Positions 1 through 41,460 of a stretch of 41,460 nt of DNA are shown one piece after another; positions within the stretch are counted from its first letter, which is position 1, and each line of letters begins with the position of its first letter. This stretch comes from a virus, in the UHGV virus genome UHGV-0123288. One strand, 5' to 3'. The notes under the pieces were generated by a model, which was not told where the DNA came from, did not search any database, and saw only the letters and a program-made list of their open reading frames with translations. The translations under genes were made by a program, and so were the position numbers.

Positions 1-58
1 CCACCTGTGGTAGGACAGGTGACACCAGCAGATACAAGTGTATCAATTGAATTGACTT

Positions 59-89
59 AGAAGAGCTTAACGGCTCTTCTTTTTTATTA
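59..89 (+). terminator. intrinsic terminator after major tail gene/extension
   Basis: Stem agaagagc / gctcttct with loop ttaacg, followed by a T-run (tttttatt). Confidence 0.8.
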
Positions 90-126
90 CACTGGTTTCA
101 CCAACACCCACAATCATTGCTTTTAA

Positions 127-135
127 TGCTATAAT
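127..135 (+). promoter_or_regulatory. late-type extended -10 promoter (TGcTATAAT) for G/GT-TMP
   Basis: TGnTATAAT with a T-rich upstream region and no recognisable -35. It directly follows a terminator. Confidence 0.5.
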
Positions 136-170
136 AACTATAGTAAATAAAATTATTTGGAGGAATAAAC

Positions 171-503
171 ATGGCAAAACAAACAAAATCATTCAGTATT
201 AACTTAATTATTGACGGAAAAAACCGCAAAATTACAAAAAAAGGTGTCAAAGTTAAGACAATGCGTAGTATTATGAAGTATTACCGTGATATGGAAAACG
301 TACAAAAAGACATGGCTAATGGTGTAGAAGTTGACCAATTAGAATTGTTAGATTCAATGATTGTATTATTAGTTGAAATCTTTGAACACCCAGAAGTTAC
401 ATTTGAAGCAATTGAAAACTCAATTGAATCTGATGACTTAGTAGACGTTTTAGAAAACATCTTAGGAACTATCATGGGGGTTGATGATTCAAAGGAAGCC
501 TAG
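171..503 (+). CDS. tail assembly chaperone (gpG-like)
   Basis: 110-aa acidic ORF between the major tail protein and tape measure genes, with an RBS (ggagg) upstream. This is the canonical G position in siphovirus tail modules. Confidence 0.6.
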   Translation: MAKQTKSFSINLIIDGKNRKITKKGVKVKTMRSIMKYYRDMENVQKDMANGVEVDQLELLDSMIVLLVEIFEHPEVTFEAIENSIESDDLVDVLENILGTIMGVDDSKEA

Positions 504-742
504 AGGACGGTGTAGAAGTTAACTGGGACGAATCTTTAGAATCACTAAATAAATTATATAATTCATACATGGAAGGTGGTTGGACCGTTAATGATGTTAG
601 CGAAGCTGACTACCTTCTTTTATTGGAATTATTCAGTGATAATACTAAAGAGAAAAAAGAAGAGAAACAAGACCCATTAGCATTTTTTGGCACTGTCCTA
701 TCACCAACAGACCTAGCAAAAGCAAAAGGAGAGATTGAATAA
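171..742 (+). CDS. putative G-T fusion chaperone via programmed -1 frameshift (T extension in frame 488..742)
   Basis: The -1 frame is open only from 488 (after tga tga at 482-487) to taa at 740-742, immediately abutting the TMP start. The shift must therefore occur within 488-500 (tca aag gaa gcc). No canonical X_XXY_YYZ heptamer is present, so the slip site is uncertain. Confidence 0.35.
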
Positions 743-3700
743 TGGCAGACAAAGTTATTGGCAATATGAAGTTTGGTATTGGTGTTGACGGTGTAGACCA
801 GACCATTAATACATTAGACAAATTAAACAAGTCAATTAAACAACAAGAGTCCGCAATGAAAGCCAATTTATCAGTGTTTGATAAATCAGGACAAAGTATT
901 GAGAAATTGCAACAAAAAGAAAAAGACTTAGCAACAGCTACTGACTTACAAGGTAAGAAAGTGGAGCTACTAAGTAAGAAACGTCAAGACGCTATTGCAA
1001 AATATGGTGAAGAATCAAACCAAGTTAAAACACTAACAACACAGTTAAACAATGCTAGTGCCAAATATAACGGAATGCAAAAAGATTTGCAAAAAACTAC
1101 AGCTGATGTTATCAAGTTTGAGAATGGTTTAGACAAACTAGGTCAAGAAATTAAAGATAACGCAAAAGACTTCCAAACACAAGCCAACGCAATGGATAAA
1201 GCTGGCGACAAAATGGGTGCTTTGGAAACAAAACAGGCTGGTTTAAAACGTCAATCAGACCTAACTAAACAGGCTATTGCTGGTCAAGAAAACGCAATCA
1301 AACAATTAACGCAAAAGTTTGGTAAAAATTCAACAGAAGTTAGCAAAGCTGAACAAGAGTTACAAGGCTTTAAAAAGCAATTAAACAATACAGACAGTGA
1401 ACTAGATTCAGTATCTAAAGGAATGCAAGAACTAGGTAAGTCAAGTGGTGACACTAGTGAAGGTTTAGGACTAGCAAGTAAAGGACTACAAGGTTTAGTT
1501 GCTGGTGTTGGTATGGCGGTAGCTACTAAAGCACTTGATATGATTAGTGACGCTGTTACAGAAGTTGTTGAAAATATTAATGCTGGTATTGAAGCTGTTG
1601 ACAAATTCAAAGGTGCGTTTGATTGGGACGCAGAAAGCGCCCAAGCTGTTTCAAGACTGGCTAACCAAATAGTTGCGGAAGGTTATTCAGACGACATCAA
1701 CGAAGTAGCAGACGCTATGGTGCGTGTTCAAAATGTAATGGGTGCAGATGTTGCAGACGACGATATGCTACAACGCATGACACGTAACGCAATTGCCTTT
1801 TCTAAAAATACAGGTGCAGATGTAAACGAGACTATTCGTGGTATTGGTAAAATGATGGTTAACTTTGGCATTGACGCAGACCACGCTTGGGACTTGATGG
1901 CACGTGGCGCACAAATGGGACTTGACCAAACAGATGAACTAGGCGACAACATGGCGGAATACTCACAAGTATTTGGTCAAGCTGGTTTCACAGCAGAACA
2001 AACATTTAACATGTTACAAAACGGACTTGATAATGGCGCATATAACCTAGACAAAGTCAATGACTTAATCAAAGAAATGGGTCTATCATTAACAGACGGA
2101 CGTTTTGAGGACAACATAGGTATGTTCAGTCAAGGTACACAAGAACTGTTTAGACAATGGCAACAAGGTGGAGCAACACAAGCAGACGTTATTCGTTCAA
2201 TGATTGGTGACTTTAGCGGTATGGAAAACCAATATGAAGCACTGAATAAAGCTGGCACAGTCTGGTCCGCATTGGGTGAAGATAATAGCTTAAATGTTAT
2301 CAAGTCATTAAACAATACATCAATGGCATATGATAATGTAGAAGGCGCACAAGACGCAATGAACAACGCAATGAGCAACACAACTGGAATGGACGCCTTT
2401 AAGTCCTCATTGAGGGCTGTTGGGAATGAAATAGGTATCTCCTTAAATCCAATGTTTGGTAAGGTGGCAGATGCTATTACAAACTTTACAGAAAAAATTC
2501 TACCAAAGATAGAGCCAGCATTAAAAAAAATGTGGGAGTATGCAGGTCCTATTCTTGAAAAACTAGGTGGATATTTAAGCACCAGTTTTGAGATTGCTAG
2601 CGATATTATGAGTACAGTTGTTAAATACGTTAGCGAGGAACTGATACCTATTCTAATGCCTAAGATTCAAGAACTTGGAGATAAGTTGGGTGGATTATTT
2701 GATAAGATAAGTAAGTTCTGGGATGAACATGGTGAAACCATATTATCTGGTCTTAGTTTCTGGCTAGAAAAACTAACACCAGTGTTTGGATTAGCGATAG
2801 AGGTTGTGGTTGGTTTTGTTGACTCTGCTATTGGTTTAGTAGATGGATTTTTCAATATTATTGAAGGCTTGACTGAGGTATTTGAAGGTATATTCAACGG
2901 AGATTGGAGCCGAATATGGGAAGGTATTAAAAAAATATTCTGGGGGGCTATTCAAGTTGTTTGGAACTGGATAAACCTATCATTCTTTGGTAAAATATTA
3001 AAAGGTGCAGGTTGGTTTGGAACCATATTTAAAGAAGGTATGTCTACAATGTGGACTGCAGTCAAAGGTTTCTTTTCAAAAGGTATATCTGGTATAATTG
3101 ATGATGTATGGCGCTGGTTTAGTAGGGTTACAGGTATTGGCGGTAACTTAAAAAGTGGACTTACAGGTACTATGAAAACCCTTTGGGGTGACATAAAAGG
3201 GGTATTTAGCCGTGGTATTGATACAATTATCAAGTGGTTCACTGGGTTGCCAGGACGTCTAGGTGACGCAATTGCTAAGGGCGCTGGTCATGTTACTGGT
3301 GCATTTAAAGGTATTTTCAATAAGGTATTGAGTGCAATTGGTGGTCCAGTAAATGGTATCATTGGCGGTGCTAACTGGGTGTTAGAAAAGTTTGGCGCAC
3401 CTCAAATTCCTAAATGGGACGTACCACAGTATGCAAACGGTACTGACGGACACATTGGCGGACCTATGGTAGTAAATGACGGTGGTGGTGCTGAAATGGT
3501 AATCGCACCAAACGGTCAAGCAATGATTCCAAAAGGTAGAAACGTTATGATGAATGCACCAGCTGGTACACAAGTGCTAAACGCCAAAGAAACATCAATG
3601 GTATTAGGACAAAAAGGGCGCATTCCATTCTATAAAAAAGGAACTGGTTTCATGGACGGAGTTCGCAATATGTGGGACAATACTAAGTCATTTGTTGGTA

Positions 3701-4629
3701 ATGGTATTAACAAGGTAAAACAAACCATTGGTGACATTATGGACTGGGTAGGTAATCCGTTAGACTTAGCACGAAATGCAATTATGGGTGCAATGGACTT
3801 AGGAGGTCTAACACACGTAGCACTAGACATGGCAAAAGGTTTAGGAACAAAAGCCACAACTGCATTTGCTGAAAAAGTGAAAGCCTTATTCAAAAAGAAA
3901 GAAGAGGAGGAACGTGTTAGCGGTCCTGTAGATGGTAACTGGCGTGCATTAGTTATCAAAGCTTCCAAAGAAATGGGTGCAAATGCTAGTGAAAGTGAAA
4001 TCAATGGTATCTTAGCACAGATTCAACGTGAATCAGGTGGTAATGAAAAGATTGTTCAAAGTTCAGCAGTATGGGACGTCAACACCGCAAGTGGAAACCC
4101 AGCACGTGGTTTGCTTCAATATATCCCACAAACGTTTGACGCGTACAAGGTAAAAGGACATGGCAATATTTATTCAGGTTATGACCAATTACTAGCATTC
4201 TTTAACAACACTAACTGGCGTCAAGACTTACCTCATGGAAAATCTGGTTGGGGTCCATCTGGTGGACGCATTAGAGGTTATTATAATGGTGGTATTGCAA
4301 AAGGTCCACAAATTGCAAAACTTGCTGAAAATGGTTATCCAGAATTTATCATTCCAACTGAACCAGCTAAACGAGGAAGAGCAATGGCATTGCTTAACCA
4401 AGCTAAACAAGCGTTAGGAGTGAAGGAAGAACGTAACACACCTAAGCAAGGAACATCAACAGACTTGGCAACAGTGGTTGCTTTAATGCAACAACAGAAC
4501 GAATTGCTACAAGCTATCTTAGCTAAAAATACAGATGTATTATTGGACGGTAAGAAGCTTAACAAAGAGCTTAACAACCTAAATAATACACAGCAACGGA
4601 ACAACAGACGTAATTTAGGTTACATTTAA
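742..4629 (+). CDS. tail tape measure protein with C-terminal lytic transglycosylase (SLT) domain
   Basis: 1295 aa. N-terminal coiled-coil region and a central Gly/hydrophobic repeat region. An SLT motif (QRESGGN...GLLQYIPQTF) lies near residues 1030-1100. The gene follows the G/GT chaperone pair. Confidence 0.9.
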   Translation: MADKVIGNMKFGIGVDGVDQTINTLDKLNKSIKQQESAMKANLSVFDKSGQSIEKLQQKEKDLATATDLQGKKVELLSKKRQDAIAKYGEESNQVKTLTTQLNNASAKYNGMQKDLQKTTADVIKFENGLDKLGQEIKDNAKDFQTQANAMDKAGDKMGALETKQAGLKRQSDLTKQAIAGQENAIKQLTQKFGKNSTEVSKAEQELQGFKKQLNNTDSELDSVSKGMQELGKSSGDTSEGLGLASKGLQGLVAGVGMAVATKALDMISDAVTEVVENINAGIEAVDKFKGAFDWDAESAQAVSRLANQIVAEGYSDDINEVADAMVRVQNVMGADVADDDMLQRMTRNAIAFSKNTGADVNETIRGIGKMMVNFGIDADHAWDLMARGAQMGLDQTDELGDNMAEYSQVFGQAGFTAEQTFNMLQNGLDNGAYNLDKVNDLIKEMGLSLTDGRFEDNIGMFSQGTQELFRQWQQGGATQADVIRSMIGDFSGMENQYEALNKAGTVWSALGEDNSLNVIKSLNNTSMAYDNVEGAQDAMNNAMSNTTGMDAFKSSLRAVGNEIGISLNPMFGKVADAITNFTEKILPKIEPALKKMWEYAGPILEKLGGYLSTSFEIASDIMSTVVKYVSEELIPILMPKIQELGDKLGGLFDKISKFWDEHGETILSGLSFWLEKLTPVFGLAIEVVVGFVDSAIGLVDGFFNIIEGLTEVFEGIFNGDWSRIWEGIKKIFWGAIQVVWNWINLSFFGKILKGAGWFGTIFKEGMSTMWTAVKGFFSKGISGIIDDVWRWFSRVTGIGGNLKSGLTGTMKTLWGDIKGVFSRGIDTIIKWFTGLPGRLGDAIAKGAGHVTGAFKGIFNKVLSAIGGPVNGIIGGANWVLEKFGAPQIPKWDVPQYANGTDGHIGGPMVVNDGGGAEMVIAPNGQAMIPKGRNVMMNAPAGTQVLNAKETSMVLGQKGRIPFYKKGTGFMDGVRNMWDNTKSFVGNGINKVKQTIGDIMDWVGNPLDLARNAIMGAMDLGGLTHVALDMAKGLGTKATTAFAEKVKALFKKKEEEERVSGPVDGNWRALVIKASKEMGANASESEINGILAQIQRESGGNEKIVQSSAVWDVNTASGNPARGLLQYIPQTFDAYKVKGHGNIYSGYDQLLAFFNNTNWRQDLPHGKSGWGPSGGRIRGYYNGGIAKGPQIAKLAENGYPEFIIPTEPAKRGRAMALLNQAKQALGVKEERNTPKQGTSTDLATVVALMQQQNELLQAILAKNTDVLLDGKKLNKELNNLNNTQQRNNRRNLGYI

Positions 4630-4637
4630 AACATTAA

Positions 4638-4666
4638 GGCAACCCCTTTACAAGGGTTGCCTTTTG
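4638..4666 (+). terminator. intrinsic terminator after TMP
   Basis: Stem ggcaaccc / gggttgcc followed by tttt. Confidence 0.8.
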
Positions 4667-4675
4667 TGTTATAAT
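4667..4675 (+). promoter_or_regulatory. late-type extended -10 promoter (TGtTATAAT) for Dit
   Basis: Immediately 3' of the TMP terminator, with no -35. Confidence 0.5.
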
Positions 4676-4701
4676 ACTAGTATAGTAAATTATAAAGGAG
4701 A

Positions 4702-6789
4702 ATGAAAATGGCACAAAATTATGACTTTTTGAGAAGCTTTACATTTGACGGTAAAGAAACAAGTCACCTATTTCAGATAGCAAAAGTAAATGTACCTTTT
4801 CTGTCAAAAGACAATGATTTTTACACAGTTGGAAATACTGATGGTAAACATTTCAGAAATACTAGATTAGGTGAATACGCAATATCAATTGATGGTTTCA
4901 TTATATCAGACAACAGTGGCATGACTGTATCAGAAACTAAAGATGAATTAGTTAAAATAATCAATTCAGACGAACCAAAACGACTTATATTGGACCAAAT
5001 GCCAGATAGATATTTTAACGCAATATTCACAGGGACAGAAGAGTATGACGCAACAGACACAAAGTATACACCATTTACACTAACTTTTGATGTTCCTGAC
5101 GCTTTAGCACATCAAGTAGAAGCTTCAAATTTTAATAATGTAACAACTAAAAATAGTAACATGGTATTAGATTCAAATTTTAAGCGTAAAGACCAGTACT
5201 ATAAACCTTGGGCGCAGTTAGCAATTGAAAAACAAGGTGAAAGTAATGTATTGAGTTGTGACTTCACCGCTGGTATACCAGCCTATTATGTTGACAACAG
5301 TACACCACACCAAGCTTGGTTTTTCTATGACACATACAATAGACGTATGAACCTAGATTTGGAAGTAGGTCAGACAGTTGGATTTCAAGCTAAGGTGCGT
5401 ATTAACGTAGTAGACAACGAGGTACGACCAGATAAGACAGCAGAACTAATATTGATAGAATGGGGAGACAATCCAGTTAGGAAAACATACACACATGTGA
5501 TTGAGATGCCTAATGAGGTAAAAGACTGGACCATGTACGCAAAAACAATAACTATCCAAAGTCCAGAAACAACTGGATTATCAATGAACTTTGGTTTATA
5601 TGGTGACCATGTTAGTGGTGATATATGCGAACCTATGTTTGCAATTGACCAGACAACACCAATGACTTACCAAGAATCGTTGATTGAACTGAAAGAAGAA
5701 TTAAAAGTTGTAAACAACGGAACATACAAAGCCTATCCGCGCTTTTCATTTAAAATGAATGGTGAAAATGGAATGGTTGGGTTAGTTAACAAAAATGGTG
5801 ATATTTTACAGTTTGGTAACCCAGAAGAAGTTGACTATACAGAACAGACAAGAACAGAAACAGTACAATGGTTAGACTTTTGGGGTCCAAACCTACCAGA
5901 GAACATGGTGCAGAACAGTGGTTTCATCAGCATATATCCTAATTATCTAGGTAATCCAGATACACCAAACTTAGTTGACGGAACACTGAATATGACAAAA
6001 GACGTTGATTCCGTAGTACCAAACTTCACTGGTGAAAAAACAGATGTTTGGCATGGACCAACCGCAGTTGTACCAATAACTGCACCATCTACAAATGATA
6101 GAACAGGTAGTTTCACAGCAAACATACGTTTCATTTTTACAAACTATAAAGACAACCCGCCAATGGCACATTTAGAATTTATGATTGGTGACACCGCTGG
6201 AAACCCAGTAATCAATACATTATTTAGAGATTCGCTATACCGTACAAACCATACAATTATGGAATGTTGGTACATGGGTGAAAAGGTACATGAGTACACA
6301 TTAGACAAGAAGAAGTTTGGTAATACTAAGCTAGAAATAAACATTGAACGTACTGAAACCTATATAAAATGGCGCTTAGCAAGTATTAAAGGTATTAATA
6401 AAAATGATAATGTTATTGTTGGTGACAACTACATTTTCACTTACAATGTTTCTGACAAGTCTAATTTAGACAAGTTTGGCTTCTGGTTTAAGCAGTATAG
6501 TAACTTTAGAGCAAACCAAGTGATGGTTACAGATGCTAAACTAAGATGGTTAAACGTTAAGTATATTAAAGATGTACGTAACTATTACAAAGATGGTGAC
6601 CTAGTGGAGTTAGACACATACTCACGTAATGTATATATCAATGGAGCTATCAACAATGAACTAAATGTTGTTGGTAACCAATGGGAAGCATTTAGACTTG
6701 ATGTAGGAGAACACGAAATACTACCTTTCTATTCATCATGGGCGCTACAACCAGAAGTGAATTGCATTTTAGAACAAACATATCTATAA
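4702..6789 (+). CDS. distal tail protein (Dit), enlarged/evolved form
   Basis: 695 aa, directly after the TMP. The N-terminus is Dit-like and the large size suggests an inserted carbohydrate-binding module. Confidence 0.55.
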   Translation: MKMAQNYDFLRSFTFDGKETSHLFQIAKVNVPFLSKDNDFYTVGNTDGKHFRNTRLGEYAISIDGFIISDNSGMTVSETKDELVKIINSDEPKRLILDQMPDRYFNAIFTGTEEYDATDTKYTPFTLTFDVPDALAHQVEASNFNNVTTKNSNMVLDSNFKRKDQYYKPWAQLAIEKQGESNVLSCDFTAGIPAYYVDNSTPHQAWFFYDTYNRRMNLDLEVGQTVGFQAKVRINVVDNEVRPDKTAELILIEWGDNPVRKTYTHVIEMPNEVKDWTMYAKTITIQSPETTGLSMNFGLYGDHVSGDICEPMFAIDQTTPMTYQESLIELKEELKVVNNGTYKAYPRFSFKMNGENGMVGLVNKNGDILQFGNPEEVDYTEQTRTETVQWLDFWGPNLPENMVQNSGFISIYPNYLGNPDTPNLVDGTLNMTKDVDSVVPNFTGEKTDVWHGPTAVVPITAPSTNDRTGSFTANIRFIFTNYKDNPPMAHLEFMIGDTAGNPVINTLFRDSLYRTNHTIMECWYMGEKVHEYTLDKKKFGNTKLEINIERTETYIKWRLASIKGINKNDNVIVGDNYIFTYNVSDKSNLDKFGFWFKQYSNFRANQVMVTDAKLRWLNVKYIKDVRNYYKDGDLVELDTYSRNVYINGAINNELNVVGNQWEAFRLDVGEHEILPFYSSWALQPEVNCILEQTYL

Positions 6790-6791
6790 GA

Positions 6792-6820
6792 TACAAAGGG
6801 GTTTACACCCCTTTGTTTTT
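6792..6820 (+). terminator. intrinsic terminator after Dit
   Basis: Stem acaaagggg / cccctttgt followed by tttttg. Confidence 0.8.
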
Positions 6821-6829
6821 GTGTTATAA
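6819..6829 (+). promoter_or_regulatory. late-type extended -10 promoter (TGTGtTATAAT) for Tal
   Basis: Immediately 3' of the Dit terminator. Confidence 0.5.
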
Positions 6830-6859
6830 TGAGTATATAAATATTTAGGAGGTAATAGT

Positions 6860-8917
6860 ATGGACTTTTACATTACAGATAGGACATTTAAGTTACTAGA
6901 TATTGTATCAACCAGTGGTGGTACTCAATTCAAAGTAACATCAACAGAGGATACAATAAGTTTAGCAACTGCAAGTAGACGCATGAGCCTAGATGTATCA
7001 TTTACACCAGAAACAAGCGCACTTGCTAAAGATGTATTCAAAGTTGGTAACTACGTTTTGTATAAAGACTTAAATGGTAAACACGAATGGATGACAATTT
7101 TAGAATCAACACACAATCCATTGACACAAACACGCAGTATGGAATTAGAAGACGCTTCACTAGACCTTTTAAACCAACATGTTGGTAAACACAAGGAAAC
7201 AAAACCATTTCCTATAAAATACTATATTGAAATATTTACATCAAGTAGTGGTTTCAAAGTTGGTATAAATGAAATATCTGGACTAACTAGAGCATTAGAA
7301 TGGGATTCAGGAGCAACAGCATTGGAACGTATTCAATCAGTAGCAACCCAATTTGATAATGCAGAACTTGATTTTAGGTTTACATTTAAAGGTAATGAAT
7401 TAACAGGTAGATATATTGATATTAAGAAGAAGCGTGGTACAGATGAAGTACACACACTTCATGTTAATAAAGATATTAACTCAATAACTACTAAAGAAGA
7501 TATTTACCAACTGGTTAATGCAATAAAACCAGTTGGTGGTATTCCAGAAGGTAAAGAAGAACCTGTTGACTTAGTTGGGTATAACTGGGTAGACCCTAAT
7601 GGTCGTTTTTACTTAGATAAGGCAACTGGCTACATTTACGACAAAGAGAATGTAAAGCACTGGTCAAGAACCCACAACGAATCAAACTATTTTCAACAGC
7701 AATTAGAGTTTGAAACAACAGCACAAAACAAGTTGCGTGACTATGCAGTTAAACATCTAAAAGATTATGGAAAACCACTGGTTGCCTATGAAGTTGACAT
7801 TGCCAACATACCTTACAATTTACAAGTTGGTGACTATATTAAGTTAGTAGATGAAAACGAAAAGTTATATCTAAAATCACGTGTTCAAGAATTGAAGTAT
7901 GATTATACAACAGACAGTGTTGAAGCACAACTAAGTGATTTCGTTGTTTTAGAATCAGGAATTAATGATGATTTAAGGAAGTTAGCTGACCAAATAAATA
8001 ATAAGGTTAGAAGTATACCACGTGTATTTGTTCAAGAAGAACCACCAGTAAACCCTAAACAGGGTGATATGTGGTGGGTGGTTGATGGGACTGTACCACA
8101 ACCAACCATAGCTAGGTTAGGTGACTACGAAACACGTGAGGTAAAAGAAAACCCTAAAATAGCTTCTTATAAGGTTTGGGACGATTTAAAAACAGAATGG
8201 GTTGAACAGACAATTGACCAAGCTGTTTTAAACATTGAAACATTAAACGCTATCACAATGAACGGTTCTACAATCAATGGTTCTGAATTTTTGAATACAT
8301 TTAAAGCAACAGTAGCTGGTGAACAATTAGAAGGTGTATCAACAGTTGCTGGCGGTGAAATGGAAATTGAATACAAGAACTTAACAACAAACAGAACAGG
8401 TTCAACAAGGTTGTTTTCACAAGGGTTTGACGCACGTGTACTAAATACTGACAGTTCAGTAAACCAATACGCAAGCCTTACACCAGCAGGGTTGTCATTA
8501 CTAGATGCACAAGGTAACAGTGGTTTCTTAACTGCTGAATTAGTAATGCAATTCGCAAATACAGCTCGCAGATTATACAGTGGAGCATCTTGGGTTGGTG
8601 CAAATGATATAATTACACCAACACTTACCATGGATGAAGTTGCAATAGGTTGGTTGTTTATGTGGCAACCCTATAACACATCAACATCAACACCAGGTGC
8701 TTGGGACTATACGTACTACCTAGTTCCAAAAGCACATGGTACTTACAATAATGGTAGAGGTATTGTAATGCGACTACAAGGTGCTTCAACTGGTGCTGGT
8801 GCAAATGATACTATATTCAAATATGTATATGTTAGTAAAACACAGATAAAAGGACGTGCAGAAAATGCACAAGATAATGGTGCTAAATGGGTATTGACAG
8901 GTGTATTTTCAGTATAG
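6860..8917 (+). CDS. tail-associated lysin/tip protein (Tal), likely carrying receptor-binding C-terminus
   Basis: 685 aa, third gene after the TMP. The N-terminus resembles the prophage-tail/Tal family. No separate RBP gene follows. Confidence 0.5.
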   Translation: MDFYITDRTFKLLDIVSTSGGTQFKVTSTEDTISLATASRRMSLDVSFTPETSALAKDVFKVGNYVLYKDLNGKHEWMTILESTHNPLTQTRSMELEDASLDLLNQHVGKHKETKPFPIKYYIEIFTSSSGFKVGINEISGLTRALEWDSGATALERIQSVATQFDNAELDFRFTFKGNELTGRYIDIKKKRGTDEVHTLHVNKDINSITTKEDIYQLVNAIKPVGGIPEGKEEPVDLVGYNWVDPNGRFYLDKATGYIYDKENVKHWSRTHNESNYFQQQLEFETTAQNKLRDYAVKHLKDYGKPLVAYEVDIANIPYNLQVGDYIKLVDENEKLYLKSRVQELKYDYTTDSVEAQLSDFVVLESGINDDLRKLADQINNKVRSIPRVFVQEEPPVNPKQGDMWWVVDGTVPQPTIARLGDYETREVKENPKIASYKVWDDLKTEWVEQTIDQAVLNIETLNAITMNGSTINGSEFLNTFKATVAGEQLEGVSTVAGGEMEIEYKNLTTNRTGSTRLFSQGFDARVLNTDSSVNQYASLTPAGLSLLDAQGNSGFLTAELVMQFANTARRLYSGASWVGANDIITPTLTMDEVAIGWLFMWQPYNTSTSTPGAWDYTYYLVPKAHGTYNNGRGIVMRLQGASTGAGANDTIFKYVYVSKTQIKGRAENAQDNGAKWVLTGVFSV

Positions 8918-8932
8918 AAAGGATGTAAAACA

Positions 8933-9220
8933 ATGGAAATTTGGATACCAGATAGAGTAGGTTTCTTAACAGGATATACTACAGAAGCTTATGAGGATTA
9001 TATCAAATGTGACATTGATATAACAGAAGCAAACTCTATGCAAGGAGGATTGATTGACTTTCATAATTACTATTATGATGGTAAAGAATTGACCAGAAAT
9101 ACAGATAATGATTTCCAAAAGTTTTTAGATGAAGAAGCAAATAAACCACCAGAACCATCTAAGGAAGAAATGGCTGAAAGACTAGCAAAATTAGAAGCAT
9201 TACTTTCTGATTTACTATAG
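8933..9220 (+). CDS. hypothetical tail-associated protein
   Basis: 95-aa ORF with an RBS, last gene of the tail operon before the terminator. Confidence 0.4.
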   Translation: MEIWIPDRVGFLTGYTTEAYEDYIKCDIDITEANSMQGGLIDFHNYYYDGKELTRNTDNDFQKFLDEEANKPPEPSKEEMAERLAKLEALLSDLL

Positions 9221-9222
9221 TT

Positions 9223-9255
9223 AAAAACACCTCTAAAAAGAGGTGTTTTTATTTG
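9223..9255 (+). terminator. intrinsic terminator after tail operon
   Basis: Stem aaaaacacctct / agaggtgttttt followed by a T-run. Confidence 0.85.
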
Positions 9256-9320
9256 CGTTTTAATGCATAATCACCTTACTTTTAATCTGAAAAACGCTTA
9301 GAATCGTCCTGTGAAGCACA
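9246..9320 (+). repeat. ~70-nt direct repeat A flanking lysis cassette (partner 11020..11095)
   Basis: The sequence is tttatttgcgttttaatgCataatcaccttacttTtaatctgaaa.acgcttagaat.gtcct.tgaa, about 85% identical to B. Each copy sits right after a terminator. Confidence 0.85.
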
Positions 9321-9338
9321 CTATTTCCCTTATTTAAA

Positions 9339-9352
9339 TGCTATACTATAAT
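9339..9352 (+). promoter_or_regulatory. late-type extended -10 promoter (TGcTATAcTATAAT) for lysis cassette
   Basis: Located upstream of the xhlA-like gene, after repeat A. Confidence 0.45.
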
Positions 9353-9397
9353 AGTAGCTGAAAGGCGGTGATTATAATAAGATAGGGAGATGTAGGC

Positions 9398-9643
9398 ATG
9401 GAAGATAAGGACTTTATGGAAATAAAAGTGCAACTAGCTAGAATTGAATCAAATTTAGAAGGTATTCCAGATTTGAAAAATGAATTAAAGGCAAATAATA
9501 ATTTATTGAGTGAAACCCATCACCGTTCAATTCAAAATGAGAAAGACATTGCTAGTATAAATGACCGTTTAACTTGGCTAACACGCACAGTATCAGGAGC
9601 AATCATTGTTGCTGTTATTGGTGCTATTATAACTATATTATAA
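9398..9643 (+). CDS. XhlA-like lysis-associated membrane protein
   Basis: 81 aa with an N-terminal coiled coil and a single C-terminal TM segment (GAIIVAVIGAIITIL), located before the holin. Confidence 0.55.
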   Translation: MEDKDFMEIKVQLARIESNLEGIPDLKNELKANNNLLSETHHRSIQNEKDIASINDRLTWLTRTVSGAIIVAVIGAIITIL

Positions 9644-9657
9644 GGAGAGTGTTAAAA

Positions 9658-9891
9658 ATGGATTGGAAAACACGTATCAAAAACAAAGCGTTCTGGATTG
9701 CTTTAATTCCAGCAGTAATTGTTCTGATTCAAGTTGTGGGAAACATTTTTGGATTAGACTTATCAAACCTAACTGGTTTGAGCCAACAACTAATTGATGT
9801 TGTTAATGCGGTATTCGTTGTGTTAAGTATTTTAGGGGTAGTTATAGACCCAACCACAAAAGGTATTAAAGACAATAAGGAGGATAAATAA
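9658..9891 (+). CDS. holin
   Basis: 77 aa from the internal Met with an RBS (aaggagag) at 9642-9649. Two TM segments and a charged C-terminus (KDNKEDK). It lies immediately upstream of the endolysin. The annotated longer ORF (9574) lacks an RBS. Confidence 0.75.
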   Translation: MDWKTRIKNKAFWIALIPAVIVLIQVVGNIFGLDLSNLTGLSQQLIDVVNAVFVVLSILGVVIDPTTKGIKDNKEDK

Positions 9892-9893
9892 GT

Positions 9894-10991
9894 ATGAAAT
9901 TAAAAGGTATTTTATTTGGTGCATTAGCAACCATTGGTTTGTTTGCTGGAATGCAAACAGCTAACGCATATGAAGTTAATAACGAGTTCAATTTAAGCCC
10001 TTGGGAAGGTTCAGGACAGGTTGCAGTACCTAATAAGATTATCTTACACGAAACTGCCAATGAACGTGCCACAGGACGAAATGAAGCAACATACATGAAA
10101 AACAACTGGTTTAACGCACATACAACAGCTATCATTGGTGATGGTGGTATTGTTTATAAGATTGCACCAGAAGGTAACATTTCATGGGGTGCTGGTAATG
10201 CAAACCCATACTCACCTATTCAAATTGAGTTGCAACATACGCATGATAAAGAGTTATTCAAAAAGAACTATAAAGCATACATTGACTATACAAGGGACAT
10301 GGGTAAAAAGTTTGGTATTCCTATGACACTTGACCAAGGTTCTTCTGTTTGGGAAAAAGGTGTTATCTCTCATAAATGGGTATCAGATTATGTATGGGGT
10401 GACCACACAGACCCATATGGTTACTTAGCAGAAATGGGAATCAGTAAAGCACAACTTGCTAAAGACTTAGCCAATGGGGTATCTGGTGAATCAGTAAAAC
10501 CAACACCAAGTAAACCAAAGACATTCAAAAAAGGTCAAAATGTTTACATTTATAACGGTCACAAGTCACACAATGGACCATTGGTACCATTCGTAGCTGG
10601 TGCAAGTCTTTGGACACAAGTTGGTACAATTACAGAAGTGAAACAAGGTGCAGTCAATCCTTATAAGATTGAAAACAGTGGTAAATTTGTAACATATGCT
10701 AACGCTGGCGACTTAGAGGACCTTAACACTAAGTTCCCACCAAAACCAAGTAAACCAGTTAATCAGTTTACAATTGGTGTTGAGGCTATTGTTTTACGTA
10801 GTGGACGACCAAGCGTATATGCGCCAGTATATGGAACATGGAAACAAGGTGCAGTATTCAAGTATGATGAAATCACAGTTGGTGACGGTTATGTATGGAT
10901 TGGTGGAACAGACACTAATGGTACACGTATTTACTTACCAATTGGACCAAATGACGGAGACCCCAACAACACGTGGGGTACATTAGTATAA
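9894..10991 (+). CDS. endolysin: N-acetylmuramoyl-L-alanine amidase (Amidase_2/PGRP-like) with N-terminal Sec signal peptide and two C-terminal SH3b-like repeats
   Basis: The signal peptide is MKLKGILFGALATIGLFAGMQTANA|YEV. His/Glu zinc-ligand context is present (ILHETAN, ELQHTHD). Two C-terminal repeats begin near FKKGQNVYIY and FTIGVEAIVL. Confidence 0.8.
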   Translation: MKLKGILFGALATIGLFAGMQTANAYEVNNEFNLSPWEGSGQVAVPNKIILHETANERATGRNEATYMKNNWFNAHTTAIIGDGGIVYKIAPEGNISWGAGNANPYSPIQIELQHTHDKELFKKNYKAYIDYTRDMGKKFGIPMTLDQGSSVWEKGVISHKWVSDYVWGDHTDPYGYLAEMGISKAQLAKDLANGVSGESVKPTPSKPKTFKKGQNVYIYNGHKSHNGPLVPFVAGASLWTQVGTITEVKQGAVNPYKIENSGKFVTYANAGDLEDLNTKFPPKPSKPVNQFTIGVEAIVLRSGRPSVYAPVYGTWKQGAVFKYDEITVGDGYVWIGGTDTNGTRIYLPIGPNDGDPNNTWGTLV

Positions 10992-10998
10992 AACAAAA

Positions 10999-11030
10999 AG
11001 ACACCCAATATAGGGTGTCTTTATTTGCGT
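10999..11030. terminator. bidirectional terminator between convergent endolysin and nrdH
   Basis: Stem agacaccc / gggtgtct with loop aatata, flanked by T-runs on both strands. Confidence 0.75.
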
Positions 11031-11095
11031 TTTAATGGATAATCACCTTACTTTGAATCTGAAACGTGCTTAGAATGCTCCTATGAAACAATGGT
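11020..11095 (+). repeat. direct repeat B flanking lysis cassette
   Basis: Partner of 9246..9320. It extends ~10 nt into the nrdH 3' end. Confidence 0.85.
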
Positions 11096-11317
11096 TTCCA
11101 AGATATTTGGTGCATATCCACCAATTACAACAGGTTCATCATCAACAATGTTTTTAAATACAACAGGTAGTGAACGGTATCCTTTTTCCATTAAATACTC
11201 TAATGCTTCTGGTTCTTCATCAACATTGTGTTCTTTATAATTAACTCCTAACTCTTGTAATTTTCGTTTTGTCATTTTGCAAGGCATGCAATTGTTTTTA
11301 GTATATACTGTAATCAT
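11081..11317 (-). CDS. nrdH: NrdH-like glutaredoxin
   Basis: 78 aa with a CMPC redox motif near the N-terminus, glutaredoxin fold length, and its own promoter. Confidence 0.8.
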   Translation of the reverse strand: MITVYTKNNCMPCKMTKRKLQELGVNYKEHNVDEEPEALEYLMEKGYRSLPVVFKNIVDDEPVVIGGYAPNILETIVS

Positions 11318-11347
11318 TCTTAATTCCTCCTATTAGTTGATAGGTAA

Positions 11348-11376
11348 AGTATAACACCTTACCTATCTTTTGTCAA
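11348..11376 (-). promoter_or_regulatory. early sigma-A-type promoter (TTGACA-17-TATACT) for nrdH
   Basis: Minus strand. The -10 is flanked by a 9-bp inverted repeat (gataggtaa / ttacctatc). Confidence 0.6.
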
Positions 11377-11380
11377 CACT

Positions 11381-13672
11381 TTAATCAATATAATTTTTTA
11401 CTTCAACTGGTTTGAATCCTTGTAATTCTCGTTCATGATGCGCTTGTTCAATACGTTCTTTCCAAGATTCACCAAACCAGAGTTCAAGCGTATCTTCTAC
11501 TTGGTCAATATAGTATTGTTTGTCAACTTCATCAATTGTAATACCTTCACCAATCGCTTCATTACTGATTGTGTAGTATTCTGGTGCGTTTGCCAGTCCT
11601 TTTGTATATGAAATGTTATCCTTAAATTCATCAGCTTCAATATCTAATAATTGACCTTCTTTGACCTTAAACAATTCTACTGCATTTGTTTTATCTTTTA
11701 CTGCGAACACACGGTTAACCTTTTGTGCGTTGAACTCATTACCTTCACTATCACGTGCAACCGTTCTATCAAAGGTCCAACCTGTTTTAGTAATGATTTG
11801 AAACTGTCTTAGTTCATTACATTCATGGATAAACTCTTTATAATCTTTACCAGCTACCAGATAATTAATGAACGCATTTGATACAATCGCTTTTGACACT
11901 TTCATACCACCAGTTAAGCCAATAGCACCTTTTACTTTTACTTTTCCATTTGGTTGTACCGCAATGTAGTTGTTTACATCTTTTTGCCAAATTTCACGAA
12001 ACATGTCCTTATCTAGTGTAAGTCCAATCTTGTTAGCAAATTCATCTAATGCTTCATCAATTGCTTTGTCATCTGCTTCACTGTTTGGAATATACGCATG
12101 TGCATCTGTATTTGATTGAATAAATTGTGCTTTACCTTTAATCAATTCATACATGTTCGTCATAATCAATTGACCTGTAGCACAAACTAAGAACTGGTTT
12201 CTTGGGTCATATAGTCCATTAAATTCAGCACCAGATGCACCAAACTTAGTGTTAAGTGGTAACTTGATACCGTTAATCATTACCCAAGTTGGTACTTCTA
12301 CACCCTTAATATCAGCTGTTTCTTCACCTGAATACTTAGCATCCATGCGTTGTTTAAGTAAGTCACTATAGCGGTGAAGTTTATCTTTTGGAATATTTCT
12401 TGATAGTAGATTGAACTGAACCATTGTATTTGGATATAGTGAACCCCAGTCACGCATTGGGAACAATCCAATATGAATATAGCTAGGTACTGCACCATGC
12501 ACACCACCACTACCAAATACCATTTCATAGCCATCTTCTGTAGTGTAGTTTAGTGACACATTTAGTTTACCATTTTCATTTAGTTCAAACTCATGATTCA
12601 AGTAAGCTTCTGCAATCTCTTTTGTATTAATGTTTAATCGTTTATCTAACTCTAATGGGTCTGTCAAGTCTGGTCTAACTTCTTGTTTAGTTGCACCAAG
12701 TAATTTAGCTGTCAAGTTAGCATTGGTTTGTAATAGGTCTGTCTTATCCATGTCAAACATTAAAGCAATAGTTGCTTTAGCTAACAACATACTAATGTTT
12801 TGTTCAAAACGTTTTTCAGTAGCTAATACATCATTCATACAGTATGCAACATTTTTCTCTTTTTCTTCATCTGTCAAAGGTCTATCCATGTCAAAATCTA
12901 CTTCTGTTTCTTTAATGTTGATACCTAAGAATGCTGAATGTTCTTTTAAGCTAAAACCTTTGTTATCTTGGTATAGGTCCATTCCAAACAATGGCGTTTT
13001 ATGACTATCAAACATCTTGTAAACTAGACCCCTATTATCTGATTCAATGATTGTTTTAGACATTTGATAAGCGTTTTTGCCTTGTAAATAGCCACGCATT
13101 ACATTATTATCATATGACGCATTATTATACCCAATGAACATTGAATCACGGTATTCAAGGTAAAACTTGCGTAATTCTTCAAGGTCATTATTAATAATGA
13201 ACCATTCTTTTGTAAAGTAATCACGGAATACAAATAAGTTATCATGTTTAAAAATCTCAATATCAAATAATAAAATGGTTTGTTTTGTTAATGGTTCACT
13301 TGGTTTAAACGGTGTTTCATTACCTTTTGAAATACTTCTAATAGGTTTGACTGTGGCAAAACCATTGCTAAATTTTAAGTCAATTAGTAAACGGTCACCA
13401 ACTTCAACATTTTTCCATTTATCCCAGTCATATTTGCGAAACTTCATGATGTAGCTTGTAACGTCCCTACCATCTTCTAGTGAGCGCATTTTAACTACTT
13501 TCATTTCTTTTCCTTTTGCTGATAACTTTTTGTTAGATTCAATGACAACCACATCATGTTGACCAGCTCGCATTGGGTCAAGACTTCGTGAATTACCTTT
13601 TAAATTACTGAATACTTCCAATAGTTTTTCAGCTAGTTCTGGTGCCTTTTTAAATTCTGCAATGTTTTTCAT
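11381..13672 (-). CDS. DNA polymerase, family B (exonuclease + polymerase domains)
   Basis: Exo I (FDIEI), Exo II-like (YNNASYDNNV) and Exo III (YCMNDV) motifs are present. Pol motif A is DWGSLYPN, a motif B-like sequence is KLPLNTKFG, and a motif C-like sequence is SNTDA. Confidence 0.8.
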   Translation of the reverse strand: MKNIAEFKKAPELAEKLLEVFSNLKGNSRSLDPMRAGQHDVVVIESNKKLSAKGKEMKVVKMRSLEDGRDVTSYIMKFRKYDWDKWKNVEVGDRLLIDLKFSNGFATVKPIRSISKGNETPFKPSEPLTKQTILLFDIEIFKHDNLFVFRDYFTKEWFIINNDLEELRKFYLEYRDSMFIGYNNASYDNNVMRGYLQGKNAYQMSKTIIESDNRGLVYKMFDSHKTPLFGMDLYQDNKGFSLKEHSAFLGINIKETEVDFDMDRPLTDEEKEKNVAYCMNDVLATEKRFEQNISMLLAKATIALMFDMDKTDLLQTNANLTAKLLGATKQEVRPDLTDPLELDKRLNINTKEIAEAYLNHEFELNENGKLNVSLNYTTEDGYEMVFGSGGVHGAVPSYIHIGLFPMRDWGSLYPNTMVQFNLLSRNIPKDKLHRYSDLLKQRMDAKYSGEETADIKGVEVPTWVMINGIKLPLNTKFGASGAEFNGLYDPRNQFLVCATGQLIMTNMYELIKGKAQFIQSNTDAHAYIPNSEADDKAIDEALDEFANKIGLTLDKDMFREIWQKDVNNYIAVQPNGKVKVKGAIGLTGGMKVSKAIVSNAFINYLVAGKDYKEFIHECNELRQFQIITKTGWTFDRTVARDSEGNEFNAQKVNRVFAVKDKTNAVELFKVKEGQLLDIEADEFKDNISYTKGLANAPEYYTISNEAIGEGITIDEVDKQYYIDQVEDTLELWFGESWKERIEQAHHERELQGFKPVEVKNYID

Positions 13673-13703
13673 ATATTAATTCCTCCAATGTGTTTATATT
13701 AAT

Positions 13704-13732
13704 AGTTTACTTTATTAATGTGATTCTGTCAA
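13704..13732 (-). promoter_or_regulatory. possible promoter for DNA polymerase gene (TTGACA, weak -10 TAAACT)
   Basis: aaaacacTTGACA motif. The -10 is poor. Confidence 0.3.
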
Positions 13733-13937
13733 GTGTTTTTGTTGCTAATTTCAACTCACGTTGTAAGAAACCTTCTGTAGCACCATTTGCAAATCTACAG
13801 ATAAGCTCTACACCATCAATAGGCTTAAATGCTTTAGCTAAGATATATGCTTTATCACCTTTGCTACCAATACCATTGTGGTTATCGTTTTTAAGTTCTA
13901 CATATTGCCCTACTTTAAATGTGTTTTTCATTGTCAT
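13707..13937 (-). CDS. hypothetical protein
   Basis: 76-aa ORF with an RBS (aggaggg). The probable start is the second Met (13931). It has its own promoter. Confidence 0.5.
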   Translation of the reverse strand: MTMKNTFKVGQYVELKNDNHNGIGSKGDKAYILAKAFKPIDGVELICRFANGATEGFLQRELKLATKTLDRITLIK

Positions 13938-13953
13938 TCCCTCCTATATGTAT

Positions 13954-13982
13954 ATAATAACAAAACCCCTAACATAAGTCAA
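13954..13982 (-). promoter_or_regulatory. early promoter TTGACT-17-TATTAT
   Basis: Minus strand, upstream of 13707..13937. It overlaps the hairpin aaaaccc..gggtttt. Confidence 0.55.
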
Positions 13983-14001
13983 GGGTTTTGTTTGTTTATT
14001 T

Positions 14002-14709
14002 TTAGAATGGTAAATCATCAGCTGTAATGTCAATTGAGTGATAAACTTCTTCAACTGGTTTTTGTTCTGGTTGGTCCTCTGGGTCAAGAGGTAATGCTTC
14101 TAACCAACCAACGTTGCTTGTTGGGTCTAATTGATTTTTATTAACTGTAACATCAACAACCATTCCAACCGCTTTTTCTGCTGTTTCCCAGTCCACACCT
14201 ACATCTTCAAATAGTTCGTTGAATCGCGCTTTTGCTTTTCCAAGTTTAGCCATGTTAGGAATGAACATTTCTTTTTTAGCAACCCATACCCCTGTGTTGA
14301 AGTTGAATGCGTAGTGCTTACCTTTATGTTCAATAACTACTGAACGTCCTTTAGGTGAATCTTGAATTGCAACAATAGGTGCTTTCTTAATACGTTTTAA
14401 GCTAACCAGTGGTTTCTCAATTTTGATAAAACCGGAGCCTTCTGTGAAGTACGCTTTACCTGTTTGTTCATCAACGTATAACTCAATAGTATTATCTTCT
14501 TCAAATGAACCACCAGCAACTTCTAGTGCTTCATTATATTTTTTCATTGCTTCTTCTGAATCTTCCCATTCGCCAGCTTCTTTATTGAATTGTTGTTTGT
14601 ACGCTACTGCATCAAACATTGCTGAATAATCCTCTTTTGCAACTTGTAACTTAGTTGAAATTTCTGAATCCTCTACACTCACGATAACTAATTTTTGTAA
14701 TTCTGACAT
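14002..14709 (-). CDS. putative ssDNA-binding/annealing protein (acidic C-terminal tail ending DDLPF)
   Basis: 235 aa. The C-terminus (PEDQPEQKPVEEV...ADDLPF) resembles SSB-type acidic tips (DDDIPF / T7 gp2.5-like). It sits in the replication module. Confidence 0.4.
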   Translation of the reverse strand: MSELQKLVIVSVEDSEISTKLQVAKEDYSAMFDAVAYKQQFNKEAGEWEDSEEAMKKYNEALEVAGGSFEEDNTIELYVDEQTGKAYFTEGSGFIKIEKPLVSLKRIKKAPIVAIQDSPKGRSVVIEHKGKHYAFNFNTGVWVAKKEMFIPNMAKLGKAKARFNELFEDVGVDWETAEKAVGMVVDVTVNKNQLDPTSNVGWLEALPLDPEDQPEQKPVEEVYHSIDITADDLPF

Positions 14710-14786
14710 AATAAAGTTCCTCCAATAATTTGTTTTTATTTTTTACTACTTAAATAGTATAACATACTTTCCCTAACTTGTGTACC

Positions 14787-15032
14787 TTATTTTCCAAATA
14801 AAATATATTTCTTTTTGCAATTTAGAAATACATTTACTGGTTTCAATCCACTACCTTCGTATACACTTCCTTTTATAATAGTTTCATCATCATTTGAAAC
14901 CATGTTGAAGTCATAGAACTGATAACCTACACCATCAATCCACACTTGTTGACTAAAACTTGTCACACCAACTACCAATTCTACATCACGCTTACCGTTT
15001 AAGTCATGTAATTTCCAATCAAATAAACCCAT
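14787..15032 (-). CDS. hypothetical protein
   Basis: 81-aa ORF in the early operon, with good coding periodicity. Confidence 0.4.
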   Translation of the reverse strand: MGLFDWKLHDLNGKRDVELVVGVTSFSQQVWIDGVGYQFYDFNMVSNDDETIIKGSVYEGSGLKPVNVFLNCKKKYILFGK

Positions 15033-15323
15033 TTAAATTTCCTCCAATGTCATTGTGTTTGCGTTATAATCCACTTCAAGATTAAATCTCTCAATTGACT
15101 GTCCGCCTTTTGCTTCTTTTACAATAATAGCCCTCATAACGTGGAACTCATTTGTTTCATATTCTACTTCCATACTTTCAACATAAAACGTAACACCATC
15201 AAAGTCAAATTCTGGGGCATTGTGTTTATTTCTGCGCTCTACCAGTTTTTTAAATGTGATACTCCCTTCTTTTAAATCCTTTGAAAAATACGTGCAACGC
15301 AATAAATCTTCTTTAATAATCAT
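15033..15323 (-). CDS. hypothetical protein
   Basis: 96-aa ORF, contiguous with neighbouring early genes. Confidence 0.45.
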   Translation of the reverse strand: MIIKEDLLRCTYFSKDLKEGSITFKKLVERRNKHNAPEFDFDGVTFYVESMEVEYETNEFHVMRAIIVKEAKGGQSIERFNLEVDYNANTMTLEEI

Positions 15324-16142
15324 TTACATTTCCTCCCATTCAATACCTAATTTTTTAAGTTTGGCTAAATCTGATGTCTTAACCTTAATACAAGTATAAC
15401 TCACTTCAACTGGTTTGTCAACAACTTTATCTTCATTTCCTGTTAAAATTACAATTTCAGGAACTTTCGTTTCTCTTACTCGTTGTTGTTCAGCTTCCAG
15501 TCGTTCACGTTCTGACTTCATTTCTTTAAATTCTTCAATAGCTTCATTCATATTGAAACCATTTCTTGAATATGCAATAAGTATTGCCATGCGGTCATCT
15601 TTGTCTGTTACCTGTTCTTTCAAGTCTGAATAGTCTTGTTTAAACAGTTCAAAATACATCACAATTGCTTGTGTGATTGTTTTTTGTGAGGTTGCTTTAT
15701 TAGTTACTAAACTTCTGTTTTTTGCAATGAACTTATCAAAAGATAGCCATTGTGGCGCATTATATGAAGCTTGGTACTTATTGAAAAGTTCTTCAATTTG
15801 TAATGTACGTTCTTTTTGTTCTTGCTCGTTGAACGTTTTAATTTGTACATTAACATGTTCTATACCTTCCTTCAATACATCTTTTAATGTCTGTATTTTT
15901 TCGTTTAGTTCCTCATAAGGTGTCATGATTTCACTTTTTACCAGTTTGCGTTGTGTGTCTAGTTCTCTAATTCGTTTATTGATTGTAGCTACTAGTTTTT
16001 TATTCTCTTTGATTGTTTCTTCTGTAACTTCTTGCTCTTTCATTTTATCAGCCAACCTCTGCGCGTCATCTAGTATTTTTTCATAGTCTGCAAATTCGAT
16101 TGACTGAACACCATTGGTTTTAATTGCGATTTCAAATTCCAT
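15324..16142 (-). CDS. hypothetical coiled-coil protein (DUF1351-like)
   Basis: 272 aa with long Glu/Lys-rich helices. It occupies the position of phage recombination-associated DUF1351 proteins. Confidence 0.45.
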   Translation of the reverse strand: MEFEIAIKTNGVQSIEFADYEKILDDAQRLADKMKEQEVTEETIKENKKLVATINKRIRELDTQRKLVKSEIMTPYEELNEKIQTLKDVLKEGIEHVNVQIKTFNEQEQKERTLQIEELFNKYQASYNAPQWLSFDKFIAKNRSLVTNKATSQKTITQAIVMYFELFKQDYSDLKEQVTDKDDRMAILIAYSRNGFNMNEAIEEFKEMKSERERLEAEQQRVRETKVPEIVILTGNEDKVVDKPVEVSYTCIKVKTSDLAKLKKLGIEWEEM

Positions 16143-16320
16143 TGCGTTCGTCCTCCGCCTTTAATCGTAACCACTTAGCTTTGAAAATCTCGTTAAATGT
16201 GAACCCCATTTTAATTAGGTCCGTTCGTTCCTCTAATGTGTTTAGTAGGTCATTTACACTATACCCATAATCTAACATTAGTAACATTTTATAACTCATT
16301 TGTTCTTGCTTTTTTTCCAT
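16132..16320 (-). CDS. hypothetical protein
   Basis: 62-aa ORF, overlapping its neighbours by a few nt (operon-style). Confidence 0.4.
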   Translation of the reverse strand: MEKKQEQMSYKMLLMLDYGYSVNDLLNTLEERTDLIKMGFTFNEIFKAKWLRLKAEDERNGI

Positions 16321-17072
16321 GCTTCCACGTCCTCCATTGTGATTTTATTTTCATCTTTTTTAGTACGTTTTATCAGTCCTTCAAAAGTTGAATATGTTTC
16401 GCTTTGGTGTAATGGTACCACAACTGAATCTGGTTTGCAATACTTTTCTGTAAATTCTTTATGTTCGGTTGAAGCTAAGTGACGATATGAACCGTTACTA
16501 AAAATATCAAAACCAGTGTGGGCTTTTGTGGATTCATAAAATTCAATTACTTGTGGGTCATAGTTAGATTCTAACAGAAAGTAGTCTACTTGTAAAGAGT
16601 TTTTATCTAAATATTCCTGATAATCTATTGTAGTGCTTAAATCAGTTGCATATAATAATACTTCACCAGATTCAATATCTTCAATAATTAATCCATGACA
16701 GTCAACTAATTCTTCATCAGCACCATGGTAGTTCTGGATAGTTGTGAATTTCATTGTACCAATTTGAAACTGAAAGTTATCACTAAAAATAACATCAGCT
16801 GGAATTTTTGTTTTTTCAAACATTAGATTACTTACTTCTTCATTAGCTAAAATTTTAATGTTTGGAAAGTTTTCACGAATCTTCTTATAAACAGCTGGCT
16901 TGAAATGGTCACCGTGTCTGTGCGTAAATATTAAAAAATGTTTTTCATATAGTAATGGCTCTATAAATTTGTAAGGCTTACCTGCATCAACTAATATATT
17001 AAATTGATTAGTATATATTGATACTGAATTTCCTTTACTACCTGTGTAATGTACGTTCCATTTGAATGTCAT
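16296..17072 (-). CDS. metallo-beta-lactamase-fold hydrolase/nuclease
   Basis: An HxHxDH motif (THRHGDH) lies near the N-terminal third; 258 aa. Confidence 0.6.
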   Translation of the reverse strand: MTFKWNVHYTGSKGNSVSIYTNQFNILVDAGKPYKFIEPLLYEKHFLIFTHRHGDHFKPAVYKKIRENFPNIKILANEEVSNLMFEKTKIPADVIFSDNFQFQIGTMKFTTIQNYHGADEELVDCHGLIIEDIESGEVLLYATDLSTTIDYQEYLDKNSLQVDYFLLESNYDPQVIEFYESTKAHTGFDIFSNGSYRHLASTEHKEFTEKYCKPDSVVVPLHQSETYSTFEGLIKRTKKDENKITMEDVEAWKKSKNK

Positions 17073-17082
17073 TTGCTACCTC

Positions 17083-17562
17083 CTAATACTGTGATGGTGT
17101 ATTGCGTTCAGACCATGGGTTGCCTTCTAATTCCCATAACTCTTTGCCAAGTCGTTTAGCGGTGTCCCACTTATCCTTGTCAATTGCTTTATTAATTTCA
17201 ATAATTAATTTATGACGTTTATCCTCTACTTTTTTGCGCAGTGGACGCGCTACACGTTGTTTACCTTCTTGTGGGTTAATAGCCCACCCAAGGTTATTGC
17301 AGTGTGTGTTATTAACATCACCATCTTTATAATATAGGTAGCCTAGATTATCTTTGTTTAGTACAAATGATTCAGCTACTAAGTTAGCAATAAAAAATTT
17401 ACGTGTCTTGTTGTGTGAGCCTTCTAATACTACATATGGTTTGCCGTTGTCATCATATGAGTTCCAGACTGTTAAACCTGTGTCACGGTCTATCACATAT
17501 CCCATATTTGAAACTGCGTAACGGTTGTACGGTTCAAACAATGGTTCAAATTTTTCAATCAT
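17083..17562 (-). CDS. free-standing homing endonuclease (NUMOD4 + HNH_3 type)
   Basis: The N-terminal segment YAVSNMGYVIDRDTG is NUMOD4-like. The HNH_3 signature is DGDVNNTHCNNLGWAINPQ. Confidence 0.6.
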   Translation of the reverse strand: MIEKFEPLFEPYNRYAVSNMGYVIDRDTGLTVWNSYDDNGKPYVVLEGSHNKTRKFFIANLVAESFVLNKDNLGYLYYKDGDVNNTHCNNLGWAINPQEGKQRVARPLRKKVEDKRHKLIIEINKAIDKDKWDTAKRLGKELWELEGNPWSERNTPSQY

Positions 17563-17795
17563 TCCTTTAACTCCTCTACTAATTTTTCTAATTGCTCAAT
17601 GGTTAAGATAATATCATTTTCTGGGTGACATAATACCATGCTAGCCATAATATCACCATCTGGATACTTGGTTACTTCCATATATTCATGTTTGTTACCA
17701 TTACAGATAAGGTGTATAGTTTTATAATTTCCAATTGGTCTATTAAATACTTCTACATTTTCCATATTACAACCCTCTTTCTTCAATATCTTCAA
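17559..17795 (-). CDS. hypothetical protein
   Basis: 78-aa ORF. Confidence 0.45.
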   Translation of the reverse strand: MKILKKEGCNMENVEVFNRPIGNYKTIHLICNGNKHEYMEVTKYPDGDIMASMVLCHPENDIILTIEQLEKLVEELKE

Positions 17796-18342
17796 TCAGC
17801 CAAGTTAAGTATGTTTTTGCTTTTTTAAGGTCCTCTAGTCCATTTTTGTGTTTATAACGTAATGGATATTTTAGAATATTTCCTTCTAGGAAACCACGGA
17901 ATTCTTCTTTTGTCATGTTAGCTTTCATTATTTGAATTGGTTGAATACCGTTAACTGTGTAATGAATTTGATTGTCAATCAAATCTGATTCAAAATAAAC
18001 TTCTACATCAGGTTCAACACCATCACATTTTGAATCATTAGTTGGTTCATATTCTTCAAATAACAATTCCATTGTTTTATGAGCTTCCTTTTCTAAATGT
18101 TTTGTAACAACATCCTCTGACTGGTTTAAGTATTCATCATATGTCATACTTTCTTCTTGTTCATCTTCAAATTCAATTTCTAATTCAGGAATAACAAAAT
18201 GGTTTTTAAAAGCACTCTCTGTAGTATATGTGTGTGTTCCATCATGATATTTGACTTTCCACATTTTACCTTCCATTTTATGTGCTACACCTTTAGCCCC
18301 ATTATCTTTGCGTTTTACTAACATTCCATCATGTAAAATCAT
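17767..18342 (-). CDS. hypothetical protein (DUF3310-like C-terminus)
   Basis: 191 aa. The C-terminal segment GNILKYPLRYKHKNGLEDLKKAKTYLTWL resembles the DUF3310 phage motif. It has its own TTGACA-17-TACAAT promoter. Confidence 0.45.
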   Translation of the reverse strand: MILHDGMLVKRKDNGAKGVAHKMEGKMWKVKYHDGTHTYTTESAFKNHFVIPELEIEFEDEQEESMTYDEYLNQSEDVVTKHLEKEAHKTMELLFEEYEPTNDSKCDGVEPDVEVYFESDLIDNQIHYTVNGIQPIQIMKANMTKEEFRGFLEGNILKYPLRYKHKNGLEDLKKAKTYLTWLIEDIEERGL

Positions 18343-18372
18343 TTAAATTCCTCCTAATGTTTTATAATTATA

Positions 18373-18401
18373 ATTGTATCATATTGACGTTTATTTGTCA
18401 A
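18373..18401 (-). promoter_or_regulatory. early promoter TTGACA-17-TACAAT
   Basis: Minus strand, upstream of 17767..18342. Confidence 0.55.
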
Positions 18402-18498
18402 CACAAAACTTTTATTTTATGATATAATATATTTATAGCAAAGGTGATTCCTCCCACCTTCAACTATCTTAGGTCAACTCGTATGAGTTGGCTTTTTT

Positions 18499-18747
18499 TT
18501 ATTTTGCATATTTTGCGATAAGTTTAAAAACTTCTTGCGCCGTTTCAATATTTTCAAATTTAACAAATCCACTTGGTACATGTTGCATCATTACTGAATA
18601 GTTATAATTTGTACTATACATATCACCAAACCCATTTGGATTGTACTTTACATCAATAAGACAACCGTTTGGGAACAATTTTCTAAACATATGCATGCTA
18701 TTCATCTTTTGCCATTCTCCGTTCTTCTCGTTTTTTAACTGAATCAT
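18499..18747 (-). CDS. hypothetical protein
   Basis: 82-aa ORF. Confidence 0.45.
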   Translation of the reverse strand: MIQLKNEKNGEWQKMNSMHMFRKLFPNGCLIDVKYNPNGFGDMYSTNYNYSVMMQHVPSGFVKFENIETAQEVFKLIAKYAK

Positions 18748-19441
18748 AGGTGCGTTTCAACTCTGTTCCATCAAGTGGTGGGTTGCACCCAATTTGGTTT
18801 ACATATTGTGACCATACCCATACTTCTTCATGTTCTAAGCCTGTAGCGAACAATTTGCCAATCATTTGCGTTATCCAGTTGTTTCGTCCTCCTTCATCAC
18901 TTCCAGCGATAATATCACCTAACAGGTTTGCAGTCCATTTGCGTTCACGTTTTTTGTTCTTTTTCTGAATTGTTTTATCTGTGAAAATATCAAACCATTT
19001 TACAGGTAGGTCTGCAATTGGTGAATTGTCAATCACTTCATATTTTACACCTTCAATTGTTGAACCCCACCCAACAATGTAGCGTCCATGTGTTTGGAAG
19101 TCAACACCTTCAAGTTCCTTGTGGTTCTGAATGAATTGCACATCATTATATTTTTCAGGTAGGTTGTAATACAGATGAAGCCCACCACTTGGTGTCATAA
19201 CTGTTTTAGTGTCTGGTAACTCAATATCATACTTTTCGCAAAACTCTTTGAGGTTATCAGCACCACTAACACCATTATGAGTGTCAATATCAATTACTGC
19301 AATACCTGAAATTTTACCAGTTAAAATACCATAGTTACCACCTTCTGCAACCCACTTCTTCACTTCTGCTTTATCTTCACCATTAAACGAGCCAGCAACT
19401 AAAGGCGCTTTACCGTTCTTTTTAAGTCTTAATAGTTCCAT
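18698..19441 (-). CDS. primase-polymerase (PrimPol N-terminal domain + PriCT-like C-terminus)
   Basis: An acidic metal-binding segment (IAVIDIDTHNG) and an SGGLHLYY motif are present. The C-terminal helical PriCT-like region is NNWITQMIGKLF...WSQYVNQIGC. Confidence 0.65.
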   Translation of the reverse strand: MELLRLKKNGKAPLVAGSFNGEDKAEVKKWVAEGGNYGILTGKISGIAVIDIDTHNGVSGADNLKEFCEKYDIELPDTKTVMTPSGGLHLYYNLPEKYNDVQFIQNHKELEGVDFQTHGRYIVGWGSTIEGVKYEVIDNSPIADLPVKWFDIFTDKTIQKKNKKRERKWTANLLGDIIAGSDEGGRNNWITQMIGKLFATGLEHEEVWVWSQYVNQIGCNPPLDGTELKRTYDSVKKREERRMAKDE

Positions 19442-19452
19442 TGTTTATCCTC

Positions 19453-19641
19453 CTATGAACATGCTACAATTTTAGCTGTTTCTAAATTATAACTATTTAC
19501 TTCAATAATAAGTACATCAAGACCATGTGTGTTCTCCATCACTTCCGCCATGTAATCTTCTGCTAACTCTTTTGTAGTGAATGATTCTGATTGGTAAGCT
19601 AGTGTTTTAGTTTCAAAATCAATAACATTTACAATATACAT
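19453..19641 (-). CDS. hypothetical protein
   Basis: 62-aa ORF with an RBS (gggagg) and its own promoter/operator. Confidence 0.45.
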   Translation of the reverse strand: MYIVNVIDFETKTLAYQSESFTTKELAEDYMAEVMENTHGLDVLIIEVNSYNLETAKIVACS

Positions 19642-19670
19642 ATTATTTCCTCCCTTTATCTTATGTATCT

Positions 19671-19699
19671 ACTATATCATGTGATATAGTAGTTGTCAA
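19671..19699 (-). promoter_or_regulatory. early promoter TTGACA-17-TATAGT with 11-bp-arm inverted repeat operator
   Basis: The inverted repeat is ctactatatca tg tgatatagtag, spanning the spacer and -10. Confidence 0.6.
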
Positions 19700-19702
19700 T
19701 AC

Positions 19703-20998
19703 TTATTTTAAAATATTTTCAATATCTTCATTAGTAAAGTCTTTACCATTTGTTACTGTTTCAAAAATCTTTTTCTCCGTTGGTGTTTCAGGTACAATGT
19801 GATAATAAAGTGGTTTCTTTGTTTGACCATAACGGTCTGTGCGTGCCTTGGATTGTTCATAGTTGACTGATTCTAAAGGCATTGAATTGTAAATTGTCAC
19901 ATTTGCAATAACAAAATCATTAATGCCTGTAGAAGCGGATTTGTAGTGTGCTAACACAACACCGTTGTATTTACCTTTAAATACTTTTAAGTCTTTGCTA
20001 GCGCCATTATATTGACTATATGGACGTTTTAACTTGTCTAATACTTGTTTCAACATTTCAAGTTCCACATTGTAATTATAAAATATAACTATTCGTTCGT
20101 TGTTATGTGTTTCTAAAATAGCCTGTAAACGCTCAAACGGTTCTTTACTTACTTGTTTATTGATTCCTAGCAAGAAACCATGTGACACACAGCGCATTGC
20201 GTTAAATAGTTTACTACTATTATCTAATTCAATCACTTCACCGTTATCCGCCTTGTACATGCGATTCTTTTTCAATTTAGCATACATAGCTGGCTTTTTA
20301 GTCTTATACACAAAGTCCTCTGGATAGTAATCTTTATCACGTGTGAAACGCACTGCAACGCTATTTATCATATCATTTAATAAATGCTCGTTCTGATAAC
20401 CTACAATTTGCATGAAGCGCATTGAACCTAACTGACGCATTTGTTTAACTACAAATAGTTGCTCAAACTCTTTTTTAGGTTTTCTAAAAACATTAAGCAT
20501 AAATAATTGACTATAGTAGTTTTCAAGCTTTCCATTACTAACTGGTGTTGCTGTTAATAGTCTAACATACTTAGTTTTCTTTGTCAACTTCATTACAAAC
20601 TTTGTAACCTTAGAACTAGTTACCCCCACTTTATGTGCTTCATCCACAATTATGAAAGTATCTTCATCAACCCACTTCAATAATTCAGTGATACGCCAAA
20701 CACTTTCAAAACTGATTGCTACTTTATTTGATTCAGCTAATAACTCTTTATTTTTCTTTGTTCCTAAATTCAATGGTGTAATATCAATACCCATTAATGC
20801 ACCATCTTCTGCAAAGTCTGCAACTTTAGGTGCTAAACAGATAACTAATAACTTACTGCACCCAGATTGCAAGTAGGCTCCTAATGCAGTGAATGTCTTA
20901 CCTGTTCCAGCGTCAGATAAATCGTAAGGGTGTGTATTCCATTTTTCAATACCTTCAATTTGCGTTGGTAATAGTTCAATTTTTCCAATCTTAGTCAT
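19703..20998 (-). CDS. SF2 DEAD/DEAH-box helicase
   Basis: Walker A is DAGTGKT and motif II is VDEAH. The start is assigned to Met31 (MTKIGK), which has an RBS (aaggtgga). The longer ORF to 21088 overlaps the upstream gene. Confidence 0.75.
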   Translation of the reverse strand: MTKIGKIELLPTQIEGIEKWNTHPYDLSDAGTGKTFTALGAYLQSGCSKLLVICLAPKVADFAEDGALMGIDITPLNLGTKKNKELLAESNKVAISFESVWRITELLKWVDEDTFIIVDEAHKVGVTSSKVTKFVMKLTKKTKYVRLLTATPVSNGKLENYYSQLFMLNVFRKPKKEFEQLFVVKQMRQLGSMRFMQIVGYQNEHLLNDMINSVAVRFTRDKDYYPEDFVYKTKKPAMYAKLKKNRMYKADNGEVIELDNSSKLFNAMRCVSHGFLLGINKQVSKEPFERLQAILETHNNERIVIFYNYNVELEMLKQVLDKLKRPYSQYNGASKDLKVFKGKYNGVVLAHYKSASTGINDFVIANVTIYNSMPLESVNYEQSKARTDRYGQTKKPLYYHIVPETPTEKKIFETVTNGKDFTNEDIENILK

Positions 20999-21416
20999 AT
21001 AGTACTTCCACCTTATCATCTTTAATATCTGGTAAATCTGGTTGTTCATAATTGAAATAAATATCATCTGCACCATAGTACACTGCACTTTCCATGTTAT
21101 CCAAATAAAGTAATAGGTCCTCTAAATCATCAAGCGTATCTCTTAATAGTAAACCATATCCGCCAGCACATCTAACTTCCTGTAAGTATCTAATTTGTAA
21201 TGGGTCTGGTTGGTAGTTACCAGTTTTAAGCTCTAATGCAATGAAGTAACCACTATAACACGCTTCAATATCTGCACGTCCCACACGGTCATATATGGTT
21301 GCTGTGTTAACATTTACAACCGCTCCTTTTGATTTCAAGTATTCTACTACTTCTTTACTAAATTTAGCTTCTTTTTTCACGTGCTGAACCACCTTTTTTA
21401 GACATACGTTGTGCAA
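20991..21416 (-). CDS. VRR-NUC / PD-(D/E)xK family nuclease
   Basis: The pattern RADIEAC...IALELK is a D-x-E-x-K-like motif typical of VRR-NUC; 141 aa. Confidence 0.55.
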   Translation of the reverse strand: MHNVCLKKVVQHVKKEAKFSKEVVEYLKSKGAVVNVNTATIYDRVGRADIEACYSGYFIALELKTGNYQPDPLQIRYLQEVRCAGGYGLLLRDTLDDLEDLLLYLDNMESAVYYGADDIYFNYEQPDLPDIKDDKVEVLYD

Positions 21417-21600
21417 CCTCTGTTAGTTTTACAATTGCTTCTGGTACTGTATGTCCTTTTTGTTCCATCATTCCCAACAATCCTAGTGTAGAATATAATG
21501 CGTATTTTTCCAACTCCTTATCTGTAACACCTTTTTCATTTAACTTGGTTTCCATATCCGTTAATAATGTGTCAATTGCAATAATCCGTTCTGTTTTCAT
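21364..21600 (-). CDS. hypothetical protein
   Basis: 78-aa ORF. Confidence 0.45.
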   Translation of the reverse strand: MKTERIIAIDTLLTDMETKLNEKGVTDKELEKYALYSTLGLLGMMEQKGHTVPEAIVKLTEVAQRMSKKGGSAREKRS

Positions 21601-21602
21601 TT

Positions 21603-21812
21603 TTATTCTTCCTCTCCAATTACTAATTCAATTGCGCCCCACGATTCATTGTAACTGATATTCAATACTTTTGTCAACTCATCATACTTTCTAAATAATC
21701 GTTCTACTGACTTGTCACTTGTTGTGTCAATTACTAATGCAGTCATACCATTTGATTCTTTCACTACTAAAAAATGACTGTCAACCACTTCGTATGCTTG
21801 TAATAAATTCAT
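21603..21812 (-). CDS. hypothetical protein
   Basis: 69-aa ORF. Confidence 0.45.
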   Translation of the reverse strand: MNLLQAYEVVDSHFLVVKESNGMTALVIDTTSDKSVERLFRKYDELTKVLNISYNESWGAIELVIGEEE

Positions 21813-21813
21813 T

Positions 21814-21975
21814 TTAGTTATCCTCCTTGAATGTTTGAGTTGCTAAGAACGCTAATACGAATGATATAGACCATGCTATCATTACAGCATCCCTTGAACC
21901 TGTGAATACGATTGTAAAGATACCTACTAAAAATGCCACCAATACAGCTGTTAAAACTTCTAAATTTTCATTCAT
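21814..21975 (-). CDS. small two-TM membrane peptide (53 aa, below ORF-track cutoff)
   Basis: The sequence is MNENLEVLTAVLVAFLVGIFTIVFTGSRDAVMIAWSISFVLAFLATQTFKEDN. It has an RBS (ggaggaaaaa) and its stop overlaps the next start. Confidence 0.35.
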   Translation of the reverse strand: MNENLEVLTAVLVAFLVGIFTIVFTGSRDAVMIAWSISFVLAFLATQTFKEDN

Positions 21976-21976
21976 C

Positions 21977-22255
21977 TTATTTTTCCTCCAAGTCGTTAAT
22001 TCGTTTTTCTAATTCAATAATTAATTGTTCATTGTGTAGTGTTTTAGTGATACTTGATACTTCAATACCTGAAACTTGTTTATACTTCAAAATAATATCT
22101 TGTTGTTGGTCATTCAAACCTTTGTATAACCCTAGTTCATCTTTTGTTTCTTCAAGTTGTTCTTTCATATCAGTTATACCCATTGTTGCGGTTGAACCAG
22201 CGACAATGAATCCACATACTAATCCTATAATTGTTCCTGTATTTCTACCCTTCAT
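21977..22255 (-). CDS. membrane-anchored coiled-coil protein
   Basis: 92 aa with an N-terminal TM segment (IIGLVCGFIVAGSTA) followed by an amphipathic helix. Confidence 0.45.
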   Translation of the reverse strand: MKGRNTGTIIGLVCGFIVAGSTATMGITDMKEQLEETKDELGLYKGLNDQQQDIILKYKQVSGIEVSSITKTLHNEQLIIELEKRINDLEEK

Positions 22256-22332
22256 TATTTGTTTACCTCCATTACACTAATTGTTAATACTGCTACTAAA
22301 GTTAATAATGTTACTACTAATGTTGTTGTCAT
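22255..22332 (-). CDS. 25-aa hydrophobic micro-ORF (MTTTLVVTLLTLVAVLTISVMEVNK)
   Basis: It has an RBS (aggagg) 8 nt upstream. It is the first ORF after the strong TTGACA-17-TATACT promoter, and its stop overlaps the next ATG (TAATG). Confidence 0.25.
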   Translation of the reverse strand: MTTTLVVTLLTLVAVLTISVMEVNK

Positions 22333-22362
22333 TTTAATTTCCTCCTAATTGATTATATACTT

Positions 22363-22391
22363 AGTATAAATGATTGTCTTTATTTTGTCAA
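22363..22391 (-). promoter_or_regulatory. early promoter TTGACA-17-TATACT (second copy at 23114..23142)
   Basis: aaaacacTTGACA motif. It drives the micro-ORF and membrane genes. Confidence 0.6.
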
Positions 22392-22823
22392 GTGTTTTGG
22401 TAAATTAATTTTTAAATTTTTGTCATATCGCCTTGGGTCAAGTGTCTTGTGAACGTCATCTACTTTGTTTAGATAGCTTGTAATTACTTTACCACTTAAT
22501 AGTGACACCACAATACACTGTACTTCTTTGTTTTTTGAATAGTGTGAACGTAGTAAAATGCGCTTGTCTGCGCCTGTTTCGTTGTACTCTACAATTGTAC
22601 TATTTAACATGGTTTTCATTGTCATTTCATATGAAAATTTAGTTTCACCATTTCTTATTTTATCTTGTAAGTGAAAACCAATCTTGATACCACGTTTTAG
22701 CCATAAATCTTTTACAAGTTCTCTAGCGTTATATACTTGTTCAACTTCCTTGTGTGTAAAGTGTGAAGCGTGTTTCTTTACTTGTCCTTGCGTTTTCTTT
22801 ACTGTTCCAATTTGAAAGTCCAT
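22380..22823 (-). CDS. hypothetical protein, 147 aa (copy 1 of exact tandem duplication)
   Basis: Intact ORF with an RBS (aggagg) and its own palindromic promoter. It is 100% identical to 23131..23574. Confidence 0.55.
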   Translation of the reverse strand: MDFQIGTVKKTQGQVKKHASHFTHKEVEQVYNARELVKDLWLKRGIKIGFHLQDKIRNGETKFSYEMTMKTMLNSTIVEYNETGADKRILLRSHYSKNKEVQCIVVSLLSGKVITSYLNKVDDVHKTLDPRRYDKNLKINLPKHLTK

Positions 22824-22852
22824 TTCATATCCTCCCTTTAACTTATGTACTA

Positions 22853-22881
22853 AGTATATCAGTTGGGGTTGAACTTGTCAA
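22853..22881 (-). promoter_or_regulatory. early promoter TTGACA-17-TATACT inside 13-bp-arm palindrome (copy at 23604..23632)
   Basis: The palindrome cagttggggttga/tcaaccccaactg overlaps the -35 and spacer. On the + strand the same hairpin is followed by a T-run. Confidence 0.55.
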
Positions 22882-22894
22882 CCCCAACTGATTT

Positions 22895-23083
22895 TTATTT
22901 TAAATTTTCTAATACTGTTTCAGTTAGTAGAATTACATCTAACATGTTTTCTAGTCTGTCGTTTAGTCTATGTCCTTTTTCGTTATCTCCTTTGTCGTAT
23001 GCTTCAATCATTTCAGCTTTTAATTTATCAAATCTTTCGTTTAATTTTTGTAATTTGTTTTCGTATTTTTCTTTAGTTGTCAT
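22895..23083 (-). CDS. hypothetical coiled-coil protein, 62 aa (copy 1)
   Basis: Identical to 23646..23834 and preceded by an RBS. Confidence 0.5.
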   Translation of the reverse strand: MTTKEKYENKLQKLNERFDKLKAEMIEAYDKGDNEKGHRLNDRLENMLDVILLTETVLENLK

Positions 23084-23130
23084 TTTAATTTCCTCCTAAT
23101 TGATTATATACTTAGTATAAATGATTGTCT

Positions 23131-23574
23131 TTATTTTGTCAAGTGTTTTGGTAAATTAATTTTTAAATTTTTGTCATATCGCCTTGGGTCAAGTGTCTTG
23201 TGAACGTCATCTACTTTGTTTAGATAGCTTGTAATTACTTTACCACTTAATAGTGACACCACAATACACTGTACTTCTTTGTTTTTTGAATAGTGTGAAC
23301 GTAGTAAAATGCGCTTGTCTGCGCCTGTTTCGTTGTACTCTACAATTGTACTATTTAACATGGTTTTCATTGTCATTTCATATGAAAATTTAGTTTCACC
23401 ATTTCTTATTTTATCTTGTAAGTGAAAACCAATCTTGATACCACGTTTTAGCCATAAATCTTTTACAAGTTCTCTAGCGTTATATACTTGTTCAACTTCC
23501 TTGTGTGTAAAGTGTGAAGCGTGTTTCTTTACTTGTCCTTGCGTTTTCTTTACTGTTCCAATTTGAAAGTCCAT
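23131..23574 (-). CDS. hypothetical protein, 147 aa (copy 2)
   Basis: Exact duplicate of 22380..22823. Confidence 0.55.
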   Translation of the reverse strand: MDFQIGTVKKTQGQVKKHASHFTHKEVEQVYNARELVKDLWLKRGIKIGFHLQDKIRNGETKFSYEMTMKTMLNSTIVEYNETGADKRILLRSHYSKNKEVQCIVVSLLSGKVITSYLNKVDDVHKTLDPRRYDKNLKINLPKHLTK

Positions 23575-23645
23575 TTCATATCCTCCCTTTAACTTATGTA
23601 CTAAGTATATCAGTTGGGGTTGAACTTGTCAACCCCAACTGATTT

Positions 23646-23834
23646 TTATTTTAAATTTTCTAATACTGTTTCAGTTAGTAGAATTACATCTAACATGTTT
23701 TCTAGTCTGTCGTTTAGTCTATGTCCTTTTTCGTTATCTCCTTTGTCGTATGCTTCAATCATTTCAGCTTTTAATTTATCAAATCTTTCGTTTAATTTTT
23801 GTAATTTGTTTTCGTATTTTTCTTTAGTTGTCAT
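23646..23834 (-). CDS. hypothetical coiled-coil protein, 62 aa (copy 2)
   Basis: Exact duplicate of 22895..23083. Confidence 0.5.
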   Translation of the reverse strand: MTTKEKYENKLQKLNERFDKLKAEMIEAYDKGDNEKGHRLNDRLENMLDVILLTETVLENLK

Positions 23835-23877
23835 TGTTTAATTCCTCCTCTTAACTTATGAATTAAGTATATCATGC

Positions 23878-23925
23878 GAAAAAAAGAAAGTCAACTGTTT
23901 TAGTCAACTTTCTTTAATTTATTTT
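23878..23925 (-). promoter_or_regulatory. terminator-promoter composite (minus strand) downstream of primase-helicase
   Basis: On the minus strand: hairpin aagaaagt..actttctt followed by a T-run, with TTGACT-17-TATACT embedded (-35 at 23889-23894, -10 at 23866-23871). Confidence 0.6.
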
Positions 23926-25505
23926 TAAAAAATATTATCTGTTTCAGTGAAGTTATTACCCCATTTGATATTGGTTAGCACATACTGTGGTTTTCCGTTA
24001 ACTCGTTTTTTAACTCTGTTTAATACAATATTCTGCGATTTACGTTGTAGTTCTGGCACAAACTTGCGAGCTGAAACGGTCATTAGTCCTTCATTAACTA
24101 ACATATCGTTATATGCTTCTAATAATTCGTTTGTTGGGATAAATGAGTTTTCATCTTCCACGAACTCAATTTCGTTCATGTCAATAAAGTTTGCCATTGT
24201 GTCATTTCCTTGGATAAAGGCATCACGCAATTTATTTGCATTATCACTGGTCCAGAAGTGTCCTTTGGTTTCTCCATTTAGTCCAAATAGTACATTTCTA
24301 TATTGTTGTAAACAGTAGCTGATAAACTCTGATTTTTCTTCATATGTGAAATTCTTTGAACGTTCCAGCCACATTGAATCTGTGGGGTTATCTCTTCCCA
24401 TTGTCTTATTAAATGGTAATGTGATAATACGGCGCAAGAAACCATGTGAGGTGTCTGAAAAAGTAGGCATGTTATTAGTTGTGAAAATCATTAGTGCGTA
24501 GTTCGTAAATGTGAACTTGTTAATACCTTTGTACTCTGCACTCATAACGTCATTACCTGATAATGTTTTCAGTGTACCTGTTTGTTTAATATGCTGTGCT
24601 GGCATATCTGTTTCAATATTCACCATTTTACCAAATAATTGAGAGCTTGCGAATTTGTCATTATTACCTGACAAGCTAGCTAGTGTTGCATGACTTGTAT
24701 TTGATTTTCCTACTAGTTCCTCAATAAATGCCATAACGTGAGATTTACCGTTACTACCTTCACCAGTTGCGAATACCATTGCTTGTGGGTCTTGGTTGCG
24801 GTAGAAAATACGTCCAATCAATTGGAAAAGTGTTTTTGCGTCCTCTTCTAAAATATACTCAATCCATTCAGCAACGATATTGTGCTTAGGGTTCTCAATA
24901 TAATCATATTCAATTCTTGTTGTTTGGTAGTCCTCTTTCACAGTTGGCTTTAATGTGTCCTCTTTAAAGCGATATGTGCCATTTTTAAAGGCTATTTTGT
25001 TTGGGTCCATTTTGTCATTAAATGGTAAGTTAGAACCAGAAGCAAGCGCATTTTTTGCCATTCTTTGGACTGCATTTCTAAATTGGTTAGCAACCTTTGC
25101 ATTTTCTGCATAATGTGGTGTGTAGACCATCATAAATTCATTGTAAAGCTTTTGCCATAAACGAGCTTCTAAATTGTCCTCTGATACCTCATAGATTTTT
25201 GTGTCATGGTTGTAAACTACTGGTAAACCAATTGTGGAACTTGCGTGTACTGGTAATACCTTAGCCATGTGAACAGCTAATGCTTCTGCGTTTAATCCAT
25301 CATAGCTTGGTTCTGGTCGTTGTGGTTCTGCATTCTTAGCCGCATCTCCATTTTTGAAGTCCACTTCCCACTCTTTGTGGTCCTTTTCATACTCCTTTAG
25401 TGCTTTGATATATTGCTTGCTAGGTGTCAAAGTCTTTTCAAGCGTGCTGATAAAGCTTAATTCAACTGGTTGGTCATATTCAACTTTTTGTAATTCATTT
25501 AACAT
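23925..25505 (-). CDS. D5/P4-family primase C-terminal domain helicase (SF3 NTPase)
   Basis: The Walker A P-loop is GEGSNGKSHV, followed by a C-terminal winged-helix-like region. It is 526 aa and flanked by terminator-promoter composites. Confidence 0.7.
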   Translation of the reverse strand: MLNELQKVEYDQPVELSFISTLEKTLTPSKQYIKALKEYEKDHKEWEVDFKNGDAAKNAEPQRPEPSYDGLNAEALAVHMAKVLPVHASSTIGLPVVYNHDTKIYEVSEDNLEARLWQKLYNEFMMVYTPHYAENAKVANQFRNAVQRMAKNALASGSNLPFNDKMDPNKIAFKNGTYRFKEDTLKPTVKEDYQTTRIEYDYIENPKHNIVAEWIEYILEEDAKTLFQLIGRIFYRNQDPQAMVFATGEGSNGKSHVMAFIEELVGKSNTSHATLASLSGNNDKFASSQLFGKMVNIETDMPAQHIKQTGTLKTLSGNDVMSAEYKGINKFTFTNYALMIFTTNNMPTFSDTSHGFLRRIITLPFNKTMGRDNPTDSMWLERSKNFTYEEKSEFISYCLQQYRNVLFGLNGETKGHFWTSDNANKLRDAFIQGNDTMANFIDMNEIEFVEDENSFIPTNELLEAYNDMLVNEGLMTVSARKFVPELQRKSQNIVLNRVKKRVNGKPQYVLTNIKWGNNFTETDNIF

Positions 25506-25535
25506 TCTTATTCCTCCTAAATATCTTATGACATT

Positions 25536-25600
25536 ACTATATCATCTAAAAAAGAGAAAGTCAACTGCTTTATTTAACTTTCTCCCTTATCATAGCATAT
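25536..25600 (-). promoter_or_regulatory. terminator-promoter composite (minus strand) upstream of primase-helicase
   Basis: On the minus strand: hairpin gagaaagt..actttctc followed by tttttt, with TTGACT-17-TATAGT embedded (-35 at 25559-25564, -10 at 25536-25541). It shares gaaagtcaactg with the 23878 element. Confidence 0.6.
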
Positions 25601-25606
25601 TTAATT

Positions 25607-25798
25607 TTAAAAATGTTTGTCGTATTGGTATATGCCAATCCAAAGTATTACGGTTACTAGTAAAATTACACCTAGTGCAATCCAGCCAATTGGTTTCATT
25701 ACAGATAAAACCATTATAATACAAAATAGTATTACACCAAATACTATTAATAAACATACTGCGATACATGCCATCATAAATGCTTCAAATTTACTCAT
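25607..25798 (-). CDS. small two-TM membrane protein
   Basis: 63 aa, almost entirely hydrophobic helices. Confidence 0.45.
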   Translation of the reverse strand: MSKFEAFMMACIAVCLLIVFGVILFCIIMVLSVMKPIGWIALGVILLVTVILWIGIYQYDKHF

Positions 25799-26034
25799 TT
25801 TTCCACCTCATCTAATTTTTTCAATAATCGTTTTTCATTCCATACATTTACAATATCACCAATATACTTAACATTGTATAGCCAAGTGAATTTATATGCT
25901 AAAGTGTTGTGTACATCTTTATATTCATATTCATACATTTGTGGTACACAGTTTTTTAATACAATGGTTACTGTAGCCCCATTATATGGTTCTTCAAATT
26001 TATAGTAACGTTCTGTGTACATGTCAACCCTCAT
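25795..26034 (-). CDS. hypothetical protein
   Basis: 79-aa ORF. Confidence 0.45.
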   Translation of the reverse strand: MRVDMYTERYYKFEEPYNGATVTIVLKNCVPQMYEYEYKDVHNTLAYKFTWLYNVKYIGDIVNVWNEKRLLKKLDEVEK

Positions 26035-26246
26035 TTTGCTGCCTCCTTATGAAATTTATAAACATCATGTAATCGTTCACGTAATTCACTTGATTGTTCC
26101 ATAGTAATAACATCACTCATGCTAAGTCCCAAAATTACACCTTGGATAAATTTCATACCAGCGTGGTTGTGTTCTGCGTTTTCGTCATATCCTTCAATCA
26201 TTTCTAAAACATGTTCAATTGCGCTAATATTACTCATTCTACTCAT
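26031..26246 (-). CDS. hypothetical protein
   Basis: 71-aa ORF. Confidence 0.45.
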   Translation of the reverse strand: MSRMSNISAIEHVLEMIEGYDENAEHNHAGMKFIQGVILGLSMSDVITMEQSSELRERLHDVYKFHKEAAK

Positions 26247-26461
26247 TTTGTTTCCTCCTCAAATTGTTGTTTCTGTTCTTTGATTGCTTTTGTGTCACAC
26301 ATGGTGGCTTGCTTGTGTATCCATGTTTTAGAAACCATGTGTATTTCATTGTCTAATAATGTGATAAAATAGCCACGTGTGTCTATCTGGTCAATTCTGT
26401 AAATATTTAACCCATCTGTGGAAGCCCATATTGAGCCAATAACCTTTACTGAATCACTCAC
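26243..26461 (-). CDS. hypothetical protein
   Basis: 72-aa ORF. Confidence 0.45.
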   Translation of the reverse strand: MSDSVKVIGSIWASTDGLNIYRIDQIDTRGYFITLLDNEIHMVSKTWIHKQATMCDTKAIKEQKQQFEEETK

Positions 26462-26709
26462 TATGCGTCCTCCAATACATATAGGATTGAATCAAGTGGA
26501 ATGGTGATAAATGTGTATTGCTTTTCACCATCAATATAAAGTGTTTCTGGTTTTTCCAATTTCAATAATTTTTCATCATTTTCAACCGCTTTTTCATACA
26601 TTACTAAAATTGGTGTTTCTGTCTGCAAGTTTATATACTCGTTATTTGTTAGGCAAATATGATAATTAGTTTTTACTGTCATTATTTTATCCTCCCACAT
26701 TTTTTGCAT
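26461..26709 (-). CDS. hypothetical protein (likely starts at internal Met, 26682)
   Basis: 82-aa ORF. An RBS (gggagga) precedes the Met at MTVKTNYH, and the first 9 codons overlap the upstream micro-ORF. Confidence 0.45.
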   Translation of the reverse strand: MQKMWEDKIMTVKTNYHICLTNNEYINLQTETPILVMYEKAVENDEKLLKLEKPETLYIDGEKQYTFITIPLDSILYVLEDA

Positions 26710-26822
26710 TTTTCATGACCGCCAATGTCATATGATTTGTATACACCAAAGGGTTCATAGTCATGTATACAAACGGTTTCTTTCCAAACTTCTTTAATCC
26801 ATAAAATAAAATCACCAATCAT
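26682..26822 (-). CDS. 46-aa Cys/His-containing micro-ORF
   Basis: The sequence is MIGDFILWIKEVWKETVCIHDYEPFGVYKSYDIGGHEKCKKCGRIK (C-x-H...C-x2-C). Its stop overlaps the next start. Confidence 0.3.
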   Translation of the reverse strand: MIGDFILWIKEVWKETVCIHDYEPFGVYKSYDIGGHEKCKKCGRIK

Positions 26823-26974
26823 TCCACTACCTCCAATTTTATAATACAAGATAAACCATTTATACGTTTTGCTCTACGTAACGCTTCATTATAGTGGTAT
26901 GCTTTAAGGTATGCACGCTGTACCTTGTTTTCTATATTTCCATATGTTACTTTGAATGTTTTTAGCTTACTCAT
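26819..26974 (-). CDS. 51-aa micro-ORF
   Basis: The sequence is MSKLKTFKVTYGNIENKVQRAYLKAYHYNEALRRAKRINGLSCIIKLEVVE, with an RBS (aggagg). Confidence 0.3.
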   Translation of the reverse strand: MSKLKTFKVTYGNIENKVQRAYLKAYHYNEALRRAKRINGLSCIIKLEVVE

Positions 26975-26988
26975 CTTTATTGTTCCTC

Positions 26989-27066
26989 CTAGTCCTCAAT
27001 ATACTTGATAATGTTGTAAGTTCCCCAGATTCCAATTGTTACAAATACTAAACCGAATATTGCCAT
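26989..27066 (-). CDS. 25-aa hydrophobic micro-ORF (MAIFGLVFVTIGIWGTYNIIKYIED)
   Basis: It has an RBS (aggaggg) and is the first ORF after the promoter/operator at 27099-27127. Confidence 0.25.
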   Translation of the reverse strand: MAIFGLVFVTIGIWGTYNIIKYIED

Positions 27067-27098
27067 GTTAGTTCCCTCCTTACTCATCTTATACACCT

Positions 27099-27127
27099 AC
27101 TATACCATCATATATAGTAGGTGTCAA
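27099..27127 (-). promoter_or_regulatory. early promoter TTGACA-17-TATAGT with inverted repeat cacctactata/tatagtaggtg
   Basis: Perfect consensus hexamers. The 11-bp arms cover the spacer and -10. Confidence 0.65.
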
Positions 27128-27132
27128 GTGTT

Positions 27133-27552
27133 TTATTCAAATTCTTTGATACTTTCAATAAGGTTGTTAAGTTTGCGTGCCTTTTTGCCTAAGTTAATTG
27201 CCTGTTGCTCCAAGCGGTCACGCTTTTTGAATAAGTGTTCTGCTTCCGTTGTTAGTGAGTCAATTTTAGCTTGTACACTAGACTTCAAGTCTATAGTTGT
27301 TTTAAAAGTTGGTGTTTCTTCTTTTTCAACTAATTCATATTGTCTTTCTGAGATGAAATAGTATGGATATTCATCATTTAAATAAATATAGCAATCATCA
27401 GTTAAAGTACTCTTATATTCTACAATTTTATATGTTTTACCAATTTCTAAACCAAGTCTTTTGTCAATGTTATGTGGTCCTAAATATTTTGTAATTTTAG
27501 CATATTTTGTCATTTCTTTTTCCTCCAATTTGTTTGTTGTTATCTTATACAC
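27133..27552 (-). CDS. early paralog-family protein A (N-terminal beta-rich domain + C-terminal coiled coil)
   Basis: 139 aa with its own promoter/operator. Its C-terminus ...IESIKEFE parallels that of 27589..27984. Confidence 0.55.
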   Translation of the reverse strand: MYKITTNKLEEKEMTKYAKITKYLGPHNIDKRLGLEIGKTYKIVEYKSTLTDDCYIYLNDEYPYYFISERQYELVEKEETPTFKTTIDLKSSVQAKIDSLTTEAEHLFKKRDRLEQQAINLGKKARKLNNLIESIKEFE

Positions 27553-27554
27553 CT

Positions 27555-27583
27555 ACTATACCATGTGATATAGTAGGTGTCAA
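27555..27583 (-). promoter_or_regulatory. early promoter TTGACA-17-TATAGT with same inverted repeat cacctactata/tatagtaggtg
   Basis: Near-identical to the 27099..27127 element. Confidence 0.65.
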
Positions 27584-27588
27584 GTGTT

Positions 27589-27984
27589 TTACTTAAATTC
27601 TTTTAAAATTTCTAGGGCTTTTTTCGCTTCCTTTAGTTTATTGATTTTATCACGCAATTTAACTTCCTGTCTATCCATTCGTTCCATTTTATCAAATATA
27701 TTTTGACGTTCAACACTTAGTACTTCAATTTTATCATTTAGCCGTTGTTCAACGTCCACTGTGATTGTTGCGGTTGGTTGTTCAAAAATTTCAAATTTTA
27801 TTTTAGCGTATTTGTCATTCATGCAGTATAGAATATAATAACTTCCGTTTTCTTCACCATCATTATCAATAATACATTTATTTGCTACTGTATAAATACC
27901 TCCTTTAGTCCACCAATCGAACCCACCATCTTGTGTGCAAATTAATTTCATACCGTCTTTTAAGTCGTTTTCCGTGTATCTCAT
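27589..27984 (-). CDS. early paralog-family protein B
   Basis: 131 aa. The N-terminal segment GMKLICTQDGGFDWWTKGGIYTV is homologous to that of 28398..28655. Its C-terminal coiled coil ends ...LKEFK. Confidence 0.55.
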   Translation of the reverse strand: MRYTENDLKDGMKLICTQDGGFDWWTKGGIYTVANKCIIDNDGEENGSYYILYCMNDKYAKIKFEIFEQPTATITVDVEQRLNDKIEVLSVERQNIFDKMERMDRQEVKLRDKINKLKEAKKALEILKEFK

Positions 27985-28245
27985 TTATTCTTCCTCCCAT
28001 TCGTTGATTGTTACTAAACCAATTGGTTGTAGTATTGGTGTGTCATTACCTAACCATTCAATAAGCCGTGTGCTTACTATGCGTCCGCCATATGTCTTAG
28101 TGGTGTCAATTTCAACATTGCGTAATTGATTTGCTTTGAAAATCATACTAACCTCTCTATCATGATAAATGACCGCTTCATCATATGATTCAAATAAACG
28201 ATATTTTGTTAAGTGTCCTATAAATGTTGTCACCATGTATTGCAT
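27985..28245 (-). CDS. hypothetical protein
   Basis: 86-aa ORF downstream of the 18-bp-arm palindromic promoter. Confidence 0.45.
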   Translation of the reverse strand: MQYMVTTFIGHLTKYRLFESYDEAVIYHDREVSMIFKANQLRNVEIDTTKTYGGRIVSTRLIEWLGNDTPILQPIGLVTINEWEEE

Positions 28246-28286
28246 TTATAATTCCTCCAATTTGTTTGTTGTTATCTTATATACTT

Positions 28287-28329
28287 ACTATAACATGTTG
28301 ACATTTATTTGTCAACATGTTATAGTAAA
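28287..28329. promoter_or_regulatory. perfect 18-bp-arm palindrome containing TTGACA-17-TATAGT on both strands
   Basis: The arms are tactataacatgttgaca and tgtcaacatgttatagta, around a tttattt centre. A run of T(11) follows on the + strand. Confidence 0.6.
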
Positions 28330-28397
28330 TTTTTTTTTTTAAATTATTTTGTCAGTTTGGTAAGTTCTTTTGTCAATTCTCTTTCTTCTTTGTTGTA

Positions 28398-28655
28398 TTA
28401 CTCAATTAAATATTTTGTCACTTCTTTTTCCTCATCATTTAATAATTCAAATTTTGCCTTTGCTACACCATTTAAATATTGAACAATATCAGTTACCTCA
28501 CGTTGTCCGCCTGTGTCTGATTGAATAACCAACAGTCCCATCATATTTTTAAATACTTTATAAACCTTTCCTGTCGTCCAATGTTCCCAACCGCCGTTAT
28601 CTGTACATCTTAATTTCATACCAGCTTTAATATCATTTTTGTTATACTCTTGCAT
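28398..28655 (-). CDS. early paralog-family protein C (N-terminal domain only)
   Basis: 85 aa. The segment GMKLRCTDNGGWEHWTTGKVYKV matches 27589..27984. Confidence 0.5.
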   Translation of the reverse strand: MQEYNKNDIKAGMKLRCTDNGGWEHWTTGKVYKVFKNMMGLLVIQSDTGGQREVTDIVQYLNGVAKAKFELLNDEEKEVTKYLIE

Positions 28656-28687
28656 ATTCCTTAACTCTTTCTTTATTTGATATATTT

Positions 28688-28716
28688 AGTATATTACTCT
28701 TTTTCCATTTTGTCAA
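28688..28716 (-). promoter_or_regulatory. early promoter TTGACA-17-TATACT
   Basis: Upstream of 28398..28655; aaaagtgTTGACA motif. Confidence 0.55.
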
Positions 28717-28736
28717 CACTTTTGTTCAAAAAAGTT

Positions 28737-28964
28737 TTAAAGAATTTCAATATATAGATATGAAGCTGGTGTTGTTGAAATACTCATTACCTCACGTTCA
28801 ATGTGTGGTGCAACTTTCTCATATTCTTTAGTATATTCTAGTTCTTCCGATTCTGTGAAAATACAAATCTGTTCTTCTGTTCCGTGTTCTACTAATACCA
28901 CTGTTCTTCCATATTCAACATACATCAATAATAGTCCTAGTGTAATCATTCTACACGCCCCCAA
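28737..28964 (-). CDS. hypothetical protein
   Basis: 75-aa ORF; the RBS is weak. Confidence 0.35.
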   Translation of the reverse strand: MGACRMITLGLLLMYVEYGRTVVLVEHGTEEQICIFTESEELEYTKEYEKVAPHIEREVMSISTTPASYLYIEIL

Positions 28965-29131
28965 AGTTCTTTGATAGTTTCAATCACTTCTTCTTGTTCA
29001 GCTTCAACTTTTTTACTTACAGTAATTAAGCCAGCCATTAACATGTAAATCACTTCTGCTTCATCTGCTTTTTTAATATTAATAGTTAAGTCTTTGTTTT
29101 CATCAAGTGTTAGTAATACTTTGTTTGTCAT
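28946..29131 (-). CDS. hypothetical protein
   Basis: 61-aa ORF. Confidence 0.4.
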   Translation of the reverse strand: MTNKVLLTLDENKDLTINIKKADEAEVIYMLMAGLITVSKKVEAEQEEVIETIKELWGRVE

Positions 29132-29538
29132 TACTCATTACCTCCTTTAAATACTTCATCATATAATTCTTGGATTGCTTCACGTTTCACTTTTAACATT
29201 GCAATCTGTGCTGATATTACATTACTTGGCTTTCCTATCAAATGTCCTGACAAATGACCAATATCCATATTGTATTGAATAAGTGTTCGTTGAAATGTTT
29301 TTCTAATCTTAGTGAGTTCATCAATGTTGACCAAGTTAAAATTTGAATCCCAAAATTGATTTAAGTTGTGTTCTAAGTCAAATGGTGTTGTTCCGTATTC
29401 TAATATGTCACCTTCATCACATTTAATATAGAAACCTGTTTCATTCTTTAGAATGTCATACTCTTTACCTTCTGTGTAAAATGGTTCTTGTGGGTGGCTA
29501 CTTGTGCATTTCATTTTTAAATCTTTGTATTCTGTCAT
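29131..29538 (-). CDS. early paralog-family protein D
   Basis: 135 aa. The N-terminal segment KMKCTSSHPQEPFYTEGKEYDI...GFYIKCDEGDI is homologous to that of 29535..29912. Confidence 0.5.
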   Translation of the reverse strand: MTEYKDLKMKCTSSHPQEPFYTEGKEYDILKNETGFYIKCDEGDILEYGTTPFDLEHNLNQFWDSNFNLVNIDELTKIRKTFQRTLIQYNMDIGHLSGHLIGKPSNVISAQIAMLKVKREAIQELYDEVFKGGNE

Positions 29539-29912
29539 TTTAGGTCCTCCTTAATTCTAATTAGTGTTACAAAATAATCAAAGCTAATATCTAACTCTTC
29601 CTGATTATTATAAATTAATTCAGTTGCTTTGTCAAGTAAAATCTGTACCTTTTCTTTTGGTGTACGTTCTTTCTTTTGTTTTGGTTCTGGTTGGTTGCAT
29701 ACTGTAAAATGTGAATACCATCTCTCATTTAGTTCATATAACAACCCTTCAAGCGGTGAAGTACTAGCATCATGTAAGTATCTTGTTTTTATACCATCAT
29801 CAGTCTTAATGTAAAAAGAATTATCCCAAGTATCATTATAAATCTCATATGGTCTTCCTAATGTAAATGGTTCGCCTTCTGCTACGTATGTGCATTTAAT
29901 TTTTGTTGTCAT
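29535..29912 (-). CDS. early paralog-family protein E
   Basis: 125 aa. The segment KIKCTYVAEGEPFTLGRPYEI...FYIKTDDGIK matches that of 29131..29538. Confidence 0.5.
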   Translation of the reverse strand: MTTKIKCTYVAEGEPFTLGRPYEIYNDTWDNSFYIKTDDGIKTRYLHDASTSPLEGLLYELNERWYSHFTVCNQPEPKQKKERTPKEKVQILLDKATELIYNNQEELDISFDYFVTLIRIKEDLK

Positions 29913-29933
29913 TTTTATTTCCTCCTTAGTTGT

Positions 29934-29962
29934 CTATGAAACCAGTGTACTATACGTTCTTT
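29934..29962 (-). promoter_or_regulatory. early promoter TTGACA-17-TACACT
   Basis: Upstream of 29535..29912. Confidence 0.45.
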
Positions 29963-30321
29963 AGTTTGTCAAGTCTTTTGTGTAAATCTTTTAATTTTTC
30001 ACCATAACGTTTCATTATTCCATCATACTGTTTTACATACTCTCTATAATCTGTCATGCTATCTTGAGTATAATAGAAATTCATATTATCAATACAATTG
30101 TCTAAGTCCTCTGTGAAATTGTCCTGTGTGCTTTTAATTAGCTGTTCAAGCTTTTGTACTTCAGTTTCTTCTTTATGTTGTTGTACTTCTTTTTCAGTAA
30201 TAATGTAATGCATACCATCATAGACAGTGTATTGTGCCAGTGTTTCATCATCTCCCATTTGGTCCAAGTGTTCTTGTAGTGCTACCTCTGTGTGAAATAT
30301 GTGTGCTTTACGTTTAATCAT
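29950..30321 (-). CDS. hypothetical protein
   Basis: 123-aa ORF. Confidence 0.45.
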   Translation of the reverse strand: MIKRKAHIFHTEVALQEHLDQMGDDETLAQYTVYDGMHYIITEKEVQQHKEETEVQKLEQLIKSTQDNFTEDLDNCIDNMNFYYTQDSMTDYREYVKQYDGIMKRYGEKLKDLHKRLDKLKNV

Positions 30322-30542
30322 TATTGTTCACCCTTAATTAATAGTTGAATACGTTTGTTACTTATAATATACATCCCAATTACTTCATTGTCAAGATATT
30401 TGACTAATGTTTTATATGCTGGTCCATATTCAATGTATCGTCCACGTGCTTCATATTCAAAACGTAATGGTGTTCTGTCTTGAAAAACCAGTGTGATTGT
30501 TAGGTCATTGCTGATAATGTTAATCATTTCTCTTAATTTCAT
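30321..30542 (-). CDS. hypothetical protein
   Basis: 73-aa ORF. Confidence 0.45.
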   Translation of the reverse strand: MKLREMINIISNDLTITLVFQDRTPLRFEYEARGRYIEYGPAYKTLVKYLDNEVIGMYIISNKRIQLLIKGEQ

Positions 30543-30543
30543 A

Positions 30544-30747
30544 TTATTTCACCTCTCTATTTTTGCAATAGCGTTTCATGCTTTGTATTTCTGTAATACG
30601 TCCGCTGATACGTTGAATGCGTTGCGTCATGTTTGCTACAATTACTTGGTCTACATATGCATTAGATAGTTCTGCTGATAGTCTTTCGCAAGCGTCCTTT
30701 TGTTCACAAATCAATTCTGCTTCTCTTTCGTTTAATAATTCTAACAT
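30544..30747 (-). CDS. hypothetical protein (first early gene)
   Basis: 67-aa ORF with an RBS (aggagg). It lies immediately downstream of the leftward promoter that abuts the iteron region. Confidence 0.45.
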   Translation of the reverse strand: MLELLNEREAELICEQKDACERLSAELSNAYVDQVIVANMTQRIQRISGRITEIQSMKRYCKNREVK

Positions 30748-30795
30748 GTTTATTTCCTCCTAAATTGTTTTTGTTTGTTGTGGTTTACATTTATT

Positions 30796-30824
30796 ATACT
30801 AAACCATGTTGTGTGATTTGTCAA
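30796..30824 (-). promoter_or_regulatory. leftward early promoter TTGACA-17-TAGTAT at edge of iteron region
   Basis: aaaagtgTTGACA motif. It drives the first early gene. Confidence 0.5.
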
Positions 30825-30865
30825 CACTTTTGTTTAAATTTATTGAAACTAATTAAAAATATGTG

Positions 30866-31162
30866 GGTGTTCTCGATTGTGTTCTTCATTGAAGAACATG
30901 GTTCAGCCTTAGAGCCACAAGGGATTGAACCAATGTGTTCTTCATTGGAGGTCTGTTTACTACTCACGTACCAGAATTATATTTTATATTATATATTTTT
31001 CTACAGATAGAGTAGAATATAAGAAGAACATCGAGAACACTTATAATAAAATAGACTAAGAATGTTGGTTTATCAACGTTTATAGGTGTTCTTCATTGTA
31101 ACACTTGGTTACTTAAACAGAGAACAAATCGAGAACATCAAGAACACATGAAGAACATTTCA
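30866..31162. repeat. iteron array: >=11 copies of GTGTTCT(T/C)(C/G)AT in both orientations around an AT-rich core
   Basis: Forward copies are at 30867, 30879, 30935 and 31086. Reverse copies are at 30889, 31022, 31031, 31119, 31128, 31139 and 31148. The AT-rich stretch lies at 30976-31020. Confidence 0.8.
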
Positions 31163-31205
31163 TACTGGTTAATGATTAATCTATTCCCTAAAGTACAAAT
31201 AAGTA

Positions 31206-31214
31206 TGATATAAT
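31206..31214 (+). promoter_or_regulatory. extended -10 promoter (TGaTATAAT) heading the rightward arm
   Basis: 37 nt upstream of the 31251 gene, at the edge of the iteron region. Confidence 0.5.
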
Positions 31215-31250
31215 ATAGAAGTAAAGTAAAACATATTAGGAGGAATCATA

Positions 31251-31451
31251 ATGAATAAAGAACTAGGAAACATCATTGCAATTGTATTGGCAACTATCTT
31301 AGCACTTGGTTTGTTAGCACTGAACATCTACATCTTATGGATTATTGTAGGAGTATTGTTTGCAACAGGTCACACTGTAATCGCATGGTTAGTTATTGTT
31401 AATATTGTATTTAGTGTACTATTCAAAGCAACTAAACGAGGTGATAAGTAA
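31251..31451 (+). CDS. small two-TM membrane protein
   Basis: 66 aa with an RBS (aggagg). It is the first gene of the rightward arm. Confidence 0.5.
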   Translation: MNKELGNIIAIVLATILALGLLALNIYILWIIVGVLFATGHTVIAWLVIVNIVFSVLFKATKRGDK

Positions 31452-31699
31452 TGCAACACGAACTATCAAACAAGACAGATAAACAGTTATTAAAGAGTAA
31501 CAAGGTGGACCTAGTGGCATACATCAGAACACTAGAGTGTACACTAGCCACATATGTTAACAATGCAGTAGAACCATTAGATAGTGAAGGTAATGTATAT
31601 GATAGTACACAACCATCTATCACTGAACCAACACCACACCACTTGACATCATATACCTTTAGTGATACAGTAACTAAGAAAGACATATACTCGTTCTAA
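31451..31699 (+). CDS. hypothetical protein
   Basis: 82-aa ORF, translationally coupled (TAATG). Confidence 0.45.
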   Translation: MQHELSNKTDKQLLKSNKVDLVAYIRTLECTLATYVNNAVEPLDSEGNVYDSTQPSITEPTPHHLTSYTFSDTVTKKDIYSF

Positions 31700-32094
31700 T
31701 GTATAAGAAGTGCAAGGTTGCTTTATGTAGAGAATATGTAAAGCAACCAGAGGTCTACTGTGCTAAGCACAAAGGTAACACAGCCACGCAATACAATAAG
31801 TATGTGCGAACTAATCCACAGAACAAAAGGTATGCAGAGTTCTACCAGTCAGGTGAATGGAAACGAATGAGACAATACAAGTTAAGTATCAATCCAATGT
31901 GTGAAGTATGTGAACGCAATGACCACACCAAGACGCTTGCCACTATCGTCCACCATGTGGAGGAAATACGTACACCAATTGGTTGGGAAAAACGTTTAGA
32001 TATTAATAATTTAGAATCAATTTGCCAATCCTGTCACAACAAAGAGGACCACGCTCATTCCTTTAAAAATGCAAGTAGGGCTAACCATAAATAA
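31699..32094 (+). CDS. HNH endonuclease (terminase-associated type)
   Basis: Contains CxxC...CxxC zinc ligands and an HNH core (H-H...N...CQSCHN). It is positioned upstream of terS, as in cos phages. Confidence 0.8.
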   Translation: MYKKCKVALCREYVKQPEVYCAKHKGNTATQYNKYVRTNPQNKRYAEFYQSGEWKRMRQYKLSINPMCEVCERNDHTKTLATIVHHVEEIRTPIGWEKRLDINNLESICQSCHNKEDHAHSFKNASRANHK

Positions 32095-32214
32095 TTTTAA
32101 GGGGGATAGCGCCAAAACGGTGGGGATGGTAGCTGAAAATTTTAACACCCCCCGCCAAATTTTTGGTGGCTACAATCGGAGATTCCTTCTTTTCACACAG
32201 AATTCTAAAAACGA

Positions 32215-32365
32215 AGTTTCAAAACAGCCTTTTTCCCTCGTAAAAAACGATTCAAAACTGGTTTCTTTTCAATAATATCAAACGTTTCACGCATTGTTTC
32301 ATAATCTCACTAATACGAATTTCTTCCCTCATAAACAGCACAAAACCTGGTTTCTCAAACAACAG
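32215..32365 (+). repeat. three ~20-bp direct repeats (caaaacNtggtttctY) in HNH-HNH spacer
   Basis: The copies are 32215-32240 tcaaaacagcctttttccctc, 32253-32275 tcaaaactggtttcttttcaa and 32341-32365 acaaaacctggtttctcaaac. Confidence 0.6.
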
Positions 32366-32372
32366 TTTTTGT

Positions 32373-32381
32373 GCTATAATA
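32373..32381 (+). promoter_or_regulatory. extended -10 promoter (TGcTATAAT) in HNH-HNH spacer
   Basis: The string tttttgtgctataat is identical to the 33712 copy. Confidence 0.4.
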
Positions 32382-32614
32382 TTGTTAGGGACTTTTCTTT
32401 TAAACTAAAATATATAATGAAAGGTAGGTGACAAAGCCCTATGCCAGCTCCGAAACCTATTATGGTAAAAGATTTACGCACACAACAAACCAGAGCATTT
32501 AAATCACAGACTGAGGCAGATAGATTTTATAATAAAAAATCGGGCTATTTTTAAGGACGTCAAAACTAAACTAGGTGGTAAGAATCACCATTATGAAATT
32601 ATTGAGGTGGTATA

Positions 32615-32950
32615 ATGAGTGAACAGTGGTCCAAAATAAATGGATATGATGGATACTTAATTTCATCATATGGTAATGTCGCATACAATGACGGAACAAC
32701 TAAAAAGCCACTAAAGCCATACGCAAAAGATAATGGATATTTGAATGTAGACCTATATAAGAATGGTCAAAGAACTGGTAAACGAGTTCACATCTTAGTT
32801 GCGGAAGCATTTGTAAAAGGTAAACAAGACGGACACACAGTAGACCACAAAGACCGCAACAGACACAACAACAAAGCAAGTAACCTAGAATGGAAATCAG
32901 TATCAGACCAAAATAGAAATAGGAAGAGTTGGGCAAAAGGTGGTGAATAA
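32615..32950 (+). CDS. free-standing homing endonuclease (NUMOD4 + HNH_3)
   Basis: The segment GYDGYLISSYGNVAY is NUMOD4-like. The HNH_3 core is VDHKDRNRHNNKASNLEW. Confidence 0.65.
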   Translation: MSEQWSKINGYDGYLISSYGNVAYNDGTTKKPLKPYAKDNGYLNVDLYKNGQRTGKRVHILVAEAFVKGKQDGHTVDHKDRNRHNNKASNLEWKSVSDQNRNRKSWAKGGE

Positions 32951-32952
32951 AA

Positions 32953-33426
32953 ATGGGTAGACCAAGAAAATTATTAAATGCCCAAGTTGGCAACCTTACA
33001 CAAGAGCAACAACACCAACGAAAAAAGGAAGAAGAAAAGTTAATGAACTTTGAGAAGTTAGACTTTTCATATTATCCAGCTGGCTTGTTACAACAAGCTT
33101 ATCATGAGTGGGAACGTATTTCACACTTTATTGGTGACCTACCAATTTCAGAACTTGACCAACAAGCAATGGTTAGGTATTGTAATTATAGTTACCTATA
33201 TTCAGAAATGGCTGAACAAGTTGCATATGAAGGAGCTTTGACAGAAGATGGAAAGCTAAACCCTAAAGTAACGGCTATGAACTCTTATTCTAAGGAACTA
33301 AAAAGTGCAACAAATGACTTAGGTTTAACTATAAATTCAAGATTGAAACTGGTAGCACCAAAAGAAGTTGAAGATGAATCAAAAGACCCATTAGGTCAAT
33401 TGCTTAAAATGCGTGCACAAGGATAG
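32953..33426 (+). CDS. terS: terminase small subunit (P27-like family)
   Basis: 157 aa with an N-terminus MGRPRK..., located directly upstream of TerL. Confidence 0.75.
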   Translation: MGRPRKLLNAQVGNLTQEQQHQRKKEEEKLMNFEKLDFSYYPAGLLQQAYHEWERISHFIGDLPISELDQQAMVRYCNYSYLYSEMAEQVAYEGALTEDGKLNPKVTAMNSYSKELKSATNDLGLTINSRLKLVAPKEVEDESKDPLGQLLKMRAQG

Positions 33427-33433
33427 TAAAGTG

Positions 33434-33442
33434 TGATATAAT
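33434..33442 (+). promoter_or_regulatory. extended -10 promoter (TGaTATAAT) just after terS
   Basis: The sequence is gtgTGaTATAATg. Confidence 0.4.
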
Positions 33443-33643
33443 GTATTCACAAGAACACATAACGCCTACTAATATTCAAGGATATTATGCGCACCATATG
33501 TGGCAAACGCCTTCCAGATGATTTGTAGATTAGAATAATATTGGGCAGTATTATTCAGCCGCAACGTTGCGCACCGTTGCGAACATGTTAAAAATGGTGT
33601 TGTGAGGAACGATGCGTTTGAGAGGTCCGCCAATCAAACGACA

Positions 33644-33709
33644 ACACCAAAAGACTTAGGTAAGTTTGTTATCCCCTTTGGATAAACTCATGACCTAAGT
33701 CTTTTTATT
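33644..33709 (+). terminator. structured hairpin/terminator in terS-terL spacer
   Basis: 11-bp stem aagacttaggt / acctaagtctt enclosing a nested hairpin, followed by tttttatttg. Confidence 0.5.
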
Positions 33710-33711
33710 TG

Positions 33712-33720
33712 TGCTATAAT
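33712..33720 (+). promoter_or_regulatory. extended -10 promoter (TGcTATAAT) for terL
   Basis: Directly follows the structured terminator, 20 nt before the terL RBS. Confidence 0.5.
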
Positions 33721-33740
33721 AGAAACAAGGAGGTATACAT

Positions 33741-35468
33741 ATGAATAATATAGATTTTGTAGCTGACTACATCAATTATATAAGAGATAATCAAATACCA
33801 ATAGGTAATAAAATCAAGCAAGCAATTAGACGTCATGAGAAAGACTTAGAAAAATCAAAAGACCCAGCTTATCCATACTATTACGACCCAAAAGAAACAT
33901 ATGAACCAGTGGCATTTATTGAAATGCTACCAGACCCTAAGACACGTAAGACAAATAAACTAGCTAAGTTCCAGAAGTTTATTGTAGCATTAATCTATGG
34001 TTGGCGCAAAAAGAGTAATAAAATGCGCAGATTCAGAAAAGTATATATCAGTTTAGCACGTAAAAACGGTAAATCAATCCTGGTTGCTGGTATCTCATTG
34101 TATGAGTTTATCTTAGGACAATATCCAAAAGCTTCAAGACAGATTGTAGCTGGCGCAAATACTAAAGAACAAGCTGGAATTGTATTCCGTATGTTAAAAT
34201 CACAGCTTAAAGCATTGAGAAATTCAAGTGATAGTGTGCGTAAAATTACTAAGGTAAACAAATATGACATTGAACATTTAGAAGATGAATCAACTGTTAA
34301 ACCTTTAGCAAGTGACGCAGATAGTTTAGACGGACTAGACGTACTTTGCGGTGTATTAGATGAATACGGAGAAGCAAAAAGCACAGCATTAATTGAGGTA
34401 TTAGAAAGTTCACAGTCACAACAACCACAAGGTTTGATTTTGATTATCAGCACAACAACTAAAAATCTTAATGGACCAATGCACAGCATAGAATATCCAT
34501 TTATAACTAAGCTATTAAACGAAGAAGTTGAAGCAGACGCATACCTTGCTTTATGTTGGGAAATGGATAGTATCAGCGAAGTTGACGACCAAGCCAATTG
34601 GATAAAATCAAACCCACTGTTTGAGAATACACAATTGTATGAAACCATGTACGAACATAAGGTTAATTCATTGGCAGAGTACAAGGCAAAAGGAGACATG
34701 AGTGGTTGGCTAACTAAAGAAATGAACTTCTGGGTACAAGCTTCACAAGATAGTTTCATGGATAAAGAAAGCTGGGACGCAATCAAAGCAACAAAAGAAT
34801 ATGATATTAGAAAACGTCCTGTATTTATTGGAATGGACTTATCACGAACAAAAGATATAACGGCGGTTAGCTGGATTATACCAATTGCAGAAGAAGAGAA
34901 GTTACTCGTAAATACACATGGTTTCATTTCATCAATTGGAGGTATTGAAAAGAAAATTCAAGAGGACAAAATACCATATCGCCAATATGAAAATGAAGGT
35001 ATCGTTTCAATTAGTAAGTTAGAATCAGGATTGATTGACCATGCGGACATGTGCGACTGGATAGTTGATTTTGTTGAAACATATGATTTGGACCTACAAG
35101 GTATTTTCTATGATGGTCACCAAGCTTCACAATCAGTCTTGCGACTAGCGGAAGTTTTCGGTGAACGCTATCTAATTGAAGTACCACAGCGGATACAGTA
35201 TTTAAACGCACCTACTAAGTATCTAAGGGACGCAATATACAAAGGTGATATAATACATCAAAACAACCCACTACTCAATACAGCGATATATAATGCGTAT
35301 ATGAAAGAGTTTGCGGACAACATAGCAATTGAAAAGAAAATGAACCGCAACAAGATTGATTCATTGGACGCTTTAATAAATGCAATGAGTGAAGCAATGT
35401 ATTATGACTTTGGATATTCAAGTTTTGAAAACATGTTAGAGCAAGGTACATTTGGCTTTGGTGTTTAA
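33741..35468 (+). CDS. terL: terminase large subunit
   Basis: 575 aa with an ATPase P-loop (ARKNGKS) and a C-terminal nuclease-like region. It precedes the portal. Confidence 0.9.
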   Translation: MNNIDFVADYINYIRDNQIPIGNKIKQAIRRHEKDLEKSKDPAYPYYYDPKETYEPVAFIEMLPDPKTRKTNKLAKFQKFIVALIYGWRKKSNKMRRFRKVYISLARKNGKSILVAGISLYEFILGQYPKASRQIVAGANTKEQAGIVFRMLKSQLKALRNSSDSVRKITKVNKYDIEHLEDESTVKPLASDADSLDGLDVLCGVLDEYGEAKSTALIEVLESSQSQQPQGLILIISTTTKNLNGPMHSIEYPFITKLLNEEVEADAYLALCWEMDSISEVDDQANWIKSNPLFENTQLYETMYEHKVNSLAEYKAKGDMSGWLTKEMNFWVQASQDSFMDKESWDAIKATKEYDIRKRPVFIGMDLSRTKDITAVSWIIPIAEEEKLLVNTHGFISSIGGIEKKIQEDKIPYRQYENEGIVSISKLESGLIDHADMCDWIVDFVETYDLDLQGIFYDGHQASQSVLRLAEVFGERYLIEVPQRIQYLNAPTKYLRDAIYKGDIIHQNNPLLNTAIYNAYMKEFADNIAIEKKMNRNKIDSLDALINAMSEAMYYDFGYSSFENMLEQGTFGFGV

Positions 35469-35494
35469 GTAACACCCTCAATATAGGGTAAACA

Positions 35495-35503
35495 TGATAT
35501 ACT
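35495..35503 (+). promoter_or_regulatory. extended -10 promoter (TGaTATAcT) for moron genes
   Basis: Located after the terL stop. Confidence 0.45.
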
Positions 35504-35560
35504 ATAGGAGTGGTAGAGATACTAACAAAAAAAAAAAGACAGATAGAAAGGAAGATTTAA

Positions 35561-35827
35561 ATGTTATTACAAATTAACAAGGTAGTAAAGGAATTAACAG
35601 AAGGAGAACCGTGTCCCGCGTTGGTAGATTATGTAGATGGGATTACACATACTCAACAATTTACAGATGGTATCAAATGTTTCAAGAAAGATGGTACTCA
35701 AATTTTAGTGGTACGAAAAAATCCGTTTGAAATTGAGATTGAAAACCTTGATAATTATGAAGGTTTTAAAGTTTATGCTGTATATCTATTAAATGATGAA
35801 GGTAAAACATTACGTAAATTAGCATAA
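35561..35827 (+). CDS. hypothetical protein (moron-like insert between terL and portal)
   Basis: 88 aa with its own extended -10 promoter upstream (35495-35503) and its own terminator downstream (35831-35862). Confidence 0.5.
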   Translation: MLLQINKVVKELTEGEPCPALVDYVDGITHTQQFTDGIKCFKKDGTQILVVRKNPFEIEIENLDNYEGFKVYAVYLLNDEGKTLRKLA

Positions 35828-35830
35828 ATT

Positions 35831-35862
35831 AAAAGAGTGGCTAAACACCACTCTTTTTTTAT
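35831..35862 (+). terminator. intrinsic terminator after moron gene
   Basis: Stem agagtgg / ccactct followed by ttttttt. Confidence 0.8.
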
Positions 35863-35901
35863 ATGTTTTGTGTTAAAATAAGGTGTATAGGAGGGTTTAA
35901 T

Positions 35902-36066
35902 ATGAAAAATCCAGTAATTTATGTAGTGTTATTTTACGTTTTAGGAGTATTAGCACTTGTAACAAGCATGTTTTTTGTTAGTATTGTAGCTGGTTTAGTA
36001 GCATTAGGACTATCATTATTAGTACCAGCAGTAGTTTTATACCTAGAATTGAAAGAAGGTGAATAG
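35902..36066 (+). CDS. small two-TM membrane protein
   Basis: 54 aa from the Met with an RBS (aggaggg). The sequence is hydrophobic (VIYVVLFYVLGVLALV...). Confidence 0.45.
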   Translation: MKNPVIYVVLFYVLGVLALVTSMFFVSIVAGLVALGLSLLVPAVVLYLELKEGE

Positions 36067-36070
36067 TTAA

Positions 36071-37249
36071 ATGGGCGTATTTATTGCACCACAGACTAAA
36101 GCAGAGAAGAATTTTATTGATTATATTGAAAGCGGAATGGATAACTTAGGATATTTGACAGGTGAACGAGCATTACAAAATTCAGACGTGTTCACAGGTG
36201 TAAATATCATTGGTGGTGATATTGGTAAATCACTATTCAGAAAAGTTCCAGATGAACACGCAGACCAAAGTTTTTTACAACTAATCAACAAGCGACCACA
36301 TGAAAAACAAAGTCATTATACATTCATGTATGCAACAGTTGCACAGCTAATTCTTTATGGTAACTCATACGCAATCATTCACAGAGAAAAAGAGAATGAT
36401 TATAACTCACCAATTAAGTCATTAGAGTTTGTAACAGCAGACCAAGTGAACCTAATTCAAGATATGACAACAGGTGAATGGCGCTATGATGTAACGTTAG
36501 ATTATGGTAACCACATGTTAAGATGTGAACCACGTGACATCTTACACTTTAGAATTTCAGTTGTAGATGGTTTCATTGGTCGTAGTCCTTTATTGTCTTT
36601 ACGTGATGAAATCGGAATGCAAACAAACGGCAACAAGATTTTATCCAAGTTCTTTGCAAACGGTGTTTTCGGTGGCGGAATCTTAAAACTTAAAAAAGGT
36701 TATGTAGACAACGCAACCAAAAAGAAAATTCGTGAAGATTTTGAAAGAGCTAATGGCGGAAGTACAAACAGTAATGGTGTTATCGTTTTAGATGAAGCAA
36801 CAGACTTCACAGAATACAAAATGAATACTGATATTTTGAAATTGATTCAATCAAACAAATTCAGTACGCAACAAATTGCAAAAGTTTTAGGTATTCCATT
36901 GAACCGCTTTGGTATGGAATTAGTAAACTCAACTGATAGCGGACAAAATGACATCTATATTGCGTCAACAATTAGTCAATATGAATCTGCAATCTGTGAC
37001 GAAATCGCAATTAAAACAGGTAATGTTTTAGAAATGGACTTTTCAAGTCTAATGAACGATACATTAGATGACAGACGCAAACAATTATTTAGTGGAAAAG
37101 CAAGTAAAGAATTACTATCAACTATCAAAGAAAACGAAGTTCGTGCATATTATGGGTATGAACCGTTAGAAGATGGAGAAACAACAGTTAAAACAGAGAG
37201 TGAAGAAAAGGAAGTGTACGAGAATGAAACAGACGCAACTGGAAATTAG
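36071..37249 (+). CDS. portal protein (HK97-like family)
   Basis: 392 aa, located between terL and the prohead protease. A conserved segment is LYGNSYA. Confidence 0.85.
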   Translation: MGVFIAPQTKAEKNFIDYIESGMDNLGYLTGERALQNSDVFTGVNIIGGDIGKSLFRKVPDEHADQSFLQLINKRPHEKQSHYTFMYATVAQLILYGNSYAIIHREKENDYNSPIKSLEFVTADQVNLIQDMTTGEWRYDVTLDYGNHMLRCEPRDILHFRISVVDGFIGRSPLLSLRDEIGMQTNGNKILSKFFANGVFGGGILKLKKGYVDNATKKKIREDFERANGGSTNSNGVIVLDEATDFTEYKMNTDILKLIQSNKFSTQQIAKVLGIPLNRFGMELVNSTDSGQNDIYIASTISQYESAICDEIAIKTGNVLEMDFSSLMNDTLDDRRKQLFSGKASKELLSTIKENEVRAYYGYEPLEDGETTVKTESEEKEVYENETDATGN

Positions 37250-37778
37250 ACAACTACATGAGTTCGTAAATGAAAACAATATTGTTGAAGGTTACGCATT
37301 AAAATTCAATAAACCATCAAAGGACCTAGGTGGTTTTATTGAAACTATTGACGCAAGAGCGTTGGACGGCGTTAATATGGAAGATGTAAAATTATTTTTA
37401 AATCACGATTCAGGCAACTTACTTGGAAGAACAAAGAGCGGTACACTTCAATTATCAGTTGATGAAGTGGGTTTGAAATTCCGTTGTGAGTTACCAAATA
37501 CAACACTTGGAAATGACGTGATGGAACTTGTAAAACGTGGTGACCTTAGTCAATGTTCATTTGGCTTTACGGTTGCGGAAGATGAATGGGAAAGGAGAGA
37601 CGGCAAACCAGTTAGAACTATCAAAAAAATCAATACACTAGCTGAAATATCACTGGTTTCAATTCCAGCATATGATGACACAGATGTTGCAGTAGCTAAA
37701 CGCTCACTTGAAAACATGGAAGTAAACGAAATGGAAAAACGCAAACTAGAATTACAGTTACGACTAGCAACCTTGTAA
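37224..37778 (+). CDS. prohead maturation protease (HK97 gp4 / S78-like)
   Basis: A His-containing motif (FLNHDS) and a Ser-containing motif (QCSFGF) are present. The start is set at the Met with an RBS; the ORF track gives an alternative start at 37173. Confidence 0.75.
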   Translation: MKQTQLEIRQLHEFVNENNIVEGYALKFNKPSKDLGGFIETIDARALDGVNMEDVKLFLNHDSGNLLGRTKSGTLQLSVDEVGLKFRCELPNTTLGNDVMELVKRGDLSQCSFGFTVAEDEWERRDGKPVRTIKKINTLAEISLVSIPAYDDTDVAVAKRSLENMEVNEMEKRKLELQLRLATL

Positions 37779-37809
37779 GAGTAACGCCCACAACTCACCT
37801 TGTTCATGA

Positions 37810-37818
37810 TATACTATC
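37810..37818 (+). promoter_or_regulatory. extended -10 promoter (TGaTATAcT) for capsid gene
   Basis: Followed by the conserved leader tagtaagaaaata (37824-37836), which is shared with the major-tail gene leader. Confidence 0.55.
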
Positions 37819-37854
37819 TTTAGTAAGAAAATAATATGTAAAGGAGTTTACAGC

Positions 37855-39075
37855 ATGAACAAGGCAGAGTTAGAAGCGCAAGCAAAATCTTTGTTGGCAG
37901 AAGGTAAACTTGACGAAGCTAAAAAAGTTATTGAACAGTTAGAAGCTTTGAAAGATAAAACACCAGCTGAAAACGAAGAACGTGCAGAAGATAAAACAGA
38001 AGCACCTAAAGACGAAGTCAAAAAGGAAGAGCTTAAAGAAGAACCAAAGGACGAACCTAAAGACGAAGTCAAAGACAAACCAAAGGAAGAACCAAAAAAA
38101 GAAGAACGTTCAATTGAGAACGCAAAAGGAGAAGATATTGACATGGAGAAAGTAAAAATCAATGGTAAAGAGTTAGCAGAGCCAGTAACAGAACAACGTG
38201 CGTTTTTAGACTACGTAACTTCAAAATCAACTAGCGTAAAATCATTTAACGAAACACGTGCGGTTGATGACGGACAAGTTAAATCAACAGACGCAGAAGC
38301 AATTATCCCAGAAGATATTATCACAAAAGCACGTAAATTACCAGACACAGTTGTTGACTTACGTAATAAAGTGAACAGCATCAAAGTTAAAACATCTGGC
38401 GGTAAATACCCAATCTTGAAATCAACTACTGCAAAAATGGTAACAGTTGAAGAGTTGGCAAAAAACCCAGCATTGGCAAAACCTGAATTTGAAGAAGTTC
38501 CTTACAACGTATCAACTTACCGTGGTCAAATTGTTGTATCACAAGAATCATTAGATGATTCAGCGGACGACTTAGCTGGAATTATTGCTGATTCAGTACA
38601 ACGTCAAGGCTTAAACACAACTAACTTTGTTTTAGCTAACTTGTTAAAAACAGCTACAGGAGTACCAGCAAAATCATTAGATGACATCAAAACACAGATT
38701 AACACTGGTTTCGACCCAGCTTACGGTTTAGAATTAATTGTTACTCAATCATTCTACAACGCAGTTGACATCATGAAAGACGGTGAAGGCCGTTACTTAT
38801 TACAAACTGACATTACAGCACAGTCTGGTAAATCATTGTTTGGTGTTCCAGTAACAGTGTTGAAAGATGAAATGTTAGGTAAGAAAGGTGATAAAGTGGC
38901 ATTCTTAGGCGACCCAGTAGCATTTGCAACATTCTTCAATCGTGCTGAAACTACTGCTCGTTGGATTGACCACGAAATTTATGGTCAATACTTAGCAATC
39001 TTCATGCGTTTTGATGCTAAAGTAGTAGACAAAAACGCTGGTAAATTCATTACATTAACACCACAATTGCCCTAG
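37855..39075 (+). CDS. major capsid protein (HK97 fold) with Lys/Glu-rich N-terminal delta/scaffold domain
   Basis: 406 aa. The N-terminal ~110 aa form a coiled-coil KEE/PKDE repeat region. The gene follows the protease. A possible +1 frameshift extension runs to 39139. Confidence 0.9.
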   Translation: MNKAELEAQAKSLLAEGKLDEAKKVIEQLEALKDKTPAENEERAEDKTEAPKDEVKKEELKEEPKDEPKDEVKDKPKEEPKKEERSIENAKGEDIDMEKVKINGKELAEPVTEQRAFLDYVTSKSTSVKSFNETRAVDDGQVKSTDAEAIIPEDIITKARKLPDTVVDLRNKVNSIKVKTSGGKYPILKSTTAKMVTVEELAKNPALAKPEFEEVPYNVSTYRGQIVVSQESLDDSADDLAGIIADSVQRQGLNTTNFVLANLLKTATGVPAKSLDDIKTQINTGFDPAYGLELIVTQSFYNAVDIMKDGEGRYLLQTDITAQSGKSLFGVPVTVLKDEMLGKKGDKVAFLGDPVAFATFFNRAETTARWIDHEIYGQYLAIFMRFDAKVVDKNAGKFITLTPQLP

Positions 39076-39134
39076 TACACCACCTGTGGTAGGACAGGTG
39101 ACACCAGCAGATACAAGTGTATCAATTGAATTGA
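39067..39134 (+). repeat. 68-nt element at capsid 3' end, identical to 41448..41460+1..55 at major-tail 3' end
   Basis: The shared sequence is ttgccctagtacaccacctgtggtaggacaggtgacaccagcagatacaagtgtatcaattgaattga. It includes the last two codons and stop of both genes. The two flanks diverge immediately afterwards. Confidence 0.95.
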
Positions 39135-39144
39135 GTTAAACACT

Positions 39145-39176
39145 AAGAGGTGGGGCATACGCCTTACCTCTTTTTA
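39145..39176 (+). terminator. intrinsic terminator after capsid gene/extension
   Basis: Stem aagaggt / acctctt followed by ttttt. Confidence 0.7.
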
Positions 39177-39200
39177 AAATATAAAAGGAGAGTGTAAATT

Positions 39201-39401
39201 ATGGCTAAAGTATTTAATGTATACAAGAAAACAGGTGAAAAGATTGTGACTGAACAACCATCACCAGTAACAATCATTGGTTTAACAGCAGAAAAACTAT
39301 ATAGTAAAGGTGATTTTCAAGTAACAGCTATTGAAGATGGTAAGCCAGAATCTAGCAAAGTAGATGTACCAGCATTCACTACAACTGCAACAGCTGGATA
39401 A
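39201..39401 (+). CDS. hypothetical small protein
   Basis: 66 aa with an RBS (aaggagag), bracketed by terminators. Confidence 0.45.
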   Translation: MAKVFNVYKKTGEKIVTEQPSPVTIIGLTAEKLYSKGDFQVTAIEDGKPESSKVDVPAFTTTATAG

Positions 39402-39418
39402 TAAAAGAGGGTTTAGCC
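39395..39418 (+). terminator. intrinsic terminator after 66-aa gene
   Basis: Stem agaggg / ccctct with loop tttag, followed by ttttt. Confidence 0.7.
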
Positions 39419-39444
39419 CTCTTTTTAACTAAGGAGGTATGATA

Positions 39445-39738
39445 ATGTTAACATTAGAAGAGGTAAAAAACAATTTACGTTTAGACTATGATGCAGATGA
39501 TGTTTATATTCAGACGTTAATTGATACAAGCTCAATGTTTATCTTAGGTGCTATTGAGGTTAAAACAGTTCCAAATGATGTACGCTTTAAGACTTGCCAG
39601 TTCATGTTGGTTTCTCTTTGGTATGAAAACCGCGTTCCAGCAACCAGCGCACTGCAACAAGATGTACCGTTCACTATTCAGGCATTTATTTGGCAATTAA
39701 GGGGGCTATCTGATGGCGATACCAACACAACATCTTAA
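39445..39738 (+). CDS. head-tail connector (gp6-like)
   Basis: The N-terminus is LTLEEVKNNLRLDYDADD... An RBS (aaggagg) favours the Met at 39445 over the one at 39439. Confidence 0.6.
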   Translation: MLTLEEVKNNLRLDYDADDVYIQTLIDTSSMFILGAIEVKTVPNDVRFKTCQFMLVSLWYENRVPATSALQQDVPFTIQAFIWQLRGLSDGDTNTTS

Positions 39739-40045
39739 TCAGAAAATCACTATTCAAGAGAAAACAACAGCTAAAAACGATAAATTTGAATGGGTAACAA
39801 CGTGGGTTGATAAAGCAACTATATGGTGTAGTGTAAAACAACAGTATTTCAGAGATTTTAAAGAAACATATGGTACTGCATTAGAGGATACAACTAATTT
39901 TGTTGTGCGTTATGAACAGCGTTTCCAATTACAAAATGATATGCGTGTTGTATATAAAGGTGTTAACTATGAAATAGTATCCATTTTAGAAGGTAGCTAT
40001 GACCGTGACTTCACAACATTAGTATGTAAGAGGGTTAAGAAATGA
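39713..40045 (+). CDS. head closure / head-tail adaptor protein
   Basis: 110 aa in the conserved neck position, overlapping the previous gene. Confidence 0.6.
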   Translation: MAIPTQHLNQKITIQEKTTAKNDKFEWVTTWVDKATIWCSVKQQYFRDFKETYGTALEDTTNFVVRYEQRFQLQNDMRVVYKGVNYEIVSILEGSYDRDFTTLVCKRVKK

Positions 40046-40449
40046 GTAAGCAGAATTATGCTGACTTTTCAGACGCATACAACGCACTTATAAAGATTGG
40101 CAAAAACGCAGATGGTATCACAGCAAAAGCACTGAATAAAGCTGGAGAAATAGGAGAGCAAGAACTTGCTAAACGCACACCATATTGGAACGGTAAAAAG
40201 TACAGTAGAAAAGACCAGATGTACAAGCGTGAACATATGCAGAAAAATACAGCAATGACAAAAGCAAGCAAAGGTAAACATGAAGTGTTGATTGGGTATA
40301 ATGACCAAGTTTCGTGGAGAGTTCACTTCACAGAATTAGGAACAATGACACAAAGACCGCAACATTTCATTGAAAAGACCATTAAAGAGGTTCAAGACGA
40401 AATAGAAAAGATAATTATTAAAGCAATGGAGGAGGCGTTTCTAAAATGA
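40042..40449 (+). CDS. HK97 gp10-like neck/tail-completion protein
   Basis: 135 aa, positioned between the head closure gene and the tail terminator. Confidence 0.55.
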   Translation: MSKQNYADFSDAYNALIKIGKNADGITAKALNKAGEIGEQELAKRTPYWNGKKYSRKDQMYKREHMQKNTAMTKASKGKHEVLIGYNDQVSWRVHFTELGTMTQRPQHFIEKTIKEVQDEIEKIIIKAMEEAFLK

Positions 40450-40811
40450 CATTACCTATTTTACAAGTGGCACAGACACTTAATGAAGCACACCCAGAAG
40501 TCAACTGGTTTACTAATGAAGTACCAAACGAATTTGTGTCACTTCCTAAGTTGCCAGTAGGTAGAATCACAGAGCTAGACATGGACTATCACGCATACGC
40601 AAGTGCAGACCCAAATTATTACACAACCTATATCCAAGTTGATTTGTGGGTTGAAGATTTGACAATGTTGGATAAATACTATCTAGCAATTGATAAGACT
40701 ATGCGTGCTGACAACGTACAATGTTCATTTAGTACACAGACATATGAACCAGACCTAGAGGGAGCCAGTCGCATTGTGAAACGTTACGTAATCACTCAAA
40801 GAGTTGTCTAA
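40446..40811 (+). CDS. tail terminator-like protein
   Basis: 121 aa, immediately upstream of the major tail protein. Confidence 0.45.
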   Translation: MTLPILQVAQTLNEAHPEVNWFTNEVPNEFVSLPKLPVGRITELDMDYHAYASADPNYYTTYIQVDLWVEDLTMLDKYYLAIDKTMRADNVQCSFSTQTYEPDLEGASRIVKRYVITQRVV

Positions 40812-40838
40812 GTGACGCCCTAAAAGTAGTTGATTAAT

Positions 40839-40847
40839 GATATAATT
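40839..40847 (+). promoter_or_regulatory. extended -10 promoter (TGaTATAAT) for major tail gene
   Basis: Followed by the conserved leader tagtaagaaaata (40853-40865). Confidence 0.55.
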
Positions 40848-40889
40848 ATTCTAGTAAGAAAATATAAACACTAAAGGAGAGAAACAATT

Positions 40890-41456
40890 ATGGCAGTCGT
40901 AGGATTCAAAAAAGCTATTATCAGTGTACCTAAAGCAGGCGGAACTGGCGTTGATAAATACACAATTGATAATAGCGGTGGCGGTACTATTGAAGCGTCA
41001 ATTCAAGGAATTTCAGCAGAACAAACAACCGTTTATGCGTCAAACGTTCCAATTTGGGTATCAGCTAAAGGAGTTGGAGAGTTAACAGCTTCATTAAACG
41101 TATTTGACTTGTATAAAAACAACGTTTATGAGAAAATTTTAGGTATTCAACGTGGTGAAGATGGTATTGCAATCGTTGGTGAAGATACAGAAGCGCCTTA
41201 CGTTTCAGCAGTATTTGTTGCAGACGGTGCAGACGGTAAAGAGATGTACTTTGGTTTAGTTAAAGGACGTTTCAGCCACCCAGAAATCGCATTGAATACA
41301 ACAGAATCTGGTGGTACAGAACCAAACACAGAAACAATTGAAGGTTCATTTGTAACAGATTCACGTGGCTTTGCATACATGAGTGCTGTTTCAAGCAAAA
41401 CATTAACACTTGATAACTTTGTTGACAAAGTAAACAATATTAAGCATTTGCCCTAG
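40890..41456 (+). CDS. major tail (tube) protein
   Basis: 188 aa, located before the G/GT chaperone and TMP, with a strong RBS (aaaggagag). Its 3' end carries the same CCC-UAG cassette as the capsid gene, which continues at positions 1-60. Confidence 0.8.
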   Translation: MAVVGFKKAIISVPKAGGTGVDKYTIDNSGGGTIEASIQGISAEQTTVYASNVPIWVSAKGVGELTASLNVFDLYKNNVYEKILGIQRGEDGIAIVGEDTEAPYVSAVFVADGADGKEMYFGLVKGRFSHPEIALNTTESGGTEPNTETIEGSFVTDSRGFAYMSAVSSKTLTLDNFVDKVNNIKHLP

Positions 41457-41460
41457 TACA

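What the first reader, a model, noticed from the sequence alone, without database searches (positions are those of the whole stretch)
39067..39139. Identical 'shifty stop' recoding cassette at the 3' ends of BOTH major capsid and major tail genes: predicted +1 frameshift adding the same 21-aa tail
Seen directly: the last two sense codons and the stop of the capsid gene (TTG CCC TAG, 39067-39075) plus the next 59 nt are identical base-for-base to the end of the major tail gene plus its downstream sequence (41448-41460 continuing into 1-55). Both upstream coding sequences are unrelated, and the sequences diverge right after the element into different terminators (39145-39176 versus 59-89). Identity across what should be free 3' UTR, starting exactly at Leu-Pro-stop of two different genes, argues for selection on the RNA itself. 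The features fit a +1 programmed frameshift. CCC-UAG is a classic P-site slippery proline codon followed by a stop (peptidyl-tRNA-Pro can re-pair on CCU). A hairpin begins 5 nt after the stop, with stem cacctgt / acaggtg (7 bp) and loop ggtagg. The +1 frame is open for exactly 21 codons in both copies, giving STPPVVGQVTPADTSVSIEL followed by S (capsid) or T (tail), and then stops just before the terminator. The -1 frame stops within 7 codons. Established knowledge: Listeria phage PSA makes C-terminally extended forms of both its major capsid (Cps) and major tail (Tsh) proteins by +1 frameshifting near the 3' ends, which is the closest precedent as I recall it. Here the two sites are literally the same cassette and the extension is a short shared peptide. 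The result would be a substoichiometric common tag on head and tail-tube subunits, for example a shared attachment or interaction peptide. That arrangement has not, to my knowledge, been described.
Basis: partly seen in the sequence, partly recalled or inferred. Interest (0 to 1): 0.88.

Follow-up and report, generated by a model that had tools for sequence, protein, structure and literature searches.

The report
Frameshift tag docking a split FN3 domain
Both the head and the tail-tube genes of this Enterococcus phage end in the same slippery "CCC-stop" signal, which most likely lets some ribosomes add a 21-residue tail; that tail is the missing first two strands of a small fibronectin-like protein encoded next to the head gene, so one decoration protein could probably snap onto both head and tail.

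Summary
Bases 39067-39134 are identical to 41448-41460 plus 1-55. The window is a circularly permuted Efquatrovirus-like Enterococcus phage genome.

The cassette is not a scar:
- All 57 capsid and tail-tube 3' ends read in the window and 30 relatives carry it.
- CCC, the rarest Pro codon, always sits at the junction (CCC-UAG in most copies, CCC-AGY in five).
- The shifted-frame ORF always stops at the same residue.
- Substitutions show a coding pattern in that frame only.

This supports +1 frameshifting of the SPP1 gp17.1* and PSA Tsh kind.

New here: the 21-aa tail is homologous to strands A-B of an FN3 domain. The 66-aa gene behind the capsid terminator (39201-39401) is an FN3 lacking exactly those strands. 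A homologue was detected by MS in a phage lysate.

The same split recurs in unrelated phages: a capsid or tail-tube protein carrying A-B, plus a separate C-G gene. There A-B is joined by -1 frameshift or in frame. Examples are phiEf11, Lactiplantibacillus and Pediococcus prophages, and Bxb1 tail spike/gp30.

Best explanation: the frameshift makes docking tags on head and tail, and ORF66 completes the fold in trans. Neither translation of the tail nor the complex is shown. AlphaFold docking was inconclusive.

The parts
37855..39075 (+). Major capsid protein gene (406 aa), zero frame, ending TTG CCC TAG
   Evidence: ORF list. Pfam Phage_capsid, E 1e-23. Annotated as major capsid protein in relatives.
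39070..39075 (+). Proposed +1 shift site CCC-UAG. Peptidyl-tRNA-Pro re-pairs from CCC to CCU while the stop codon sits in the A site.
   Evidence: CCC is invariant at the junction in 57/57 copies. It is the only CCC codon in the gene. CCC makes up 8 of 329 Pro codons in the genome. Same site type as SPP1 CCC.UAA (PMC6316719).
39074..39139 (+). +1-frame extension ORF: 21 codons (STPPVVGQVTPADTSVSIELS) plus TAA. Corresponds to FN3 strands A-B.
   Evidence: Coding signature in this frame only. Aligns to positions 5-22 of an independently built FN3 repeat profile and beats 1000/1000 shuffles.
39081..39100 (+). 7-bp hairpin CACCUGU-GGUAGG-ACAGGUG, starting 5 nt after the stop. Candidate frameshift stimulator.
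   Evidence: Minimum-free-energy structure, -11.6 kcal/mol, z -1.3. Variant phages that shift at CCC-AGU have a different 7-bp hairpin 6 nt after CCC.
39145..39176 (+). Intrinsic-terminator-like hairpin plus T run between the extension stop and ORF66
   Evidence: Annotated as a terminator in phage Sigurd.
39184..39192 (+). Shine-Dalgarno-like AAAGGAGAG for ORF66
   Evidence: Read from the sequence. A ribosome-binding site is annotated at the same place in Sigurd.
39201..39401 (+). ORF66: a 66-aa protein that is an FN3 domain lacking strands A-B (strands C-G only). Proposed trans partner of the two tags.
   Evidence: Matches positions 35-90 of the FN3 repeat profile. 473 profile hits, mostly FN3 repeats. 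PHROG 341. A homologue was detected by MS with 94% coverage in vB_EfaS-271 (PMC7503890). AF2 pLDDT is 80-91 over this part.
40890..41456 (+). Major tail (tail tube) protein gene (188 aa), zero frame, ending TTG CCC TAG
   Evidence: Pfam Phage_TTP_1.
41451..41456 (+). Second CCC-UAG shift site
41455..41460 (+). Tail-copy +1 extension, first 2 codons (it continues at window position 1)
1..60 (+). Tail-copy +1 extension, remaining 19 codons (PPVVGQVTPADTSVSIELT) plus TAG at 58-60. The hairpin copy lies at 2-21.
59..90 (+). Intrinsic-terminator-like hairpin plus T run after the tail-copy extension

Best explanation
This is a two-part recoding-plus-docking system.

Step 1 (inferred from comparative evidence). 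A fraction of ribosomes reaching the last sense codon of the capsid gene and of the tail-tube gene pause with the rare codon CCC in the P site and UAG in the A site. They slip +1 onto CCU and add 21 residues, S-T-PPVVGQVTPADTSVSIEL-S/T. A hairpin 5 nt downstream may help.

Step 2 (inferred from homology). That peptide is the beta-A/beta-B hairpin of a fibronectin type III domain and ends exactly at the B-C loop.

Step 3 (inferred). ORF66 (39201-39401) has its own ribosome-binding site and lies behind the capsid terminator. It encodes the rest of that domain, strands C to G. It binds the tag by fold complementation and so rebuilds a whole FN3 domain on the surface of a substoichiometric subset of head and tail-tube subunits.

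Consequences. One small gene would decorate both structures, and frameshift efficiency would set the density. The function of the rebuilt domain is presumably weak adhesion to cell-surface carbohydrate, as proposed for other phage Ig-like and FN3 domains. That was not tested here.

The exact identity of the two cassettes in this genome is explained by gene conversion between the copies, by both having to fit the same partner, or by both.
For: FRAMESHIFT
- The cassette is at both gene ends in the window and 30 relatives, 57 copies and 37 distinct sequences.
- CCC is always at the junction: CCC-TAG in most copies, CCC-AGC-TAA or CCC-AGT...TAA in five.
- The +1 ORF's upstream stop leaves only 11 nt of overlap in several copies, which pins the shift to ACA-CCC-TAG.
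- The extension always stops right after IEL[ST].
- Site entropy by codon position is 0.34, 0.21 and 0.66.
- pN/pS is 0.48 in the +1 frame against 1.8 and 3.0 in the other two frames. Ser AGT changes to TCA or TCG.
- CCC makes up 8 of 329 Pro codons. It is the only CCC in each of the two genes. These are the only two in-frame CCC-TAG sites in the genome.
- Proven precedents of the same site type exist: SPP1 CCC.UAA (PMC6316719) and PSA tsh CCC-UGA and cps CCC-UCC, annotated as ribosomal slippage.

THE TAG IS FN3 STRANDS A-B
- A profile was built from FN3 repeats found with ORF66 alone and extended upstream, so it holds no information from the tag. It places every tag tested at profile positions 5/6-22/24.
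- The window tag beats 1000/1000 shuffles. The PSA tsh tail, used as a negative control, does not align there.
- In a six-frame scan of the whole genome, the best hits are ORF66 (positions 35-90) and then the two tags (positions 5-24).
- The fused tag+ORF66 sequence aligns over positions 3-83 to repeats that Pfam calls fn3.

ORF66 IS MADE
- MS of the vB_EfaS-271 lysate found its homologue with 94% coverage and a score of 79.7.

THE SPLIT RECURS
The same split appears in seven other cases from unrelated phage lineages, with different recoding.
- L. plantarum prophage: G_GGA_AAA-stop, -1 frame, at both capsid and tail-tube genes.
- E. faecalis prophage: A-B in frame on the tail-tube protein, -1 frame on the capsid protein.
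- Loci L033-L035: A_AAA_AAA_G and C_CCA_AAA, -1 frame.
- phiEf11: -1 frame on the capsid protein, in frame on the tail-tube protein, with ORF16 starting at strand C. Two capsid-protein bands were seen in phiEf11 virions (PMC5221750).
- Mycobacteriophage Bxb1: the tail spike C-terminus carries A-B, and the next gene, gp30, starts at strand C. Cryo-EM shows gp30 bound to the spike (PMC12646305; PDB 9d93_Sa).

CONCERTED EVOLUTION
- Within-genome distance between the two tags is 4.5 against 7.8 between genomes, permutation p < 1e-4.
Against: - No protein-level evidence for the extended capsid or tail-tube proteins exists in this phage or its genus. In phiEf11, MS did not find the extension peptides.
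- The AlphaFold2 model of tag fused to ORF66 is confident only over ORF66 (pLDDT 80-91). The tag has pLDDT 44-50, so docking is not supported by that test.
- Foldseek matches of the model to FN3 structures are weak (E 0.03-0.1, TM about 0.5).
- Pfam itself gives no hit for ORF66 or for the fusion. The FN3 assignment is transitive.
- The hairpin is not statistically unusual.
- pN/pS of 0.48 is moderate.
- ORF66 was detected in a 'purified lysate', not in gradient-purified virions.
- I could not inspect the Bxb1 coordinates or read the Bxb1 structure paper. That gp30 and the spike share one FN3 fold is therefore inferred from sequence.
Confidence: 0.6

Rival explanations
1. The +1 frameshift happens and the 21-aa tail is functional, but it works without ORF66. 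For example, it could add a strand to a neighbouring capsid or tail-tube subunit as a cement-like brace, or bind something else. ORF66 would then be an independent decoration or tail protein that attaches by another surface.
For: All the frameshift evidence applies equally here. AF2 did not dock the tag on ORF66 with confidence. PSA Tsh carries a short, unrelated 24-aa frameshift tail with no known partner.
Against: The tag and ORF66 map to adjacent, non-overlapping parts of one FN3 profile: positions 5-24 and 35-90. The break at the B-C loop recurs in eight independent cases, and each time the A-B piece sits directly upstream of a gene that starts at strand C. An FN3 lacking two of the three strands of one sheet would expose its core if left uncomplemented.
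Confidence: 0.17
2. The extension is not translated to any useful extent. The cassette would be a decaying remnant of an ancestral frameshift-appended full FN3 domain, or a DNA/RNA-level element such as a recombination or gene-conversion tract or part of the terminator region. The identity in this window would simply be a recent conversion event.
For: Gene conversion between the copies is evident. There is no MS evidence for extended proteins. The hairpin and fold statistics are unremarkable.
Against: A remnant would not keep the following across 57 copies: an intact ORF, a fixed stop position, invariant CCC, third-position-biased variation and pN/pS below 1 in one frame only. It also would not recur with different slippery sites, and as an in-frame fusion, in unrelated lineages. 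Rfam finds no RNA family here.
Confidence: 0.08
3. The tag and ORF66 are joined into one polypeptide, by ribosome hopping or bypassing across about 60 nt or by RNA processing. The capsid protein would then receive a covalent, complete FN3 domain, as in SPP1 gp17.1*.
For: The two coding pieces lie only 61 nt apart behind the capsid gene. Together they make one FN3 of normal length.
Against: ORF66 is in a third reading frame. It has a conserved ATG and a strong Shine-Dalgarno sequence, and it follows a terminator. The last codon of the tag is not conserved at the nucleotide level (AGT, TCG, TCA, ACT), so there is no take-off and landing codon pair. The tail copy has no ORF66-like sequence downstream. 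In other lineages the two pieces are plainly separate genes with a stop-start junction. The 7.0-kDa product was identified as such.
Confidence: 0.02

Closest known systems
Bacillus phage SPP1 tail tube proteins gp17.1 / gp17.1* (Auzat et al. 2008, as summarised in PMC6316719)
   Same: A +1 programmed frameshift at the very end of the tail-tube gene, on a rare CCC Pro codon overlapping CCU and followed directly by the stop (CCC.UAA there, CCC.UAG here). The added sequence is FN3. The extended form is substoichiometric (about 1 in 4) and points outward.
   Different: SPP1 adds a complete 87-aa FN3 domain, covalently, and only to the tail tube. Here only the first two strands (21 aa) are added. 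The same tag is also put on the capsid protein, and the other five strands are a separate gene product.
Listeria phage PSA Cps / Tsh long forms (Zimmer et al. 2003; GenBank AJ312240 annotation)
   Same: +1 frameshifting near the 3' ends of both the major capsid and the major tail genes of one siphophage, at CCC codons (tsh CCC-UGA, cps CCC-UCC). The Tsh extension is also short (24 aa).
   Different: The two PSA extensions are unrelated to each other and to FN3. The cps extension is a HeH-like motif and the tsh extension is an acidic peptide that does not match the FN3 profile. No shared tag and no partner gene are known.
Enterococcus phage phiEf11 ORF10 (Stevens et al. 2016, PMC5221750)
   Same: A 21-aa frameshift extension of the major head protein was proposed to explain two ORF10 bands in virions. 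I find this extension (IEAPKVESVIPTTDGASIVLS) to be the same FN3 A-B unit. phiEf11 also has an ORF66-type gene, ORF16.
   Different: It uses a -1 shift on A_AAA_AAA-TAG, not +1 on CCC-TAG. The tail-tube protein carries the A-B unit in frame. The authors called the idea speculative and proposed neither a fold nor a partner. The capsid and tail genes belong to different families from those in the window.
Frameshift- or fusion-appended Ig-like domains on phage capsid and tail proteins (Fraser et al. 2006; Lactobacillus phage A2 gp5B/gp10B; lambda gpV C-domain). Recalled from my own knowledge; the papers are cited in PMC5221750 and PMC8718954.
   Same: Ig-like or FN3 modules displayed on major head and tail subunits, often through 3'-terminal programmed frameshifts, and thought to give weak carbohydrate adhesion.
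   Different: In those cases the whole domain is encoded contiguously and is covalently part of the structural protein.
Mycobacteriophage Bxb1 tail spike and tail wing base gp30 (PDB 9d93; PMC12646305)
   Same: The same break point in an FN3 domain. The spike C-terminus ends ...TPPNVSALHVDVSATSTSITITPSGAVDDA (A-B). The next gene starts MPSGLRGYNVYRNG... (strand C onward). Cryo-EM shows gp30 attached to the spike.
   Different: No recoding is involved and the A-B unit is in frame. It sits at the tail tip, not on the capsid or tail tube. Whether the published structure describes a shared FN3 fold could not be checked here.
Donor-strand complementation in chaperone-usher pili and engineered split Ig-like tag/catcher pairs (own knowledge)
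   Same: An incomplete Ig-like fold in one chain is completed by strands supplied by another chain, giving tight and specific attachment.
   Different: Those systems supply one strand (the G strand, or a C-terminal strand with an isopeptide bond). They are not phage FN3 domains and are not coupled to translational recoding.

Membership tests
+1 programmed ribosomal frameshift at a CCC 'shifty stop' (SPP1 gp17.1*, PSA Tsh type) | A P-site Pro codon CCC that can re-pair on the overlapping CCU/CCA, followed by a stop or slow codon | tested here: met
   CCC-TAG at 39070-39075 and 41451-41456. CCC is at the junction in 57/57 copies in the window and 30 relatives.
+1 programmed ribosomal frameshift at a CCC 'shifty stop' (SPP1 gp17.1*, PSA Tsh type) | The shift codon is rare, and the overlapping codon is commoner | tested here: met
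   CCC occurs 8 times, CCT 71 and CCA 237 among 329 Pro codons. It is the single CCC in each of the two genes.
+1 programmed ribosomal frameshift at a CCC 'shifty stop' (SPP1 gp17.1*, PSA Tsh type) | An open +1 ORF under protein-coding selection that starts inside a short overlap | tested here: met
   Overlap of 11-23 nt, fixed stop position, pN/pS 0.48 against 1.8 and 3.0 in the other frames, excess third-position variation.
+1 programmed ribosomal frameshift at a CCC 'shifty stop' (SPP1 gp17.1*, PSA Tsh type) | A downstream RNA structure that stimulates the shift | tested here: inconclusive
   A 7-bp hairpin lies 5 nt after the stop (-11.6 kcal/mol, z -1.3). CCC-AGU variants have a different hairpin at similar spacing. 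The stem overlaps conserved codons, so covariation cannot be separated from coding constraint.
+1 programmed ribosomal frameshift at a CCC 'shifty stop' (SPP1 gp17.1*, PSA Tsh type) | Two protein products with the same N-terminus and different C-termini | not testable with these tools
   This needs MS or western blots of virions. The only related data are two ORF10 bands in phiEf11 (PMC5221750), where the extension peptides were not detected.
Fibronectin type III domain (Pfam PF00041) | A direct match of the sequence to the Pfam fn3 model above threshold | tested here: not met
   No Pfam hit for ORF66 or for tag+ORF66 at E up to 1.
Fibronectin type III domain (Pfam PF00041) | Homology to bona fide fn3 repeats over the whole 7-strand domain | tested here: met
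   The ORF66 profile finds 473 proteins. Iterated search with tag+ORF66 covers positions 3-83 in 793 repeats. Those repeats are Pfam fn3, with E as low as 1e-93. The tag aligns to profile positions 5-24 and ORF66 to 35-90.
Fibronectin type III domain (Pfam PF00041) | A predicted beta-sandwich fold matching solved FN3 structures | tested here: inconclusive
   AF2 with an alignment gives pLDDT 75 overall but 44-50 over the tag. Top Foldseek hits are FN3 domains, but weak (E 0.03-0.1, TM about 0.5).
Frameshift-appended complete Ig-like/FN3 domain on capsid or tail-tube proteins (SPP1 gp17.1*, A2 gp5B/gp10B) | The shifted frame encodes an entire domain contiguous with the structural protein | tested here: not met
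   The shifted frame stops after strand B in 57/57 copies. Strands C-G lie in a separate gene in another frame, behind a terminator, and only behind the capsid gene.
Fold complementation between two chains (split FN3; Bxb1 spike/gp30-like; donor-strand-like) | One chain has an incomplete fold and the other carries exactly the missing strands | tested here: met
   Profile coordinates are complementary. The same split occurs in eight independent cases.
Fold complementation between two chains (split FN3; Bxb1 spike/gp30-like; donor-strand-like) | A physical complex of the two chains sharing one fold | not testable with these tools
   No multimer prediction was available. The single-chain AF2 surrogate was inconclusive. 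No solved structure exists for this capsid protein or for ORF66.

The most novel reading that the evidence does not exclude
Many siphophages of Firmicutes, and at least one mycobacteriophage, may use a natural 'tag and catcher' built from a split FN3 domain. A 20-residue beta-A/B hairpin is placed on major head and tail-tube subunits, by +1 or -1 programmed frameshifting or in frame. Small separately encoded proteins that start at strand C then dock on it by fold complementation. Recoding efficiency would set decoration density, and one gene would serve both head and tail. Some catcher proteins carry their own C-terminal A-B hairpin (P0209, P0118, P0079) and could even chain head to tail.
Probability: 0.5. 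Interest if true: 0.85.

Novelty: new variant of a known kind. Interest (0 to 1): 0.78.

Why it matters
Programmed frameshifts that hang Ig-like domains on phage heads and tails are known, but always as whole covalent domains. If this reading is right, four things follow.
- It explains why short, apparently pointless 20-aa frameshift tails are conserved. One example is the unexplained phiEf11 capsid doublet.
- It explains why tiny 'major tail protein' ORFs sit behind capsid genes in more than 100 Enterococcus phage genomes. They are mis-annotated catcher halves of a split domain.
- It shows a new way for a virus to set decoration stoichiometry: recoding frequency multiplied by non-covalent docking.
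- It hands phage engineers a ready-made peptide tag and partner for display on therapeutic Enterococcus phages.

It is directly testable with MS, a peptide-binding assay and one cryo-EM map.

Tried and rejected
- Pfam on ORF66, on tag+ORF66 and on the two structural proteins gave no domain for ORF66 or the fusion.
- The word-indexed protein search with the fusion returned only close Efquatrovirus ORF66 homologues and no protein spanning both halves.
- AF2 of the fusion without an alignment was poor (pLDDT 56). AF2 with an ORF66-family alignment left the tag at low confidence.
- PDB sequence searches found no solved relative of the capsid protein and only distant tail-tube relatives.
- Rfam found nothing in the window.
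- Ribosome hopping from the tag stop to ORF66 was considered and rejected. The frames differ, there are no matched take-off and landing codons, ORF66 has its own RBS, and the tail copy has no downstream partner.
- The Brochothrix NF5 structure paper mentions no frameshift, and it reports that the NF5 capsid lacks decoration proteins.
- The Bxb1 structure paper (PMC12124961) is not held, and a mycobacteriophage baseplate preprint was uninformative. I therefore could not confirm that the spike/gp30 FN3 is described as a shared fold.
- A covalent (isopeptide) tag-catcher idea was prompted by phiEf11 ORF15 running at 28-30 kDa against a predicted 21.5 kDa. I dropped it because the mass does not fit ORF15+ORF16 (about 37 kDa) and nothing else supports it.
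- Co-variation between tag variants and ORF66 variants was looked at informally. The tag type T-T-E-T goes with the longer ORF66 type, but the capsid-end tag lies only about 60 nt upstream of ORF66, so linkage explains this equally well.
Full report
WHAT THE WINDOW IS

The 41,460-bp window is a circularly permuted genome of an Enterococcus siphophage. It is 96-97% identical to phages vB_EfaS_159, Q69 and MSF2 over the head-tail module, and related to more than 100 phages of or near the genus Efquatrovirus.
- Gene 37855-39075 is the HK97-type major capsid protein (MCP).
- Gene 40890-41456 is the tail tube / major tail protein (MTP).

CHECK OF THE OBSERVATION

Bases 39067-39134 are identical to 41448-41460 followed by 1-55, which is 68 nt. 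The match starts at the Leu codon before CCC-TAG and ends one base before the last sense codon of the +1 ORF. Relatives show the tail-gene end running into the same downstream sequence, so the wrap across the window ends is real.
- The +1 frame is open for 21 codons in both copies. It stops at 39137-39139 and at 58-60.
- The -1 frame closes after 7 codons.
- The 7-bp hairpin at 39081-39100 is the predicted fold. It is not unusual against shuffles (-11.6 kcal/mol, z -1.3).
- Distinct terminator-like hairpins follow the two copies.

IS IT A SCAR OR A CONSERVED ELEMENT?

I read both gene ends in the window and 30 relatives: 9 GenBank phages and 21 IMG/VR contigs. Every MCP end and every MTP end present on the retrieved sequence carries the element, giving 57 copies and 37 distinct nucleotide sequences.

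Features of the shift site:
- CCC is always at the junction. Most copies read CCC-TAG. Five read CCC-AGC-TAA or CCC-AGT-(1-4 codons)-TAA.
- In several copies a stop in the +1 frame lies only 11 nt upstream of the end of the zero-frame stop (...ACT ACA CCC TAG). Any shift must therefore occur on the last two or three codons.
- The +1 ORF always ends right after I-E-L-[S/T].

Evidence that the +1 frame is read as protein:
- Variation is concentrated at third codon positions of the +1 frame (entropy 0.66, against 0.34 and 0.21).
- pN/pS is 0.48 in that frame, against 1.8 and 3.0 in the other two, which are full of stops.
- Serine codons switch between AGT and TCA or TCG.
- CCC is the rarest proline codon in the genome (8 of 329). 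It occurs once in each of the two genes, at the shift site. These are the only two in-frame CCC-TAG sites.

Together this is the signature of a translated, selected extension reached by +1 slippage of peptidyl-tRNA-Pro from CCC to CCU with a stop codon in the A site. That is the mechanism shown experimentally for SPP1 gp17.1* at CCC.UAA (PMC6316719). It is also annotated for PSA tsh (CCC-UGA) and cps (CCC-UCC).

The variant phages that shift on CCC-AGU lack the usual hairpin. They have a different 7-bp hairpin 6 nt after CCC. This hints that a downstream structure matters, but I count the point as inconclusive.

WHY THE TWO COPIES ARE IDENTICAL HERE

In 22 genomes with distinct pairs, the capsid and tail copies differ at 0-17 of 54 core positions. 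Within-genome distances (mean 4.5) are smaller than between-genome distances (7.8), with permutation p < 1e-4. The copies therefore evolve in concert, by gene conversion, by selection to fit a common partner, or by both. The window happens to be a case with zero differences. The identity is not evidence of selection on the RNA as such.

WHAT THE 21-RESIDUE TAIL IS

The gene just behind the capsid terminator, ORF66 (39201-39401), has its own AAAGGAGAG ribosome-binding site. Relatives annotate it as 'major tail protein' or 'tail tube protein' because it hits PHROG 341.

Evidence that ORF66 is an FN3 domain lacking its first two strands:
- A profile of ORF66 homologues finds 473 proteins in 1.8 billion. 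Most of the best-scoring ones are long proteins with many matched stretches, and those checked with Pfam (P0094, P0097) are strong fn3 (PF00041).
- Against solved structures, the profile aligns ORF66 residues 16-52 to residues 45-80 of the 91-residue fibronectin FN3-10 module (E 0.66, so weak on its own).

ORF66 therefore starts at about strand C. It lacks strands A and B, which form two of the three strands of one sheet.

Evidence that the tail supplies the missing strands:
- I built a profile from FN3 repeats found with ORF66 alone and extended 32 residues upstream, so it contains no information from the tail.
- Every tail tested aligns to the same profile positions, 5/6-22/24. That is the A-B hairpin, ending at the B-C loop.
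- The window's tail beats 1000 of 1000 composition-preserving shuffles.
- The unrelated PSA Tsh tail, used as a negative control, does not align there.
- In an unbiased six-frame scan of the whole genome, the best hit is ORF66 (positions 35-90). The next hits are the two tails (positions 5-24).
- The concatenated tail+ORF66 sequence aligns over positions 3-83 to hundreds of complete FN3 repeats.

The genome thus encodes one 'C-G' half and two 'A-B' halves of a single FN3 domain.

IS ORF66 MADE?

In the related phage vB_EfaS-271, the 7.0-kDa homologue (gp11) was found by mass spectrometry with 94% coverage. Its protein score (79.7) was far higher than that of the tail-tube protein (PMC7503890). 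The sample was a purified lysate, so this shows expression and likely particle association, not location.

THE SAME SPLIT ELSEWHERE

Small homologues of ORF66 are common in prophages of Lactobacillales. In every context I opened, an orphan A-B unit lies directly upstream of the gene that starts at strand C. It usually also lies at the end of the other major structural gene. The way it is joined differs from case to case.
- L. plantarum prophage (L031): both MCP and MTP end ACG-GGA-AAA-stop. This is the classical G_GGA_AAA slippery heptamer. The -1 frame gives ...APSKIEVKPTNDGAVITSM* and ...APSSVKSTPTSDGATITSM*, with a 9-bp hairpin downstream.
- E. faecalis prophage (L032): the MTP carries ...PKVESITPTSDGAVVKVKEEE* in frame, and the C-G gene starts 3 nt later. 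The MCP reaches its A-B unit in the -1 frame.
- L033: the MTP has a -1 A-B tail followed by the C-G gene. Its MCP instead gains what appears to be a Big_2 domain in the -1 frame at A_AAA_AAA_G.
- L034: both the MCP (-1 at A_AAA_AAA_G) and the gene just upstream of the C-G gene, which has no Pfam match and is presumed to be the tail tube, have a -1 A-B tail.
- L035: MCP -1 at A_AAA_AAA_G, MTP -1 at C_CCA_AAA.
- phiEf11 (L038): the MCP ends AAA-AAA-TAG and the -1 frame gives a 21-aa A-B tail. The MTP has the unit in frame. ORF16 starts MVDTFKIYKG... at strand C and continues into a second domain of about 90 residues, which I did not check against Pfam. Stevens et al. proposed exactly this 21-aa -1 extension to explain two ORF10 bands in virions. 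They could not find its peptides and offered no function (PMC5221750).
- Mycobacteriophage Bxb1 (L036): the tail spike ends ...TPPNVSALHVDVSATSTSITITPSGAVDDA*. The overlapping next gene, gp30 (tail wing base, PDB 9d93_Sa, the top PDB hit of the ORF66 profile), begins MPSGLRGYNVYRNG.... A later paper states that cryo-EM shows gp30 bound to the tail spike (PMC12646305).

Together with Efquatrovirus, that is eight independent cases. They have unrelated capsid and tail families and four different joining devices, and all break the domain at the B-C loop. This is hard to explain unless the two halves work together.

STRUCTURE PREDICTION

- AlphaFold2 on tail+ORF66 as one chain without an alignment was poor (pLDDT 56).
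- With a 76-sequence ORF66-family alignment that carries no information about the tail, ORF66 became confident (80-91). The tail stayed at 44-50, with short strands at residues 7-9 and 16-18.
- Foldseek places the model among FN3 domains, but weakly.

This test neither supports nor contradicts docking.

MECHANISM PROPOSED

1. Inferred, strong: +1 frameshifting at CCC-UAG tags a minority of MCP and MTP subunits with the A-B hairpin.
2. Inferred from homology and recurrence, moderate: ORF66 binds the tag by completing the FN3 sandwich. This decorates head and tail tube at a density set by frameshift efficiency.
3. Presumed by analogy with SPP1 and other phage Ig-like domains, untested: the rebuilt domain aids reversible adhesion to the cell surface.

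Rivals are a functional tag that does not involve ORF66, an untranslated remnant, and covalent joining by bypassing. Each is set out with its evidence in the Rival explanations section.

COMPARISON AND NOVELTY

The recoding signal is a new member of a known kind (SPP1, PSA). A 21-aa frameshift tail on an Enterococcus phage capsid protein has been suggested before (phiEf11). Three things are not described in anything I could search:
- the tail is half of an FN3 domain;
- the other half is a separate, mis-annotated small gene;
- this split-domain arrangement recurs across phage lineages and on both head and tail.

I rate it a new variant of a known kind.

LIMITS

Everything about translation of the tail and about the complex is inference from sequence. 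No proteomic, reporter or structural data exist for this genus. The FN3 assignment is transitive, because Pfam itself is silent.

Noticed in passing
window 22325-23835: An exact tandem duplication. w[i]=w[i+751] holds for 760 consecutive bases (22325-23084 against 23076-23835), so there are two perfect copies of a 751-bp unit in the minus-strand early region. It could be a real recent duplication or an assembly artefact.
   Followed up: partly
window 19657-19728, 23852-23913, 25522-25583, 27086-27156, 27541-27612: A family of 60-70-nt intergenic repeats (61-89% identity to the reference copies, the repeat finder D2/D3). The 27.1-kb and 27.5-kb copies contain a palindrome, ACACCTACTATACCAT...ATATAGTAGGTGT. 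They look like repeated promoter or operator regions of the leftward early genes.
   Followed up: no
window 39201-39401 and its homologues in GenBank relatives (for example L001 3224-3424, L008 3449-3649): ORF66 homologues are annotated as 'major tail protein' or 'tail tube protein' in many records. This appears to be a transfer from PHROG 341, whose members share only the FN3 part. The real tail-tube gene lies 1.5 kb downstream.
   Followed up: yes
proteins P0209, P0118, P0079, P0106, P0185 (L031 4001-4261 for P0209): Many ORF66-like proteins in Lactobacillales prophages carry their own orphan A-B hairpin at the C-terminus after a Pro/Ala-rich linker, for example ...PVPVLGSVTPTADGAEIELT*. They could fold as circular permutants. 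They could also chain head to tail by strand exchange on top of the tagged capsid or tail subunit.
   Followed up: partly
L036 (Bxb1 AF271693) 11185-14521: The Bxb1 tail spike C-terminus and the gp30 N-terminus split an FN3 domain at the same B-C loop, with overlapping stop and start codons. gp30 is known to sit on the spike.
   Followed up: partly
L033 2040-2371: In this Pediococcus-like phage contig, the capsid gene ends GCA-AAA-AAA-GCG-TAA. The -1 frame runs on into a called 77-aa gene that Pfam marks as Big_2. This looks like a classical -1 frameshift adding a complete Ig-like domain, in the same genome that uses the split FN3 on its tail tube.
   Followed up: partly
L037 (PSA AJ312240) 5110-5290; proteins P0249, P0259, P0102: The PSA Cps frameshift extension is a HeH/SAP-like motif (MKVVELKEELDKRGITYNTSDLKSDLILKLEE). 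A similar motif (TIEEIKxWLxxHxIxFxGKTxKxDLLALVP) forms the C-terminal half of several ORF66-like proteins.
   Followed up: no
phage TwoStep PV544182 (hit H4): This close relative has a homing endonuclease annotated inside the head-tail module, which splits the alignment into two pieces. The window lacks it.
   Followed up: no
window 172 to about 500: This is the tail assembly chaperone gene downstream of the tail-copy terminator. Relatives annotate a -1 frameshift product here (for example Sigurd, on a double-lysine site). If so, the genome probably uses three programmed frameshifts.
   Followed up: no
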